DNA of 64,000 nt from an uncultured virus (IMG/VR IMGVR_UViG_3300020048_000092) (IMGVR_UViG_3300020048_000092), one strand, 5' to 3'; positions 1 to 64,000 are shown, counted from the stretch's first letter. The notes: generated by a model not told the origin, from the letters alone. Numbers and translations are program-made.

Positions 1-12
1 AGGAGAAAAATT

Positions 13-1785
13 ATGAGTAATGCAGTAATGGTAGCAGAACAAAAACAGGATAGAGCAGTGGCATCCAGCATTCGCACAATTGATGCCGCATATGGCCCCG
101 TAGCCATTATCAACGACGACCTGCTTACCCCGAAAACGGTGGGCATCATGATGGCTGCTCTTGAAGACCCGTTGTTTGAAAGTGCTGGCCATGGCCTGTT
201 CAGTATCGTTATCAGAGATGATGGACGGCCGTTCGGTGAAATCGTTCATTATGAGGGTGATGATGAACCCACATATGAGCCGTCAATCTGGCGCATTTAT
301 CCGGACCCCAAGGTTGCTGTATGCAATCTGGTCGAATGTGTGCAATCGGCCATCAGGGACACTCAGAGCGGCGCAAAACCCAAAACCGAATGCGTATCTG
401 TATATGCTGCCACCTGGAAGAACATTCTTCAGGGCTTCTTCCATGAAGCACACCATGCAAACAGATTCCTGACGGACGCCAATCTCCTGAGTGTATTGGA
501 AAATCGTCTGGCTGAAGATGTAGATGGAGAATCCATCAAGGAAGAGGCAGAAACAGCAGCATGTGCATTCGCACGTGAGATACTGTTCAAACTGGCCAAA
601 AAGATGGATATCGAGGTCGAATTCAGTGCCAAGGTAGCTACCATGGTGGATACAATGCTGATGGCTGAAATTGAGGCAATCAACGGTGATGCTGATTCAC
701 CCGACGAACTGAAGAGATGGGCAACGATTCAAACCTATCTCCGGGACAACGGTGGTGTGTATTACGACCCGAAGATTCCGGGAACAGACACCCACACCAT
801 CTGCCTCAAATCGTTCAAGTCCTTCCTGCATTTCCTTTCCAGGGATGCGGACAATGACCCGAGCTGGAATACCAAAACCGATGGTATTGTGAATGTCGGT
901 ATGGTTGCAGCTCCCTTGAATGAAGACGCCCATGGCAATTCTACACTGCCTGGAGCTCAGGTGATGAACACGTTATTTCCGGCAGCAGTTGAGGGGGTAT
1001 CATACGATGATGATGACTATACCCCGGACTATGAGTACAACGGGCCGACAACAGTGCCCGGCTTTGAAGGTGTTGCTAATTTCGTAGCCCCTGCACCTGT
1101 GGTGGTTGCACCTGCTCCTGTAACACCGACGGGTGGCATGCCGGCTTCAAATGGCTGGACAGCCCCATGGGACAAACCCGCTGCTCCCGCGGTAACTCCT
1201 AATCCCGGTGTTGTAAATCCCACATATGGGTACAATCCCAATGTGGTAGTTGGTGCCAATGCATATCAGCCGGTAGTATTACCAGCCGGGGTCAATGCGA
1301 TGGATGTGGTTTACGGATTGTATAAGAAGATATTTATGCACATCTTCCGTGATTGCAGATACAATCCCAGGAATCTGGCAATGCCGTTCGAAATGGCCGG
1401 TAATATTGCCACGCCGCTTCCGCTTGACCAGCATGAAATCCTGTTTGCCAAGGAAATGACTTGCCTCGTCAATGGGCAGAGAAGGACCGTTCCGGTACAA
1501 GGGTCCATCACCGGCCTGTTCATTGATAAAGAGTGTAGGCTTCCTGGTTATGACCTGATACTCAGTCTGGTTGACGGTACACAGGTAAAGAGACGGTTCA
1601 TTCCGCAGAATCCAACAAAAGTCAATAAGGATACTAAAGTACTATCAGCACCTGCGCTTGAAGCACAGAATGGTGCTGGTATACTCTGGATCATGGACCC
1701 GGACAATGAAAAAGGTTTTTCTGTCAGGGTGTATAACGGCATGGTTCAGAAGTCTGTTGGAAGAGACTGGGTGAATGCTCAGTAG
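13..1785 (+). CDS. Large protein with ImmA/IrrE-like zincin (HExxH) metallopeptidase region, Pro/Ala-rich linker and unknown C-terminal domain
   Basis: FFHEAHH followed about 30 aa later by EAETAACAFA, resembling the HExxH...ExxAxxFA pattern of ImmA/IrrE (M78) peptidases; AGGAG RBS at 1-5. Confidence 0.5.
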   Translation: MSNAVMVAEQKQDRAVASSIRTIDAAYGPVAIINDDLLTPKTVGIMMAALEDPLFESAGHGLFSIVIRDDGRPFGEIVHYEGDDEPTYEPSIWRIYPDPKVAVCNLVECVQSAIRDTQSGAKPKTECVSVYAATWKNILQGFFHEAHHANRFLTDANLLSVLENRLAEDVDGESIKEEAETAACAFAREILFKLAKKMDIEVEFSAKVATMVDTMLMAEIEAINGDADSPDELKRWATIQTYLRDNGGVYYDPKIPGTDTHTICLKSFKSFLHFLSRDADNDPSWNTKTDGIVNVGMVAAPLNEDAHGNSTLPGAQVMNTLFPAAVEGVSYDDDDYTPDYEYNGPTTVPGFEGVANFVAPAPVVVAPAPVTPTGGMPASNGWTAPWDKPAAPAVTPNPGVVNPTYGYNPNVVVGANAYQPVVLPAGVNAMDVVYGLYKKIFMHIFRDCRYNPRNLAMPFEMAGNIATPLPLDQHEILFAKEMTCLVNGQRRTVPVQGSITGLFIDKECRLPGYDLILSLVDGTQVKRRFIPQNPTKVNKDTKVLSAPALEAQNGAGILWIMDPDNEKGFSVRVYNGMVQKSVGRDWVNAQ

Positions 1786-2143
1786 AACCGCTGACGGAGT
1801 GGTGGTTGCCATACGTGGTAGCCACCACACCATTCTGATGAGAAGTACCAAGATTGTTGTGGACATACCAAATTCCACATTCAGACTTGGCAGTCAGTGC
1901 AGTATTGCTTTCGATCTCACGACCAATAAGATAGCACGTGTTATCAATCCGGTCGAATGGAGTGCGGATGCGTCTGTACCGATTCCTGAAACCCAAGCTG
2001 ATGTTACTCCCGAGGAAATGTCAGCATTTGAAGATTTGGAGCTGGAGTGTTCTCGGGTACAGAGTTTTGAGGATCTGGAGCTAGAGGACGAGTATGAGTA
2101 TGAAGAGTGGAGTGTTCTCGGGCAACAGAGTTTTGAGGGTTGA
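1775..2143 (+). CDS. Hypothetical protein with acidic, internally repeated C-terminus
   Basis: Overlaps upstream stop; FEDLELE repeated twice. Confidence 0.5.
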   Translation: MLSRTADGVVVAIRGSHHTILMRSTKIVVDIPNSTFRLGSQCSIAFDLTTNKIARVINPVEWSADASVPIPETQADVTPEEMSAFEDLELECSRVQSFEDLELEDEYEYEEWSVLGQQSFEG

Positions 2144-2205
2144 GGAGCTATGGGGCTCTAAGACCAAACGTATATCAATTTTTTATTATTTTAAGGAGAA
2201 ACATC

Positions 2206-3016
2206 ATGAGTAAAAAAGTATCCATTGTCAAAGCTACACTGATCGGCGTAAGAGTTGCAGGTGACCCCGTTTACACACCGGCGCACATTCCCGCAGGCGG
2301 TCAGAAGCCGAATCGTCAGATGTGTACGGTTTCGGTCGTTCAGAATGTCGGTGAAAAGAAGAATACGTACAAGCTTACTGCCTGGGGTGTCATGGCCGAT
2401 GTTGTTGCCAAATCCTGTGCTCCTGGTAAGGATCTTACGGTGTTATGCGACGTGCATGTGTATCAAGGAAGAGTTCCCATGCCGGCAGCTCCCGGTGCGC
2501 CCGTGAATTTTGTTATGAATGCGAATGGTCAGCCCTTGCTGGTTTCCAAAGTTGGATTTACCATTGAAAACATTCATTTCGGTGCGGATTCCGAACGGCA
2601 GCTTGCAGCGGAAATCCAGTGCGGGGCACGGCCCAGGTTCTGGAATGTGGTTGATCATGCCGACTATGCAGCCTGGAAATCCCTGAAAGACCAGCGCAAT
2701 GCTATCAGGTTTGCTCCCGGACTGACCAGATTCGGATATGCCATGGTGAAAACACCCAATGGTCAGATCATTGATCCTGCCACAATCAACAATTATAATG
2801 CTACTGGTACAGCGACGGTAAATCAGTATGCAGGTAATCCGGCAGCAGTTGGTGGTGGTTTTGCCATGCCGAATAGCCCGGTGGCCGCCCCGGTTCTGGT
2901 AAATGGCCAGAATATGGGATATGCCATGCCGAATGTAAATCCGGGATATGCAGCCCCCGCAGTTGTNNNNNNNNNNNNNNNNNNNNNNNNNNNNNNNNNN
3001 NNNNNNNNNNNNNTAA
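2206..3016 (+). CDS. SSB-like OB-fold protein with Pro/Ala/Asn-rich tail (3' end falls in the N-gap, end approximate)
   Basis: AAGGAG RBS then ATG 2206; YKLTAWGVMADVVAKSCAPGKDLTV resembles the SSB motif xWGxxAE...KGxxV. Confidence 0.55.
2967..3013. other. Assembly gap (N run)
   Basis: Ns in sequence. Confidence 1.
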
Positions 3017-3017
3017 G

Positions 3018-3057
3018 TTTCGGTAGGGTGCCTTTGGGTGCTCTACCGAAATTTTTT
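3018..3057 (+). terminator. Intrinsic terminator
   Basis: TTTCGGTAGGGTGCC-TTTG-GGTGCTCTACCGAAA stem (with G-U pairs) followed by TTTTTT. Confidence 0.75.
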
Positions 3058-3072
3058 CTTAGTTCTCAATGT

Positions 3073-3128
3073 TAGACCGAAAAATTTTCCTTGAGGTGCT
3101 GTTATGGATAGACCGAAAAATTTTCCTT
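3073..3128. repeat. Exact 20-bp direct repeat TAGACCGAAAAATTTTCCTT x2
   Basis: Copies at 3073-3092 and 3109-3128; degenerate CTACCGAA copies at 3043 and 3153. Confidence 0.9.
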
Positions 3129-3269
3129 TTGCTACTGCTAGGGTTTGGTTATCTACCGAATTTATTTCACTAGAAACAGAGCCTAGAGGCTTGGGGGAGG
3201 AGGATGATTAAGAACGGGGCTCGAATTTATACCTGAGAATTAAATAGGATAAGATGAGGAGGAATTAAG

Positions 3270-3458
3270 ATGAAAATTAATGGTTGGACAGATATTGTTT
3301 GTAAGTCACTTGATTGTGTATATAATGCTAACCTAGGGGAGTGTTTCTACCCTGGGGAGGTTAAACTCAATCAAAAGTGTGAGACCTACACACCACACAA
3401 AAGTTTAACAAGGGTTGGTAAAACCAACTATGGAAGTGAAATATGGAAACAAAAATAA
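3270..3458 (+). CDS. Small Cys-containing hypothetical protein
   Basis: GGAGG RBS; C-x4-C...C...C pattern. Confidence 0.5.
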   Translation: MKINGWTDIVCKSLDCVYNANLGECFYPGEVKLNQKCETYTPHKSLTRVGKTNYGSEIWKQK

Positions 3459-3510
3459 TAACCATAGAGCTTGAGGTAAAGGATCAGTTTATACCGGCAG
3501 AAGATGTTGT

Positions 3511-3864
3511 NNNNNNNNNNNNNNNNNNNNNNNNNNNNNNNNNNNNNNNNNNNNNNNNNNNNNNNNNNNNNNNNNNNNNNNNNNNNNNNNNNNNNNNNNN
3601 NNNNNNNNNNNNNNNNNNNNNNNNNNNNNNNNNNNNNNNNNNNNNNNNNNNNNNNNNNNNNNNNNNNNNNNNNNNNNNNNNNNNNNNNNNNNNNNNNNNN
3701 NNNNNNNNNNNNNNNNNNNNNNNNNNNNNNNNNNNNNNNNNNNNNNNNNNNNNNNNNNNNNNNNNNNNNNNNNNNNNNNNNNNNNNNNNNNNNNNNNNNN
3801 NNNNNNNNNNNNNNNNNNNNNNNNNNNNNNNNNNNNNNNNNNNNNNNNNNNNNNNNNNNNNNNN
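3511..3864. other. Assembly gap (N run)
   Basis: Ns in sequence. Confidence 1.
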
Positions 3865-4085
3865 CTGGTATGGCCAGTACTACTATTATTAATACTATTT
3901 AAGTATCTTTTTACCGACTTTATTTTCAAGTTCATGTCGAAAGTAACCAATATGGTACCGCATGTAACAGTCAAAGTAGAAAAAGGAAAAAGCGGGGAGA
4001 AGAAGCCTGAACCAATGCATTGCACAGATGCAGTACCACTGAGTGAAGAAGAGATACATGGGCGTATGTATGCGGATGATGGAGT

Positions 4086-4541
4086 TTAAACATCTTCCTC
4101 ATTATATTTATTACTAAGATAAAGAAGAAAACCAAATTCTATAAGTTTAGCAATAGCTGTAGAAGTATTAACACCATGAACATGACAATAGTGGGTTATA
4201 TATTCTTGAGTCTCAATAGGAGCCCTAAATGCTATTAATTTAGTTTTTGTATTAGGGCTCCTAATACCACTAACACCTATAATGTTATATCCGTCCTCAC
4301 CAAATGTATTTCTCTTTAACATTTCAGAGCCTTCATAACTTCTGAGCGTAGCAGTATTGTCACTAGTAAATACTACTTCATAACTAAAACTTTCCCATCC
4401 ATGTTCTCTGATAGCTACATGAAGTGGTGAATTAGTATTAGCTAATTGATGTTCTTTTATTCGTTGCTCTAAAGGTCTTATAGTAGATCCGACATATTGT
4501 TTACCATTCAAATTGTTTTTAATTACATATACTACACCCAT
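4086..4541 (-). CDS. GIY-YIG endonuclease domain fused to a C-terminal ribbon-helix-helix-like domain
   Basis: GVVYVIKN..NGKQYVGST..LEQRIKEH..HGWESF..E motif; C-terminal LIAFRAP..helix..GVNTSTAIAKLI resembles Arc/CopG RHH; GGAGG RBS on minus strand. Confidence 0.75.
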   Translation of the reverse strand: MGVVYVIKNNLNGKQYVGSTIRPLEQRIKEHQLANTNSPLHVAIREHGWESFSYEVVFTSDNTATLRSYEGSEMLKRNTFGEDGYNIIGVSGIRSPNTKTKLIAFRAPIETQEYITHYCHVHGVNTSTAIAKLIEFGFLLYLSNKYNEEDV

Positions 4542-4553
4542 GAATCCTCCAAA

Positions 4554-4617
4554 TTTTGTATAACACTATTTTGTATAACACTATTTTGTATAACACTATT
4601 TTGTATAACACTATTTT
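4554..4617. repeat. Tandem array of four perfect 15-bp units TTTTGTATAACACTA
   Basis: Units at 4554, 4569, 4584, 4599 in the divergent intergenic region. Confidence 0.95.
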
Positions 4618-4657
4618 ACTATATATAATATAATCATTAAATAGGAGATGTCAAGAG

Positions 4658-4978
4658 ATGATGCAAGAAATACCTATGAGTGGTACTGGATCGGTACTAC
4701 TGATGGTAGTATTAATACTACTATTCTTATTGGGAGCACTACCTATACTATACTACCACGGTGGATGGGGTATGGAAGACGATGATGAATGGGAATGGGA
4801 TGGTAGAACATGGGTGAAGGCTCCACCCGAACCACCACCTACTATATGTACCTTCTATAGTGCTGGTATGAAGGTAGCTATTGACGAAATACTTAAACCA
4901 GCTATCAATATTATCGAAATAGGCACGAAATCGACCGAAATCGACGTAGAGCCATTGAAAAATACGCAAAATTCATAA
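4658..4978 (+). CDS. Hypothetical membrane protein
   Basis: AGGAG RBS; one hydrophobic N-terminal helix. Confidence 0.5.
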   Translation: MMQEIPMSGTGSVLLMVVLILLFLLGALPILYYHGGWGMEDDDEWEWDGRTWVKAPPEPPPTICTFYSAGMKVAIDEILKPAINIIEIGTKSTEIDVEPLKNTQNS

Positions 4979-5022
4979 AACAACACAAAATATAACGAAA
5001 ATAATAATAAAAAGAGGTAAAA

Positions 5023-6228
5023 ATGACCAAAATCGACGTTTCTGACCTATTAATTCGAGTAATTCTCAATAGAACTCATTATGATAGACCTACCAAACAG
5101 CACCCATTTGACATGGAAGGTACTGTATTACATATACTACCACATGAGGATAGGGTACGTGAGCTAATTGCACAAGGTGGATTGATAGATATACTATGTA
5201 ATCCTGATGTAGACTCAGATATGGCTGTTATTATGGTGCGTTGGGACAATGACCAGAGGACGTATGTCTATGCTGGTAGCCTAATTTTCCGCCGGGGGCT
5301 GGTAAGCATTTGCAATTCATTATGGGAAAGCTCTGGTATAGTAATGGATCATAGACCTACGGACCAGCTAATGCCCGATACTGGTGGTGTAAGTCCTAAA
5401 TCTACATTACCGAAAAAGTTTACAGGAGGATTAATATACAGTGATCCTAAGTTTGTGCCCAACGATGGTAAATGGCATCCATGCTATGCTAATAAGACAT
5501 CTAATATTTTAGGCCGGGCTATGGCCTATCCAGGCGGCAATGTAGAATTTGTTGCTGAAAGTAAAAAAGATAGATACACAAAAGACTGGTATCAAACTAA
5601 ATTTGGCAGCAAAGATGAGTACAACGCAGTCAAAACAGGAAGAATCAAACCTAGAAAGGCATCTACAAGTCTTGAATCTTACGCAATAGAAGTAATAGGA
5701 CAAGAAGATATTGTAGCATATACCAGAAATGACACACCAGAAGCAATGGGTCAAATTAGTTTTACCGGAATGGAAGAACGAGTTATTTCCAGTATAGAAG
5801 ACCCAGCTTCCCCAAAGCTATGGAGAGAGGTAACCGAAGATATAGAAAATATTAATGATGGCAGAAAGCTTATACATGAATGGGGTGGTAGAAATCCATC
5901 CAAAGAACCAGGAATTGTCATGTATGAACAAAAACAAACTCCAAGCAATAGTGGCTATAAATACTACACGGAGAAGACTAAAGCAGAGGTAGCAAGTATC
6001 TTTGAAAACAAAATTTCGGATATGGTTGCTAGTTATACTTGTTTTGTGGAGACGGATGATATGGGTACTGTAAGTAATACTACTACTATTGGTACTGGTC
6101 TAAGTGATACTACTATTATAGAAGATAAAACTATAGAGGTGCCAATACCTGTACCAGAACCCAACAATCTACATGATGTATACCAAAGCATAAATTATGA
6201 TGATGACTATGATGAGGATGAAGATTAA
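5023..6228 (+). CDS. Hypothetical protein; N-terminal SH3-like (VxWDN) domain followed by internal CNSLW, acidic tail
   Basis: EGTV...MVRWDNDQRTY resembles paralogs at 10681-12462; GAGG RBS. Confidence 0.55.
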   Translation: MTKIDVSDLLIRVILNRTHYDRPTKQHPFDMEGTVLHILPHEDRVRELIAQGGLIDILCNPDVDSDMAVIMVRWDNDQRTYVYAGSLIFRRGLVSICNSLWESSGIVMDHRPTDQLMPDTGGVSPKSTLPKKFTGGLIYSDPKFVPNDGKWHPCYANKTSNILGRAMAYPGGNVEFVAESKKDRYTKDWYQTKFGSKDEYNAVKTGRIKPRKASTSLESYAIEVIGQEDIVAYTRNDTPEAMGQISFTGMEERVISSIEDPASPKLWREVTEDIENINDGRKLIHEWGGRNPSKEPGIVMYEQKQTPSNSGYKYYTEKTKAEVASIFENKISDMVASYTCFVETDDMGTVSNTTTIGTGLSDTTIIEDKTIEVPIPVPEPNNLHDVYQSINYDDDYDEDED

Positions 6229-6324
6229 AAACCATGGCAAAAATATGTCGCTCGATCATAAAATTATCGAAAGCGATCGAAGTGTGTCGAAGCGGCACCC
6301 TGGTTAGTGTACAAATATCTGTTT

Positions 6325-6493
6325 TAATGTATAACACTATATTATAATTTAATGTATAACATTAAAATAGTAGTATTAATTCTGGTAGTATTTTGTAGTA
6401 GTATTAACTCTGGTAGTAGTATTAATTCTGGTAGTATTAATTCTGGTAGTATTAAATCCAGTAGTATTCCGTAGTATTAAATCCAGTAGTACT
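6325..6493. repeat. AT-rich intergenic repeat block: 2x TAATGTATAACA, 8x GTAGTATT plus one GTAGTACT
   Basis: TAATGTATAACA at 6325 and 6350; GTAGTATT at 6370, 6385, 6398, 6416, 6431, 6446, 6461, 6471; variant at 6486. Confidence 0.9.
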
Positions 6494-6510
6494 TAACAAG
6501 GAGAAAGCTT

Positions 6511-6825
6511 ATGAAGAGTTTAAATGGGTTAACGTTTATTGTAGGATACTGTGCGTTAGTATACCTTGCTGTGTTTGAGCATATTGCTGGTGCTGTTAAC
6601 ATGTTGGTGTTTACCACATGGCTTGCTGTTATTATGGCTGTTGTTATATCTATCAATGAGAACTTAAATAAAGGTAAGAGGTGTACAATATCTATTGGTG
6701 TGAATAAAGATAAACCAATTTTGATTGTGTTATACAGTATTATTATATATGTTTTAATTTGGAATGGGTTTTGGGGTTGTGGTGTTGGGTTTCTTATGTA
6801 TGCTCTTCTATCCAATAATAAATAA
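6511..6825 (+). CDS. Hypothetical multi-pass membrane protein
   Basis: AAGGAG RBS; several hydrophobic segments. Confidence 0.6.
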   Translation: MKSLNGLTFIVGYCALVYLAVFEHIAGAVNMLVFTTWLAVIMAVVISINENLNKGKRCTISIGVNKDKPILIVLYSIIIYVLIWNGFWGCGVGFLMYALLSNNK

Positions 6826-6880
6826 CCAATGAGCCGTGTTTGGCCCGGGCGAAAAAAATGCTTTAAAGAAGGAGATTACC

Positions 6881-7192
6881 ATGCTTAGAACAATAAGAAT
6901 ACCAGCCAGAAACATACCCGTATTCATACAAAACATAGGTTTAGTTGTACCTGATCTCATAGAAAGATGTTCTGTTAGGTATCCTGTAATCAGATCAGAT
7001 CTGAAAAGATGTTTCAATGAATTAGTTACATCTGTATCAGAATATAAAGTACAGCTTTTCTTTCAGCGTGAAGGCTTCTACGTAAACCCTGATGAACATG
7101 TTATTATACAGTATTATTCAGCAGTGCTTACAAGAAAGTGGTCATACAAAACTGTAGAACCAGAAAAAATTGGATGTGTGAGTATATGGTAA
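6881..7192 (+). CDS. SIW-tail protein (ends CVSIW)
   Basis: AAGGAG RBS before ATG 6881; similar to next ORF (TIR..I..F....G). Confidence 0.7.
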   Translation: MLRTIRIPARNIPVFIQNIGLVVPDLIERCSVRYPVIRSDLKRCFNELVTSVSEYKVQLFFQREGFYVNPDEHVIIQYYSAVLTRKWSYKTVEPEKIGCVSIW

Positions 7193-7479
7193 TAAAATTA
7201 GTAAGTCAAACAATAAGAGTAACTGAAATAATGGCGTTCTTGAATGATAATGGCTTTCTAGCCCCAGAGATATTAGTCAATGTTCGAAAGCCCATAGATA
7301 GAAAGATCATAACAAGAGAGCTCTATAACATAAAAGATAGTAATGATGAGAGATTTATTCGTAGTATTATATTTAGTAGTGATTCTATTGAAATAAAACC
7401 ATTGGATTTTATACTGATTAATACTATGCAGACTACTGATAAAGAGTGTAGCAAATCAGAGTGTAAGAGTATATGGTAA
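7186..7479 (+). CDS. SIW-tail protein (ends CKSIW)
   Basis: ATG lies inside the ATA-TGG codons of the upstream SIW tail. Confidence 0.7.
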   Translation: MVIKLVSQTIRVTEIMAFLNDNGFLAPEILVNVRKPIDRKIITRELYNIKDSNDERFIRSIIFSSDSIEIKPLDFILINTMQTTDKECSKSECKSIW

Positions 7480-8976
7480 GGAGAAATTATGGTAAATAAG
7501 AGTATTACAATTACAAAGAAAGACAATGTCATCGACTATAGGCTATACGAAGTAACGTTAGAATTAAAGAGGGTAAGTAATCCTCTTTTCGATGAGCATT
7601 CAATTGAACATAAGGTTATTCATGTGGTAGCTAAAGATATAGATACTATGGTTGATAGTGCAATCAATTGTGGTTGGGGAAGTTTATTACCTGGAGAATC
7701 TACTCCTCGGGATATTAGAGTAGCATCATATAGAGTTATACCATTTATCATCTAACAAGGTGCCTATTTGGCGCCGAAAAAACTTTTTAACTGGGAGAAA
7801 AAACAATGAAAACACAGATGATTGAAGATTTTGATTGCGATGGGCTATTTACTAAATCAACTAAACTTTCCGAGCCGATTGATGTTGAAATCATCGGGGT
7901 GAAGCTTCCTGTAGATCCAGGAATGGTTGTAGTGAAAGTAAATGATATGGTCAAAGAGGTTCCTACATTTACTCTGGTAAGTTGCCCGAAGATAGATTTT
8001 GCGAGCATGCTAACTGAAGAGCAAAAGAAACAAAGGGAGGCGCTTGGATTCTTGATGGTTTCAAGGGTTGGAACAGAAGAAATTCTTCCAATAAATGAAT
8101 GCCCTGTTGCGACCGATGCAACTTTGTTGTTGTCATTGATTGGATAATAACTTAAATCCATTTAAAAACCATTTTTATAACTTTTTAAGCAAATAATATT
8201 ATTCAATGAATAGTAGTACTTACACAACAGTACCGAATTCTTTTGCTAAACCCTTTGTTTACAACGGTTTCAGGCACTGAAAAAGGACTGTAATAAATAA
8301 GTGTAATTTATCGCTATTTAGGCATAAAAATATAAACAAGAATGCTGGTATTACAGCATTACAAGAATAAGGAGTTATCATGAATAAATATTATATTCCA
8401 AGTCCGGGCGCTGTGGTTGAATTAAAGTCAATTTCTGGACATGATTACAATGTTGATTTTAACACAGTTCTGGTTAAAAAAGTAAAACCGGATAACTACG
8501 GAGGAATTCTATTTTCCTATAATGATCGGGACAATAAAGAGCATTGGGTTAATGTATGCAATATAGATATGGTACACATGCATGGTAAGACTGGAAGAAA
8601 ACTGAATATTTATCAACTACCTCTGGAACAAAATATCATGTGCGCTTCAGCACTTAAATGTTCCAAATCATCTTACCATGGATCTTTACTGAACATAGTA
8701 GCTTACTGTTTAAGCAAAGTGGATGGTAATATCACATCACCTATTGACCAAGACAAATTATCATGGTTATTTCATAAAGCCTGGAGACTTCGACCGGCCG
8801 GATATTTTATTCTGAATAAAAAGAAAATCAGAAAGTGGGTGGCCAAAAACTATAGCAAGTTTCTTACAGACAAGAAGTTGCTGAAAGAAGAACAAAGTGA
8901 TTTCAGAAATATCTATGCCAAACAATACTGGGAAGATGTGGAACGAGATCGCACAAATGATTATTGGGGATGAAAA

Positions 8977-9303
8977 ATGGGTAATCCCAAAGGAAGACCG
9001 AAAGGCTACAGGTTAAGTGCTGAATCAATAGCAAAGATCAGTGCTACTAAGACTGGGTATATACATACAGAGGAGACCAAAGCGAAGATATCTATTAGTG
9101 TATCTGAATATTTTGATAACAATCCTACACCTAGTATGTTAGAGAAAGATTCACGTCTTATGTGTATGGGCAAATCTGAAGTTAGTAGAGCTCTAAATCT
9201 TATGAACTTTTGGCATGAAAATGTAGAACTTAGACAAATGCTATCAGATAGAATGAGAGCTTGGCACGCTACCAAAAAATCAATAGGAGAATTAACAGCA
9301 TGA
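8977..9303 (+). CDS. NUMOD3-motif DNA-binding protein without an evident nuclease domain
   Basis: GYRLSAESIAKIS and GYIHTEETKAKIS match the NUMOD3 pattern. Confidence 0.6.
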   Translation: MGNPKGRPKGYRLSAESIAKISATKTGYIHTEETKAKISISVSEYFDNNPTPSMLEKDSRLMCMGKSEVSRALNLMNFWHENVELRQMLSDRMRAWHATKKSIGELTA

Positions 9304-9581
9304 AAAAATTTATTATTACATCGCTTATGTTAACGATGTTGTGTTTAGCATCTTGCACTATGGCCAGTTGGGTAAACTTTAATGAAGATCATATAGTAGA
9401 ATTTAAAATTATAGGATCTGACGGTACAAAGTATAAATTAATGTCAGCGCGTAATAGACCGGTTGTTATTTATGCCCAGGAAAATCTCGCTAACGTAGGT
9501 GATATTATAAGATATGAGAATGGACATATAGTAGTTATTAAAAAGGATGCAAAGCCTGAAGTTAATCACACAAACGAATGA
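9300..9581 (+). CDS. Putative lipoprotein
   Basis: MKKF + hydrophobic core + lipobox LASC. Confidence 0.6.
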   Translation: MKKFIITSLMLTMLCLASCTMASWVNFNEDHIVEFKIIGSDGTKYKLMSARNRPVVIYAQENLANVGDIIRYENGHIVVIKKDAKPEVNHTNE

Positions 9582-9590
9582 GGAAATATT

Positions 9591-9803
9591 ATGAGAGAAT
9601 GTAGCAATTGTGGTATTAGTAAGAATGATGCTCTAACACATTGTCCGATGTGTGGTATGTCAATGTCCTATCTACCTGATGACGGGTCTATACCAGATTG
9701 TGAACCGTTATATAGTAATACATTGACAGAGATAGAGAAAATACGCGCTTTCTCAAAAAAGAAATCCAAGGGGTGGCCTTTCAACAATTTTCAATACGCA
9801 TAA
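9591..9803 (+). CDS. Small zinc-ribbon protein
   Basis: CSNC...CPMC. Confidence 0.6.
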   Translation: MRECSNCGISKNDALTHCPMCGMSMSYLPDDGSIPDCEPLYSNTLTEIEKIRAFSKKKSKGWPFNNFQYA

Positions 9804-10680
9804 GGTGGTAGAAATGAGTCTTATTATTGGAAGTTAACAATAAATGGTTTATTATCCTATGAAGAACTCATTAGTATCTGGTAAATGAATATGCTTGCAA
9901 AACTTGTGGTGAACTTTTAAAAAACAATTACTATAGGAGATAATATGAGCGAAATACCCTCAACTGGCGTAATTAAAATGATACTTTGGCACACTGACAA
10001 ATGTAATAACCTATTTCCAGTAGATTTAGACAAAAAAAGGATTGTGTTTCATCGGAAACGCATGACAAAAGTACTTTCTGTTTTTGATCGCTTTTTATAC
10101 TTTGACATGTACCCCTATGTTGCACCACAAGACTTGATAAATCGTATCGAGTTGTGTGATTGGGCAATGTCACTTTATAAAACAAAAATAAGTAAGCACT
10201 ATAGAAGATGGGACAGAGTTAAATTATGCCTGATAAAAATGCTTACTAAAAAGTTAGATATTGCAGAAGCTATTAAGTATATGGAACAACAGAAAGATTT
10301 AAATGAGGTTGAATTCAGAAATCTATTAAACTGGTGTAAGTATGCCACTTCATATGTTAAAGGTAAGAAGAGGGAAAAATGGATTGAATTAGAAATAAGC
10401 ATTAAAGATAAAATGCTTAAAGTGCTGAAAGAAGGTGAAGCGAAGGTAGATAAGTTAAATGAATTGATTTCTACCATTAAAAATGATTTGAAAGCAGCGG
10501 AAAAAGAAGTATCTATTACTTATAAATCAATAAAGTGGATGGACGAATTTTTCCTGCAGAAAGTAACAGGGGACGGGAGTTGTGACGAATGTCGTTTGCT
10601 ACATAAACCACATTGTAATAAAGAAGAGTGCCAGGCAGGTAAATTTGTTTTTAAATTATCAGAATTAATAGGCGTCCAGC

Positions 10681-10914
10681 ATGAAAAGAAATGACATAGT
10701 AATTTTAATAACTACTAGACATGGTATTTCACGTAATAATCCAGTACATGCTTCCGAATATGCATGTGAAGGAACCATCACTGAGGTAAAAGATCAGGCT
10801 CGCGAAGGGGCACTTAATATATATGTAAGCTGGGATAATGGTGAATGTAATACATACGATGAAACTGATTTACAACTGGTTAACGAATCAATGAACTATA
10901 AAAGTATTTGGTAA
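10681..10914 (+). CDS. SH3-like (Mib/HERC2-like) small protein, SIW tail (YKSIW)
   Basis: NP...EGTI...YVSWDNGECNTY..DL. Confidence 0.7.
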   Translation: MKRNDIVILITTRHGISRNNPVHASEYACEGTITEVKDQAREGALNIYVSWDNGECNTYDETDLQLVNESMNYKSIW

Positions 10915-11299
10915 GGAGTAATAATATGGTTTATGACATTGTAGTGAGTTTATTGTTATTTTTTTCAGGAATATTTTTTCTTGTAATAATTTTTATAATA
11001 AAAGAACGTAAAATTATTGCAGAAAGGAAGAAACTGATTTCTAATAGCAGTAATAAATTAGACATAATAAAAGATAAATGGTTATGGGCTATTGATAAGA
11101 CTGATTTGAAAACAGATAGTTTTGTAACATTGAAAAACTTTTTAAATGCCTCTTTTATTATTGAAGGAGAGAGCAAGAGATATAAAGCAATATGTAATGA
11201 ACTTAAATCACGTGGTTATGACGTTATCATGTTAGAACTTAAACCAGGAGTAAAATTCCCATTAATACATCACCCTATAATATAGGAATAGATACATAT

Positions 11300-11548
11300 A
11301 TGGAATCAATATGTAAATTGGGAGAAATACCCGAAAAACTTTGGGATGCTGGAATCATATCTAGATCAGTTTTTGTTGTATTAGAATACCTTACTGTTAG
11401 TGATAGACCAACTGACTTGTATAGGAGACTACTAAAAATACCAGAAGTAACTTTAGTTAATTTGAACAAAGAATTAGACCTTAAATCTCGTCATATACTA
11501 GCTATAAAAGAAACTGATAAAATTACTGGTTACAAAAGCATTTGGTGA
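11300..11548 (+). CDS. SIW-tail protein (YKSIW), helical family
   Basis: ORF track; conserved tail. Confidence 0.7.
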   Translation: MESICKLGEIPEKLWDAGIISRSVFVVLEYLTVSDRPTDLYRRLLKIPEVTLVNLNKELDLKSRHILAIKETDKITGYKSIW

Positions 11549-11557
11549 GGTATACAC

Positions 11558-11773
11558 ATGGAAGTAAAACTAAAGCCCGGATATTATGTTCCAAGACCCG
11601 ACAACCCATGCATTGGTTCAGAGTTTGAGACTAAAGGATTTATTAGTATGTATTTAAGTTTTGGTGGAGTTAAAGTAAAATGGGATAACGGTACATCCAA
11701 TGTTTATCGTGACTTTGAACTTACAGATATTGGAGCAGAACTTGTAAAACTTAATTATAAAAGCATTTGGTGA
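11558..11773 (+). CDS. SH3-like (Mib/HERC2-like) small protein, SIW tail (YKSIW)
   Basis: NPCIGSEFETKGFI...VKWDNGTSNVY. Confidence 0.75.
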   Translation: MEVKLKPGYYVPRPDNPCIGSEFETKGFISMYLSFGGVKVKWDNGTSNVYRDFELTDIGAELVKLNYKSIW

Positions 11774-11780
11774 GGTAATT

Positions 11781-11996
11781 ATGAAAGTAGGGGACATTGT
11801 AAAACTAAAACCTGGATTTTATGTACCAAGGGCAAACAATCCGTGTATTGGTTCAGAATTTGAAACTAAAGGATTTATTAGGGAACATACATCAGTCACT
11901 GGAGTTATAGTTCAATGGGATAATGGTACATCTAACGGTTATGATGCAGAAGGTGAATTGGAACTCATAAGTCTTGATTATAAAAGTATATGGTGA
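11781..11996 (+). CDS. SH3-like small protein, close duplicate of 11558-11773, SIW tail (YKSIW)
   Basis: Shared VKLKPG.YVPR..NPCIGSEFETKGFI and WDNGTSN.Y. Confidence 0.75.
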   Translation: MKVGDIVKLKPGFYVPRANNPCIGSEFETKGFIREHTSVTGVIVQWDNGTSNGYDAEGELELISLDYKSIW

Positions 11997-12000
11997 TGTA

Positions 12001-12462
12001 ATGAAGAAAGAAAATGCTGTAGTGGGTGGTATAGTATTACTAAGAGCAGGCACATATATATCAACACCTACGTATCCTTGTATGCATTCTTTTTATGAAT
12101 GTCCTGGGCGTATAACAAAAATCTATGATGATGCGGTAAAAGTATGTTGGGCGAATGAACGCGTATCTATGTTTGTCCCACAATATTTGCTTGAAGTGCA
12201 ATCTACAGACTTACCTCTTTATTTTTGTGTACCGTTAAAAACTGCGGCAACTATCTTATACGATTATGCTATGATAGATATGAAGATATATAAAGCTTTA
12301 TTGAATGACATTGAAGCAAATAGCATTAATTTAGTCCGCGCCACAATAAATAACCATTGCAGTCTCGCAGAAGTCTATTCATCAGATACAGACAAAACCA
12401 TGGTAAAGCTTATCATAAGACAATCAAAAAACGGCAAACAAGGATGCAAAAGCATTTGGTGA
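12001..12462 (+). CDS. Two-domain SIW-tail protein (SH3-like + helical domain; CKSIW)
   Basis: ATG 12001; YPC..YECPGRI...VCWAN then ILYDYAMID..Y..L. Confidence 0.7.
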   Translation: MKKENAVVGGIVLLRAGTYISTPTYPCMHSFYECPGRITKIYDDAVKVCWANERVSMFVPQYLLEVQSTDLPLYFCVPLKTAATILYDYAMIDMKIYKALLNDIEANSINLVRATINNHCSLAEVYSSDTDKTMVKLIIRQSKNGKQGCKSIW

Positions 12463-12465
12463 TAT

Positions 12466-12726
12466 ATGGAAAATTTTGAAGTAATAAAAGTAACAACATA
12501 TGAATTGGTTGACTTACTCAAAGAAAGAAATCTCATAGATGATACAAAGTATCAGTATTTAAAAATACAGTGTGATTTGTGTAACTTTGGAACAATAATT
12601 TCATATCTACGTGGAATCTCTTTTGACATACATGTAGGAGCTAGAACTTGGACAGCAGTAAATGAAAGAACTATCATGACTACGAAACTTCCTATTGCGG
12701 AGTTCAATTATAACAGTATTTGGTAA
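12466..12726 (+). CDS. SIW-tail protein (YNSIW), helical family
   Basis: LLKERNLIDD..YQYL similar to 12001 C-domain and 11300. Confidence 0.7.
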   Translation: MENFEVIKVTTYELVDLLKERNLIDDTKYQYLKIQCDLCNFGTIISYLRGISFDIHVGARTWTAVNERTIMTTKLPIAEFNYNSIW

Positions 12727-12736
12727 GGATATTATT

Positions 12737-13843
12737 ATGGGAATCAAAAGTAAGACAATTGTGTGCATTCTTCTATTATTGTGCTTTATACTATCTACTG
12801 CCTGGGCAGAAGAACCGGCAAAACCTCGTTATGGTAAACGAGTTCAAACAATGAATACTGAAGTTGGTAAATTAGAAATACGCTTCAGAGACGTTCGTGA
12901 TACTTGGAGAAATCATCCAAAAGTTTTTACTGAAATGGAATTTAAAAATAAACAGGATATCTATACAATTGATGTGGATTTAACAGATGATATCCCTGTG
13001 CTTGAATTGAAAACACCAGGATCAAGATATAAAATTGCTATTGTATTTAACGATATAAACAAACCGTATACGAGAAGTATTGGTTATTCTAGAGTTGTCT
13101 GTAAAGTACCTGCTGAAATAATAAAGATTTACCATGTAGCAATTCCAGAATTCAAAGAGTATTATTATAAGGAACAATTTCAGTTCCCGGCCAATTTTGT
13201 TGTAGATCTTAGAAATGATCCATTCATAAACAGACAACAGTCGCTTGAACGATTTGAAGAGCGAAGAAAATATGACGCTATCCGTTCATTAAAACCAATT
13301 TCAGAAGCCGTCAAGCGTAGAATGAGTAACAATAATGATGGAGATTGTATAATTGATGATTACCAGAAGAATATAAGATACGTAGAAATAAAAGACATAA
13401 ACAATGATACAATAAATGATCTTTATCAGTCCAGCAGATTTTATGAGGGAGAAAAACTATTCAACTTTGTGGATATAAATGGTGACGGTCTGTGTGATAA
13501 TTATATGCCTGGCGTATTTGATTGTAAACAATCTACGGCTGATTATTCGAATGTGGTACTTGATTTAAGAAAAGATATATTCCAGTGTAAAAGTACCGCA
13601 AATGATGCCGGAATAGATTATATCGATCAGAATCTGGATGGTATTAATGATGTTTTTCAAAACACAAAAATAGCAGTTAGATTATTCTATCAGGGATATC
13701 CTTTCAAAGTTGATAAATTCACTGACGTTAATGGTGACACTATCAATGACGCATTTCAAACACTTAAAGTTTATAATATTTATCGTATGACAACTTTCAT
13801 CGATATGGATGGTGATGGGGTGTCTGATACTTATAGAAAATAG
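12737..13843 (+). CDS. Secreted protein with five DxN/DxDG calcium-binding-type repeats
   Basis: Signal peptide ending AWA; DINNDTIND, DINGDGLCD, DQNLDGIND, DVNGDTIND, DMDGDGVSD. Confidence 0.7.
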   Translation: MGIKSKTIVCILLLLCFILSTAWAEEPAKPRYGKRVQTMNTEVGKLEIRFRDVRDTWRNHPKVFTEMEFKNKQDIYTIDVDLTDDIPVLELKTPGSRYKIAIVFNDINKPYTRSIGYSRVVCKVPAEIIKIYHVAIPEFKEYYYKEQFQFPANFVVDLRNDPFINRQQSLERFEERRKYDAIRSLKPISEAVKRRMSNNNDGDCIIDDYQKNIRYVEIKDINNDTINDLYQSSRFYEGEKLFNFVDINGDGLCDNYMPGVFDCKQSTADYSNVVLDLRKDIFQCKSTANDAGIDYIDQNLDGINDVFQNTKIAVRLFYQGYPFKVDKFTDVNGDTINDAFQTLKVYNIYRMTTFIDMDGDGVSDTYRK

Positions 13844-14519
13844 GAGAAATAACATGAAAAAGAAACTTAGAAATGTCTTTGTGCGGCCGGAAAATATAGA
13901 AATGATTGATAGCGAGGACAGACAAATTTTTGTAGTTCCTCTTGGTAAAATTGTCTATATTACAGATGATGAAATATTTCTTGAAAATAATACAGTAATA
14001 GATGTAGAAGCTGTCATTAAGTCTGAGCGTGATAAGTATAAACTCAAACATAAGGGCGAAGAAACTTTATATCTGATAGACGGAGTGAGTAAATCTCATG
14101 ATGATTACTATAAAAGTAAAGATACAATAGAAGAAATGGAAAAAGAACTCGTTCGAAAAACTATGATTAATCTCACCGAGCAACTTAATGACTTTTGGGA
14201 AAATCGTATGGTATAGGAGTTAACAATGGATTACTATATAGAGATAATAGATCAGGTTGAAAATGCTAAAACATTCAATTCTAGTGACTTTATTAAAGTA
14301 ACTGATGCTGTATATGAAATTGAAGATACTGTAAATCGTAGAACCACTTTCCTTGGGATGAGAATAAAAAAATCTTCAATAAGTAATCGCATAAAGGACA
14401 CCATTCACTTGAAATATGTAGTAGACATTGTCAAAGACGATGCTTGGGGTAAAGTCATAAGTTACTTTAAAGTAAATGGTTTTAAAGAATGTTATTCATT
14501 ACCATATGGAGGTGTTTAA

Positions 14520-15518
14520 ATGGAAAATCTATTGGTAGTTGGTGGGAATATAGAAACAGGAAAACGATCAGAAGTTATCTATAAGATATTTTGTTTGTAT
14601 GTGAAGCTCTGTCACTTTGTTTTAGGTAGATTACATAATGGAACTCTTCCTGAAAATCTTAATACCAAAGAAGATTTGGTTCTTTGGTTTCCTGATATTT
14701 CCAACGAGCATACAAAAACATATCCGAAAAAGAAGAAAGGATCAGTACTAATATGTTCGAAGGTGATGCGTGATAACACCACGAGAATAGATGCTGTATC
14801 ACGCATCTTTGCTATGCAGGGTAACGCCATAGTATTGATATATAAGAATCAGAAACCATTCAAATTTGAATTGGTCGATGCTTTAAACAATACATGGTGC
14901 CTTACAGATGATATTGAGGTGCTTGTAAATACGATAAATGAGCTATACACATGGACTAAAAAGTCTGTGAGAATCAGTTTAAAACAAAAAGATTTGGCAT
15001 CCATCAATCTTCCTAAAGTAGATTGTTCCAGTTTTATTGAAATTAACAAAAAACTTGCACTAAAGGTTGCTGAAGGCTGTGGTAATAGATTTTTTGGTAA
15101 TTATAGTACGCGTTGTACAAAACTGTTCCCTTCTGAACGAAACGAAAACATGTTTCTATTCTCACCAAGAAATGTAGACAAAAGGTTTGTTACTGAAGAT
15201 GATCTTATAGCAGTAACAGACCAGAATTACTTTGGCGATCGTAAACCTTCGGTCGATACCCCAGTACAACTTAAAATATATACAAGCTATCCAAATATCA
15301 ACTTCATGATCCATGGGCATGCCTTAATTGACGGCGCGCCTACAACCAAACACTATTTTCCATGTGGAGATCTTCGTGAAGTAGACGAAGTACTTAATCT
15401 GGTTGAAGAAAAGCATACCAAAAGAATCAATCTTAAGAATCATGGCTTTCTTCTACTTGGAGAAACTGAAGAAGACATGCGCATTCATCTTGAGGAATGT
15501 AACTTTAAATCACTCTAA
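14520..15518 (+). CDS. Protein with C-terminal class II aldolase/adducin-like domain
   Basis: KPSVDT...IY...IHGH...LKNHG metal-binding pattern. Confidence 0.65.
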   Translation: MENLLVVGGNIETGKRSEVIYKIFCLYVKLCHFVLGRLHNGTLPENLNTKEDLVLWFPDISNEHTKTYPKKKKGSVLICSKVMRDNTTRIDAVSRIFAMQGNAIVLIYKNQKPFKFELVDALNNTWCLTDDIEVLVNTINELYTWTKKSVRISLKQKDLASINLPKVDCSSFIEINKKLALKVAEGCGNRFFGNYSTRCTKLFPSERNENMFLFSPRNVDKRFVTEDDLIAVTDQNYFGDRKPSVDTPVQLKIYTSYPNINFMIHGHALIDGAPTTKHYFPCGDLREVDEVLNLVEEKHTKRINLKNHGFLLLGETEEDMRIHLEECNFKSL

Positions 15519-15716
15519 CTGTGAGGCTATATGGAAAATTTTACTAAGGCATTTTCTCCTCTATACGAACAATTTGTGACAATCAAAAAAATTCGTCGTG
15601 ATACACAAAACAGCCGTGAATGGGACTGGATTATTGATGCCCAGTTACCTACAGGAGAAGTTATAGCGTTCAGACGCAACGAACTGACAAACTATTCTTA
15701 ACTTAAGGAGTCTATT

Positions 15717-16697
15717 ATGAAACCAAATCCTAAGAATTTCTGTGGTGGAAATTATAATGATTGGGTAGAAGTGATGTTAACACCAAAGTGTAATGGTAAA
15801 TGTGCCTGGTGTGTGGATAAAAATGGGTTTCATCCAAAGGAAGAAGTAGACTGGAAGACACTGGCTGACACCATCATAGCTCTGAATAAACGTAATATTA
15901 TCCTGCTAGGTGGCGAGCCAACTTTGTATAGAAAACTTCCGGAACTAGTATCCTATCTATCGTCGCATAACAGAGATGTTTATATTACTACAAATGGAAG
16001 CCACATGACATTTATAGGTAATAATATATCTAAATTGGCCGGGCTGAATGTGTCTATTCATCATTATGATCTTTACAGAAATAAAGATATTACCGGAATT
16101 TTAGTTAATTTCAATCTACTAGAAAGAGTAATAAAATACTTTAAGGAGGACAAGAATATTCATACAAGACTTAACTGTACTCTAATAAATGGAGAAATAG
16201 ATTCAGTACATGAGATAAACGAATACATCGAATTTGCAAAAAGCGTAAGAGCGACTTCGGTGAGATTTGCCGAGCTTAAACACGACAGCAAATTTGTAAA
16301 TCTGTACGAATTGTTCGGCAATGCCTACGGGTTTTCCAATAATCCTTTTGTAAATGGCTGCTCTACAGATGCTGTGTTAAATGGGATGCCAGTGTCGTTT
16401 AGGCAGATGTGTGGTTTACAAACATCTTTCAGGCCTTTACCTACGGATTTAGAGGCATTCGGAAACAAAAAATCAGTTGTATATTACAATGGTGTAGTAT
16501 ATGATGGATGGCAAACTAAAGACAAGGAGATAGAAGAAATGAAACTGAAAGATAAAAATCTTAGTGTTAAACAAATTCTCGAAAAAGTTAAATCCGGACA
16601 AATGACGATAGAAACCGCCAATAAATTATTGGAAAAGAAGGCACAAACAAACGCTTCCGATGAAACCGATCGCTACGATGGTAGCTGTAGATACTGA
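15717..16697 (+). CDS. Radical SAM enzyme
   Basis: CNGKCAWC (CxxxCxxC), GGEPTL, ITTNG. Confidence 0.85.
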   Translation: MKPNPKNFCGGNYNDWVEVMLTPKCNGKCAWCVDKNGFHPKEEVDWKTLADTIIALNKRNIILLGGEPTLYRKLPELVSYLSSHNRDVYITTNGSHMTFIGNNISKLAGLNVSIHHYDLYRNKDITGILVNFNLLERVIKYFKEDKNIHTRLNCTLINGEIDSVHEINEYIEFAKSVRATSVRFAELKHDSKFVNLYELFGNAYGFSNNPFVNGCSTDAVLNGMPVSFRQMCGLQTSFRPLPTDLEAFGNKKSVVYYNGVVYDGWQTKDKEIEEMKLKDKNLSVKQILEKVKSGQMTIETANKLLEKKAQTNASDETDRYDGSCRY

Positions 16698-18565
16698 TTA
16701 AGGAATTGCACATGCAAATCAAACGTGAACAAAATCATTATGATTTCTTAGATGCGCACCTACCGAAATTCCTTAACGACACAAAAGTTCGTGGAGGATG
16801 GGACTGGAATGCTGGAATAATTTCAGCCCATGGTGATAAATTTTATGGCTATAAAGATAAATGGGAGGAAGCTGGTATACACTTTTTTCATGGTTGTATG
16901 ATAATGATGCTCACTTATTGTTCCCCATATGGTGATGAAACAAGGGAAAGAGTTTCAGGTGTTAGATGGGTAGATCCATCTCAATGGGTTATTGATAATT
17001 ATGATAGATTAAAAAATTTACTTCCAACAATAGAATAGGAGATTTAAAATGATATGGAGAATTGCAATAGTTTATGCTATTGCCAAAAATACTAACATAT
17101 CAGAGCAAGGCATAGTGTGGTTAAGTATAATTTGTTTTATAACATGGTTTATTGACCTTTAAAATTAGGAGAACTAAAATGATTCAATGCCAATGTAACA
17201 GCCATATGCTCGAAAACAACAGCTACAAGCTAATATCTAAATGTCTTAAAACAGGAGAACCTGTAAGTGTGGTAATGGTCTGTGACTGTTGTGGTTATCG
17301 TTGGGTTACTGGAGCAGAACCAGATTTTGACTATGATGGAAAAGAATGTATGTTGGGATTTGGTGGAGATTTTCATCCTGAAAAACACAAAGATTTGCAA
17401 CATGTCTATGGTATTCTACATTTTCCTTCTACATCAATTGGTAAAGGAAGTTTTGCAATTATAGGACATCATGAAAATCTCGGGAGTGGAATTCTGGGTT
17501 GGTACGAAAAAAAGGAGCATGCAATGATTGCTCATAAGAATATGCTTAAAGATCGGAAGCGAATAGCATACACCGGTAAAGTGGTAACAAAAGAAGAAGC
17601 ATTAGGAGATAATTAGAATGGATATGTCTTTTTGTCTATATGTTCTTGGATCGACACTGATGACAATAGGTGTTGGTACTATGGTAACAGTATTGACCAG
17701 TAGTACTGACCTTGGGTTATCTGCTGGGTCAATTACAGCAGCAATATGCTTGTGGGTTGGTAGCTACTGTTTTAGAAAATGGTGATAACCATGCCACATT
17801 TTATGGAGGAAGAAATGACTTTAACGATGTATTTTATTGTAATATTTGCTATATGGTTAGTGTTTGGTATAGCTATAGTATTACATGACGTTCATGTGAC
17901 ATATAGTAGAAAAGGTACATTAACTTTAAAAGACGTAATTATGTCTTTTGCTGACTGTTTTCCATATGGAGGATTTTTAATTGTTATAATAGGCTATCAA
18001 TCTGTCATAGATATTTCAAAAAAATATGTAGATATCTTTTTGAATTGGTGTGATGGTACCGTATTAATAAGGAGGAAAAACAAATGATAGTGCTGTATAT
18101 CTATTTAATCTATGTATTATCTGGGCTCATTGCTGCAATTATTTGTACAGTAATCGACTACCGTGAAGGAACAGCGATAACGTATAAGTATTTACTAACA
18201 TTGTTGTTTCTTTCTGTGTTTATTGGCCCAGTTCTACTTGGTGCCGTTATTAGCCTTCTGCTTAAGTCCTCTAAATTGGATATTGTATTATTTAAAAGGA
18301 GAACAAAAAATGTCAAATGAAAAATTAGTAAGATTGGGATTTGATAAGGGTGTAGCAAAAATTTATCCAACTGAAAAATCAGTTGACAACTGGCAGTTTA
18401 GTGACCATGAAGAAAATGAAGCAATGTTGGCTACTTGTGTGGCTAGAGTGGCTAAAGCTAATGGACTGAGCGCAAATGATATTCATCGCGCTTTTCCATT
18501 GATTCTTCGTATGTTAAAATCAAAATCAGTTTGGGCGGAATAGCCAAACACAAGGAGAACTAACC

Positions 18566-19726
18566 ATGAAAAATGTATTAACGACTGAAAAGAAACCAAT
18601 CAAACTATGGCTTGACGATCTGGAAGATTTAGCATTAGCACAGGCAAAGAATTTAGCTAATCTTCCGTTTACATTCAGCCACGTAGCACTCATGCCCGAT
18701 GCTCATATGGGTTTTGGGATGCCGATTGGCGGTGTTGTGGCTACACATGGGGTAGTAATCCCTAATGCAGTGGGAAGTGACGTGGGGTGTGGCGTGTGTG
18801 CTGTAAGAACTTCTCTTACAGATATCAACCTGGAAGATTTGAAGAAAACAATGTCTAAGATTAGAGAACATATTCCTTTGGGTATGAATCATCATTTAAA
18901 AGAACAAGCGGATAAATGGATGCCGGCCAGGATACATGGCAATGATCTGCTAGATTCTCTTCATTTTTCTTCATTGAAACAGATAGGAACTCTTGGTGGC
19001 GGAAATCATTTCATTGAGCTTCAAAAAGGTTCCGATAATTTTGTCTGGATTATGCTTCATTCTGGCAGCAGAAATCTTGGCTTCCAGGTTGCAAAGTATT
19101 ATAATTCCTTAGCAATTGAATTAAATGAGAAATGGTTTTCGGAAGTGCCTACAACGTGGCAACTTTCCTTTCTTCCATTGGATACGAAAGAAGGTATGGC
19201 CTACATGGAAGCAATGAGCTATTGTGTTGAGTTTGCTCGACGCAACAGACTTCTCATGATGGCTAGAATTCAAGATATTATCGTAGACACTTGTAAAAAT
19301 GTAGAGTTTGGTGCTATGCTTAATATCGCTCATAACTATGCTGAGATGGAACATCATTTTGGCAGAAATGTTGTGGTACATAGAAAGGGGGCTACAAAAG
19401 CATATGCAGGCCAGTTAGGTATTATACCTGGTTCACAAGGAACCTCAAGTTACATTGTTAAAGGTTTAGGTAACAGAGATAGTTTCATGTCATGTTCTCA
19501 TGGCGCCGGCCGTAAAATGGGTCGAAAACGTGCCCAAAAGGAACTTGTCCTGTTGGATGAAATCAAACGCCTCGATGAGCTCGGTGTAGTTCATTCTATT
19601 AGAACTGTAGATGATCTGGATGAAGCTCCCGGTGCTTATAAAGACATCACAACCGTTATGGAAAATCAGAAAGACTTGGTTGAAATTGTAGTTGAACTAA
19701 AACCATTAGCAGTAGTGAAAGGATAG
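18566..19726 (+). CDS. rtcB: RtcB RNA-splicing/repair ligase
   Basis: MPDAHMG.GMPIG, VGSDVGCG, GTLGGGNHFIE, HSGSR, HNYA, HRKGAT, SHGAGR, DEAPGAYKDI. Confidence 0.97.
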   Translation: MKNVLTTEKKPIKLWLDDLEDLALAQAKNLANLPFTFSHVALMPDAHMGFGMPIGGVVATHGVVIPNAVGSDVGCGVCAVRTSLTDINLEDLKKTMSKIREHIPLGMNHHLKEQADKWMPARIHGNDLLDSLHFSSLKQIGTLGGGNHFIELQKGSDNFVWIMLHSGSRNLGFQVAKYYNSLAIELNEKWFSEVPTTWQLSFLPLDTKEGMAYMEAMSYCVEFARRNRLLMMARIQDIIVDTCKNVEFGAMLNIAHNYAEMEHHFGRNVVVHRKGATKAYAGQLGIIPGSQGTSSYIVKGLGNRDSFMSCSHGAGRKMGRKRAQKELVLLDEIKRLDELGVVHSIRTVDDLDEAPGAYKDITTVMENQKDLVEIVVELKPLAVVKG

Positions 19727-20930
19727 TAACATGGATATTTATGTTTTAGGTAGTATAGTAGCTATTTGTTGTGGGCTACTTGGAATTTTAGTTTTTTTAG
19801 GGCTATGGTCTGACAAGTTTACTGATTTTATTAACAGTGTGTTTTCACAAGAGTTTCTTAACCGAGTAGGTATTTTAATTTTCTGTATCATACCGGTAAT
19901 TTATGTTGTCATTTTTGTATGCTGGAAGATTTCAACAATCGTTGGTTTGAATATAAACATAACCATTAATTGAGGAGATAACCACTTACAAAAATACCAG
20001 AATGTTAAAATGAAAAGTTAGTGTGACATACTACCAACAAAATAACAGCCTGGTCTGTAATATGGCCGGGCACAAGGAGAATAAACTATGTTTATAACAG
20101 AATGGAAAGAAGAAGTAGATGGATCATACTGGGAAGCAATTGCTTCCATAAGGGAAGGATTAACTCCAATATTCAAGTTGGAGATACATGATCTACGACA
20201 TGATGGTAAACTTCAGTCAGAAAATACACATCGTTTCGAAATAATTATTAGAGATTATGTTACAAGTAAAATGCTTAGCAGTAAGTTTATAAAATTTAAC
20301 GCTACATACACCGACCCCAATTTTGTAGGTAAGCGAGTCAAGGAGAAAGCCATCGAGCTTGCCCACATGCTGTTGTTATTGGAAGGCTCTTATAACAGAT
20401 GTAAGAAACTTAAAAAGAATATCTGTCCTCATAAACATGTGAGTGCAGAAACATGTAACGGGTGTAAGTTACCTGAATTATTCATCAGTAACATAAATTA
20501 AAGGAGAAAGTTATGGAATTTGAATTATCAGGGTTAGGAAAAGATGGTAAACCTACCAGAGTAAGAACAAATGATGGCTTCATGCAAACAGCTAGAAAAT
20601 TTGATGAAGAAACAGACGGATGGATGCTTGACCAACTAGACCCTAATGACTTCGAAATCATAAGGATGGGTAGACAGACACAGGCATTAGTAAATGAAGT
20701 CAATCGTCTTAGACGGGAAAATTTTCAATTGAACAGAAGTATTAAGTAACCATGAAGGAGGAACATTATGAAGCGCACTAATACTGAATATGTGAAGCGC
20801 TTAGAAAAAGCGTTAAAACACATAGAAAGTACTTTATCTACATTGTATAAATTGTCAAAAGATCCTGAAGTAGACTTAAATTCTATGCGAGGGGCCGCAC
20901 TAACAGACATTAAACGTACTGTTAAAACGG

Positions 20931-21254
20931 TTGAAATACATGCATAACAACGATAATTATGACTACAGTGGTAATTTTATCGCATTCTTACAAACCAACA
21001 ACATTATCGGTAGAGTAGCAGAATTAGTAAAAAAGAAAATAGGGATCGCGCTTGATGATAATGAATCTGATGAAAGAGTTATCAAACTATTTATAGAAAA
21101 AATGCACATCCCCCACGGTGTAATAAACAATCTATGTACGTGGGGAGCCCAGCCAGAAGGATCTGTTTATTGGAGTAATTTACATGACAAATGGCACCGT
21201 GTATGTGATAAACAAGTAGTTTTGATCAACAAAGCATACAAAAGTATATGGTGA
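20931..21254 (+). CDS. SIW-tail protein (YKSIW)
   Basis: Ends AYKSIW; start could be ATG 20940. Confidence 0.65.
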   Translation: MKYMHNNDNYDYSGNFIAFLQTNNIIGRVAELVKKKIGIALDDNESDERVIKLFIEKMHIPHGVINNLCTWGAQPEGSVYWSNLHDKWHRVCDKQVVLINKAYKSIW

Positions 21255-21276
21255 TAGTCAATGAAAAGGTGGCTAA

Positions 21277-21675
21277 ATGAAAGTAGCGTTTGATATTCAT
21301 GGAACAATTGACACTGACGTAGGCATGTTCAAAAAGATAATGAATACTTTAACTCTTTTGGGAATAGAAGTCTCAGTAATGTCCGGTCCGCCAGTAGAAA
21401 TTATCATGAAGCAACTCAAAGAATTGAGGCTTGTCTACGGTATTCACTATAAAGATATATACTCTGTGGTTGATTATCTAACGGTTGCATGTGTAGAAAT
21501 GAAACAAGATAACAATGGAAACTGGTGGGCGAAAGATACCGATTGGTGGTCGGCCAAAGGTAAGATGTGTGAAAGATATGGTATATCTACATTGATTGAC
21601 AACGAGATTCGCTATAAAAATGCGGTTAAATTCCCAACAAACTTTATATTATACAATAAGGATCTTTTCAAATGA
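21277..21675 (+). CDS. HAD-superfamily-like protein
   Basis: N-terminal VAFDIHGTI (DxDGT variant), VMSG, K..., LIDN. Confidence 0.55.
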   Translation: MKVAFDIHGTIDTDVGMFKKIMNTLTLLGIEVSVMSGPPVEIIMKQLKELRLVYGIHYKDIYSVVDYLTVACVEMKQDNNGNWWAKDTDWWSAKGKMCERYGISTLIDNEIRYKNAVKFPTNFILYNKDLFK

Positions 21676-22115
21676 AAACTATAAAAGCGGATATTTTGTC
21701 CAATATCGATCCGAACAAACTGACGATAATCCTACATGGATGTAATTGTTTTCATACTATGGGTGCCGGGATCGCAAAGTACTTAGCTAATAAGTTCCCA
21801 GAGGTGCTTCAAGCAGATCAAACAACAGTTAAAGGTGGTACTGGTAAATTAGGATCTTTCTCAATAGCAACCATTAATCCCAATCTATTCGTTGTCAATT
21901 GTTATACACAACACTATTGGGGAGCTTGTGCTAGATTAGAGTACATTGAAAACTGTTTGGCTACATTTATAAGGTATGGCGGCTCTAAATTACCACAAGC
22001 AGATATACGCTTACCAATGATTGGGTGTGGTTTTGGCGGGCTAAAATGGGATGACGTAGAACCGATATGCAGCCATTATTTCTTCAATTTACCGGCAACT
22101 GTTTATTATCTATAG
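21672..22115 (+). CDS. Macrodomain protein (ADP-ribose binding/hydrolase family)
   Basis: HGCNCFHTMGAGIAK, VNCYTQ, PMIGCGFGGLKW. Confidence 0.85.
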   Translation: MKTIKADILSNIDPNKLTIILHGCNCFHTMGAGIAKYLANKFPEVLQADQTTVKGGTGKLGSFSIATINPNLFVVNCYTQHYWGACARLEYIENCLATFIRYGGSKLPQADIRLPMIGCGFGGLKWDDVEPICSHYFFNLPATVYYL

Positions 22116-22367
22116 AGGAAACAAATGGAAAGTAAATATATTGTATTTGATGAAATCAATGACTATCCAGTATCACCTTCAGACGTCATGGTGATATTCC
22201 CTAACTTTGTAAATCACTCTACTATTGCTAAAAAAATAGGAGGAGACATTTTAAGCGCTGGATTTGTAGATATAAGCACTGGTAGATGCTACGGTAAAAG
22301 TACTTCTCTAAAAACTGGTTCAAGAGAAGTCGATTCTAAAATATTCAAAAATCAATTTGGAGACTAA

Positions 22368-22796
22368 ATGATTAAATATCTGTTTATGATACTTACCATA
22401 CTCTGTATCTTTTCCGTTAGCTACTGTGCTGACTTTAAAGAAGTGTCCTTTGTAAGAAATTATGACGGTGATACTATAGTCGTTAATATTAAAGATGTTC
22501 ATCCGTTACTAGGGGAAGAGATCGCCGTAAGAATAGCCGGAATTGATACTCCGGAGATTAAAGCCGGTTGTGAAGAGGAGAAGAAAAAAGCATTAATTGC
22601 AAAAGAGTTTGTTAAGAAAGTATGTGGAGCATCAAAAAGGATTGAGTTAAGAGACGCGGGGAGAGATAAATACTTCAGAATCCTTGCCAGTGTGTATGTA
22701 GATGGCCTAAATTTAGGCGACATCATGATTAGGGAAGGAATGGCAGTTCCGTATGATGGTGGAACTAAACCGAATTGGTGTACTACCAAGTATTAA
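22368..22796 (+). CDS. Thermonuclease (SNase-like) with signal peptide
   Basis: YDGDT, VRIAGIDTPE, DKYFRILA, EGMAVPY. Confidence 0.9.
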   Translation: MIKYLFMILTILCIFSVSYCADFKEVSFVRNYDGDTIVVNIKDVHPLLGEEIAVRIAGIDTPEIKAGCEEEKKKALIAKEFVKKVCGASKRIELRDAGRDKYFRILASVYVDGLNLGDIMIREGMAVPYDGGTKPNWCTTKY

Positions 22797-24385
22797 AGAA
22801 ACCTCTATTTAATAGGAGAATTATTTTGGAAGAATTATCTTATGAAGAATTTGTAAAAGCAACAGAAGAGTTACAATTAAAACGACAAGGGAGGATAACA
22901 AAAGATACTATGGAAAAAGTTAAAGAATTCGTCAGACAAATTAGAACTGAATCTACAATTGACGAAAAAAGACGTATCAAAGCGTTGAAACGAAGAAAAC
23001 AAAAATGTAGGAGAAAATAATGTTTACACTATTATTGGCTTTTGTAAACGCCAAATATCGTTCTGACTATGGTACATTGTTCTTCGCAACGTTTCTCATG
23101 GATATGTATGCTATTACCATGATAGGTAAAATTTTTGGAGCTGTCTAATGGATTTACGTGATCAAATGAAGTTTCATGAGTTGCAAGCGCAATACTGGTT
23201 GGCTTCAGCAACTACAGGTAACTATAAAACTCGGCTTGGTAAAGTCACAGATGGTGCTGGTAGGACTCATACCGAAGAAGAGCTTTTAGCACACGATATG
23301 GCTACAGCACAAAGGCATATCACCTTGTATCGGGAGTGTGCTGAAGATTTACAATCTACACAGGAGTAATAAAATGGAACCCGTAAATAAGGATTGCTGG
23401 TCAAACGTCATTACACTGAAAGAAGTCGAGGATATTTTCGAAGATCAGAAATCAAAACATCGGGTATTAATACATCAGATTAAAACGATTAATGCTCTGG
23501 CCACAGCCATGGCTCTAACTATTTGTCTTATCCCAATCGTTTTAATATTCTTTTATATAAATGATACCGGATTAAACTATTTTTTACCTATACTTTGTTC
23601 ACTTATAGCATGTGTAGCTATATGTGTAATAAAAACGATCTACAAAAGTATGGTTAATAAATTAACCAACACATTTTTGATAAAGGAGTAATGCAATGTT
23701 AGAACTTACCGCAATTAGAACAACAGGTTTTGTTGACGAAGGAGCTACCTATTTTGTAGGTGCTATAGAACAGAAAAGTCAACGATTGTATCTGATGGAT
23801 CGCAACAAAAAGAAAGTCATTGGTACATATAATTCCCAGGATACTTTTGGAATCTCATCAAAAGATGTACTGAAACTCATTGTAAAAGGGACCAATCCAT
23901 GAATTTCTATGAACAGTTCAAACAAATAGAAGAAGAGTTTGGTGAAGAGATGGCGGTACTATGTGTATGTGCTCTATCAGTACAACTGAGTACGAAAGTA
24001 ACAAATGATGATCTTCTGAAACGAGGTCAATTCACTAAAAAGATAACCAAAAAGATCACTGATGTATTATGGGAACACAGTACGCAAGTACCTGAAGTTC
24101 TAAAAGTAATAGATGCTATTTACGATTTTGAGATAAGAAAACAAATGAACGGTTTAGGTGGTTGTGTTCAAAAATCTTTAAAGGAGATAATTCAAGAAAA
24201 ACGAACATGATTGAAAATATTATAGTGGTAGTGATAGTATTATTACTGTTATCAATAGCGGTGGTAATGCTATCACTATCGTTTGCAACGATTTTCTATT
24301 TTACGTATTGTATAAATCCAACTATATCCGTGTTGGTGCTTATTTTAATGGCAGTACTGCTGTATTACAACAGAGGGATTTTCAA

Positions 24386-24721
24386 ATGTTAAAAGATTTT
24401 AAAGATATACCATTAGATATTGTAAATGCAATAGATTGGGAGATGACTCCAGAAGAATCAATTGCTATTCATCTTGAATGGGGACAACTACGTAATCAAA
24501 AGTATTATATGGACAAAGACCATGTTACCATATACTTCTGTGTATATACCTGGAAAATTCCACATACAATTCAATTGATAAAACGAAAGGGTTTTGATGT
24601 GTTTACTCTTGGCACCTTTGATATTCCTGAAGGATACGAAGAAGCTATATATAAATACAAAGGTGTATACGAGTTAAGCGATAGACTAAAAGATTGGATT
24701 AAAAATCAACTAAATTTGTGA
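24386..24721 (+). CDS. DVU0772-like protein
   Basis: IDWEMTPEESIAIHLEWG...YFCVYTW resembles the Desulfovibrio DVU0772 family as recalled; not searched. Confidence 0.6.
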   Translation: MLKDFKDIPLDIVNAIDWEMTPEESIAIHLEWGQLRNQKYYMDKDHVTIYFCVYTWKIPHTIQLIKRKGFDVFTLGTFDIPEGYEEAIYKYKGVYELSDRLKDWIKNQLNL

Positions 24722-24727
24722 GGAATA

Positions 24728-25150
24728 ATGAAATTAAAGATAGCCGTAACAAATCAACACATTATAGGGGAACATTACTTAGACCTTGAAAACGCGGTTG
24801 TTATCTCTATAACTTCTAAGAACGGTAGTCCGGCAAATATTTCTACTACAAATGGTTTGTTTGAAATATTATTTTTGAAATTTGACGATATTTCACGAAC
24901 TGATTTGAATCTTTGTGCTGAGGATTTTACTCTATTTAACAGGGACTTTGCTAAAAAGATCCTTGCTTTTGTAGAAAAACATACAGATAAACTAATTATT
25001 TGTCAGTGTGAAGCTGGTATCAGTAGGAGTGCTGGTGTAGCTGCGGCGTTGTCCAAAATATATAATGGTGATGATTCTTTTTTCTATAAAAACTATCGTC
25101 CTAATTCACTTGTTTACAATGAGATTTTAAAGGAATACCACAATGTTTAA
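24728..25150 (+). CDS. Protein-tyrosine/dual-specificity phosphatase-like protein
   Basis: CEAGISRS (Cx5R), FDDI, PNSLV. Confidence 0.8.
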   Translation: MKLKIAVTNQHIIGEHYLDLENAVVISITSKNGSPANISTTNGLFEILFLKFDDISRTDLNLCAEDFTLFNRDFAKKILAFVEKHTDKLIICQCEAGISRSAGVAAALSKIYNGDDSFFYKNYRPNSLVYNEILKEYHNV

Positions 25151-25360
25151 AAAAGTATATGATGTTACTGGCCCCGAAAAAGTAAGATTTGCAATGGGTG
25201 ATGATCCCGGCCTAATAAAATGGATTGTTGATTCAGAGATTACTACAGGAAATCAAATCTTATTGAGTGAAGCTTTAAAAACAGCTACAGTATTAAATGA
25301 TGAAGTATTCGGTGAAGCTTTAGAGTTTCCCTGTAAAATAATAGAAGCGGAGGACGACGA

Positions 25361-25945
25361 ATGATAGTGATTGGTGACGTACATGGAGAATTTGACGCTT
25401 TAATGCGTCTTTTAGATATATTACCACAGACAAAAGAGCTGTGCTTTGTAGGAGATCTAATAGATCGTGGGCCTAATTCAAAAGAAGTTATTGAATTTGT
25501 AAGAAAAAATAATTATCAAACTGTTATGGGAAACCACGAAGATCTCATTACTGATCTTAACTTGTGGCTCAATCCAAGAAATGGTGGCCAAGAAACATTA
25601 AAGTCTTTTGGTGGAATGGAAGCTTTTCTCAAAACAGATGTTATAGAGTGGATATCTTCTTTACCAATCCTTATTCGATATGGTAATTATATTATTTCCC
25701 ATAGTTTTGCGTATAACGGATTAGACACCTATAATGAGGATTTGTTGTGGGGTAGAAAGTTTAAACTTGGAAGTATAAAAAATACTGATTTTATTAGCGT
25801 ATTTGGTCATACGCCAGTCGAATCAGCACAAAAGAAATGCAATAAGCACTGGTTGATAGATACTGGTGCCACTTTTGGTAATAAATTATCAGCTATCGAT
25901 CTTACTGATGAACAGATTTATTTTGTTGACAACGCTAAACCATAG
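25361..25945 (+). CDS. Ser/Thr protein phosphatase-like metallophosphoesterase (lambda NinI type)
   Basis: GDVHG, GDLIDRG, GNHE, FGHTP, IDTG. Confidence 0.9.
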   Translation: MIVIGDVHGEFDALMRLLDILPQTKELCFVGDLIDRGPNSKEVIEFVRKNNYQTVMGNHEDLITDLNLWLNPRNGGQETLKSFGGMEAFLKTDVIEWISSLPILIRYGNYIISHSFAYNGLDTYNEDLLWGRKFKLGSIKNTDFISVFGHTPVESAQKKCNKHWLIDTGATFGNKLSAIDLTDEQIYFVDNAKP

Positions 25946-26380
25946 CTATTGAGTATCAAAATAGAACGAAGTGAGAAGAGAGAATTAACAACTACATAGG
26001 AAAGTTATATGAAAAAAAGTTTTGGTTATGAAGAAGTTCTTTTGTTCAACAAAGGTACCGGTCACCCTCTCCAATATTCCATAAGATCTATAAGGGACGT
26101 AGAAGATATAAAAGAAGCCACACTGCGCGCTTTAGATATGCTACAATGTGATATTCGCAGAGTAACCATAGAGGAATATGAGAGGTATAATGTGTAGTAT
26201 GTATCCCAGATTTCTATGCTCAATTAATTTTGCAGATGTAACTCATCCAATAGAAATTAGTTCATATACAGGTAATATAGTAGACTGTATACACGAAATA
26301 TTAGATGAGAGTTTGGTAGAACCAGACGAGCTATACACCTTAATAGATGCTAATATAACAATAAAATCTGAAAGCTAATT

Positions 26381-26557
26381 ATGGAATTAAAATCGTATGA
26401 CGTGATACTTGAAAGAAAAGACACAGGTCAAATATTTATATTTGATAAAAAAACTACACAAATATTTTATTGTATTCACAAGGTATTAGATGAACTTCTT
26501 TACAGTTCAGATATAGATGCCGTTTTAACCATTGACATTTCTTCAGATAGGTTGTAA
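26381..26557 (+). CDS. 58-aa small protein (not in ORF track), paralog of neighbour
   Basis: Hand-translated MELKSYDVIL...CIHKVLDELL..., compare CIHEILDE in 26178-26378. Confidence 0.65.
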   Translation: MELKSYDVILERKDTGQIFIFDKKTTQIFYCIHKVLDELLYSSDIDAVLTIDISSDRL

Positions 26558-27759
26558 AAATGACTTCAAAATTTGAAAATATTGATGTAACAAAAGCAAA
26601 AATAGAGTGGGAAAAACCCCTTTATTCCACAAAATTTATCGCATTGAAATCAACAAAAGAACAGACTAATCCTAAAAGTATTCCTAAAGAGCTTGGTATT
26701 AACAAAACAGCACTAACTCCTACCGCATGCTATTCTAGTATGCTTCGACATACTCTGTTTAATAATAAAGAGCAAAATTTAGATAGAGTATTTACAATGT
26801 TTGCAGTGCATAAACCTAACTATCCACTATCATATAAAGAACAAGGAGCTTGGATTAGGCTCGCTAAAAAATTCAAACTCCTACCTCAGTATGTTAATCC
26901 AAAAGAATCACTTATAAAGAGTACTTTTGAAGAAAAATTTGCTGATGTAATAGAAATGCTGTTAAATATTGCCAAGTTGAACATTACTCAACTTTATACG
27001 TATCTGGTTACATTCAGGAATCTAAGAGATGAGCCTAATTTTGTAAAAGCACTTCTGTATCTGTATTCAAAAGTCGGCATGAATTTCTTTGCTGCCTATG
27101 TCTTAGCATTACATTTTAACAATAGTAATACTGGGCATTCGTTGGTACCTGCTTGTACAGGGCCATATTGTAAATCAAAACCCTCACCTTCTGAATTAAA
27201 GGATAACATCAATATAAAATATATGGTAAATTTTCAACGACTTGTGAATAATCCACATAAATATGATGACCGTCTTTTAATGAAACTTGATGGATATAAA
27301 AACTGGAATTTTGAACAGATACTGGAGGGTGTTTCAACCAAGACGGATCTCATTATCCCTATAAAGGATTTATTTAATAAGTACATAATACGCGCTATTA
27401 TGTCTAATGATGACCTATCATTCAAGGAAGCCATTAAACAGTATAAAGAGGAGAAATGACATGGCACTAAGGCTTAGTATAGAAGTAATTAATCTCAATA
27501 TCAAAATAGAGAATAGTAAAAGGATAGTATCTATCGAAGCAGAAGTAAATTATGGTACTGTAGGTCTTATTGTAAAATTTTTTGGAGACACACTATTCTT
27601 ATCCCCGTTGCATGGGAAAAGAACAATTCCTGAAATATCCAAAGATGTACAATTTCAAATCAAAACCGTTTTATATACCTACTTGGCTGCTGTTTCAGGA
27701 AAGACTAATTTAGATCTTTTAATTAATAAGGAAAGATCTTTTTGTGCACTGGAGGAAGA

Positions 27760-28218
27760 ATGAGTATACTTGAGTTAGTAGACAGTAACAATGAAATATT
27801 GTATACAAAGACTCTTCCGGTAGAAGAAATAACATCAGTTACAGAGGAATTTGTAAAAGATCTTATAGAAACCAGTAGAGAAATTGGTGGATATGGGCTT
27901 GCCGCACCACAGGTTGGAATTAGTAAGCAGATGTTTGTTTACAGAAAAACAGCTTATGGTGACTACACAGTTGTAATCAATCCCAAAGTTGTGGTTATGT
28001 CTGGTAAAATGATTTCTAAGGGTGAAGGCTGCTTAAGTTTACCTGGATTCAGAGCTGATCTAAAACGGTTTAAAACTGTAGTTATTACTTATACAGATCT
28101 CAAGGGTAATACTGTAAGACTTAAAAATAGTACAAGAATAGAAGCACTAATTCTTCAACATGAACTGGATCATTTAGCTGGAAAACTTATAAATGGAAAT
28201 AATCAACGATGTGTTTAA
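27760..28218 (+). CDS. def: Peptide deformylase
   Basis: GYGLAAPQVG, EGCLSLPG, QHELDHL; GGAGG RBS before ATG 27760. Confidence 0.95.
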   Translation: MSILELVDSNNEILYTKTLPVEEITSVTEEFVKDLIETSREIGGYGLAAPQVGISKQMFVYRKTAYGDYTVVINPKVVVMSGKMISKGEGCLSLPGFRADLKRFKTVVITYTDLKGNTVRLKNSTRIEALILQHELDHLAGKLINGNNQRCV

Positions 28219-29112
28219 CGCTTACAGAAATGAAAGGTGCTGTCACCTTCAATTGCCCAGGATGCAACAATACTATTTTTGCTGTCAATCTTGGAGTAAT
28301 GTGTGATTATTGTCAAAGTATTTTACCAGATGCAGAAGACTTGTTATTAGACGTTGAGGCAAGGATAGACCACTATCTACAAGAATCCTATTTTTTGGAG
28401 TTTTAACATGCCATTAATTTTGAAGAAGAGTACATTATATGGTATTATTCCTAGGGTTCTTTGTCCAAAATGTGATACAGAGATATTTTTATTTCAAACA
28501 TCTCCTGTGACATGTAAATGTGGACATACATTTCCAACTGTTGCTAGATTCATGCTTAATTCAGAAGTTTGTAGATTTTCATATCATTTAAATGTAGGAG
28601 GTTTTAATGGTAACATTAGAAATAGCAGGGGGTAGTGATAAAGAAACTAATTATTCCTATGATTGGCCTGCTAAAAAAATAATGTGTCCACATTGTGATC
28701 AAAAGATAGAATTTATGTACGCTCTTACTACTATATGCCCCCATTGTCATAAAATATTAGGAGTTGATGCTGACATATTTAAATATGCTTTTTCGCGATT
28801 GTTATTTTTTAGAAAAGTAGACTCTGAATATACTGGTTACGGAGGGGTTTGGTGATGTTACTTCTAAAGGCAGAACAACATACCAAAGTACTAACTTTCA
28901 GTTTTATATGTCCTGGATGTTTAGAAGAAATGTACCTCTTTGGTAAAAATTCTACACAAGTAAACTGTTACTATTGTGATCAAGATATAACAGAGATCAC
29001 AAATGCAGTTAATGATAAAGTAGACGGACGAATGCTATATCACAGAATAGGATTTCCCAAAATGGATCGACTGGCGAGAGAGCGAACTAAGGAACTACGA
29101 GAAAAAATGTGA
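28209..29112 (+). other. Tandem array of four double-CxxC zinc-ribbon genes (28209-28406, 28408-28635, 28607-28855, 28849-29112)
   Basis: Each has CPxC...CxxC (CxC in one) and a C-terminal Arg followed by hydrophobic/aromatic residues. Confidence 0.75.
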
Positions 29113-29598
29113 GGTTTAACAAATAATTCGTGCTGACACCTCACTTAGATTAAGAAGGCCTATTTCCCAACAAAATAGGTCTTCAAATGGAGAATGCGAT
29201 ATGTTAAAAAAATTCGCTATATCAATTCAATCTTCTACCTCATCATTACGTGTTGTAAGAAGTGTTAAAGATATACCAACATGTATAGAGCTGGCTTTTG
29301 AGGCAGTATTTAAACCAGAAGATGTACGTATTATTGAAATCACACCTGACGATGGGAGAGAGAGTGTTCTCGGGAACAGGGAGTGTGGGAAATAGGAGTG
29401 GGAGTATGATAAATACGCAATTTGTATTTTCAAGTATTTTATATAAACCAGATAATTTCTTCAGTGGAAAAGCTGTATCATGTGCAACAGTCCCAGGGTT
29501 AATACATGAAGTTCTAACTGACGCATTAAGAAAAACAAAACCCGGCCAAATTATACAAACAATATATATAAATGATGTAAGTAAAAAGGTGAACGACG

Positions 29599-29823
29599 AT
29601 GGCACTTGAAGTAAGGAGTACTGAAGTTAATAGCTATGGTAATGTTGTAGAAATAATTTGTCCTGAATGTAATTCTTCTAACATAGAAATCATATCTGGT
29701 TCTAAGTGTTGGCACTGTAATCATGTTTTTTTAGGACCATTCAATTTTGTTTTAAAAAGAGTTACAGCACGAATGTTCTTTCACCTTAGAGAAAAGGGAG
29801 GAGTTTTACTTGGAAACGAATAA
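29599..29823 (+). CDS. Zinc-ribbon protein, fifth paralog
   Basis: CPEC...CWHC...ARMFFHL. Confidence 0.7.
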   Translation: MALEVRSTEVNSYGNVVEIICPECNSSNIEIISGSKCWHCNHVFLGPFNFVLKRVTARMFFHLREKGGVLLGNE

Positions 29824-30220
29824 GTTTTTTGTTTATGGAACTCTAAAAGCTAACGGCAGATTTGGAAAATCATTTGAGTCTGTAAGGGTATCAGTTGAAC
29901 CGGCCAAGATTTTTGGGTTCGATATGTATAATGTTGGAGATAGAATGACCTTTCCTGCAGCAGTTCCTGGTAAAGGTATTATTATTGGAGAAGTACATAC
30001 CTTCCCAGAGGAACACATGGTAGAGATCTTAAACCGATTCGATAGGATAGAGGGTTTTGATCCAAACAATCACAGAGATAGTCTGTATATCAGAAAAGTA
30101 ACCCAAGTAATTTTAACAGATAGCAACACAACAGAGGATGTATATTTTTATCAATTTAATATTCCAATTAGACCATCTTTTACGAAAGTAGAATCTGGAA
30201 TTTGGAATGTAAACAAATAG
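29810..30220 (+). CDS. Gamma-glutamylcyclotransferase (AIG2-like)
   Basis: FVYGTLK, FPA, GEV, DRIEG, YIR. Confidence 0.9.
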   Translation: METNKFFVYGTLKANGRFGKSFESVRVSVEPAKIFGFDMYNVGDRMTFPAAVPGKGIIIGEVHTFPEEHMVEILNRFDRIEGFDPNNHRDSLYIRKVTQVILTDSNTTEDVYFYQFNIPIRPSFTKVESGIWNVNK

Positions 30221-30238
30221 TTCTAAGGAGAATTAACA

Positions 30239-31861
30239 ATGAAATACACCGAACATTTTTCAACAAAAGCAACTCCCCAAACAGAACCGATTCCTGGAAA
30301 AGTAATGGTAAAAAACAATGCAGGCGGATTCGGCTTTGAAGTATCAAAAGAAAAACAACTGGAAAGGTTCTTGATTTTAGGTACTGAAGGTGGTACCTAC
30401 TATGTAAAAGAGAAAAAACTAACAATCGAAAGTGCTACAAATGCTGTGGCATGTATTAAAGCCAAAGGAATGGCCGTAATCGATAAAGTACTGGCTATTT
30501 CGGATGAAGGTAGAGCTGCTAAGAACTCACCAGCACTATTTGTGTTAGCACTATGCACAGCACCACAGTTTGCAGATACCGAAACAAGAAAACGAGCATT
30601 CGAAGTACTACCCAAAGTAGCCAGAACCAGTACTCATTTGTTCGAGTTCGTTGACTACATGCAGAATTTTAGAGGCTGGGGCAGATTGGCACAGAATGGT
30701 ATACAGGATTGGTATCAGAAAAAAGATCCGGGACAGCTTGAATATCAAATGGTTAAATATCGCCAGAGAAATGGTTGGACTCATAATGATGTGCTTCGTT
30801 TGGCAAAACCTGTTCCGGTCAGTCCGTTACACAACCAGTTGTATAGCTTTGCTAAGAGTGGTATTTTGGAAGAGCCTCATGATTTCAAACTTATCAAGGG
30901 GTATGCTGAAATTGGGCGGGTTAAATCCGCAGTTGAGGCCGCTAAACTGGTAGCTGATTATAGACTACCATTGGAAGCGATTCCTACAGAGTTCAAGAAT
31001 AAGCCTGTTATCTGGGAAGCATTGCTTGGTCATCTACCTATTACTGCCACAATTCGAAACCTTCGAAACATGGCAAAGTATGGGTTCATGGTGCCGTTTA
31101 GTGATGCTTCTAAAATAGTTGCTAAACGAATTAGCGACTTGGATACCATAAAGAAGGGAAGAGTTCATCCTGCCCAGTTTATTAATGCCCTATTGAATTA
31201 CCCTACTGGTAAGCCTAGAATTGCCAGTTCTGGTGGTATTTTATTTGATAATAAGCCTGAAAATTCCTGGTTGGTGGACAAAGATGTTGTTGCCGCCCTT
31301 AACGCTGGGTTTAATAATAGCTTTAAAACAGTGTTACCGTCAGGAAAACGAATCATGCTGGCATTGGATGTATCAGGAAGTATGAATTGGCATTGGTGTG
31401 CTGGAATGGAAGGCGTAACACCTAGAGAAGCATCCGCTGCGTTAGCATTGATTACGGCTAACACAGAACCGAATCATTTTATTGGTGTGTTTCAACACGT
31501 TTTTACTCCCTTTACTAAAATTAAGGCTGGAATGTCCATTGATGATGCTATTGCTACCGTGAGTAAATTGACTATGGGTCCAACAAATATTTCGGCGCCT
31601 ATGGAATTTGCTATGAAGAATAAAATACCGGCCGATTTGTTTGCATGCTATACTGATAATGAGACCTGGTGGGGAAGCTTACACCCCCGTCAAGCATTAA
31701 AGCAATTCAATAATAAGTCTGGGTTGAATTCCAAGTTTGTAACTGTCTGCATGGTAAATAGCAATCATACAGTTGCCGATCCGGAGTATCCAAATATGAT
31801 GGACGTTGTTGGATTTGATACTGAAACTCCGAAAGCCATTTCGGAATTCGCTAGGATGTAA
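30239..31861 (+). CDS. Ro60/Rsr TROVE + vWA domain RNA-binding protein
   Basis: NNAGGFGF, RFLILGTEGGTYY, KYRQRNGWTHNDVLRLAKP, RVHP, ALDVSGSM, TDNETW, DVVGFD. Confidence 0.95.
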   Translation: MKYTEHFSTKATPQTEPIPGKVMVKNNAGGFGFEVSKEKQLERFLILGTEGGTYYVKEKKLTIESATNAVACIKAKGMAVIDKVLAISDEGRAAKNSPALFVLALCTAPQFADTETRKRAFEVLPKVARTSTHLFEFVDYMQNFRGWGRLAQNGIQDWYQKKDPGQLEYQMVKYRQRNGWTHNDVLRLAKPVPVSPLHNQLYSFAKSGILEEPHDFKLIKGYAEIGRVKSAVEAAKLVADYRLPLEAIPTEFKNKPVIWEALLGHLPITATIRNLRNMAKYGFMVPFSDASKIVAKRISDLDTIKKGRVHPAQFINALLNYPTGKPRIASSGGILFDNKPENSWLVDKDVVAALNAGFNNSFKTVLPSGKRIMLALDVSGSMNWHWCAGMEGVTPREASAALALITANTEPNHFIGVFQHVFTPFTKIKAGMSIDDAIATVSKLTMGPTNISAPMEFAMKNKIPADLFACYTDNETWWGSLHPRQALKQFNNKSGLNSKFVTVCMVNSNHTVADPEYPNMMDVVGFDTETPKAISEFARM

Positions 31862-32043
31862 AAAATGGTAAACGGAATTTATGAGGCAAAATCGTTTGAA
31901 ATAAATGTGCGTTCACCGGGAAGGTCAAGTTATTACTTTAGGCACTTTACTGATATAGTTAGTGCAATAGAATCTGCACTGACTGCAGAGTTAAGACTAA
32001 AGGAACCTACTTCTATAACATTAAAAGCTACGGATATAGAAAA

Positions 32044-32220
32044 ATGTTGTTAGATGTTACTACGATAAGATACCATGGAATAGTCAGAACAACCTCGTTT
32101 GAATTTATACAAGGAGCGAGTCTTCCAGAAGTAATAAACAAAGTATTAAAAAATGAAATAAACATAGCAAATCATAAAAAATTAACTTACATAGAATTGA
32201 AAGGTTTTAAGGATGAGTAA
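32044..32220 (+). CDS. 58-aa small protein (not in ORF track)
   Basis: Hand-translated MLLDVTTIRY...PEVINKVLKNE...; overlaps both flanking genes. Confidence 0.55.
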   Translation: MLLDVTTIRYHGIVRTTSFEFIQGASLPEVINKVLKNEINIANHKKLTYIELKGFKDE

Positions 32221-32422
32221 AATTGAACTTATTGAAGATGGTATAACACAAGAAGACATTCTAAGATCTCTGGCAACCGGTCTACAACAACTCTCCATAG
32301 AGGGTAAAAATGGCGAGACCTATATTGCTATGACTAAACAGACAAAGGGTGGAATATCTGTGGAATGCGTTGATGGTACTAAGTTTGATATCAAAATTAA
32401 TTCAATAGCTTAAATAATAAGC

Positions 32423-32451
32423 GGGAAGGTGATGAATAATTTCACCTTCCC
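32423..32451 (+). promoter_or_regulatory. Intergenic 10-bp perfect hairpin without U-tract
   Basis: GGGAAGGTGA-TGAATAATT-TCACCTTCCC. Confidence 0.6.
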
Positions 32452-32467
32452 ATAAGAAAGGTGTATT

Positions 32468-33166
32468 ATGAGTATTATAGTTGCTGGGGATTTACATGGT
32501 TACTGGGGACCACTAAATACTCTAATAGACAAAAGGAAACCAGGGATAGTGTTGCAATGTGGCGACTTTGGCTGGTGGCCAAAATTCCATAACCAAAAGA
32601 CAGATGTAGATCGTATAGACAAAAAACGATGGAATTTATATGGTTTAAAGCCTCAAAAAACCAAAATATATTTCTGTCCGGGCAATCATGAGGATTGGGA
32701 AGATCTACTATTAAAAGGAGATTTGCCTTATGAAGTAATGCCAAATGTCTTCTATATGCCACGTACTACAATATTCACACTTCCTGATAACCGAACTGTT
32801 TTGTTTATGGGTGGAGCAGCTTCGATTGATAGGAACTATAGAACTCAAGGAGTTGATTGGTTTCCACAAGAATTAATTCCCTATGCCGAGTTTTATAAAC
32901 TTCAAGAACTCAATGTACCAAAGATTGACATTGTCATAAGTCATACATGTCCTATGGAATTTGCTCCAATGTTACAGAAAGTAGGAGTTTTCAGATATAA
33001 TTTTCATGACAGTAGTCAAGAAGTTTTATCAGCAATATTACAAGAATATACCCCCGATTTATGGTACTTTGGCCATTTCCATGCTGGGGTGACTGGAAAA
33101 TATAATAACACAAATTGGTATTGTTTGAATGACATCCCAAATATTAATTGGTGGAGGTATTTATAA
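32468..33166 (+). CDS. Calcineurin-like metallophosphoesterase
   Basis: GDLHG, GDFG, GNHE, SHTCP, GHFH. Confidence 0.9.
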   Translation: MSIIVAGDLHGYWGPLNTLIDKRKPGIVLQCGDFGWWPKFHNQKTDVDRIDKKRWNLYGLKPQKTKIYFCPGNHEDWEDLLLKGDLPYEVMPNVFYMPRTTIFTLPDNRTVLFMGGAASIDRNYRTQGVDWFPQELIPYAEFYKLQELNVPKIDIVISHTCPMEFAPMLQKVGVFRYNFHDSSQEVLSAILQEYTPDLWYFGHFHAGVTGKYNNTNWYCLNDIPNINWWRYL

Positions 33167-34371
33167 AATGTGTGAAAAAGAATTAGTTGTAGCTTTCTCA
33201 ATGGGTGCCTCGGAGTTTTTAGAAGAAGAACTAATGCTTATAACTGAAAAGTTCGGAAAAATATCTTTTGTTGAAAATGGAAAATATAACTATGATCCAA
33301 AAGATAGTCATCCACACCAATGGTTAGCTACGCAAGAAGATTGTGATCATATGAATAAATTATTTGCTACTGAGAAGGATAAAAAAGATGCCAAAATTAA
33401 AGAGAAAGCGTCGGCATAAAAGAAAAGACGCTATACCATTTAGTCACGTAAGAAAACCGATACCTCGTCCTGGAACTACTATGGAGAGTATTAAGGATTA
33501 TAAAAGAAAAAGAAAACATAAAAAAGATTGGGAAGAGGGTGATTGATATGTACCTACAACCATCAAAAGAAGCAGAAGAAAAGGAATCATCAGAATACAA
33601 CTGGTGGAATTATTTTAGAGTTGACACTGACTTTTGTAGATTCCCTGGAAAATATATAGAAGATGTATACCGTGCAGGAAGAACACAACTATCATTTAGA
33701 TTCTGGGTTGATTATGTTTCAGGATTCCATAGTTATCAAATATTTAATCAGAATGGTGCTAAGTGTAACACAAGAAATCTCTCTGATTATGAATTGTCTG
33801 TTATATGTCTTCTGAATCGTGCTATAAGATTTGCTAAATTAAGTATGGCCCGCGCAGTACAAATCAGCATTACAGATAAATATATGCTTGAAGCAGTATT
33901 TACAAAGGGGTTTACTGATATAGTTGCACAAAGCGATGAGTATTTTTCGGCAATAAAAAGATTAAATTAAGGATAGTATATGTATATACAACCAATAGAA
34001 GAACATAAAGGCTTTATAAGTCTAGAAAATACGCATGCAGTGCCAAACAGGAAGGTCTTTATTGGAAAGTCCATAGGTGGAATCTACCATTACAAGATAT
34101 TATTTACTACCCACTACAATGGTAATGCGTACTTACATAGTTATTCGGATCTTACAGCCGAGCCGGTGCTAGAAGTAAATACGCGTCAGGATTTTGAATT
34201 GTATACTTTACTGACTATAGACAAGCTAATCTATGCGGCAAAAAATCATAAGGTATCACAATTACAAATAGGCACTCATGACGAAAGAATTATTGAGGCA
34301 TTACATCAGAGAGGTTTTGAGTTAAGAGCTTCTCATGATAGATGGAGGCCTAAATTTTTTGGGAGACTAAA

Positions 34372-35541
34372 ATGTCAGAATTCAATCTCTGTATAAACGA
34401 TAAGTTATCCGAAGCATATGACATAGATGATTTTCTTCATACTATAAAGACCATGTATGGTATAAAAGTAACAGAAGACATTGTAGCTGGTACTAGGATA
34501 GCTATGTTAACCAGGCCAAATCATCCAGATAGTACAAGTGTATTTCAAGATGAATGCAGTTTACTAATTGTGGATGAAGACTTAAATATTGTAGCAAAAA
34601 CAATAGATCGGATTTATCCATATGGTCATTCATACTCTGAAATATCAACTGCTGAAAAAAATTTCCCGTTGATTGCAGAGGAGTGGTTACCCGGTATTCA
34701 GGTGGTAGTATCAAAATTTAAAGGCGTTCATTTAATAAGTACAAAAGATGATATCCAGGGTTTAAACACTGTGTTTCCTAGTGGTAAATCAGTTGCTGAA
34801 ATAGTGGTTGAAAAAATTCGCGCCTTACGAGGAGCTGTGGATGTAGATGATCTGTTTAACTTCGGTGATTCTGGGGAATATATGTCCTGGACATTTCAGT
34901 TGGTACCAGACAATGGTGATTATGAATTAGTCCTTTTATCAGTATTCGATTTAGATACAGTAGAAGAACTTGATAAAATCCAACTATCAGAGCTTTCAGC
35001 TAACTTTGGTATGACAGTTCCTTCAGAACGCACCGTTTTCCGGTACGAAGATATGAAAAAAGTTATGCTCAGCTTGTATAACATTAATAAAGATATAAAA
35101 GGTGTAATTCTACGAAATTCACTGGGAGAACGAACAAAAGTGTTGTTACACAAACACAGACAAAGAACGCGTGGGGTCAAAGGTAAAATACTCACGCTTG
35201 CTGAATATGTGCTAAACAACAATACAATTGAGGATAATAATTCAAAACAAATCGTAGAATTAATGCAATCAAATTTGAAATTGATGAGAGATGAGGTGAG
35301 GGCTGTCTACGAATTATATAAAACGGTAAGAACAAAAAAGAAATTTGTAGAGAGAGTGGCACATTATCCTATGTGTAGAGTATTGTATGCTCTCAAAGAT
35401 GGTAGAATAAATGAAATTGAGGAATTACACAAAGTAGTCTCACCGTCTTACTTTGTAAAACTATTAAACAAAGTGGACAAAGATAAGTTTTCTACAGAAT
35501 TGCAGAATTACAAGGAGATTTTATGTCAGCCAGAAGAGTAA
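34372..35541 (+). CDS. T4 Rnl1-like RNA ligase homologue, apparently catalytically degenerate
   Basis: ECSLLIVD..IVAK, EEWLPG (for EKxDG), ISTK, TFQL (for FEL), IKGVIL (for EGxV), RTKV. Confidence 0.55.
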   Translation: MSEFNLCINDKLSEAYDIDDFLHTIKTMYGIKVTEDIVAGTRIAMLTRPNHPDSTSVFQDECSLLIVDEDLNIVAKTIDRIYPYGHSYSEISTAEKNFPLIAEEWLPGIQVVVSKFKGVHLISTKDDIQGLNTVFPSGKSVAEIVVEKIRALRGAVDVDDLFNFGDSGEYMSWTFQLVPDNGDYELVLLSVFDLDTVEELDKIQLSELSANFGMTVPSERTVFRYEDMKKVMLSLYNINKDIKGVILRNSLGERTKVLLHKHRQRTRGVKGKILTLAEYVLNNNTIEDNNSKQIVELMQSNLKLMRDEVRAVYELYKTVRTKKKFVERVAHYPMCRVLYALKDGRINEIEELHKVVSPSYFVKLLNKVDKDKFSTELQNYKEILCQPEE

Positions 35542-36317
35542 AGTGGTTTGGTAAAAAACAACAAGTATCAGAAATATATCAACAATTTGGTATGGTATTT
35601 TCCTTTGTCAATACAATTGATGACGGACTGGTACAATGCCACCAATGGATAAAGTGTAGAGACTTTTTACATGATGCATTAAGAACTGCATTGACTGGGA
35701 AACAATCTTCAATCTACGGCTTTGTGTTTACAAAAGGTAAAAATCCCGATATTAATTTGGATAGAACCATGATGTTAATCAGTGAGCCTAATATAACAGA
35801 TGCAAGAGCCTTTAGAAAAATTCTTACGCGCTCATTGCGGTTAGTTCATCACTATGAAAATATGATTGGGGAGTCTCTAAGTAGAATTACAAAAGTGAGC
35901 CCTGATACTGAAAATGGCTATAAGCATGCGTGGCTCATAGAAGGATCTAAATTTTGGATTTCAGCTCCACATTTGATTTCATTATATACACTGCTCCTTA
36001 GATTAGGAGGAGAAGATATAAAAGTATCCGTTAAAGAAGAAAATTTACTGAAATCATTTGATGATATCATAAAAAACAAAAAAGATCAGTTGACCAATGA
36101 TACCAAATATCTTAAAACTGTTGGTAAATATATTGGTCCAGTACTGAAACTTAACAGCGAAATAGTTAAGTATAATGACGCTGGTTTTTCATTAACATAT
36201 TTTGACGAAATTCCTATCAACTCGTTCCATAATAGCTCGGGAATATTCAGTTTATGTGGTATGCGTACATGGTCAAAAGATCTAAATGATATAATTAAAG
36301 AAAAAATCAATAAATAA
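35523..36317 (+). CDS. Hypothetical protein, paralog of 36329-37171
   Basis: FSFV...CRDFLHD...W..GSKFW..P.LISLY.LLLRLG. Confidence 0.7.
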   Translation: MSARRVKWFGKKQQVSEIYQQFGMVFSFVNTIDDGLVQCHQWIKCRDFLHDALRTALTGKQSSIYGFVFTKGKNPDINLDRTMMLISEPNITDARAFRKILTRSLRLVHHYENMIGESLSRITKVSPDTENGYKHAWLIEGSKFWISAPHLISLYTLLLRLGGEDIKVSVKEENLLKSFDDIIKNKKDQLTNDTKYLKTVGKYIGPVLKLNSEIVKYNDAGFSLTYFDEIPINSFHNSSGIFSLCGMRTWSKDLNDIIKEKINK

Positions 36318-36328
36318 GGGAGAAAAAA

Positions 36329-37171
36329 GTGACCGAAAAAGCAGTTGAAAAGAAAAAGTTAATTCGTATTGTGGTAGATAGTGGAATAGTTTATACTACA
36401 GGGACGAGTAAGTTAAGGATAAATGATGGAATAAATTTTGCTTTTGTATCCGCTGAGGATGAGATTAAAGACGGTCAAAAATCAAAAAAGCAAATTTCTA
36501 AATTTGTGACATGTAGGGAGCAGTTATGCGAAATGCCTCGTTCTTTTCTACATAAGACAGATATCTATCAAATGTTCCCATTTTCGAAATACACCCTGGA
36601 CATGACCAAATTAAGGCTTTTGATTGGAATTAGGGATGACAAACCATATAAAAAGGAGCATGTATTTTCAGCAAAGAGAGTAATAAATATGCTGGAAGAA
36701 GAAGCAGGATGGGAAAAATCAATCATAACAACTGTAAAACATCCAGCGTTCGAGGATAGTATTAATTTTTGGATGCTTACCGGCCCTGAAAAATGGATTA
36801 GAGTTCCACAGATGTTGTCTTTAGTATGCCTCATTATAAGACTCGGCTGTAAATTTGGTCCATTTAATGCCACTAACATGAAAGATTTGAATAAAACATT
36901 TACCGGTATCTCGAACGGTAGTATAAAATGCGATTCAGACGAACAGGCTGATAGAAGTTATATCGGAACTGTAAAGAATCATATAATTCCATTAATGAAA
37001 TCTCTGGACAAAGTATTTTCTGAACCTTCAGAATATTATTATACAAGTTCAAAGAACACAGATGGCGGATGGACAGGTTATGGTGGTATAGATACTTTTT
37101 GTAAATGCTCATCAGGCAATAAAAAGTTAACAGAAGCTTTTAGAACTCATATTTTAAAGAAAGGGGAGTAG
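36329..37171 (+). CDS. Hypothetical protein, paralog of 35523-36317
   Basis: FAFV...CREQLCE...WMLTGPEKW..PQMLSLV.LIIRLG. Confidence 0.7.
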   Translation: MTEKAVEKKKLIRIVVDSGIVYTTGTSKLRINDGINFAFVSAEDEIKDGQKSKKQISKFVTCREQLCEMPRSFLHKTDIYQMFPFSKYTLDMTKLRLLIGIRDDKPYKKEHVFSAKRVINMLEEEAGWEKSIITTVKHPAFEDSINFWMLTGPEKWIRVPQMLSLVCLIIRLGCKFGPFNATNMKDLNKTFTGISNGSIKCDSDEQADRSYIGTVKNHIIPLMKSLDKVFSEPSEYYYTSSKNTDGGWTGYGGIDTFCKCSSGNKKLTEAFRTHILKKGE

Positions 37172-37174
37172 TCA

Positions 37175-38104
37175 ATGTCAAAAAGAAGAATCATTACAAT
37201 TGGAACTGATCCTGAATACTTCATGCGTAATATTGCAACTACCGGTTTAGTATCAGCAATTCCTTATATTAAGGGCGGAAAACATGATCCGGAAAAACTA
37301 CCATCTGGTGGAAATTTACAATCAGATAATGTAGCAGTTGAATTTGCTACACTTCCGGCAAAATCTACAGAGGACTTTATCCGGAATTTGAAAACCACTA
37401 TTTTTGAGGCATCTCAGAAACTACCGAAAGGTTTTGAACTGGCTGCGATTCCGTCTGCCCAATTTGATCCAAAAGAATTAGAAGACCCCAAAGCATGTCA
37501 GTTTGGATGCGATCCGGATGCTTGTGCCTGGGAACTTCGTTATAATGATCCCCCGATAGTCGATGACCCAACCTTCAGATCCTGTGGTGGGCATATCCAT
37601 ATCGGATGTCTTGATGAAGATGGTATCCTTACACACAAAGATGCAGAATTCTTACTGGATGATCTTGGTAAAATCACAATGGTAAGAGGAATGGATCTTT
37701 TCCATGGCGTTATCTCAACAATACTTGATAATTCAGAAGCAGCCATTGAACGAAGAAAGTTATATGGTAAAGCCGGATGTCATAGGCCTACTGTGTATGG
37801 AGTAGAATATCGAACATTAAGCAATTACTGGACTAAAACTCCGTATTCTTCAATGCTCATGTCAAGTCTTGCTGACGATGTAGTGGAATTGATCGTTAGT
37901 AATAAGTTAAACGATCTAATTGAGGAAGTCGGTAGTGATAAAATACGTCATATTATTAACAAAGGCGATGTGGCTGCCGCAACCGAAGTATTGAACTCCG
38001 TACTATTGCCCCATCTGAGTGAAGAGTCAAGGTTCTATTTGGATGAATGCATGGCAAAACTAAAGAATGAAAACAATTTGTTGAAATCCTGGCAACTCGG
38101 TTAA
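37175..38104 (+). CDS. phiEco32-like COOH-NH2 ligase type 2
   Basis: IGTDPEYF, DNVAVEF, GCDPD, RSCGGHIHIG, RRKLYGKAG, GVEYRTLSNYW. Confidence 0.9.
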   Translation: MSKRRIITIGTDPEYFMRNIATTGLVSAIPYIKGGKHDPEKLPSGGNLQSDNVAVEFATLPAKSTEDFIRNLKTTIFEASQKLPKGFELAAIPSAQFDPKELEDPKACQFGCDPDACAWELRYNDPPIVDDPTFRSCGGHIHIGCLDEDGILTHKDAEFLLDDLGKITMVRGMDLFHGVISTILDNSEAAIERRKLYGKAGCHRPTVYGVEYRTLSNYWTKTPYSSMLMSSLADDVVELIVSNKLNDLIEEVGSDKIRHIINKGDVAAATEVLNSVLLPHLSEESRFYLDECMAKLKNENNLLKSWQLG

Positions 38105-38125
38105 AAAATAATAAGGAGAAATACA

Positions 38126-38995
38126 GTGAATATTGTAGTTACAACCAATAATAGTGGTGGCACCTCAGAGATTCCTGGAAGAGCACAGAATGCAGCCTAT
38201 TGTAAATATGTTGCATCAGCGGGCTATAATCCTGTACTTGCCCCAATGGAAGCAGATCCTGAAGCGTTGGCCATTATGGGCGATGGTTTACTTTTAGCTG
38301 GCGGAATTGATATTGATCCGATTTACTATGGGTTCAGTAATATATGCTCAACTAATGTAGATCCTGAGAAAGATGATTTCGAAAGACAATTGCTTCATAA
38401 ATTCAGAGAATATGGTAAACCTATTTTTGGAATCTGTAGAGGTTTCCAGTTGATTTTCAGGGAGTTATTGTTTGCACATCCTGAACAAGCACTTTACAAC
38501 AGATACTTCGAATATCTTGAAAATGTTGATAGACATTCTCAAGCTACTTTGAGTGTAGCCAGACGATTTCCATCACACCAAGTTCGTGCAAACATTAAGT
38601 CTCTTCTGAATGATGGAAGTCCACGAGTTACCGGAATACTTCCTGTGAATAGTATGCATCATCAAGCAGTTGCTGTCAATTTCGCAAAAGCTACTCGGGA
38701 ATTATACCCAGCTATTGCTGCGCGTAAAGATTTGGATAAAACAGAACCATCAGTTCTGACTATAAAGGATGTAGAACTGGTAGCATGGACTATGCGTGGA
38801 GTACAGCAACCTACCAAGTCCAAATTACCTGACTATGACAACTATTGGACGATTCTTGAAGCCGCCAAAATAAACAACTGGGGCGCTCCAATAATGGGTG
38901 TTCAATGGCATCCTGAAGAGCTTAAAGATATCAGACCGATCAGAAAATTTTTCGGAGGAGACAATAAAAAGGTTGCTGTAATCGGTGATATATAA
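38126..38995 (+). CDS. Class I glutamine amidotransferase (peptidase C26 / PuuD-like)
   Basis: LLLAGGIDIDP..YG, GICRGFQ, VNSMHHQ, GVQWHPE. Confidence 0.9.
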   Translation: MNIVVTTNNSGGTSEIPGRAQNAAYCKYVASAGYNPVLAPMEADPEALAIMGDGLLLAGGIDIDPIYYGFSNICSTNVDPEKDDFERQLLHKFREYGKPIFGICRGFQLIFRELLFAHPEQALYNRYFEYLENVDRHSQATLSVARRFPSHQVRANIKSLLNDGSPRVTGILPVNSMHHQAVAVNFAKATRELYPAIAARKDLDKTEPSVLTIKDVELVAWTMRGVQQPTKSKLPDYDNYWTILEAAKINNWGAPIMGVQWHPEELKDIRPIRKFFGGDNKKVAVIGDI

Positions 38996-39233
38996 TGCGA
39001 ACATGGGAAGTCACTATAAAGGAAGTTAACGAATCGGAGATAAAAAATCATATTGATTTGATGTCTTTGAGATCCACAGTACGAGCGTTAAAAACGACCG
39101 GTAAAGACTTTATTGAAAATAGCTGGGCAAACCCAATAACTCCTTTATTGATAGAACATGTGTTTTTACAAAATTCTGCTACATTAGGCAAAATATTACA
39201 TTTTACACTTCCAACAAAATAAGGATAGATGTT

Positions 39234-39884
39234 ATGCTAGTTCCAAAGTTAATACGCGGTGAACCAGTTATATTACCAATAGATACTCCATGGGTGATAG
39301 ATGTATTGGATGAAAGATTCGACGACGCAATATCTATGCTGGATAGCTATTGTATAATTTATGGAGGTGCTGTAAGAGATGCGTTGGCTGATATAAAAAT
39401 AGAGGGGGATTTGGATATTTTAGTCCCTGAATGGGGGATAGGTGCTATTTATAATAACTTCTCTACTTCAGCAAGATGGACTGAATGTGCAAAGAAAAAC
39501 TCAGGTGATGCTAACTCAAGTATTGGGAATCTGATTTCTAAAGTGTATACATTTGTAAATGCTAATAATGTAGAAGTACAACTTATTAGCCCTTTGCATT
39601 TAAACTCTGCTACATTAAAAGATTACCCCTTAGACGTTGATTGTATTAGCGTAGTAAAGGCGGTAGACATTAGGTGTTGTGGTGTTTCAATGGATACAAA
39701 TGGTAAAGTATTTGAGGTAGTAGAAGGTGCTTTTGATGATTGTCAAAAAAAAGTATTAACCCTAAACATTAAAGGGCCTATAACCAAAACCAAATTGAAC
39801 CATTTATCCAGTCGTATAAAAAAGTTTGAAACACGCGGTTGGAAAAACAATATCAATATCAATAAAATAACTGTGAAAGGTTAG
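39234..39884 (+). CDS. Poly(A) polymerase/CCA head-domain nucleotidyltransferase (short)
   Basis: YGGAVRD...GDLDILV, later DIRCC. Confidence 0.7.
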   Translation: MLVPKLIRGEPVILPIDTPWVIDVLDERFDDAISMLDSYCIIYGGAVRDALADIKIEGDLDILVPEWGIGAIYNNFSTSARWTECAKKNSGDANSSIGNLISKVYTFVNANNVEVQLISPLHLNSATLKDYPLDVDCISVVKAVDIRCCGVSMDTNGKVFEVVEGAFDDCQKKVLTLNIKGPITKTKLNHLSSRIKKFETRGWKNNININKITVKG

Positions 39885-40233
39885 GGAGAACAAGAATGGC
39901 TAAGAAAACAACAATTTCGTCTATTATGCTACAAGCAACATCTATTCCGGAATTTGCGGCTGTGTACTTTAGAGTAGGAAGTCTACCACTGAAGGCTGAC
40001 GGGCAGTTATGTACAACTCCTGATGGTAACCCAGCATTTCCGCCGGTAAGTGAAATCAGGCACTGCAGAGATCGTTTTGGCGGCGGCGCACAGATAGCTG
40101 TACCATGCTATGATGTGCATTTTGAAGGAAGTGATGAAAGACTGATCATTCCAGCAACACAATTTGTTCAGGTTACAATAGTAATGGATGAAGACACAGT
40201 CCCTGGATTACCGGAATAGGAGAATATCTATAA

Positions 40234-40941
40234 ATGCAACATAAAATTTTGGTACTGAATGGTCGAAGTTACGCAAAAGCTCTTATTGGCCTCGGAGACA
40301 TTGAATACTATACGACATCTTTTTTTAAAGATCCCGAATCTTTTGGCTTAGTACTATTCACTGGTGGGGAAGATGTCACTCCAGAATGGTATGGTGAAAG
40401 AAGCCCACATCATATGTGCTATTACAACACAGCACGTGATAAAGAGGAGCGTGAAGTCTTCAGTGTAGCAAGAGAAAACAACATCAGATGTATTGGTATA
40501 TGTAGAGGTGTACAGTTCTTGAATGTAATGGCTGGCGGGAAAATGTACCATGATGTAGACAACCATGCTGGCAAACACCACGAAGTAGAAACTTTAACTG
40601 GTGAAATTATCAGGGTAAATTCACTTCACCATCAAATGGTAATACCACCGGAAAATGCTAATATTATAGCGTGGGCTAAGGAAACTCGTTCAACGAGATA
40701 TTATGGTAACGATGATAAATTGGTGCCCGGCCCTGAAAAAGAGCCTGAAGCAGTTCTATTTCCAAAGATAGAATCAGCAGGTGTCCAATGGCATCCGGAA
40801 ATGTTATCAGAAACTATGCGTGGTAGCATGTGGTTCTATGAACTGGTCAAGGATTTACTACATATGAAAGATTTTTCAGAAATAGTAAATAAATACACAG
40901 GGGAAAAATGTCAACAATTTCGTTGCGCTACAGTACAATAG
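40234..40941 (+). CDS. Class I glutamine amidotransferase (peptidase C26-like), second copy
   Basis: FTGGEDV.P..YG, GICRGVQ, VNSLHHQ, GVQWHPE. Confidence 0.9.
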   Translation: MQHKILVLNGRSYAKALIGLGDIEYYTTSFFKDPESFGLVLFTGGEDVTPEWYGERSPHHMCYYNTARDKEEREVFSVARENNIRCIGICRGVQFLNVMAGGKMYHDVDNHAGKHHEVETLTGEIIRVNSLHHQMVIPPENANIIAWAKETRSTRYYGNDDKLVPGPEKEPEAVLFPKIESAGVQWHPEMLSETMRGSMWFYELVKDLLHMKDFSEIVNKYTGEKCQQFRCATVQ

Positions 40942-43900
40942 CGTTAATTGATAATTTTGGGAGAATAGGCGTCGGGGCTTATGATGGCCCCGATGGCCTA
41001 CTTTCACTAACTGCTGAAACCTATGTACCACCAAATGAAGATCCTTTTGAAGCCGGTGGATTCGAATTATTTGCAAAAACAAATATATATACATTACTGA
41101 AGCAAGACGGTCTTAATTTGGTTTGCCAAGGAATAGATAACACTCCAAGGTATGGGACTATTAGAAGTGTGTCTATGTATGTGTATCATTTAAAAAGCAA
41201 AATAACCTTAAAAATTGAAACTCCTGCTAAAAACGTATTAGATTTTATGACACTGACTGAAATAAAAAGAAGATTTTATAATAAAGAAATAACTTTAAGC
41301 CCATGTGGACAAAAAATGCTGTCATTTTTGGAATTACGTCGTTATGGGGTACTTAAAGATCTAAATATATAAGGAGCTTAAGATGTCCAATGATGGAATA
41401 TTTATACTAACAGAGTATGAAAATACTCAGTCTACAACAGAATTATATGTATTTGATTCACTACAAGAATTAAATGACTATTTAGCGGTAGAATCCATTA
41501 ACGTTTCTAATATGGATACCTATAAAGTCTATCATGGGGTGTCAGTATTAGCCAATTTTATTCCGGATAACTTAAGTGGGTGTACACCTTACATTGTTAT
41601 AAGAAATCCTAAAGGAAAAACAGTTAAAAGTCTTGAAAACGAGTGTCATTTCGAGAAAGCGAAAGGCGGCGTGGTTGAGTTAGTAAAACGTATTGAAGAG
41701 CTACTTAAAGAAGAAAAATACGAATTTCATTCAGATGATCCGCCGGCAATTGAAGATGTTAGATTGTTCTTTGGGCAAGAGGTAAAACTAGCACTTACAG
41801 TAGCAGACGACACTATCGATGAAGAAGTAATAGAGCGTGTTAGCGCTCTTTCAAAAGAATTTAATCATCATAACGAAAGAATTAAGGATGGTACATATGA
41901 AACAGCTAGTTAAAGTACATGTTTTTGAAGAAGAAAATAGCAAAAACCCTATTGAGATCTGCGGCCGATTGCTTGGTGTGGCTAATATTATGGAAGCGAC
42001 TAAAATCCTTCAAAATCCAGAGGTAAGTAACAGAGTTGTTACTTCTGAAACAAAATCGATATCAGATACTATTAAAGCAATAGAATCTATAGATAAAGAA
42101 AACTCTATCGATGCTTTAGCTAGATTAGTCATAGCAATTAGAACACTGAAAAGAAGCACTGATAAAGAACCATTAACAACTTTATCAAAAAAATTATTTA
42201 TAAGTGCGCCAATATCTTTGATCTCTGAAACGGTATCTGCTGTAGAAGATGCTAAAGTATCAGTAATTACAAAAATGACACTAGAATGTAATGATAGTTC
42301 ATTACTTATAGTTGAAAATATGGAGGAATAAAATGTCAAAAGTAGTTTGTAACATTAGTAATTCTGGAAGTATGTTTATGGTTAATGATGCTTTAAAGGA
42401 TTCTTTATTTTCAATAGGAACTACTGGAGTACTGACTTGTGTACTGGGACCTGATCATAATAATCCGAACATTATATATCAAGAAGTATTGGTAACAAAG
42501 AGAGGTAAGAAAGGTAAAAAGCGTATTGAAGCACAGACTCTTTTGACACCAATATATAAAATTCCTAGATTATCAATCGAAGATATCGTCCCAAAATCTA
42601 CAGAGCGAAAAGGCTTTGTTGATGTAGATGTTGATAGCGCAGAAGTGACAAAGCCATTAGATAGTTTAAACAATGACGACTTTATTGCATGGTTGTACGC
42701 ACGACTAAAATTCCTTAATAGGTTAGATCAATTAATCTATCCTGGTAATCATCCGACAGAATTAACGCATGCTATATCCAAATCCATTGGTTTAAACAAT
42801 AATAAATACATGTCAGTTTGGCCCAAAACTGGTAAATTGAAAAACTTTTTCAATGAAATAGAACTTAGATATAATTCTGGTGATGAGGGTCTAATAGCAG
42901 AAGAATATACTTCTCCTGCGGCCAAACTTGTGCTACTTCATGAATTACGCAGATTGGAAAATATGCTAATTATTCCACGGTTAGAACATCAGCAGAGAAT
43001 CTATGGAATTCTTAGTGACGCGATAGTATTTATCGAAAAACTTGTGACGGAAAAGAAAGATATTGAAGGTAAAGAAGACATTTTGCTATTATTAAAAGAA
43101 ACTAAAGCAATGTCGGAAAACAAGCAACTTAGTATAAAAGACGCTGTAGTTAAACGATTAAAAATGGTAGTCAGTGCACGCAATATGCTTGGTAATGATG
43201 AATTTTAATTAAAGGATCATAACTATGGTTGTTGGCACCAAAATAACAATAGTGGCAAGCTCCGCTGTAAAAAGCGGAGCTAAGATAAGGAAAGGTAGTA
43301 TTGGGTATATCGCATCTGTTGGAAAGTCTTATAAATTAACAGATAGCTTTCCGTCAGTAATTCCAGCAAGAGTAATTTTTACACGATACGGAAATGAACT
43401 TAAACAAAGATGTGAACCAAAATTTATTGGTATCATTATTCCAACAGTAAGCCCGGATATAATAAAAAATAAACAAACATATCTCGATAGTCTCACAAAA
43501 CAAGCGCAAGATTTGAGTCCAAATTTAAATAAAATCTTCTTAGAAGAGGGAGTAAAACAAAAAAAGATAACTACAGTAGTGGCAGTTGCATCTAACAAAT
43601 CAGTTGACCTGATGAGAGACCAGAATGAACTTACTGCATGGATGACTAGTATATTATATAGTAACATGTTACATCGTGTAATATACTCAAATGAAAAGTC
43701 TCCTGATGGTAATTTGCTTAAAATTCTACAAACAGATGTACCGTTTGCTAAATCGCTTATTGAGAAATACATGACAGATAGAAGTTTTTTCAGAAAGCAT
43801 GTAGCAACTTTCGCAGAGCAAGAACCTATACAGTGTAGGCAGCTAATCTCTAACATTCACACAATTCGACAATTGTATATGCTCAAAGAGCTAAGTGCTA

Positions 43901-44096
43901 TCTTTGGTGAGCATGCAAAGCCAATAACACCACTAACTCCGCTCGTGTGGAATTGTTGGCGACTGATGTTAACAAAAACTGTCGGTATTAAATTACACGC
44001 ACCACAGAACAAAAACATAATTGCTCTATATACAATGATAAGTACCTGGTGGAACATCTGTAATAAATTAATCAGTCAATAAAAAAGGAGCCCTGA

Positions 44097-47000
44097 ATGC
44101 CGACACAAACACCTTACAATTTTGACAAAGTGGCTGTTTTGATTAATCTTGTCAAGTCTCAATTTGAAGCTAGAACAATCACACAAAGTAGAAAGACTGG
44201 GCAGGACTTTAAAGATGTGACCTTGACCCATGAATTTATGAACAATACCTTATATTTTACGGTAACTACTTCAGAATCAAGCTTTTCAGTGACAATTCCT
44301 ACTCCATATACCAAGGATGGTATTGTGCTGATTAAGAATAATGAAGTAGAACGCGCTGTTTGTAATTATTTTGATGTAAAAACGGATCGCCTAATTTCTT
44401 ACATGGACGTAATTCAGGCAATTTTTATTGGTGATTACTCTCCTTTTGTCACATCCATTACTAAGAAAAAGACGATATTTGTACAACAAATAGCATATTC
44501 TATTCTCAATCAGAATACGTCAGTCATAATGTACAATCTTCAGAAAGCTATAAATGAAGTAGTAAACAAAATGCCCCTTCATGAAACAGACATGAATAGC
44601 TGGATGATGAATAATCGGCTGATGTTAATAGACCCGGAATTTGATAGCTTGATTGACCCTGCCGATAGATTAGAATATCAAGTAAAGAAAAATGAAAAGT
44701 ATTTTGATAGAGGCTGGACATCTATAGGATTATCAGATGGAACACTTGCTGATAAAAACTATATTTTAACCGAAGACATAAGAAAATGCGCTCCATTCGG
44801 ATTGCGTCATCATAATCCACAACGAAATTTGTATTCAACTTTAGGTACAAAAGGAGATGAGTTTCCACGTATAAGGTCTGAATTCACTCAAGAATTAATG
44901 GACAAAGGTATCGCTAGGAAAGGATGGAATTGGCTTACGGCATATGTAGACCTTCCTGATACGTTTGAAGATCAAATTCTTGTGGATAAAAGACATGCTA
45001 ATAAAAGTATCAAAAGTGAAAAACGCTTCCAATGTTTTGGTGAAGTTATAGTCAAGGTAGGACAGTCTATAGACTTTGGTACTCCTTTATCCAAAGCCTT
45101 GGATGGTCAATTTGAAGTATATAATGTTGAGGCTGATAAGTCTATTGTAAAGAAAGTAACGAAAGGCATTACAGTTGTAGGGGGCATAAAAACAGAAGTA
45201 TTTAATGTGGTAATTGGGATAGAAAGGTATCTTAAAGATGGTACAAAAATAACCAATGCATACGGCAACAAAGGGGTGGTAAGGTTATTTGATCTGGGTT
45301 GTGCTATTAATCCAGCAACATCCAAGGTTGAACCATTAGATGTTTGTGTATCAGCCAAAACTGTTCCCAAAAGAAAGAATCATGGGCAAGTTATTGAAGC
45401 AGCGTACAATAATTTGCTGGAATTAAAGGAGGACAAAGGGTCCGAAACAGTGACCAGAAGTACTTGGGTATGCAGAAACAGAAGTATTGGTGTATCTACA
45501 CGCACGCTTCGTCAAAAACCTAAGACTGTTGTAGTGCCGAATGATCTCGTTGTAGAGGGTCTTGTACCAGAACTATTTCCGGAATTTACTACTAAAAGTA
45601 GCTGGTCCGTTAAAAACAGAAGCGTTGGTGTTGCTACCACTCCTGTTAAATCTCTATCCTTGAAAGATGAACTTATCAGCTTTGGATTCAATGAGGATCT
45701 TACATGGAAATGTAAAACTTATGCCGGAGAGGTCTCAGCCGTATGCGGGACAGTTTTCTGGGGAGTCTCCAAAGATGTTGAAGATCAGTTATGGGATAAA
45801 GATGACACAGTAAGAGTCAATGGACAAAATATAAGAACTGCTGGTTTGAAGTTCTCTCCGATCGAATTTAGAGCATTGGAAACCATTTTTGGAAAAGATA
45901 ATGCTGTAATGAGAGAAGTATTGTCTTATACACAGGGTACCGAAAATGTAAGTGAAAAGCTTACAATGCTTAAATGTAAGACAGGTGTGTTTCCCTCTAA
46001 TATCCCGGTCAAATCTATACTGGAAATAAATGGAATAGACCAGAGTCATGGAACTATGTTCACGAAGGAAGCACTTGTTAATACTGTAGCAGATGAGAAC
46101 TTTTATCCCGAAGGCCTATTACTTGAGTTGCCTGTAAAATATCAAACGGCAATTGGTGTAAAGAAAGAAGATAACCATGAAGGAGGTGTAGTATTAGTAA
46201 AAGGCTCTTATAACGAATCAAAGTATAAGGCCATTTATGTGACAGATAAGATATATGTTCCGGCGGGCTTTTTGCGCAAAAGCTGGAGACATGGTTCCGG
46301 GTTGTTCGGGATGTCTGATACTGCTATCTTGATAAACAATGTAATTTCATTGGCAAAAAGATATCAAGAAGAACCTACAAATACAGTTAAATTGACCTTA
46401 CTGTACAATTCTATCGGTACATATTTTCACAAAGTCACCGGTATGCTCGGAACTAAATCTGGTGATATTAATAATTATACCATGTCCGTAAGGTATCCTT
46501 ATTCAGTCAAAGCTGTGGCTACGTTAAGTAGCTCTTTGCCAGATAATACGATACAAATTCATAAGAACATGGCTAAAATATTGAAAGTTACTACAGGAGA
46601 TGTAATAATAACCGAACGTTTTCCATGTCTTGGGTTTATGGGGGTAAGAACTCAAAAAGTAAAAGTAACTTCTGATCCTTTATGTAAGTTCACCATAAGG
46701 GTAGCTGGTAATAGTATGGTATCAACAAATCTGGATTTCGATGGTGATGTGCTATTCTGTGCGTCCTTCCATTCAGAAGAAGCAAAGCAATTGTTACACA
46801 AAGAGTGGAATGAACCTAATCCGGAATGTTGGAAATACACAAATTGGTTAAATAACAGAAAGGGTAAACCTACCATCAATTGTTTTGGAATAAATGATTA
46901 CAAAATCAAAGCATTCCCTAAACTTGATAAAATTAATCATTCTAAAATCGTTAGAAAATTAACAGGCGTAAAAGCCCAGACAGGTCCAGTAATTGCTATG

Positions 47001-47597
47001 GCATACAATCTGATGCGCATAATGGAAAACTCAGGTATTGAGATGTCAAACGCAATTGATGCTGGAATTGAGATGTTTATAGAAAAAGCTGGACAGTCTG
47101 TTTTCGAACAAAAACATGGCGGCCAGTCATTACATGATATAGTAATTGATGCCATCTGTACAGCCGATGTTAATGCTTTGGTAGAAGAAGGTTTTGATCC
47201 TATTATATCTAGGCTAATCTGTGATGTAATAAAAATGAAAGCAGCCAACTTAGGTATTCATGATGTTAAAAGTTATCATGAAAACAAAATAGGAGCTAAC
47301 ATTGTTAGCAAAATAGTAAAAGAAGAAAACAGAATCTATTCTGCAAGCAGAGCTTCTATGGAAGGATGTGAATTGTTGAATTGTCTTGAAGGCCCGGCTG
47401 TAGATCTTCCAAGTCGGATATTTAAACTAACAACATCATTCAAGAGCAAAGAAGAGAGGAAAAAGGCTTTTGACAGAGGTAATGATCTTTTTATGTTAAG
47501 GTCTTTTAAGGATGAAAAATATAAAGAGATTTGTAATGACATGTTTGATACTTTGATTGGGTACACAGACTTAATCAATAGTTCTTCAATGAAGTAA
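44097..47597 (+). CDS. Single-chain fused beta-beta' DNA-dependent RNA polymerase
   Basis: beta motifs TFEDQI, GTKITNAYGNKGVV, GLKFSPIEFRALE; beta' motifs TKSG...SVRYPYSVKAV, ERFPCL, NLDFDGD. Confidence 0.88.
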   Translation: MPTQTPYNFDKVAVLINLVKSQFEARTITQSRKTGQDFKDVTLTHEFMNNTLYFTVTTSESSFSVTIPTPYTKDGIVLIKNNEVERAVCNYFDVKTDRLISYMDVIQAIFIGDYSPFVTSITKKKTIFVQQIAYSILNQNTSVIMYNLQKAINEVVNKMPLHETDMNSWMMNNRLMLIDPEFDSLIDPADRLEYQVKKNEKYFDRGWTSIGLSDGTLADKNYILTEDIRKCAPFGLRHHNPQRNLYSTLGTKGDEFPRIRSEFTQELMDKGIARKGWNWLTAYVDLPDTFEDQILVDKRHANKSIKSEKRFQCFGEVIVKVGQSIDFGTPLSKALDGQFEVYNVEADKSIVKKVTKGITVVGGIKTEVFNVVIGIERYLKDGTKITNAYGNKGVVRLFDLGCAINPATSKVEPLDVCVSAKTVPKRKNHGQVIEAAYNNLLELKEDKGSETVTRSTWVCRNRSIGVSTRTLRQKPKTVVVPNDLVVEGLVPELFPEFTTKSSWSVKNRSVGVATTPVKSLSLKDELISFGFNEDLTWKCKTYAGEVSAVCGTVFWGVSKDVEDQLWDKDDTVRVNGQNIRTAGLKFSPIEFRALETIFGKDNAVMREVLSYTQGTENVSEKLTMLKCKTGVFPSNIPVKSILEINGIDQSHGTMFTKEALVNTVADENFYPEGLLLELPVKYQTAIGVKKEDNHEGGVVLVKGSYNESKYKAIYVTDKIYVPAGFLRKSWRHGSGLFGMSDTAILINNVISLAKRYQEEPTNTVKLTLLYNSIGTYFHKVTGMLGTKSGDINNYTMSVRYPYSVKAVATLSSSLPDNTIQIHKNMAKILKVTTGDVIITERFPCLGFMGVRTQKVKVTSDPLCKFTIRVAGNSMVSTNLDFDGDVLFCASFHSEEAKQLLHKEWNEPNPECWKYTNWLNNRKGKPTINCFGINDYKIKAFPKLDKINHSKIVRKLTGVKAQTGPVIAMAYNLMRIMENSGIEMSNAIDAGIEMFIEKAGQSVFEQKHGGQSLHDIVIDAICTADVNALVEEGFDPIISRLICDVIKMKAANLGIHDVKSYHENKIGANIVSKIVKEENRIYSASRASMEGCELLNCLEGPAVDLPSRIFKLTTSFKSKEERKKAFDRGNDLFMLRSFKDEKYKEICNDMFDTLIGYTDLINSSSMK

Positions 47598-47629
47598 AAT
47601 TAATATTTATATAGCCAAAGGAGGAATCT

Positions 47630-47989
47630 ATGGCAACTGATTTAAATGAGTGTTTGTTAGGCGGCACAATTATTGAAGACCCCCAGATTGTTGGGGCGGC
47701 TAATAACAGATGGGCATTCTTAAAGCTTATGACAAGTTTTGGTCAGCAGAATGCAGACGGGTCGTATTCTGATGTTGAGCAGATTGTCCCGATTGTAGCT
47801 GATGTTGAGAGACACGTAAACACAGCCGAGAAATACATTAAGAAAGGTAAAGCTCTGGTAGTATCTGGATATTACCGTTCATGGGAGGCTGGTGGTCAGA
47901 TGCAGCATGGTTTCTTTGTCCGAAAATTTATTTTCGCCAAAGCAAATTATGGATCTGATCAATATAATACTCCGAAATTACCGAAGTAA
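47630..47989 (+). CDS. ssb: Single-stranded DNA-binding protein
   Basis: LNECLLGG...DP...AEKYIKKGKALVVSG OB-fold pattern. Confidence 0.75.
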   Translation: MATDLNECLLGGTIIEDPQIVGAANNRWAFLKLMTSFGQQNADGSYSDVEQIVPIVADVERHVNTAEKYIKKGKALVVSGYYRSWEAGGQMQHGFFVRKFIFAKANYGSDQYNTPKLPK

Positions 47990-48001
47990 CCTGTAGACCG
48001 T

Positions 48002-48027
48002 TTGGGGGAGGCAATAGTCTCCCCCAA
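48002..48027 (+). promoter_or_regulatory. GC-rich hairpin after ssb (terminator-like, no U-tract)
   Basis: TTGGGGGAGGC-AATA-GTCTCCCCCAA. Confidence 0.6.
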
Positions 48028-48046
48028 TACTAAAGGAAGTTATACT

Positions 48047-48421
48047 ATGGAATCAGGTATGGAAAAACAGATAAACGCTTTGGTAGAGCACGTAAAACGC
48101 ATTGAACAAATGTCACTAAACTTGAAGTGTCGGCTTGAAGAATTAACCAATACAAAATCAAATAGTGTTAACAAAGACGGATTACCAATAGGTATTGATA
48201 TTCATGCGGATGTTGAAGATACTGGTGAAGTAGTATTACGTGTTCTACCAAGTAAATATAAAGTAAAAAAGATCGGGGATTTGGATATAATTTCTCAAGG
48301 TAAAGAATTCAGTTCTTTATCAGCAGCCGCTGAATTTTTTAGTAAAATAAAACGAAAGAGTGGTTGGGTCTACTGGAGAAATGATGAAGGTAGAACATTG
48401 AAGGACGCCTACAAAAGATAA
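48047..48421 (+). CDS. Protein with C-terminal RAMA/DUF4357-like domain
   Basis: GKEFSSLSAAAE...SGWVYWR. Confidence 0.6.
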   Translation: MESGMEKQINALVEHVKRIEQMSLNLKCRLEELTNTKSNSVNKDGLPIGIDIHADVEDTGEVVLRVLPSKYKVKKIGDLDIISQGKEFSSLSAAAEFFSKIKRKSGWVYWRNDEGRTLKDAYKR

Positions 48422-48907
48422 TTAAATAAGGAACAACCATGTCCAAAAAAAGCAGAAAAAATAAAATGGACGTAACTAAATTTAAGGAAGTAGTCTGCAA
48501 GTCATGCGGCTTGTGCGCTCATGGATTCAATCCTAAATTTTGCTTTAAAACACTTTATAAAAGAAATCCTGATAAGTTCATTAATGTTATAAAATACAAA
48601 ATAGATCATAATAAGCAATTCGCCAATCAGCTTGTAGAATTACCAATAGAAGCCTTATTTAATAACATGGTTACTATGACTGTTTTTAGGTCTATATTCT
48701 GTTCAAAAGAGATATGTGTTGGGTGTAAAATTACTCCAGACGACATAGGGGTATGCTTAACTAAGTTTAAATTACAGACAGAAGGTAATCGTAGGCTAAA
48801 AAGTAACTCAGTTAAGAAAAAGACAGAACCTAAAATAAAGGAGATTCCAAAAGTGACCGTTTTCATGAGTGATAATGCAGCATTTAGAGCGGAGGTAAAA
48901 AGAATAC

Positions 48908-50323
48908 TTGAAGATTTCAATAAACAATCAAATAAAGATAGAGAATCCAGACAGCTTGTTGAAGGAAGCACTAGTAACACTACTTCGACACAGTAATCCG
49001 TTATACACCGAAGCAAAGAGACTGGGTAAAAGTACTTATAAAATACCAGAATTCTTAAATAACTTTAGATTTGATTCAGATAGTAACATGTATATACCAA
49101 GAGGTATGCGACAGAAACTGTTTGAATTAGTTCATCAATTTGGATTGATTACGACGGTTGTTGACCAAAGATCTTTAACGGATAATATAGGCTATATTGA
49201 TGGAACAAATATCGTTTATAGACCTTATCAACAGCCAGCCATAGAGAAATTGTTGACTACCTCTTCAGAAGGTATCTTAGTTGCTCCACCAGGAAGTGGT
49301 AAAACAGTTATGGGGCTAAGTTTAATACCAATATTGATGCAGACAACTCTGTGGTTAACACACACAGATCGCCTGTTTAAACAAAGTATGGAGCGTTGTA
49401 AGACATTATTGCCAGCATTATCCGAAGAGGACATTGGTCTTATAGGTGGAGGAAAGTGGAGTGTTGGTAAGATTGTTACAATAGCAATGATACCAACTTT
49501 GGTACGAAATTTAGATAAACTTATCGAATTAAAAGACTATTTCGGATTAATTTTAGTAGATGAGGCGCATCATTGTCCAGCAACAACTTTTTTATCAGTT
49601 GTTAATATGTTAAATCCTTATTATTTATATGGATTAACAGCTACTGATTACAGGAGAGACGGTCTCGAAGGAGTGATGTTTCAGTCAATAGGGCCAGTCT
49701 TATCTAGAATAAGTAAAGAAGATGTAGCCAAATTTAAGGGAATGATAGAGCCTGTAGTAGTATATTGTCCATTAAACTATGGAGGTATAGTTAATGGTAA
49801 TAATATATCCAAGATATTTAAGGAAAATTTAATTTTTAATAGTCAAAGAAACTTAAGAATCAAAAACGATGTAGTTAGGGAGGCTAGGTTAGGAAACTTT
49901 TGTATAGTAACATCAGGTAGACGAATTCATTGTGAGCTGTTATATGAATTAATAAAAAAAGATTGGCCTAAAACAGGAATAGCTACTGGTAGTTATAGTA
50001 AGAAAAAAGTAGATGCTCAGATAGAAGCATTTAATAATAATGAAATAACTGTATTAGTCACAACACCAGAACTGCTTGGTGAAGGATTTGATGTTGATTT
50101 TTTAAATAGATTGTTCATAGCTACACCTTTTAGAACAGAAGGAAGAGTAGAACAACTTGTTGGAAGAATTCAACGATTTCATCCGGACAAAGAAGATTCA
50201 TTTGTTTTTGATTATGTAGATCAAAACATAGGTGTTTTAGCAAATCAGTTCTTTTCAGCATTCGGTAAGTGTCGCAAAAATGTTTATAAGAAGTTGGGTC
50301 TTAAAATCATTACTCGCGACTAA
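48908..50323 (+). CDS. Superfamily 2 (DExH) helicase, UvsW/XPB-like
   Basis: RPYQ, APPGSGKT, DEAHH, GLTAT.YRRDG, EGFD, QLVGRIQR. Confidence 0.93.
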   Translation: MKISINNQIKIENPDSLLKEALVTLLRHSNPLYTEAKRLGKSTYKIPEFLNNFRFDSDSNMYIPRGMRQKLFELVHQFGLITTVVDQRSLTDNIGYIDGTNIVYRPYQQPAIEKLLTTSSEGILVAPPGSGKTVMGLSLIPILMQTTLWLTHTDRLFKQSMERCKTLLPALSEEDIGLIGGGKWSVGKIVTIAMIPTLVRNLDKLIELKDYFGLILVDEAHHCPATTFLSVVNMLNPYYLYGLTATDYRRDGLEGVMFQSIGPVLSRISKEDVAKFKGMIEPVVVYCPLNYGGIVNGNNISKIFKENLIFNSQRNLRIKNDVVREARLGNFCIVTSGRRIHCELLYELIKKDWPKTGIATGSYSKKKVDAQIEAFNNNEITVLVTTPELLGEGFDVDFLNRLFIATPFRTEGRVEQLVGRIQRFHPDKEDSFVFDYVDQNIGVLANQFFSAFGKCRKNVYKKLGLKIITRD

Positions 50324-50368
50324 AAAATATCTTTAATAAAGAAGTCAGCACGGAAAAGGCTTCTGTAA

Positions 50369-51556
50369 ATGTTTAATATAAAAATAAAAATATCAAATTG
50401 TATGTCTGAATGTTCAGGTATGTACACCAATGAGAATCAAATGCTTCGTATTCCAAAATTGTTAAGAGATAATTTGGGAATAGAGGTAGGTCAATATTTA
50501 GGAATTAAATCAGTCACTAATGAACAAGCAATGCTCAAAATTGGAACAGCTTATAAAGAAGATGCTGATTCTGATAGTGAAATTTGTTATGTTACTAAGG
50601 CTATGTTTGATTCGATTAATATTGAAGGAACAGAAAATTATAGATTAGAGTCAGTAAATACTATAACTTTAGGTTGTGATCCCGAATTCTTTTTAATTGA
50701 CAAGTTCAATAAAAAAGTGTTACGAGCATATCTATTCTTTAATAGAAAGTATGGGGAAATAGGATCGGATGGTATTTTGGCTGAAATAAGACCAAAACCA
50801 AGTCAAACTCCTGAAGGATTAACAGATAATATTTACAATCTAATTTGTAATACGCGAGAAATTTTAAATCATAACACGTTGTATGATCCGAATCGAATAG
50901 TTATGCACGCAGCGTCTGGTTACCAAGCAGCAACTGCTGGATTTCATTTACATTTTGGTCTTCCAAAAAGTATATTGGGCAAAAAACCAAACACTGAAGC
51001 ATTAATAAAGCAAATAGTGAAAGTGATGGATTACTACGTAGGATTACCTTCGATCATGACAGAGAGCGAAGGTGATAGTAACAGACGTTCGAATATGAAT
51101 GTGGGGTATGGTAAACCAGGTGATTTTAGATTAGATGACCGAACTTTGGAATATAGAGTAGCTGGAGGAAGCATGCTACGCCACCCTGTATTAACAAAAG
51201 GACTCATTGCTTTGGGTGCTACTGTAGTTCAAGATATAGTAAGTCGAATAAAATTATGTACAAATGGTTTTAGACAACTTTATTGGGCACAAAGTGATGA
51301 GAGATTTAAAGAGTTATACCCAAGGATTTTAAACTCCATGGATGTTTATAGATTGATATGCTGTCCAAGTAGTATAGGAGCGAGACATCATCTAGATAAC
51401 ATTCAACAAGGAGTTCAAAATATGATCGGCTATGAGGAAAGAAGAGCTTCTATAGAAGCATTGTTTAATAGTATTAGAAATAATATGCAGTATGACAATA
51501 ATATTGAGTTAAATTGGAGGACAGTTTATGGGCAACCATATCAATTTCATCGGTAG
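50369..51556 (+). CDS. phiEco32-like COOH-NH2 ligase type 2 with N-terminal extra domain
   Basis: LGCDPEFF, GSDG..AEIRP.P, AGFHLHFG, RR...YGKPGDFR, LEYR. Confidence 0.85.
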   Translation: MFNIKIKISNCMSECSGMYTNENQMLRIPKLLRDNLGIEVGQYLGIKSVTNEQAMLKIGTAYKEDADSDSEICYVTKAMFDSINIEGTENYRLESVNTITLGCDPEFFLIDKFNKKVLRAYLFFNRKYGEIGSDGILAEIRPKPSQTPEGLTDNIYNLICNTREILNHNTLYDPNRIVMHAASGYQAATAGFHLHFGLPKSILGKKPNTEALIKQIVKVMDYYVGLPSIMTESEGDSNRRSNMNVGYGKPGDFRLDDRTLEYRVAGGSMLRHPVLTKGLIALGATVVQDIVSRIKLCTNGFRQLYWAQSDERFKELYPRILNSMDVYRLICCPSSIGARHHLDNIQQGVQNMIGYEERRASIEALFNSIRNNMQYDNNIELNWRTVYGQPYQFHR

Positions 51557-53243
51557 TAGAACAAGAAAACCTTTAACAGCACAAGAAGTTAATTACTGGA
51601 AAATGAACCTAGGTAGAGTTCTGAAAGTAGGTGCTGAGTTCGAATTTAATTTACCAGAAAAAGATACCGGAACATGTAAAGGAAAAAGTTTCACTTGTCC
51701 ATGTGTAAGCTATGGTATTCCGGAGTTTTCTTGCTGGACTAAATGTTTACGCGAAAAAGAATGTACAGAGCTAGCCGATCGCAGTCGTTGTGCTAAAAGT
51801 TTGGATTGCAAAAAGGCTGCATGTACAGATTGTAAAGAATACTCTTTTCAATGCAGTAGTTTAGTGTGCTCAAATCATGTATCAGCATGTGTTACATGTG
51901 AAGATTTTAAGGTAAACTGTGAAGCATGCGAATATAGATTTGATCCTAATAAAAATCCGGATTCAATAAGACAGGCTTGTATCAACAAATTCAGCCCAAG
52001 TAATTCATATGGTATTGTAAGTAAATCCGGTGTACATAATATAACAACAGACGGCTCACTTCTCGGAAAGAAAGGTATGGAAGTAATTACAACTGGCAGA
52101 AGAATAGACTACTGGGAATTCTTTAATATGTCTAAAAATATTATTGATACTTCTGTTGAAAAAGGTGCCTATTCCAATGAGCGTTGCAGCATTCATATGC
52201 ATGTTCTGGCAAGCTACTACGGTAAAGTTGTAGGAACTGCGGGCAGTCCCTCGCCAGGTGGTGGAGGCCCAATCTCGAAATCTAATGATCGGGTCAACGA
52301 GTTGGAAAGAAGTATTCCAGAAATAATTTTGGCCAATTTACATCAATTGTTAAGAAGATACCAAAATGCTATCACTTGGATGACTTCTGGGCTGGATGAT
52401 CCTAAACACTTAACCAGATGGGAAAAGTTTAGAGTATCTATCCTGAACATCTCTGCTATCACCGACAGTATGCCAGCAGTAAGAGATAGAGTAATTGCTG
52501 AGAGTGGTGGTAATAAATACGGATGGGTAAACTATAAATTCTGTGAGTTTGATAATCATGGAGATGCTAAACGCTTTCATGTAGAATTACGAGTAATGGA
52601 TGGTCTTCTAACTCCTAGTGCAATAGCAGCATTTGCGTGTCTATACTATGCTTTAGTAATTAAAGCGGTTGAATTGTCACGCTATGGTGTTATCGAATGT
52701 GGAGATAATGACTGGCAAGAAAGTGCACAAATTATCAAAGAAGCATTAATGAATAATTGTGCTGATTGGCAAGAAGGGACTAAAAACGGAAGATTTAGTG
52801 ATACATCAAACTTACATAAATACACAGATGTACTTGTAAGAGAATCTTTCGATCTTATATCTCAACTCAAACACATACTGATTAAAGTAGGACCGGCATA
52901 TGATGTATTAGAAAAACTTGCTGACAATCCTTGTTCAATCAGAAGATGCGCAGGACAGAGCTGGGTAGATATTGAAAAAGATTTGGCAATAAAACTTACG
53001 GAAGAAGGGAAGTTTGAGTATGAAATCTGTAAGATAATTGATACTCGGGAAGCTAATAGCATTCAATCAAAACAAGAGTGGTTGGATATTGTTGCCAAAA
53101 TATTAAGGGGTAACAAGGAATTAGCAATCGGCCAAGAACCCCTTGATGAAATAGTTGATAAAGTTGCAAATTATATTGAAGAAAGACAAGCCAACGGAGA
53201 AATCGTTTGGTCTGACAAAATTGGAACAATGATGACCATCTAA
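51528..53243 (+). CDS. Putative amidoligase (glutamine synthetase-like, Amidoligase_2 type) with Cys-rich insert
   Basis: VGAEFEF, DGSL...EVIT, CSIHMHV, KYGWVN, VELR. Confidence 0.75.
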   Translation: MGNHINFIGSRTRKPLTAQEVNYWKMNLGRVLKVGAEFEFNLPEKDTGTCKGKSFTCPCVSYGIPEFSCWTKCLREKECTELADRSRCAKSLDCKKAACTDCKEYSFQCSSLVCSNHVSACVTCEDFKVNCEACEYRFDPNKNPDSIRQACINKFSPSNSYGIVSKSGVHNITTDGSLLGKKGMEVITTGRRIDYWEFFNMSKNIIDTSVEKGAYSNERCSIHMHVLASYYGKVVGTAGSPSPGGGGPISKSNDRVNELERSIPEIILANLHQLLRRYQNAITWMTSGLDDPKHLTRWEKFRVSILNISAITDSMPAVRDRVIAESGGNKYGWVNYKFCEFDNHGDAKRFHVELRVMDGLLTPSAIAAFACLYYALVIKAVELSRYGVIECGDNDWQESAQIIKEALMNNCADWQEGTKNGRFSDTSNLHKYTDVLVRESFDLISQLKHILIKVGPAYDVLEKLADNPCSIRRCAGQSWVDIEKDLAIKLTEEGKFEYEICKIIDTREANSIQSKQEWLDIVAKILRGNKELAIGQEPLDEIVDKVANYIEERQANGEIVWSDKIGTMMTI

Positions 53244-53252
53244 GGAGTACAT

Positions 53253-54113
53253 ATGTGCGGAATATACGGAATTGCAATATTTAAAGGTTGTACAGTAAGA
53301 CACTCATTACTTAGACCATTGTTAAGAAAATTAGCTCTTGAAAGTCAAGTAAGAGGAACTCATGCGACAGGTTATGCCTTTACTAGTAGTAAGGGCATAA
53401 CTATTTTTAAACACAATGTTAGTGCTGATAAATTTACAAAATTAGATGATTACAAAAAAATAACAAGAGAAAACATGTCTAGTTTTAACACATTTGGATT
53501 TCCATACTCAATTATTGGACATACGAGATTTCAGACTAAAGGAAGCCCTATGAACCCTGGTAATAACCATCCGATAAAAGCCGGTTCGATTGTCGGGGTA
53601 CATAATGGGCATATAAATAATGATGATTATATATTTGATTTTTTAAAAGAAGCTTCTAATAACGAAGTAGAAAGGATAGCCCAAGTAGATAGTGAGGCTA
53701 TATTCAGTCTTATCAACCACTTCGCTAATGTACACAAATTCCCATCAAAATATGTAGCTCCTGATATAATCGGCCATATTGAAGATCCAACCACTACTGC
53801 AATTATTGAAGCCTCTAAAAAATTAGTAGGTAGCTATGCATGTGCAGTAACCGACGCAGATAATCCGAAGATGTTGTGGTTGTTCAAAAATAATGGTCCG
53901 ATAGATGTTAACTACTACCGTGAAGAAAAATTAATGATTTTTGCATCCAGTGATCGATTCATTAATAAATCTACAGAGTTGTTTAATTTTTCTGTCCCAG
54001 ATTCACTTGTAATAGACAGTTGTTCGGGTATGGCTATAAACATTACCAATGGAAAATACTATATGTTTGGGCTAGATGGCGCTAAACCGAGCAAATATGT
54101 TATGGAATATTAG
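53253..54113 (+). CDS. Class II (Ntn) glutamine amidotransferase
   Basis: MCGIYG, RGTHATG, GHTR..T.G, NNHP, HNG.I.N, VDSE. Confidence 0.92.
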   Translation: MCGIYGIAIFKGCTVRHSLLRPLLRKLALESQVRGTHATGYAFTSSKGITIFKHNVSADKFTKLDDYKKITRENMSSFNTFGFPYSIIGHTRFQTKGSPMNPGNNHPIKAGSIVGVHNGHINNDDYIFDFLKEASNNEVERIAQVDSEAIFSLINHFANVHKFPSKYVAPDIIGHIEDPTTTAIIEASKKLVGSYACAVTDADNPKMLWLFKNNGPIDVNYYREEKLMIFASSDRFINKSTELFNFSVPDSLVIDSCSGMAINITNGKYYMFGLDGAKPSKYVMEY

Positions 54114-55071
54114 GAGATAAAAATATGTTTCAACCGAATTATATATTTGGATTAAATAAAAAGCTTTTGGTAGATAATCCAGGCATTTATCAAGGCGTTG
54201 TGGTTATGGGCTCACAATCATACTCAATTGGTATGGGAACACCGTGTATAGGGTTAGTTTACCCAAGAAACAGAATTAGTGGTTCTTCAGAAATCCATCC
54301 ACATTTCTTGGTATTTCCATTTGCGCAATATGGAACAAAACCACGTAAAGTATATAACAATTTCGACGATACTCCAATGGTGATTAAGTTCACTGAAGAT
54401 GCAAACATCATTGATAGATCTAAAATTCTCAATATTGATAAACTCGATGAAGATCAGATTTTACGTAGTATTGAATACGTCAAAAATGTAGGTCCTTTAG
54501 TACTACCAATGGATTATGAGTCACGTAATGAACTTACTGACGATCTTTTGGAAATGATTAAATTACTAGGTAAAAAATTCAAGTGGAGTTCCTTACTACA
54601 TAAAGAGTATTATGGCAGCCTTGGGTTGAGACCTGGAGAAACAATACTATTTGTATTAACTTTGGCAAATATAGATCAATGTTTACCAGTGTACGACTCA
54701 AAAAAAGTGGATGGTGTTGTAATAAACGGGGTAGGCTATTACCCAGAAAAAAGTGAAAAATCGGATAAACTCGTAAGCTGTTGTGAGTTTACAATGGCCT
54801 TTTCTAATTTTACGTATGGATTTACCTATATAGATGGACAAAAGCTGCGAAATAAGCTAACGTCTATTGACCTTTTGAAAAAAGTAATATCAGAGTGTAG
54901 AGAGTACTTATCAGATATAAGAAAAAGTACCGTCAAAGAGGAAAAAATTGAGGAAGAGGGTTTAGTGACTATGGGAAGTTATCCCTCAGTAACTGCATCG
55001 AATACGCAACATGTTTTTAGTAATTTAACCACTACGTGTACGTCTTAAGTTTTAAGGAGGGAGAAACAAAA

Positions 55072-57027
55072 ATGTGTGGAATTGTCGGAGTTTTAAAATA
55101 TGGAGAGGAAAGTGATATCGCTAATAGAATATCTTCTTTATACTTAGGGGAGAGTCTATTGGAATTGACTGAAATAAGAGGAAAAGATGCTACTGGAGTT
55201 GCGGCACTGTTTGATGATGGTAACTTCTTTGGGCAGAAGATGGGTATTAAAGCTTCTGAATTTATAAACAGGTTTGGTGGATCAGAAAATGATTTTGATG
55301 GCCTATTTTCTGTATTGAAACAATATCAGTCAATCCTTCGTATATTCATCGGGCATTGTCGTAAGAAGACAGTCGGAGGTGCCTCTGATAATATGAATAA
55401 TCATCCTATCAAGGTAGGTAATATCATTGGTTTACACAATGGTACACTTAAAAACGATGACATTATCTTCAAAAACCTTGGTACAAAACGGGATGGTACT
55501 GTAGACAGTGAAGCTATTTTCCATTTGTTAAATTACTATACCAAGATGTGCAAGGAACCTTTTACACTTGATATAGTAGAAGAAGTAACAAAGAGGCTTG
55601 ATGGTACATTTAGTATCCTGGCATTTAACGCTAACAACCCGAATCAATTGGTTTCGGCTAGACACGATAGACCGGCAGAATACTGTTTAATCCGCCCCTT
55701 GAAGACTGTTGTAATAGCTTCTGAGAAGAAGTATATTGAAACGGTTCTATGGAACTATAACAGGCTAGCTCATAATTTCACTATGCCTGGGTTTGTAAAA
55801 CTTACAGATAAGGACGTTGAATACGCAGAGTTAAAAGACGAAACAATCGCATTGTTCGATCTCACAAGAGAAGTAAATATGGATACAAAGATCGAATCTC
55901 TGTACGACACACGTCCTGTACCAAAACCTGCGGTCAGGATATGGAAAGCTGCCGAGAAAACAAATACCTATTATAATGGTTATCCAACAAAAACACACGG
56001 CAACGCATATAATAGTAATACAGAAAAATCTGATAAATCTGACGATACAACGGAGGGCGCGCTAAAAGATCAAACATCAAAGCACACTACTCAAACCTCA
56101 GAGACAACTACAGCGAAGCAGACTACTACAGAGACTTCTACGACTGATAATGGAAAATCTGAAAAGGTAGGTAGAGTCTGGAATGAAAATTTGGATAAAT
56201 ATGTACTCGCCTTTGGAAAGCGTGGTGATGAGTCACATGTTATTCTTGATACGGAAAAAAAAATAGCCCTAGCAATCGCTAAAGCAATAGAAGAAACCGA
56301 AGCAGATATTGTAGATTCTCCTGATACAGTTGAGTTTGAAGATGTGAGTGACACTCTAGAAATAGAGGATGATCCTGATGATGAATTTTCTAAAAGCCCT
56401 GTCTCAGTAGAGCAATTTAGTATTGATGACACTGTTGCAATAAAAACCGTAGAGATTGAACCTGCTAAAGAAGCTGATGCTGCTGATTCTGAAAATTCTG
56501 GTGCAAGTGTTATTCTTTTGGATGATATTAGAGACGCCGCAGCTACAGGAAAGGTAGATTCCAAAGACTTGACTGACGCAATGAAAGCTGGGGTTGATTC
56601 ACTAAGCACTTTAGAAAAATTTGAAAGTGAGGAAGAAGTAGCTACCTTATGTAATACAGACGCCGGTAGTTTGAAATACATTCCGCTGCAATTTTTAGCC
56701 AACAGAGTATTGAGACATGGTTACATGGCAATTTTTCTAAAGGGCTGGGAAGCAAAGAAGGCTGCAATTGAAAAAGAAGAAAAAATGTCCAAATCACAAA
56801 AACACATTAGAGTATTAAAAGGTATAACATTATTACTGGATAATATTCTTAGTGAAGAAGTAAATGAGGATAAATCTGCAGACTGGTTTAAGCTGTGGAA
56901 AGAAAGTCAAGTATTGGGGGAGATTTCACCAAATTCAATCAGAGAAATATACAATACCGGAGATTTGCGAGAAAATAAAACGGTAAGAATGATGTTAAGT
57001 ACACTTATAAACAATATAAAAGAGTAG
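55072..57027 (+). CDS. Class II (Ntn) glutamine amidotransferase with long acidic/Thr-rich C-terminal extension
   Basis: AGGAGG RBS, MCGIVG at 55072, RGKDATG, GHCR..T.G, NNHP, HNGTL.N, VDSE. Confidence 0.9.
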   Translation: MCGIVGVLKYGEESDIANRISSLYLGESLLELTEIRGKDATGVAALFDDGNFFGQKMGIKASEFINRFGGSENDFDGLFSVLKQYQSILRIFIGHCRKKTVGGASDNMNNHPIKVGNIIGLHNGTLKNDDIIFKNLGTKRDGTVDSEAIFHLLNYYTKMCKEPFTLDIVEEVTKRLDGTFSILAFNANNPNQLVSARHDRPAEYCLIRPLKTVVIASEKKYIETVLWNYNRLAHNFTMPGFVKLTDKDVEYAELKDETIALFDLTREVNMDTKIESLYDTRPVPKPAVRIWKAAEKTNTYYNGYPTKTHGNAYNSNTEKSDKSDDTTEGALKDQTSKHTTQTSETTTAKQTTTETSTTDNGKSEKVGRVWNENLDKYVLAFGKRGDESHVILDTEKKIALAIAKAIEETEADIVDSPDTVEFEDVSDTLEIEDDPDDEFSKSPVSVEQFSIDDTVAIKTVEIEPAKEADAADSENSGASVILLDDIRDAAATGKVDSKDLTDAMKAGVDSLSTLEKFESEEEVATLCNTDAGSLKYIPLQFLANRVLRHGYMAIFLKGWEAKKAAIEKEEKMSKSQKHIRVLKGITLLLDNILSEEVNEDKSADWFKLWKESQVLGEISPNSIREIYNTGDLRENKTVRMMLSTLINNIKE

Positions 57028-57037
57028 GGGGCGGTAC

Positions 57038-58357
57038 ATGGGAGCAAGAGAAATAATTCTTGTTGTATCACAAAACATGTCCAACAACAAGAAAGCAGAT
57101 CGCAACGAAAACGATCTCATAAGAATGTCCTCGCCTGCACGAGATTATTTTAATTTTGGGAATTCCAAAGTGGAGGTAGTATATAAAGACAATTCCTCCA
57201 CTTTTGGAATTTTTCAAGCATTTGCGGAAGACATTAGGAAATTAAAAAATGATGGCTTCACAAATGAACAACTAAAACAAACTGGATTTGTAACAGAAAA
57301 AACATTAAGGGAGTTATATAAAGGCACAGGTCATATTCTACGTTCTGGAGCATTCATAGGCATCTTTAAGGAAAAAGAAAAAGAAAAACCAGTTTTAAAT
57401 ATATATATGGGCGCCGATCCAGAATTTCTTTTGTTTGATAACAACAATAGTATAATTCGAGCCAACTCATTGATTCCTAAAGAAGGACTGATTGGTTCAG
57501 ATGGTGCTATGGTAGAAATCAGACCTAATCCAGCACAATGTCCTTCAACTTTAGTACAAAATATGCTTTCTATCTTTAAAAATGCTGCTCAAAGTAGCAA
57601 AATAAAGGATTATATATGGAAAGCATCAATTTATTATAAAGATACACAAAGAGATTACCCTGTGGGTGGGCATATTCATATAGGTAACCCGCCAAATATT
57701 AAAAAGGTTACAAGCTATCAAAGAGAGTCGCTATTTGCCGTATTTAATAAAATAATGGACGAATTATTGGCTTTGCCACTAATCAAATTAGATGGTGATG
57801 AGCTAGGGAGGTCAAGAAGATCAAATTGTCAAATGGCCATGGGCAATCAAGGCTATGGTTATTTTGGTGAATGGCGTATGTGTGATGGCCGACTTGAACA
57901 CCGGACATTAAGTGGTTTATGGTTAATGCATCCTGTAGTGGCAGAATGTGTAATAGGCACAGCTAAAGCCATAGGTGAAGCAATGCATAGTGTAATTGAA
58001 GACAATAACTATGATACTGCTTTATTTAAACATCCGGACGTATCTTTAAGCGATCACAAGGTACTTTATAGACCAGAGTTTAATGATTGGGAATCGATAG
58101 GTTTGACGTCTATTATGAAATGTACTACGTCATCTTCGGTTATGTCAACCATGTTAAACCAGTCAAAAGCTAGGAATATTACCAAAAAGTTTTTGAGTAT
58201 TTGGTATAACAAGATGAAAGAATTACCGACTTACCATAAGTATGATAAGTACATCAATAAATTGTATGAAATATTGTTATTACCCAAAGATGAAGTAAGT
58301 AAGGTGGGTTTTGACATAAAGAAAAACTGGTTGGAAAAAACGAATTTTCCGACTTAA
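57038..58357 (+). CDS. phiEco32-like COOH-NH2 ligase type 2 with N-terminal extra domain (third copy)
   Basis: MGADPEFL, GSDG..VEIRP.P, VGGHIHIG, RR...GYGYFGEWR, LEHRTLS. Confidence 0.85.
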   Translation: MGAREIILVVSQNMSNNKKADRNENDLIRMSSPARDYFNFGNSKVEVVYKDNSSTFGIFQAFAEDIRKLKNDGFTNEQLKQTGFVTEKTLRELYKGTGHILRSGAFIGIFKEKEKEKPVLNIYMGADPEFLLFDNNNSIIRANSLIPKEGLIGSDGAMVEIRPNPAQCPSTLVQNMLSIFKNAAQSSKIKDYIWKASIYYKDTQRDYPVGGHIHIGNPPNIKKVTSYQRESLFAVFNKIMDELLALPLIKLDGDELGRSRRSNCQMAMGNQGYGYFGEWRMCDGRLEHRTLSGLWLMHPVVAECVIGTAKAIGEAMHSVIEDNNYDTALFKHPDVSLSDHKVLYRPEFNDWESIGLTSIMKCTTSSSVMSTMLNQSKARNITKKFLSIWYNKMKELPTYHKYDKYINKLYEILLLPKDEVSKVGFDIKKNWLEKTNFPT

Positions 58358-58377
58358 CTTAAATGGGAGAGAAATCA

Positions 58378-59508
58378 ATGAACAAACAAGAAGTTTACGT
58401 GTATTACAGTCCTGCAACAGATATTACTGGTAAAAACTTTGTAGATAAACTGGAAGTATCTGGTGGAAAAGTAAAACCGCCTGCTAGTAAGAAATTAGTC
58501 ATCGGCTGGGGCGCAAAAACAGACGATGATATTACATTTCCAAAGGGAGTTCAGGTGTTAAATCATCCGAATGCAATTAGAGCCAACAGAAATAAATTCG
58601 GCGCCTTAACGACTATGGCCAAAGCATTAAATGTAGCAGGAGCTACACATATTCCATTGGCTGTAGCTGCTGATAAAGTTAAAGCAGAATTGGTAGCTAA
58701 CCGAATCAGTTTCCCGCTGATCGGTAGAAAAAAATACCATCAGGGTGGTAAAGGTTTTTGGAATTGCCCAACGGTAGCCCAGCTTGAAGATGCTATTGCT
58801 TCTGGAGCAGACTATTTCCAGGTGATGGTGCCCATCAAAGATGAATTCCGACTCCATGTTTTTGGTGACAAAGTAATTCATGCTGTTAAAAAAGTCAAAC
58901 GCACAGAAGAAGAGTTCGAAAATGCGTTTGTTGAAGATGAATTGGCCCGGCAGAAAAGTTTGGCAGAAAAGAATAAAGATCCCTTTGACGAAGCTACTGC
59001 AAGAATGATGTTGAAAAGACAAGCTAAAAATGCGGCAGCCGGCGGGGCAAATATGTTGATTCGATCCAATCGAATGGGATGGAAATTTTCAATCATCAAA
59101 AAATGTGATGTTGAAATGGCCAAAATTGCTATTGCCGCAGTAAAAGCATTGGGGTTAGATTTCGGAGCCGTTGATTGTTGTACTGATACCAATGGTAACA
59201 TGTTTATTTTTGAAGTTAATTCTGGCCCTGGATTGGAGGCTACTTCTTTTGATAAGTATGTAGAAGCTTTTGAAGAAGTAATTGCTAAATTTGGTAAAGT
59301 TGAAGTTGCACCACCTGTCGTAGCAGATGCAAAAATTACCAAGCCTGTAAAAGGAACTGTTGAAGTAGAAGCTCCAATTGTCGGCGAAAGGGCTTTTATG
59401 CAACTTCAGCTGTCCAGATTGCAGGAAATGTTAAAGGAAGCAGACGATGCGGACCTTGCCACAATTAAAACGCTGGGAGCCAAACTCATATTCGGAAAAA
59501 ATTCCTAA
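58378..59508 (+). CDS. ATP-grasp ligase (RimK/YheCD-like)
   Basis: IGWG, LNHP.AI...NK, FPLIGR..HQGGKG, EFRLHV, GLDFGAVD, FEVNSGPG. Confidence 0.88.
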   Translation: MNKQEVYVYYSPATDITGKNFVDKLEVSGGKVKPPASKKLVIGWGAKTDDDITFPKGVQVLNHPNAIRANRNKFGALTTMAKALNVAGATHIPLAVAADKVKAELVANRISFPLIGRKKYHQGGKGFWNCPTVAQLEDAIASGADYFQVMVPIKDEFRLHVFGDKVIHAVKKVKRTEEEFENAFVEDELARQKSLAEKNKDPFDEATARMMLKRQAKNAAAGGANMLIRSNRMGWKFSIIKKCDVEMAKIAIAAVKALGLDFGAVDCCTDTNGNMFIFEVNSGPGLEATSFDKYVEAFEEVIAKFGKVEVAPPVVADAKITKPVKGTVEVEAPIVGERAFMQLQLSRLQEMLKEADDADLATIKTLGAKLIFGKNS

Positions 59509-59923
59509 ATTTAGTGTTGCGCTATCTAACTTCGAAATATCTCAACAGGTAGCGCAACTATTAAATACTAATAATAGATTAATTGTAGAACATGACATTA
59601 ATTCTATTATTACAAGCAGTGTACAGTACTTTATCGAGCTATATGGACCTACTGTCGCTGGTTGTGTGGGTTTGCTACGAGAAGAGAAAATGGATAAGAT
59701 AGTGCATTTAAGTACATCTCCTTTATTTAGAAGAAAAGGAATTGGTAAAAAATTATTATTGACAGCTATTGACAATTCCAAAAAAGATGTTATATATATG
59801 CATGTAAGAGAAGATAATATTGGAAGCCTACAGTTAGTAACTAATGTAGGATTTAAAATAATAGCCTATATACCAAAACACGATTATAATCTGTTTACAT
59901 TGTGTTTATTTAGGAGGAAATAA
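59447..59923 (+). CDS. GNAT acetyltransferase (start uncertain)
   Basis: HLSTSPLFRRKGIGKKLL, HVREDN..S..L...GF. Confidence 0.8.
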   Translation: MRTLPQLKRWEPNSYSEKIPKFSVALSNFEISQQVAQLLNTNNRLIVEHDINSIITSSVQYFIELYGPTVAGCVGLLREEKMDKIVHLSTSPLFRRKGIGKKLLLTAIDNSKKDVIYMHVREDNIGSLQLVTNVGFKIIAYIPKHDYNLFTLCLFRRK

Positions 59924-60656
59924 TGCTGGTCGGAACCAACCTTAAAGAAGTTAAATATGTTGCTGTAGAAGTAATCAGAAATAATGCTGTAAAAGCAGCC
60001 GACATTGAATGTGGCTTATTCATGGGGATATGCTGTAAAAAGGATACTACGAACAGAGTTCATAAATTTCTGGCTCTACTGACGAATAAAACTTCAGTTA
60101 GACTGTACAATATGTCAGAATATAAAATTGTTACTGTAGATACTGTAGCAGAAACAACGCGTTATATGACAATTTTTACACATGAAGCTCTTGAACAAGT
60201 TGAAGCGACTACATTGCTGGGTGAACTTACAGTAGTACTTAATAAAGAAGAAAAACTGTACAAGAATGACCCAAATAAAGAATTGATCGATGTAGACAAA
60301 TATACAGACTATCCGAAAGCAATCCTTGAATTTGACAATATTACGCAAGAACGAGCCAATCCTTCAATTGCCGAAAAAGCCGGAGCTTACCATGCTGGAA
60401 ATCATTACCCTCCTGCAAATTCGACATCACAAACAACATCTTCTTATGTTGCGGTAGATAAGAAACCAGAAGTTACGGTTATAAAAAGGAAAGGTAGATT
60501 ACCTTCAACAGAAACGTTGTTGAAGATGAAGGAATGTGTAAAACTAATAGCATCTGGACAGTTTGTGGTAAAAGCTTTGCCAATTCCGGAATGTGATCGA
60601 TTAACTCAAAAAGGTAAGGATTTTACCATGGTAGTACATTAATAAATAGGAGTTTT

Positions 60657-61646
60657 ATGGGATTTATTGGGCACAAAAATACAAAAGAAAGGATTAAAGT
60701 AGCGATATCTTCTGCAACACAAAGAAATACTGCTATTCCACACATCTTATTGTCCGGAGCCGCTGGTTGTGGAAAAACTACCACAGCCAGGTGGTTGTCA
60801 AGTATTGGTGGATACGAATATTTTCCAGCATCCCCTTTAGAATTAAAAACAAAGAAAAGTGTGTATACACTTCTTGAAAAATTAAATATGACGGGTTATA
60901 ATGAGGGCGGTGATCGAATAGGAAAAGTCAAACCTACCATATTATTTTTTGATGAGATTCACCAAATGCCAGTCATAGGACAAGAGATCCTTGGTTTAGC
61001 AATGGAACGTTTTGTTTTAGATGCTGATTTACCTAATAAACTAATATGGTTACCATATTTTACAATAGTGGGTGCTACTACGGATGATGGTAAATTAACT
61101 AAACCATTTAGAGATAGATTTAAGATGAAGTTTGTCTTTGAACCTTATGACGATAAAGATATGATTGACGTGATAAGGTTTCACGTAATAAAAAATCAGT
61201 TATATATAACTGATGGGGCAATCAGGATCATAGCTTCGCGCAGTAGGGGCGTTCCACGAATAATGGTAAATTATCTCGAAACTATTAGAGATATAATGTT
61301 GTCTGAAAATGCTACGATAATAACAGAAGAACTGGTTTTATTAGCATTCGATATAATGGGTGTTGATGATACTGGATTGACTAAAATAGAGATAAAAATA
61401 CTTAAGTCATTAATGGAAGCTCAAGTACCAATTGGTCTTGATAACTTATCCATAACGACCAATGAGTCTAATACAACAATTTCACAAAGTATTGAACCAT
61501 TTTTGATACGAAGAGAACTTGTTGTAAGAACAGGCAAAGGCAGAACCATAACTGAAAAAGGACGTAAGTACTTAGAAGATCATGGGTATACATCAAACAA
61601 AGTATCAGCCAAGAAGTATATTGATGTAGCTTATGAAAGAGGTTAA
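60657..61646 (+). CDS. ruvB: RuvB-like Holliday junction branch-migration ATPase
   Basis: FIGH, HILLSGAAGCGKTT, FFDEIH, FTIVGATT, PFRDRF, SRGVPR, IEPFL...RTGKGR. Confidence 0.9.
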   Translation: MGFIGHKNTKERIKVAISSATQRNTAIPHILLSGAAGCGKTTTARWLSSIGGYEYFPASPLELKTKKSVYTLLEKLNMTGYNEGGDRIGKVKPTILFFDEIHQMPVIGQEILGLAMERFVLDADLPNKLIWLPYFTIVGATTDDGKLTKPFRDRFKMKFVFEPYDDKDMIDVIRFHVIKNQLYITDGAIRIIASRSRGVPRIMVNYLETIRDIMLSENATIITEELVLLAFDIMGVDDTGLTKIEIKILKSLMEAQVPIGLDNLSITTNESNTTISQSIEPFLIRRELVVRTGKGRTITEKGRKYLEDHGYTSNKVSAKKYIDVAYERG

Positions 61647-61651
61647 AAGTT

Positions 61652-62443
61652 ATGGATTTTAAATATGATATAATATCAACCAAAAGTATAGAAAGTAGTA
61701 CTGAATTGCCGAAGTATTTTCTAGGTTCAACGGCTAAAGAGGCCGAAAATACTTTTGAGGGGTTTAAGTCTTATATAAACAACATAGCCAATACATACGC
61801 AAGTGCCAGTAACATATCTAAGGATGATCTCTTCAGTGAATGTGTTATAGCACTTGCAAAAGCAAAGAAAGACTTCGATCCTGAAAGAGGCTCTGATTTC
61901 AGATCTTACGCTAAATATATAATTGTTGATGCTTTAAATGAATTTGTGAGAAAAAACAAGTCTATAGTTCAAGTACCTTCTTACATCAACAAAGCTAATA
62001 AAACCATAAACAAATTGAAAAATTTATTTAATAACGATAGTTTGTGGTATAGTTTAGCGTTTAATAACGAATATGATCCAAAAGGAGATATCGAACATAA
62101 TAAAAAAGTTCTACATAATGCAGCGAAGAGATCTAAAATAACATGTGAAGAGCTAATAGAGCGATCTGAATTTTTACCATTCATAGATCATAGTAACGAT
62201 TTTGCACACTACACTGATACAGAACCGATGGATAACGCAGATGCTGTTATAGCAAAAGTTGTGGTAGATAAAATACTTTGTATCCTATCAGAAAGTGAAC
62301 AAAGAGTAGCGGAGTTATTAATGACTGGGCTAAACAAAACAGAAATTGCAAAGACGATAGGTAAATCAGATCAATTTGTTAGCGATAGGATACTCGCAAT
62401 AAAAAGCAAGGTATTAAACATGATAACAGGAGAAAGGAAATAA
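61652..62443 (+). CDS. Sigma70-family RNA polymerase sigma factor
   Basis: Region 2 DDL..E..IAL.KA..FDPERG..F.SYA; region 4 LSESEQRV...GL.KTEIAKTIG. Confidence 0.88.
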   Translation: MDFKYDIISTKSIESSTELPKYFLGSTAKEAENTFEGFKSYINNIANTYASASNISKDDLFSECVIALAKAKKDFDPERGSDFRSYAKYIIVDALNEFVRKNKSIVQVPSYINKANKTINKLKNLFNNDSLWYSLAFNNEYDPKGDIEHNKKVLHNAAKRSKITCEELIERSEFLPFIDHSNDFAHYTDTEPMDNADAVIAKVVVDKILCILSESEQRVAELLMTGLNKTEIAKTIGKSDQFVSDRILAIKSKVLNMITGERK

Positions 62444-62450
62444 GTGAAAT

Positions 62451-63848
62451 ATGAATACTATAGAAGTACTACGTAAGTTTGAAAAAGATACTAGAAGTAC
62501 TTACAATACAGAAGTCTATATAACTGGCGGTTTTGTAAGAGATTTACTTAGAAAAAAGAAAAACACTGACCTGGATGTAGTCGTAAGATTTGTTCCATTA
62601 GATGATATCCAGAAATATCTAAGTGCATTTGGAAAAGCTAAAAAGATAACCCTATCTCAGCATAATGGTGTGTCTGAAACAACATTTGTATCATTTAGGG
62701 CTGATGGCGATGAAATGGAAGCGCAAATATCTAGTCCAAAAGGTGTAAAGCGGGGGAGCTCCGATATAAAAGCTACTTTAAAGCAAGACAGTAGTCAAAG
62801 GGATTTTACTATTAATGCAATGTATATTCCCATAAGTAGGATTTCTACAAAAAATGTTATTGATTATTGGGGCGGTAAAAATGATATAGCAGGAAGGCAA
62901 CTGTTGACTATTGGTTCTGCTAAAGCTAGATTTACACAATCACCAATAAGAGTAATGCGTGCATTTGCATTAGCAAGTCGCTTAAACTACAATATAGCTG
63001 GTCACGTAAAAGCGGCCATAGTAGAGAACGCTTATTTGTTAAAAAGTGTTCCACAAGAAGCAATAAGAGCAGAATTTGAAGAAATTTTATTGAGTCAAAA
63101 ACCATCCGTGTGTCTTAAAATGATGCAAAAGTTAGGAGTATTAAAAGTAATACTTCCTGAGCTAAATGATTGTGCATACTGTGTTCAAGATAAAAAATAT
63201 CATAAGTATAATGTATTTAATCACTTAGTCTATACATGCGACTATAGTGAACCGAATTTAATTTTACGATTGGCCGGCCTTTTTCATGATATAGGCAAAC
63301 CGATATCCAAAAGTGATGGTTCTTCTGAGAAGATAACCTTTCATAAGCATGAGGTGATCGGGGCAAGACTAGCAGCAGTAATTTTAAAAAGGCTTTGCTT
63401 CGACAACAAAACAATAGAGGAAGTTACTCATTTAATACGCATGCATATGTACCATTACACCAGGGAGTATACCGACGCTGGTGTTAGGCGTTTTATAGCT
63501 AACGCAAAAATGACTGAAAAAGATGTTGAAAACGTCGGAGAATTTCCTCTTTTTAAATTGAGGATTGCTGAAAGATTGGGTAATGGATTTAAAAAGCAAC
63601 CAATTACACCAAGGCAAAAGGATTTTGAAGATAGGATACAAAAAGTCTACAAAAACAGTACTGGATTAACCATCAGTGATTTGGCTATTGACGGTAATGA
63701 TTTAATTGAAACATTCTCAATGAAACCATCAAGAGATATAGGGATAGTATTAAATTATTTACTTAATCTTATCTTAGAAGAACCATTTCTTAACGAGAGG
63801 AGTGCTCTTTTACATTGTGCTCTTGATTTCATGGAGTCTAAGAAGTAG
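62451..63848 (+). CDS. Class II CCA-type tRNA nucleotidyltransferase with HD domain
   Basis: GGFVRD..DLD, RDFTINAM, IRAEFEEIL, HKYNVFNH, LFHDIGKP, HEVIGA, HM. Confidence 0.9.
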   Translation: MNTIEVLRKFEKDTRSTYNTEVYITGGFVRDLLRKKKNTDLDVVVRFVPLDDIQKYLSAFGKAKKITLSQHNGVSETTFVSFRADGDEMEAQISSPKGVKRGSSDIKATLKQDSSQRDFTINAMYIPISRISTKNVIDYWGGKNDIAGRQLLTIGSAKARFTQSPIRVMRAFALASRLNYNIAGHVKAAIVENAYLLKSVPQEAIRAEFEEILLSQKPSVCLKMMQKLGVLKVILPELNDCAYCVQDKKYHKYNVFNHLVYTCDYSEPNLILRLAGLFHDIGKPISKSDGSSEKITFHKHEVIGARLAAVILKRLCFDNKTIEEVTHLIRMHMYHYTREYTDAGVRRFIANAKMTEKDVENVGEFPLFKLRIAERLGNGFKKQPITPRQKDFEDRIQKVYKNSTGLTISDLAIDGNDLIETFSMKPSRDIGIVLNYLLNLILEEPFLNERSALLHCALDFMESKK

Positions 63849-64000
63849 TCAAACAAGAAATTAGTGAGGAGAGGGTAGTGAAGTAAAACTATTACATGGG
63901 TATTCCCATGTGATTTAACATAACAGTGATAGGTTTTTTTGGGGGCAATACGGTTATTATATAGTACCATCTACTCTGATGCGGAACCAAATAACTATAA

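What the first reader, a model, noticed from the sequence alone, without database searches (positions are those of the whole stretch)
6881..21254. At least nine small proteins share a C-terminal (Y/C)-(K/N/V)-S-I-W-stop tag
Seen: ORFs ending CVSIW (7192), CKSIW (7479), YKSIW (10914, 11548, 11773, 11996, 21254), CKSIW (12462) and YNSIW (12726). Weaker variants are KSVWAE (18543), YGGVW (28855) and an internal CNSLW after the first domain of 5023-6228. The tag sits on two unrelated-looking sequence types (an SH3-like VxWDNG domain and a helical domain), on a fusion of both, and on a gene 8 kb away. Nucleotide differences are mostly synonymous (TAT/TAC, AAA/AAG, AGT/AGC, ATA/ATT, TAA/TGA), pointing to selection on the peptide and on a free terminal Trp. 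Caveat: Ser is always AGY and the 3' end often doubles as the next RBS or start codon. Inference: a shared address label, e.g. for packaging into the virion or a phage compartment, docking on a common host or phage hub, a degron, or a substrate for the COOH-NH2 ligases/ATP-grasp enzyme encoded downstream. I know of no described phage system with this tag.
Basis: partly seen in the sequence, partly recalled or inferred. Interest (0 to 1): 0.85.

Follow-up and report, generated by a model that had tools for sequence, protein, structure and literature searches.

The report
Shared tryptophan end-tag on phage proteins
An uncultured large phage ends at least nine small proteins of different folds with the same five-residue tail (Tyr/Cys-Lys-Ser-Ile-Trp), and the same tail recurs on about a hundred related metagenomic proteins, so it looks like a portable docking handle whose reader is still unknown.

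Summary
Nine + strand ORFs end in [YC][KNV]SIW-stop at the stated coordinates. A tenth copy sits behind an in-frame TAA at 9801-9803. The 12-mer AGYATHTGGTRA occurs 11 times against 0.21 expected.

The tail is a peptide feature, not a DNA element.
- Related metagenome contigs encode its Ser with both AGY and TCN codons.
- They use all three stop codons, and the downstream DNA varies.

Four carriers are MIB/HERC2-like SH3 barrels. A family profile hits Mind bomb 1 at E 7e-7. AlphaFold2 models residues 1-62 confidently and leaves the tail flexible. Multi-repeat relatives carry the tail only after the last repeat.

Of 147 distant relatives, 59 end in [ST][ILVM]W and 56 of those end exactly in SIW. 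Five further window carriers, and five in other contigs, are not SH3-like. They share only a weak N-terminal helical motif.

Information content is high for the last five residues and near zero in the variable linker before them.

The best reading is a portable C-terminal short linear motif that docks diversified small proteins on one common reader. Clamp, protease and C-terminal ligase readers all remain open. My searches found no published description. Earlier notes of this scan report similar tryptophan end-tags in other phages.

The parts
6881..7192 (+). Non-SH3 (helical-type) carrier, ends GCVSIW-TAA. ATG at 6881 follows AAGGAG.
   Evidence: no SH3 match apart from the tail
7186..7479 (+). 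Non-SH3 carrier, ends ECKSIW-TAA. Its ATG lies inside the Ile-Trp codons of the preceding gene's tail.
9591..9884 (+). Zinc-ribbon ORF (9591-9803). The same frame continues past one TAA for 26 codons to LISIW-TAA. Either a decayed or a read-through tenth carrier.
10681..10914 (+). MIB/HERC2-like SH3 carrier, ends NYKSIW-TAA
   Evidence: tail-less HMM E 2.7e-27
11300..11548 (+). Non-SH3 carrier, ends GYKSIW-TGA
11558..11773 (+). MIB/HERC2-like SH3 carrier, ends NYKSIW-TGA
   Evidence: E 1e-20
11781..11996 (+). MIB/HERC2-like SH3 carrier, ends DYKSIW-TGA. This is the protein that was modelled.
   Evidence: E 4e-23
12001..12462 (+). Fusion of an SH3-like domain and a non-SH3 C-terminal half. One tail only, at the very end (GCKSIW-TGA).
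   Evidence: (E 2.1e-12, residues 10-76 of the 162-aa ORF)
12466..12726 (+). Non-SH3 carrier, ends NYNSIW-TAA
20931..21254 (+). Isolated non-SH3 carrier 8 kb downstream, ends AYKSIW-TGA
5023..6228 (+). 401-aa protein with a marginal SH3-like N-terminal domain, followed by an internal CNSLW (5311-5325) and a long acidic extension. Possibly an internalised tail.
   Evidence: (E about 1e-3)

Best explanation
The pentapeptide [Y/C]-[K/N]-S-I-W at the C-terminus is a portable short linear motif. Each carrier has three parts: a small variable module, a short linker that varies in length and sequence, and the invariant tail. The module is a MIB/HERC2-like SH3 barrel, a helical (possibly winged-helix-like) domain, a fusion of both, or once a zinc ribbon.

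I infer that the tail inserts its Ile-Trp and Tyr/Cys side chains into a pocket of one common reader protein. The many diversified modules are then all brought to, or handled by, the same machine. This is adaptor logic: variable recognition end, constant docking end.

Shown: the tail is selected as a peptide, it is not part of the SH3 fold, it occurs once per polypeptide at the end, and it sits on non-homologous modules in several unrelated contigs.

Inferred: that it docks on a single reader.
For: 1. Enrichment and frame. The 12-mer has 11 copies against 0.21 expected. All 10 + strand copies are in frame with an upstream ORF, one of them through a single TAA.

2. Peptide-level selection. Among 38 distinct tails (9 from the window, 29 from metagenome loci):
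- Ser/Thr codon: AGT 22, AGC 6, TCA 4, TCT 4, ACT (Thr) 2.
- Ile codon: ATA 23, ATT 13, ATC 2.
- Trp TGG in 38 of 38.
- Stops: TAA 20, TGA 10, TAG 8.
- Codons -6 to -8 show 18-22 different codons, and the downstream DNA varies.
- 17 of the 30 tagged ORFs in those loci were not what the search pattern asked for.

3. Sharp motif boundary. In 101 distinct tail-bearing proteins, position -4 is K in 76 and N in 14. Position -5 is Y in 47, C in 41 and F in 6. Information content is 2.5-3.3 bits there, 0.77 at -6 and 0.17-0.38 at -7 to -11.

4. The tail is not part of the fold.
- AlphaFold2 with a 17-sequence alignment gives an SH3 barrel for residues 1-62, with mean pLDDT 92-97 in the ten-residue blocks up to residue 60. 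The tail has no secondary structure; mean pLDDT is 73 for residues 61-70 and 57 for residue 71.
- The distance from the WDNG Trp to the terminal Trp varies from 25 to 37 residues.
- Relatives with two or three SH3 repeats (P0004, P0007, P0029) carry the tail only after the last repeat.
- The window's fusion protein has one tail, at its end.

5. Conservation across distance. A profile search of 1.84 billion cluster representatives gave 429 hits at E<=1e-3. Of the 147 listed non-window hits, 59 end in [ST][ILVM]W and 56 of those end exactly in SIW. Of the 109 that score >=60 bits with a tail-less HMM, 48 end in the tail and 17 have it near the end.

6. Portability. Five window carriers, the C-terminal half of the fusion, and five carriers in loci L116, L120, L121 and L122 have no SH3 match apart from the tail.

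7. Clustering in arrays. 10 of 18 called ORFs in L121 are tagged, 6 of 10 in L122, and 4 of 4 in L120. One array lies next to a T7 gp5.9-like RecBCD-inhibitor domain. This fits diversifying host-takeover genes.
Against: - No reader was identified, so the docking step is inference only.
- The tail is not universal in the SH3 family. In the exclusive classification, 30 of 146 relatives carry a different basic tail (NPNxxF[RK]xKK) and 36 carry neither. The only cultured-phage homologs found lack it: Proteus phage Pm5461 gene 021 and Klebsiella phage KP2025 XCO36202.
- A free carboxylate is not strictly required: 21 of 147 relatives have 1-20 residues after the motif.
- The non-SH3 carriers share an N-terminal motif (leave-one-out score 40.4; null 26.5 +/- 5.1; 0 of 40 null sets reach it). 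Portability may therefore span only two or three families.
- The profile used included the tail, which favours tail-bearing hits. One search shows this bias is limited.
- The near-equal Tyr/Cys alternation at -5 is unexplained.
Confidence: 0.6

Rival explanations
1. The tail is a degradation or turnover signal. A host or phage protease reads the C-terminal pentapeptide, so a whole set of early proteins is removed together at a set time. This is a special case of 'one reader' in which the reader is a protease.
For: - The tail is flexible and exposed at the C-terminus.
- It sits on many small proteins clustered in what looks like an early or host-takeover region.
- C-terminal degrons on phage regulators are established knowledge (recalled: the MuA C-terminus read by ClpX, the lambda CII C-terminal tail read by FtsH).
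Against: - No protease or adaptor gene was found in the window by Pfam or PHROGs.
- The tail does not resemble the ssrA-type nonpolar Ala-rich ends (recalled).
- Strong conservation of five residues over very distant relatives is more than most degrons need.
- Nothing here separates this reading from plain docking.
Confidence: 0.13
2. The tail mediates assembly among the carriers themselves. For example, the SH3-like barrel of one carrier binds the tail of another, forming chains or hetero-oligomers of SH3 and helical carriers.
For: - MIB/HERC2 domains of Mind bomb 1 were solved bound to a peptide (entry 4xi7, listed among the fold matches). The family profile matches Mind bomb 1 at E 7e-7.
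- SH3 and non-SH3 carriers are interleaved in the same arrays, and one natural fusion joins them.
Against:
- Internal repeats of multi-repeat relatives lack the tail.
- In the monomer model the tail does not dock on its own barrel.
Confidence: 0.12
3. The tail is the recognition site or acceptor for an enzyme that modifies protein C-termini. Candidates in the same genome are the RimK/TTL-like ATP-grasp ligase (58363-59505) and the three COOH-NH2 ligases (37175-38101, 50369-51553, 57038-58354).
For: - The window carries these ligases together with several glutamine amidotransferases.
- The related 279.6-kb contig (L123) also encodes a RimK/TTL-like ATP-grasp enzyme within 7 kb of its tagged gene.
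- RimK and tubulin-tyrosine ligase act on protein C-termini (established knowledge, recalled).
Against: - The co-occurrence rests on two related phages only.
- The short tag-rich contigs show no ligase.
- The known substrates of these enzymes end in acidic residues, not in Lys-Ser-Ile-Trp (recalled).
- 21 of 147 relatives bury the Trp behind further residues.
Confidence: 0.08
4. The conserved element is nucleic acid rather than peptide. It could be a ribosome-binding or translational-coupling junction, or a micro-homology site for recombination that shuffles gene cassettes. In that case the peptide is a by-product.
For: - The stop is followed by GGAG/GGT/GGA in 5 of 9 window copies.
- One start codon lies inside the Ile-Trp codons.
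- Ser is AGY in all 9 window copies.
- Such a junction could explain how the tail spreads between gene families.
Against: - Relatives encode Ser with both AGY and TCN, which differ at two codon positions.
- All three stop codons occur, and the downstream sequence is not conserved. Many copies in L121 have no Shine-Dalgarno-like sequence right after the stop.
- All 10 + strand copies in the window are in frame.
The longest open frame there is 79 codons of low-complexity translation.
Confidence: 0.04

Closest known systems
C-terminal sliding-clamp-binding epitopes of phage T4 gp43, gp55 and gp33 (review PMC2988020, passages read); clamp-binding motifs of phage Mu MuC (PMC12867686, abstract and passages read)
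   Same: One short C-terminal peptide is shared by unrelated proteins of one phage. It is joined to the body by a linker of divergent sequence and varying length. The T4 epitopes are interchangeable between carriers and all dock on one hub.
   Different: The T4 epitopes are hydrophobic and acidic, whereas this tail is hydrophobic and basic (Lys). No clamp gene was found in the window; the gene PHROGs called a clamp loader is RuvB-like by Pfam. The carriers here are many small diversified paralogs, not polymerase and transcription factors. Binding was not tested.
Bacterial beta-clamp-binding motif QL[SD]LF (consensus recalled, not from a call)
   Same: It ends in Ser, then an aliphatic residue, then an aromatic residue. 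In some polymerases it sits at the extreme C-terminus.
   Different: The defining Gln is absent: position -5 is Tyr, Cys or Phe. Position -4 is Lys rather than Leu.
MIB/HERC2 (CPH) domain of eukaryotic E3 ligases Mind bomb 1, HERC2 and HECTD1 (Pfam PF06701)
   Same: The SH3-like barrel and the V-x-W-D-N-G-x-x-N-x-Y signature. Profile hit to Mind bomb 1 at E 7e-7. The best Foldseek matches include 3dkm, 9l8y, 4xi7 and 2dk3.
   Different: Here it is a stand-alone 70-aa phage protein or a tandem repeat of it, with no ligase domain. Single sequences stay below Pfam's gathering score (16.3 bits against 33.5). The eukaryotic domains carry no such tail.
Invariant C-terminal tryptophan of McdB, needed for its association with carboxysomes (PMC11321042; title and start of abstract seen in the listing only)
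   Same: A terminal Trp serves as the key docking residue of a bacterial protein on a large assembly.
   Different: It is one protein family in a cellular positioning system, not a tag shared by many phage proteins. The surrounding motif is different.
Adaptor tethering peptides such as the SspB C-terminal ClpX-binding tail, and F-box / SOCS-box adaptors (recalled, not from a call)
   Same: A variable recognition domain plus a constant short handle that tethers it to one machine.
   Different: There is no sequence similarity, and no protease or ligase partner is shown here.

Membership tests
MIB/HERC2 domain (PF06701), for the SH3-like carriers | SH3-like five-stranded beta-barrel | tested here: met
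   AlphaFold2 model with strands at 6-9, 31-36, 41-46, 51-55 and 60-62, mean pLDDT 91.6. The top Foldseek matches are HECTD1 CPH/Mib-herc2, HERC2 and Mind bomb 1, though all at E about 1e-2.
MIB/HERC2 domain (PF06701), for the SH3-like carriers | Sequence signature G-T-V ... V-x-W-D-N-G-x-x-N-x-Y-R, detectable by profile | tested here: met
   The profile of 17 family members hits Mind bomb 1 (4xi6) at E 7.2e-07, aligning both of its Mib domains over the WDNG core.
MIB/HERC2 domain (PF06701), for the SH3-like carriers | Score at or above Pfam's gathering threshold | tested here: not met
   The best single-sequence scores are 16.3 bits against the cut-off of 33.5. One relative carries a precomputed PF06701 hit and another is named Mib_herc2 by its source.
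T4-type clamp-binding C-terminal epitope | Same C-terminal peptide on unrelated proteins, after a variable unstructured linker | tested here: met
T4-type clamp-binding C-terminal epitope | Hydrophobic and acidic composition | tested here: not met
   Position -4 is Lys in 76 of 101 tails. There is no acidic preference at -6 to -8.
T4-type clamp-binding C-terminal epitope | A cognate sliding clamp that binds the peptide | tested here: inconclusive
   Pfam and PHROGs recognise no clamp gene in the 64-kb window. The rest of the genome is not held. Binding cannot be tested with these tools.
Bacterial beta-clamp-binding motif QL[SD]LF | Gln at the first position | tested here: not met
   Position -5 is Y 47, C 41, F 6, I 4, L 2, T 1 of 101, and never Q.
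Class I PDZ ligand ([S/T]-x-hydrophobic-COOH; definition recalled) | Ser/Thr at -2 from the end and a hydrophobic last residue | tested here: met
   S or T, then I, then W in all 101 tails. This is by selection of the set, since the sequences were chosen for ending in [ST]IW.
Class I PDZ ligand ([S/T]-x-hydrophobic-COOH; definition recalled) | Free terminal carboxylate required, and a PDZ reader in the same compartment | tested here: inconclusive
   21 of 147 relatives extend beyond the Trp. Pfam finds no PDZ protein in the window. Host PDZ proteases are mostly periplasmic (recalled).

The most novel reading that the evidence does not exclude
A clade of uncultured large phages (contigs of 72-280 kb, from aquatic and soil or wetland samples) uses a five-residue C-terminal address tag. 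The tag routes a rapidly diversifying set of MIB/HERC2-like and helical mini-adaptors to a single hub. This would be a phage counterpart of the F-box / SOCS-box adaptor logic, built on the same substrate-binding domain that eukaryotic E3 ligases use. A second, basic tail (NPNxxF[RK]xKK) would serve as an alternative address in sister lineages.
Probability: 0.3. Interest if true: 0.8.

Novelty: new variant of a known kind. Interest (0 to 1): 0.62.

Why it matters
Small early phage proteins are the largest pool of unknown function in phage genomes. A shared, sharply bounded tail gives a direct experimental handle on many of them at once.

The work also shows that the MIB/HERC2 substrate-binding domain of eukaryotic ubiquitin ligases has an abundant stand-alone family in phages. 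That family has two alternative C-terminal tails.

Tried and rejected
Searches that found no relatives:
- No whole genome is held for this window, so no genome-wide count was possible.
- Megablast of 10000-22000 against cultured phages gave no match.
- IMG/VR scans gave only chance matches or nothing. The radical SAM protein found nothing. WDNG plus the tail pattern gave one chance match, L114. P0007 found nothing.
- The GTDB genome scan gave two chance matches, L126 and L127, with no tagged ORF.
- Of the nine metagenome loci, L118 was a chance match inside a PLP-enzyme-like gene.
- The whole records behind L117 and L123 could not be searched.
- A word-based search with the window's own SH3 protein found only the window's two proteins.

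Structure and complex predictions:
- Complex prediction of the SH3 barrel (residues 1-63) with carrier 12466-12726 gave no verdict (score 0.01; controls were not run). This is neither for nor against binding.
- AlphaFold2 of the fusion protein without an alignment gave mean pLDDT 52. Its helix-helix-strand pattern for the non-SH3 half is only a hint of a winged-helix-like fold.
- The ESM Atlas gave no usable lead for carrier 12466-12726 (best score 0.88). For 10681-10914 it gave only unnamed viral clusters, with YorP and DUF4314 as fold neighbours.

Sequencing runs:
- No RNA holder was listed.
- Contigs of four runs from three studies were laid on 6800-12800. None of the 40 differences shown falls in a tail or at 9801-9803. 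A further 99 differences were not shown, so this says little.

Other checks:
- No tRNA and no Rfam family was found in the window.
- Sigma-70-type promoter matches in 6200-13000 are at chance level: 32 found against 33.7 expected.

Considered and set aside:
- A RiPP-like Lys-Trp cross-link made by the radical SAM enzyme at 15717-16697. The carriers are folded 70-160 aa proteins. No radical SAM gene lies in the other tag-bearing loci that were scanned. This was not tested further.
- A CaaX-like lipidation box. The Cys is at -5, not -4, and alternates with Tyr.

Literature searches found no description of this tail or of MIB/HERC2 domains in phages.

Full report
**The observation**

The window is a one-strand, about 35% GC stretch of a large-phage-like contig. 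The 12-mer AGYATHTGGTRA occurs 11 times against 0.21 expected, and 0 of 100 shuffles reach 11.

Ten copies are on the + strand. Nine close ORFs that are open for 74-163 codons. The tenth (9873-9884) is in frame with the zinc-ribbon ORF 9591-9803, from which one TAA separates it. The single - strand copy lies in a 25-codon open frame and looks like chance.

Ser is AGY in 9 of 9 copies, and five stops are followed by GGAG/GGT/GGA. The ATG of the gene starting at 7186 lies inside the ATATGG of the preceding tail.

**What the carriers are**

With the tails removed, BLAST links four carriers as paralogs: 10681, 11558, 11781 and the N-terminal half of 12001-12462. A tail-less HMM finds these same four at E 2e-12 to 3e-27. 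It finds 5023-6228 only marginally, and no untagged strong paralog in the window.

They are MIB/HERC2-like SH3 barrels:
- Single sequences give weak Pfam hits to PF06701 and SH3-C_UBE2O.
- A 17-sequence profile hits Mind bomb 1 at E 7.2e-07 over the WDNG core of both its Mib domains.
- The AlphaFold2 model has mean pLDDT 91.6. Its best Foldseek matches are HECTD1 CPH/Mib-herc2, YorP, PetP, HERC2 and Mind bomb 1, all at E about 1e-2.

The other five carriers and the C-terminal half of the fusion have no detectable similarity to the barrel or to each other. A motif finder does recover a shared N-terminal pattern of the type x-x-E-I-x-x-F-L-x-D-N-G-x-I. It does so in these carriers and in the five non-SH3 carriers from other contigs. 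The leave-one-out score is 40.4 against 26.5 +/- 5.1 for random sets of untagged small proteins, and 0 of 40 random sets reach it. They may therefore be one very divergent helical family. A low-confidence model hints at helices followed by a beta wing.

**Relatives**

The phage has no close relative among cultured phages or in IMG/VR. The SH3 family, however, is large in metagenomes. The profile search gave 429 cluster representatives at E<=1e-3. The 147 listed non-window proteins break down as follows:
- 59 end in [ST][ILVM]W; 56 of these end exactly in SIW.
- 21 have the motif within 20 residues of the end.
- 32 carry a different, basic tail of the form NPNxxF[RK]xKK.

The profile included the tail, so I rescored with a tail-less HMM. 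Of the 109 proteins scoring 60 bits or more, 48 end in the tail, 17 have it near the end, 27 have the basic tail and 17 have neither.

A DNA pattern scan of JGI metagenome contigs returned nine loci. One is a chance match (L118). L117 and L123 are near-identical at the tagged gene. These loci hold 30 tagged ORFs, and 17 of them were not what the pattern demanded. The tagged ORFs form dense arrays: 10 of 18 called ORFs in L121, 6 of 10 in L122 and 4 of 4 in L120.

L123 lies in a 279.6-kb contig. It shares the RuvB, sigma factor, CCA-enzyme gene order with window 60657-63845. It also has a TROVE protein and a RimK/TTL-like ATP-grasp enzyme, so it is a large phage of the same group.

The only cultured-phage homologs found have the WDNG barrel but other C-terminal sequences. 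They are Proteus phage Pm5461 gene 021 and Klebsiella phage KP2025 XCO36202.

Near-identical DNA occurs in runs of three studies labelled aquatic, soil and wetland.

**Peptide or DNA?**

Among 38 distinct tails:

| Position | Codons seen |
|---|---|
| Ser/Thr (-3) | AGT 22, AGC 6, TCA 4, TCT 4, ACT (Thr) 2 |
| Ile (-2) | ATA 23, ATT 13, ATC 2 |
| Trp (-1) | TGG 38 |
| Stop | TAA 20, TGA 10, TAG 8 |

The two Ser codon families differ at two positions, so keeping Ser through that change points to selection on the residue. The three codons before the motif show 18-22 different codons. The DNA after the stop is not conserved.

In 101 distinct tail-bearing proteins the information content is 2.5 bits at -4 (K 76, N 14) and 3.3 bits at -5 (Y 47, C 41, F 6). 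It is 0.77 at -6 and 0.17-0.38 from -7 to -11. So this is a five-residue motif behind a free-varying linker.

**Part of the fold?**

No, on four grounds:
- The model leaves residues 63-71 without secondary structure. Mean pLDDT is 73 for residues 61-70 and 57 for residue 71, against 92-97 in the ten-residue blocks of the barrel.
- The spacing from the WDNG Trp to the terminal Trp ranges from 25 to 37 residues.
- Proteins with two or three barrels carry the tail only after the last one.
- The window's SH3-plus-helical fusion has a single tail at its end.

**How it most likely works**

The anatomy is a variable module, then a variable linker, then an invariant terminal pentapeptide. It repeats on different modules in tandem, fast-diverging arrays. 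That is the anatomy of a docking short linear motif read by one partner.

The best-documented phage parallel is T4. There the similar C-termini of gp43, gp55 and gp33 all bind the sliding clamp and can be interchanged. In gp55 a divergent linker of varying length precedes the epitope (PMC2988020, passages read). MuC of phage Mu likewise uses clamp-binding motifs (PMC12867686).

I therefore commit to 'common docking handle' at about 0.6. The window has no recognisable clamp, PDZ protein or protease. The tail is basic rather than acidic and lacks the Gln of the bacterial clamp motif.

The rivals are set out with their evidence in the rival explanations: degron, self-assembly on the SH3 barrels, a substrate of the phage's C-terminal ligases, and a nucleic-acid element. 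The last is largely refuted.

**Comparison and novelty**

The domain is a new, abundant phage branch of the MIB/HERC2 fold. It is below Pfam's threshold for single sequences, so I call it MIB/HERC2-like rather than a member by Pfam's rule.

The tail works like known shared C-terminal docking epitopes but matches none in sequence. My six literature searches found no description of it.

Earlier notes of this scan report similar tryptophan end-tags on small early proteins of other uncultured phages (e1-6013707, e1-6041534, e1-5982590, e1-5408371; e1-6013707 again). Sequence look-ups found no overlap with those windows. I did not test their claims, and they are leads, not support.

**Verdict**

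This is a real, sharply defined and widely conserved peptide tag with an unidentified reader. It is a new variant of a known kind. Interest 0.62.

Noticed in passing
window 9591-9884: The zinc-ribbon ORF 9591-9803 ends in TAA, and the same frame runs on for 26 codons to ...EELISIW-TAA. This is either a tagged gene cut by a nonsense codon or a read-through isoform. It would be a third kind of module carrying the tail.
   Followed up: partly
proteins P0006, P0053, P0066, P0074, P0098, P0106, P0123, P0147, P0150 and others: 32 of 147 relatives of the SH3 family end instead in a basic tail of the form NPNxxF[RK]xKK. This is an alternative C-terminal module on the same domain, of unknown meaning.
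   Followed up: partly
window 5023-6228: A marginal SH3-like domain is followed by CNSLW at the position where the tail would sit. After it come about 300 more residues ending in an acidic run (DDDYDEDED). It may be a tail internalised by gene fusion.
   Followed up: partly
window 7181-7192: The ATG of the next carrier gene (7186) is formed by the Ile-Trp codons ATA-TGG of the preceding tail. When Ile is ATA, the tag's DNA doubles as a start codon.
   Followed up: yes
window 1-2000 and 2967-3864: The first 2 kb have 49% GC against 32-40% elsewhere. They hold a 590-aa ORF (13-1782) with no Pfam or PHROG hit. Two runs of N lie at 2967-3013 and 3511-3864. This may be a foreign insert or an assembly join.
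   Followed up: no
window 44097-47594: An 1166-aa protein has weak hits to both RNA polymerase Rpb2 domain 6 and Rpb1 domain 2. It looks like a single-chain two-barrel RNA polymerase.
   Followed up: no
window 37175-59505: A dense set of three phiEco32-type COOH-NH2 ligases, class I and class II glutamine amidotransferases, and a RimK-like ATP-grasp enzyme. Their substrate is unknown.
   Followed up: no
window 28209-29112 and 29599-29823: Five small paralogous ORFs each carry two CxxC pairs (zinc ribbons). One of them ends in YGGVW.
   Followed up: no
window 18566-19726, 30239-31861, 62451-63845; L123 2041-3456, 10501-12090, 12889-13515: An RNA-repair-type gene set (RtcB, Ro60/TROVE, CCA-adding enzyme, and an RNA ligase in L123) is shared between the window and the 279.6-kb contig. 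Both also have the gene order RuvB, sigma factor, CCA enzyme.
   Followed up: partly
L121 333-695 (- strand): A protein with a T7 gp5.9-like RecBCD-inhibitor domain (E 3.6e-14) lies beside an array of ten tagged genes.
   Followed up: no
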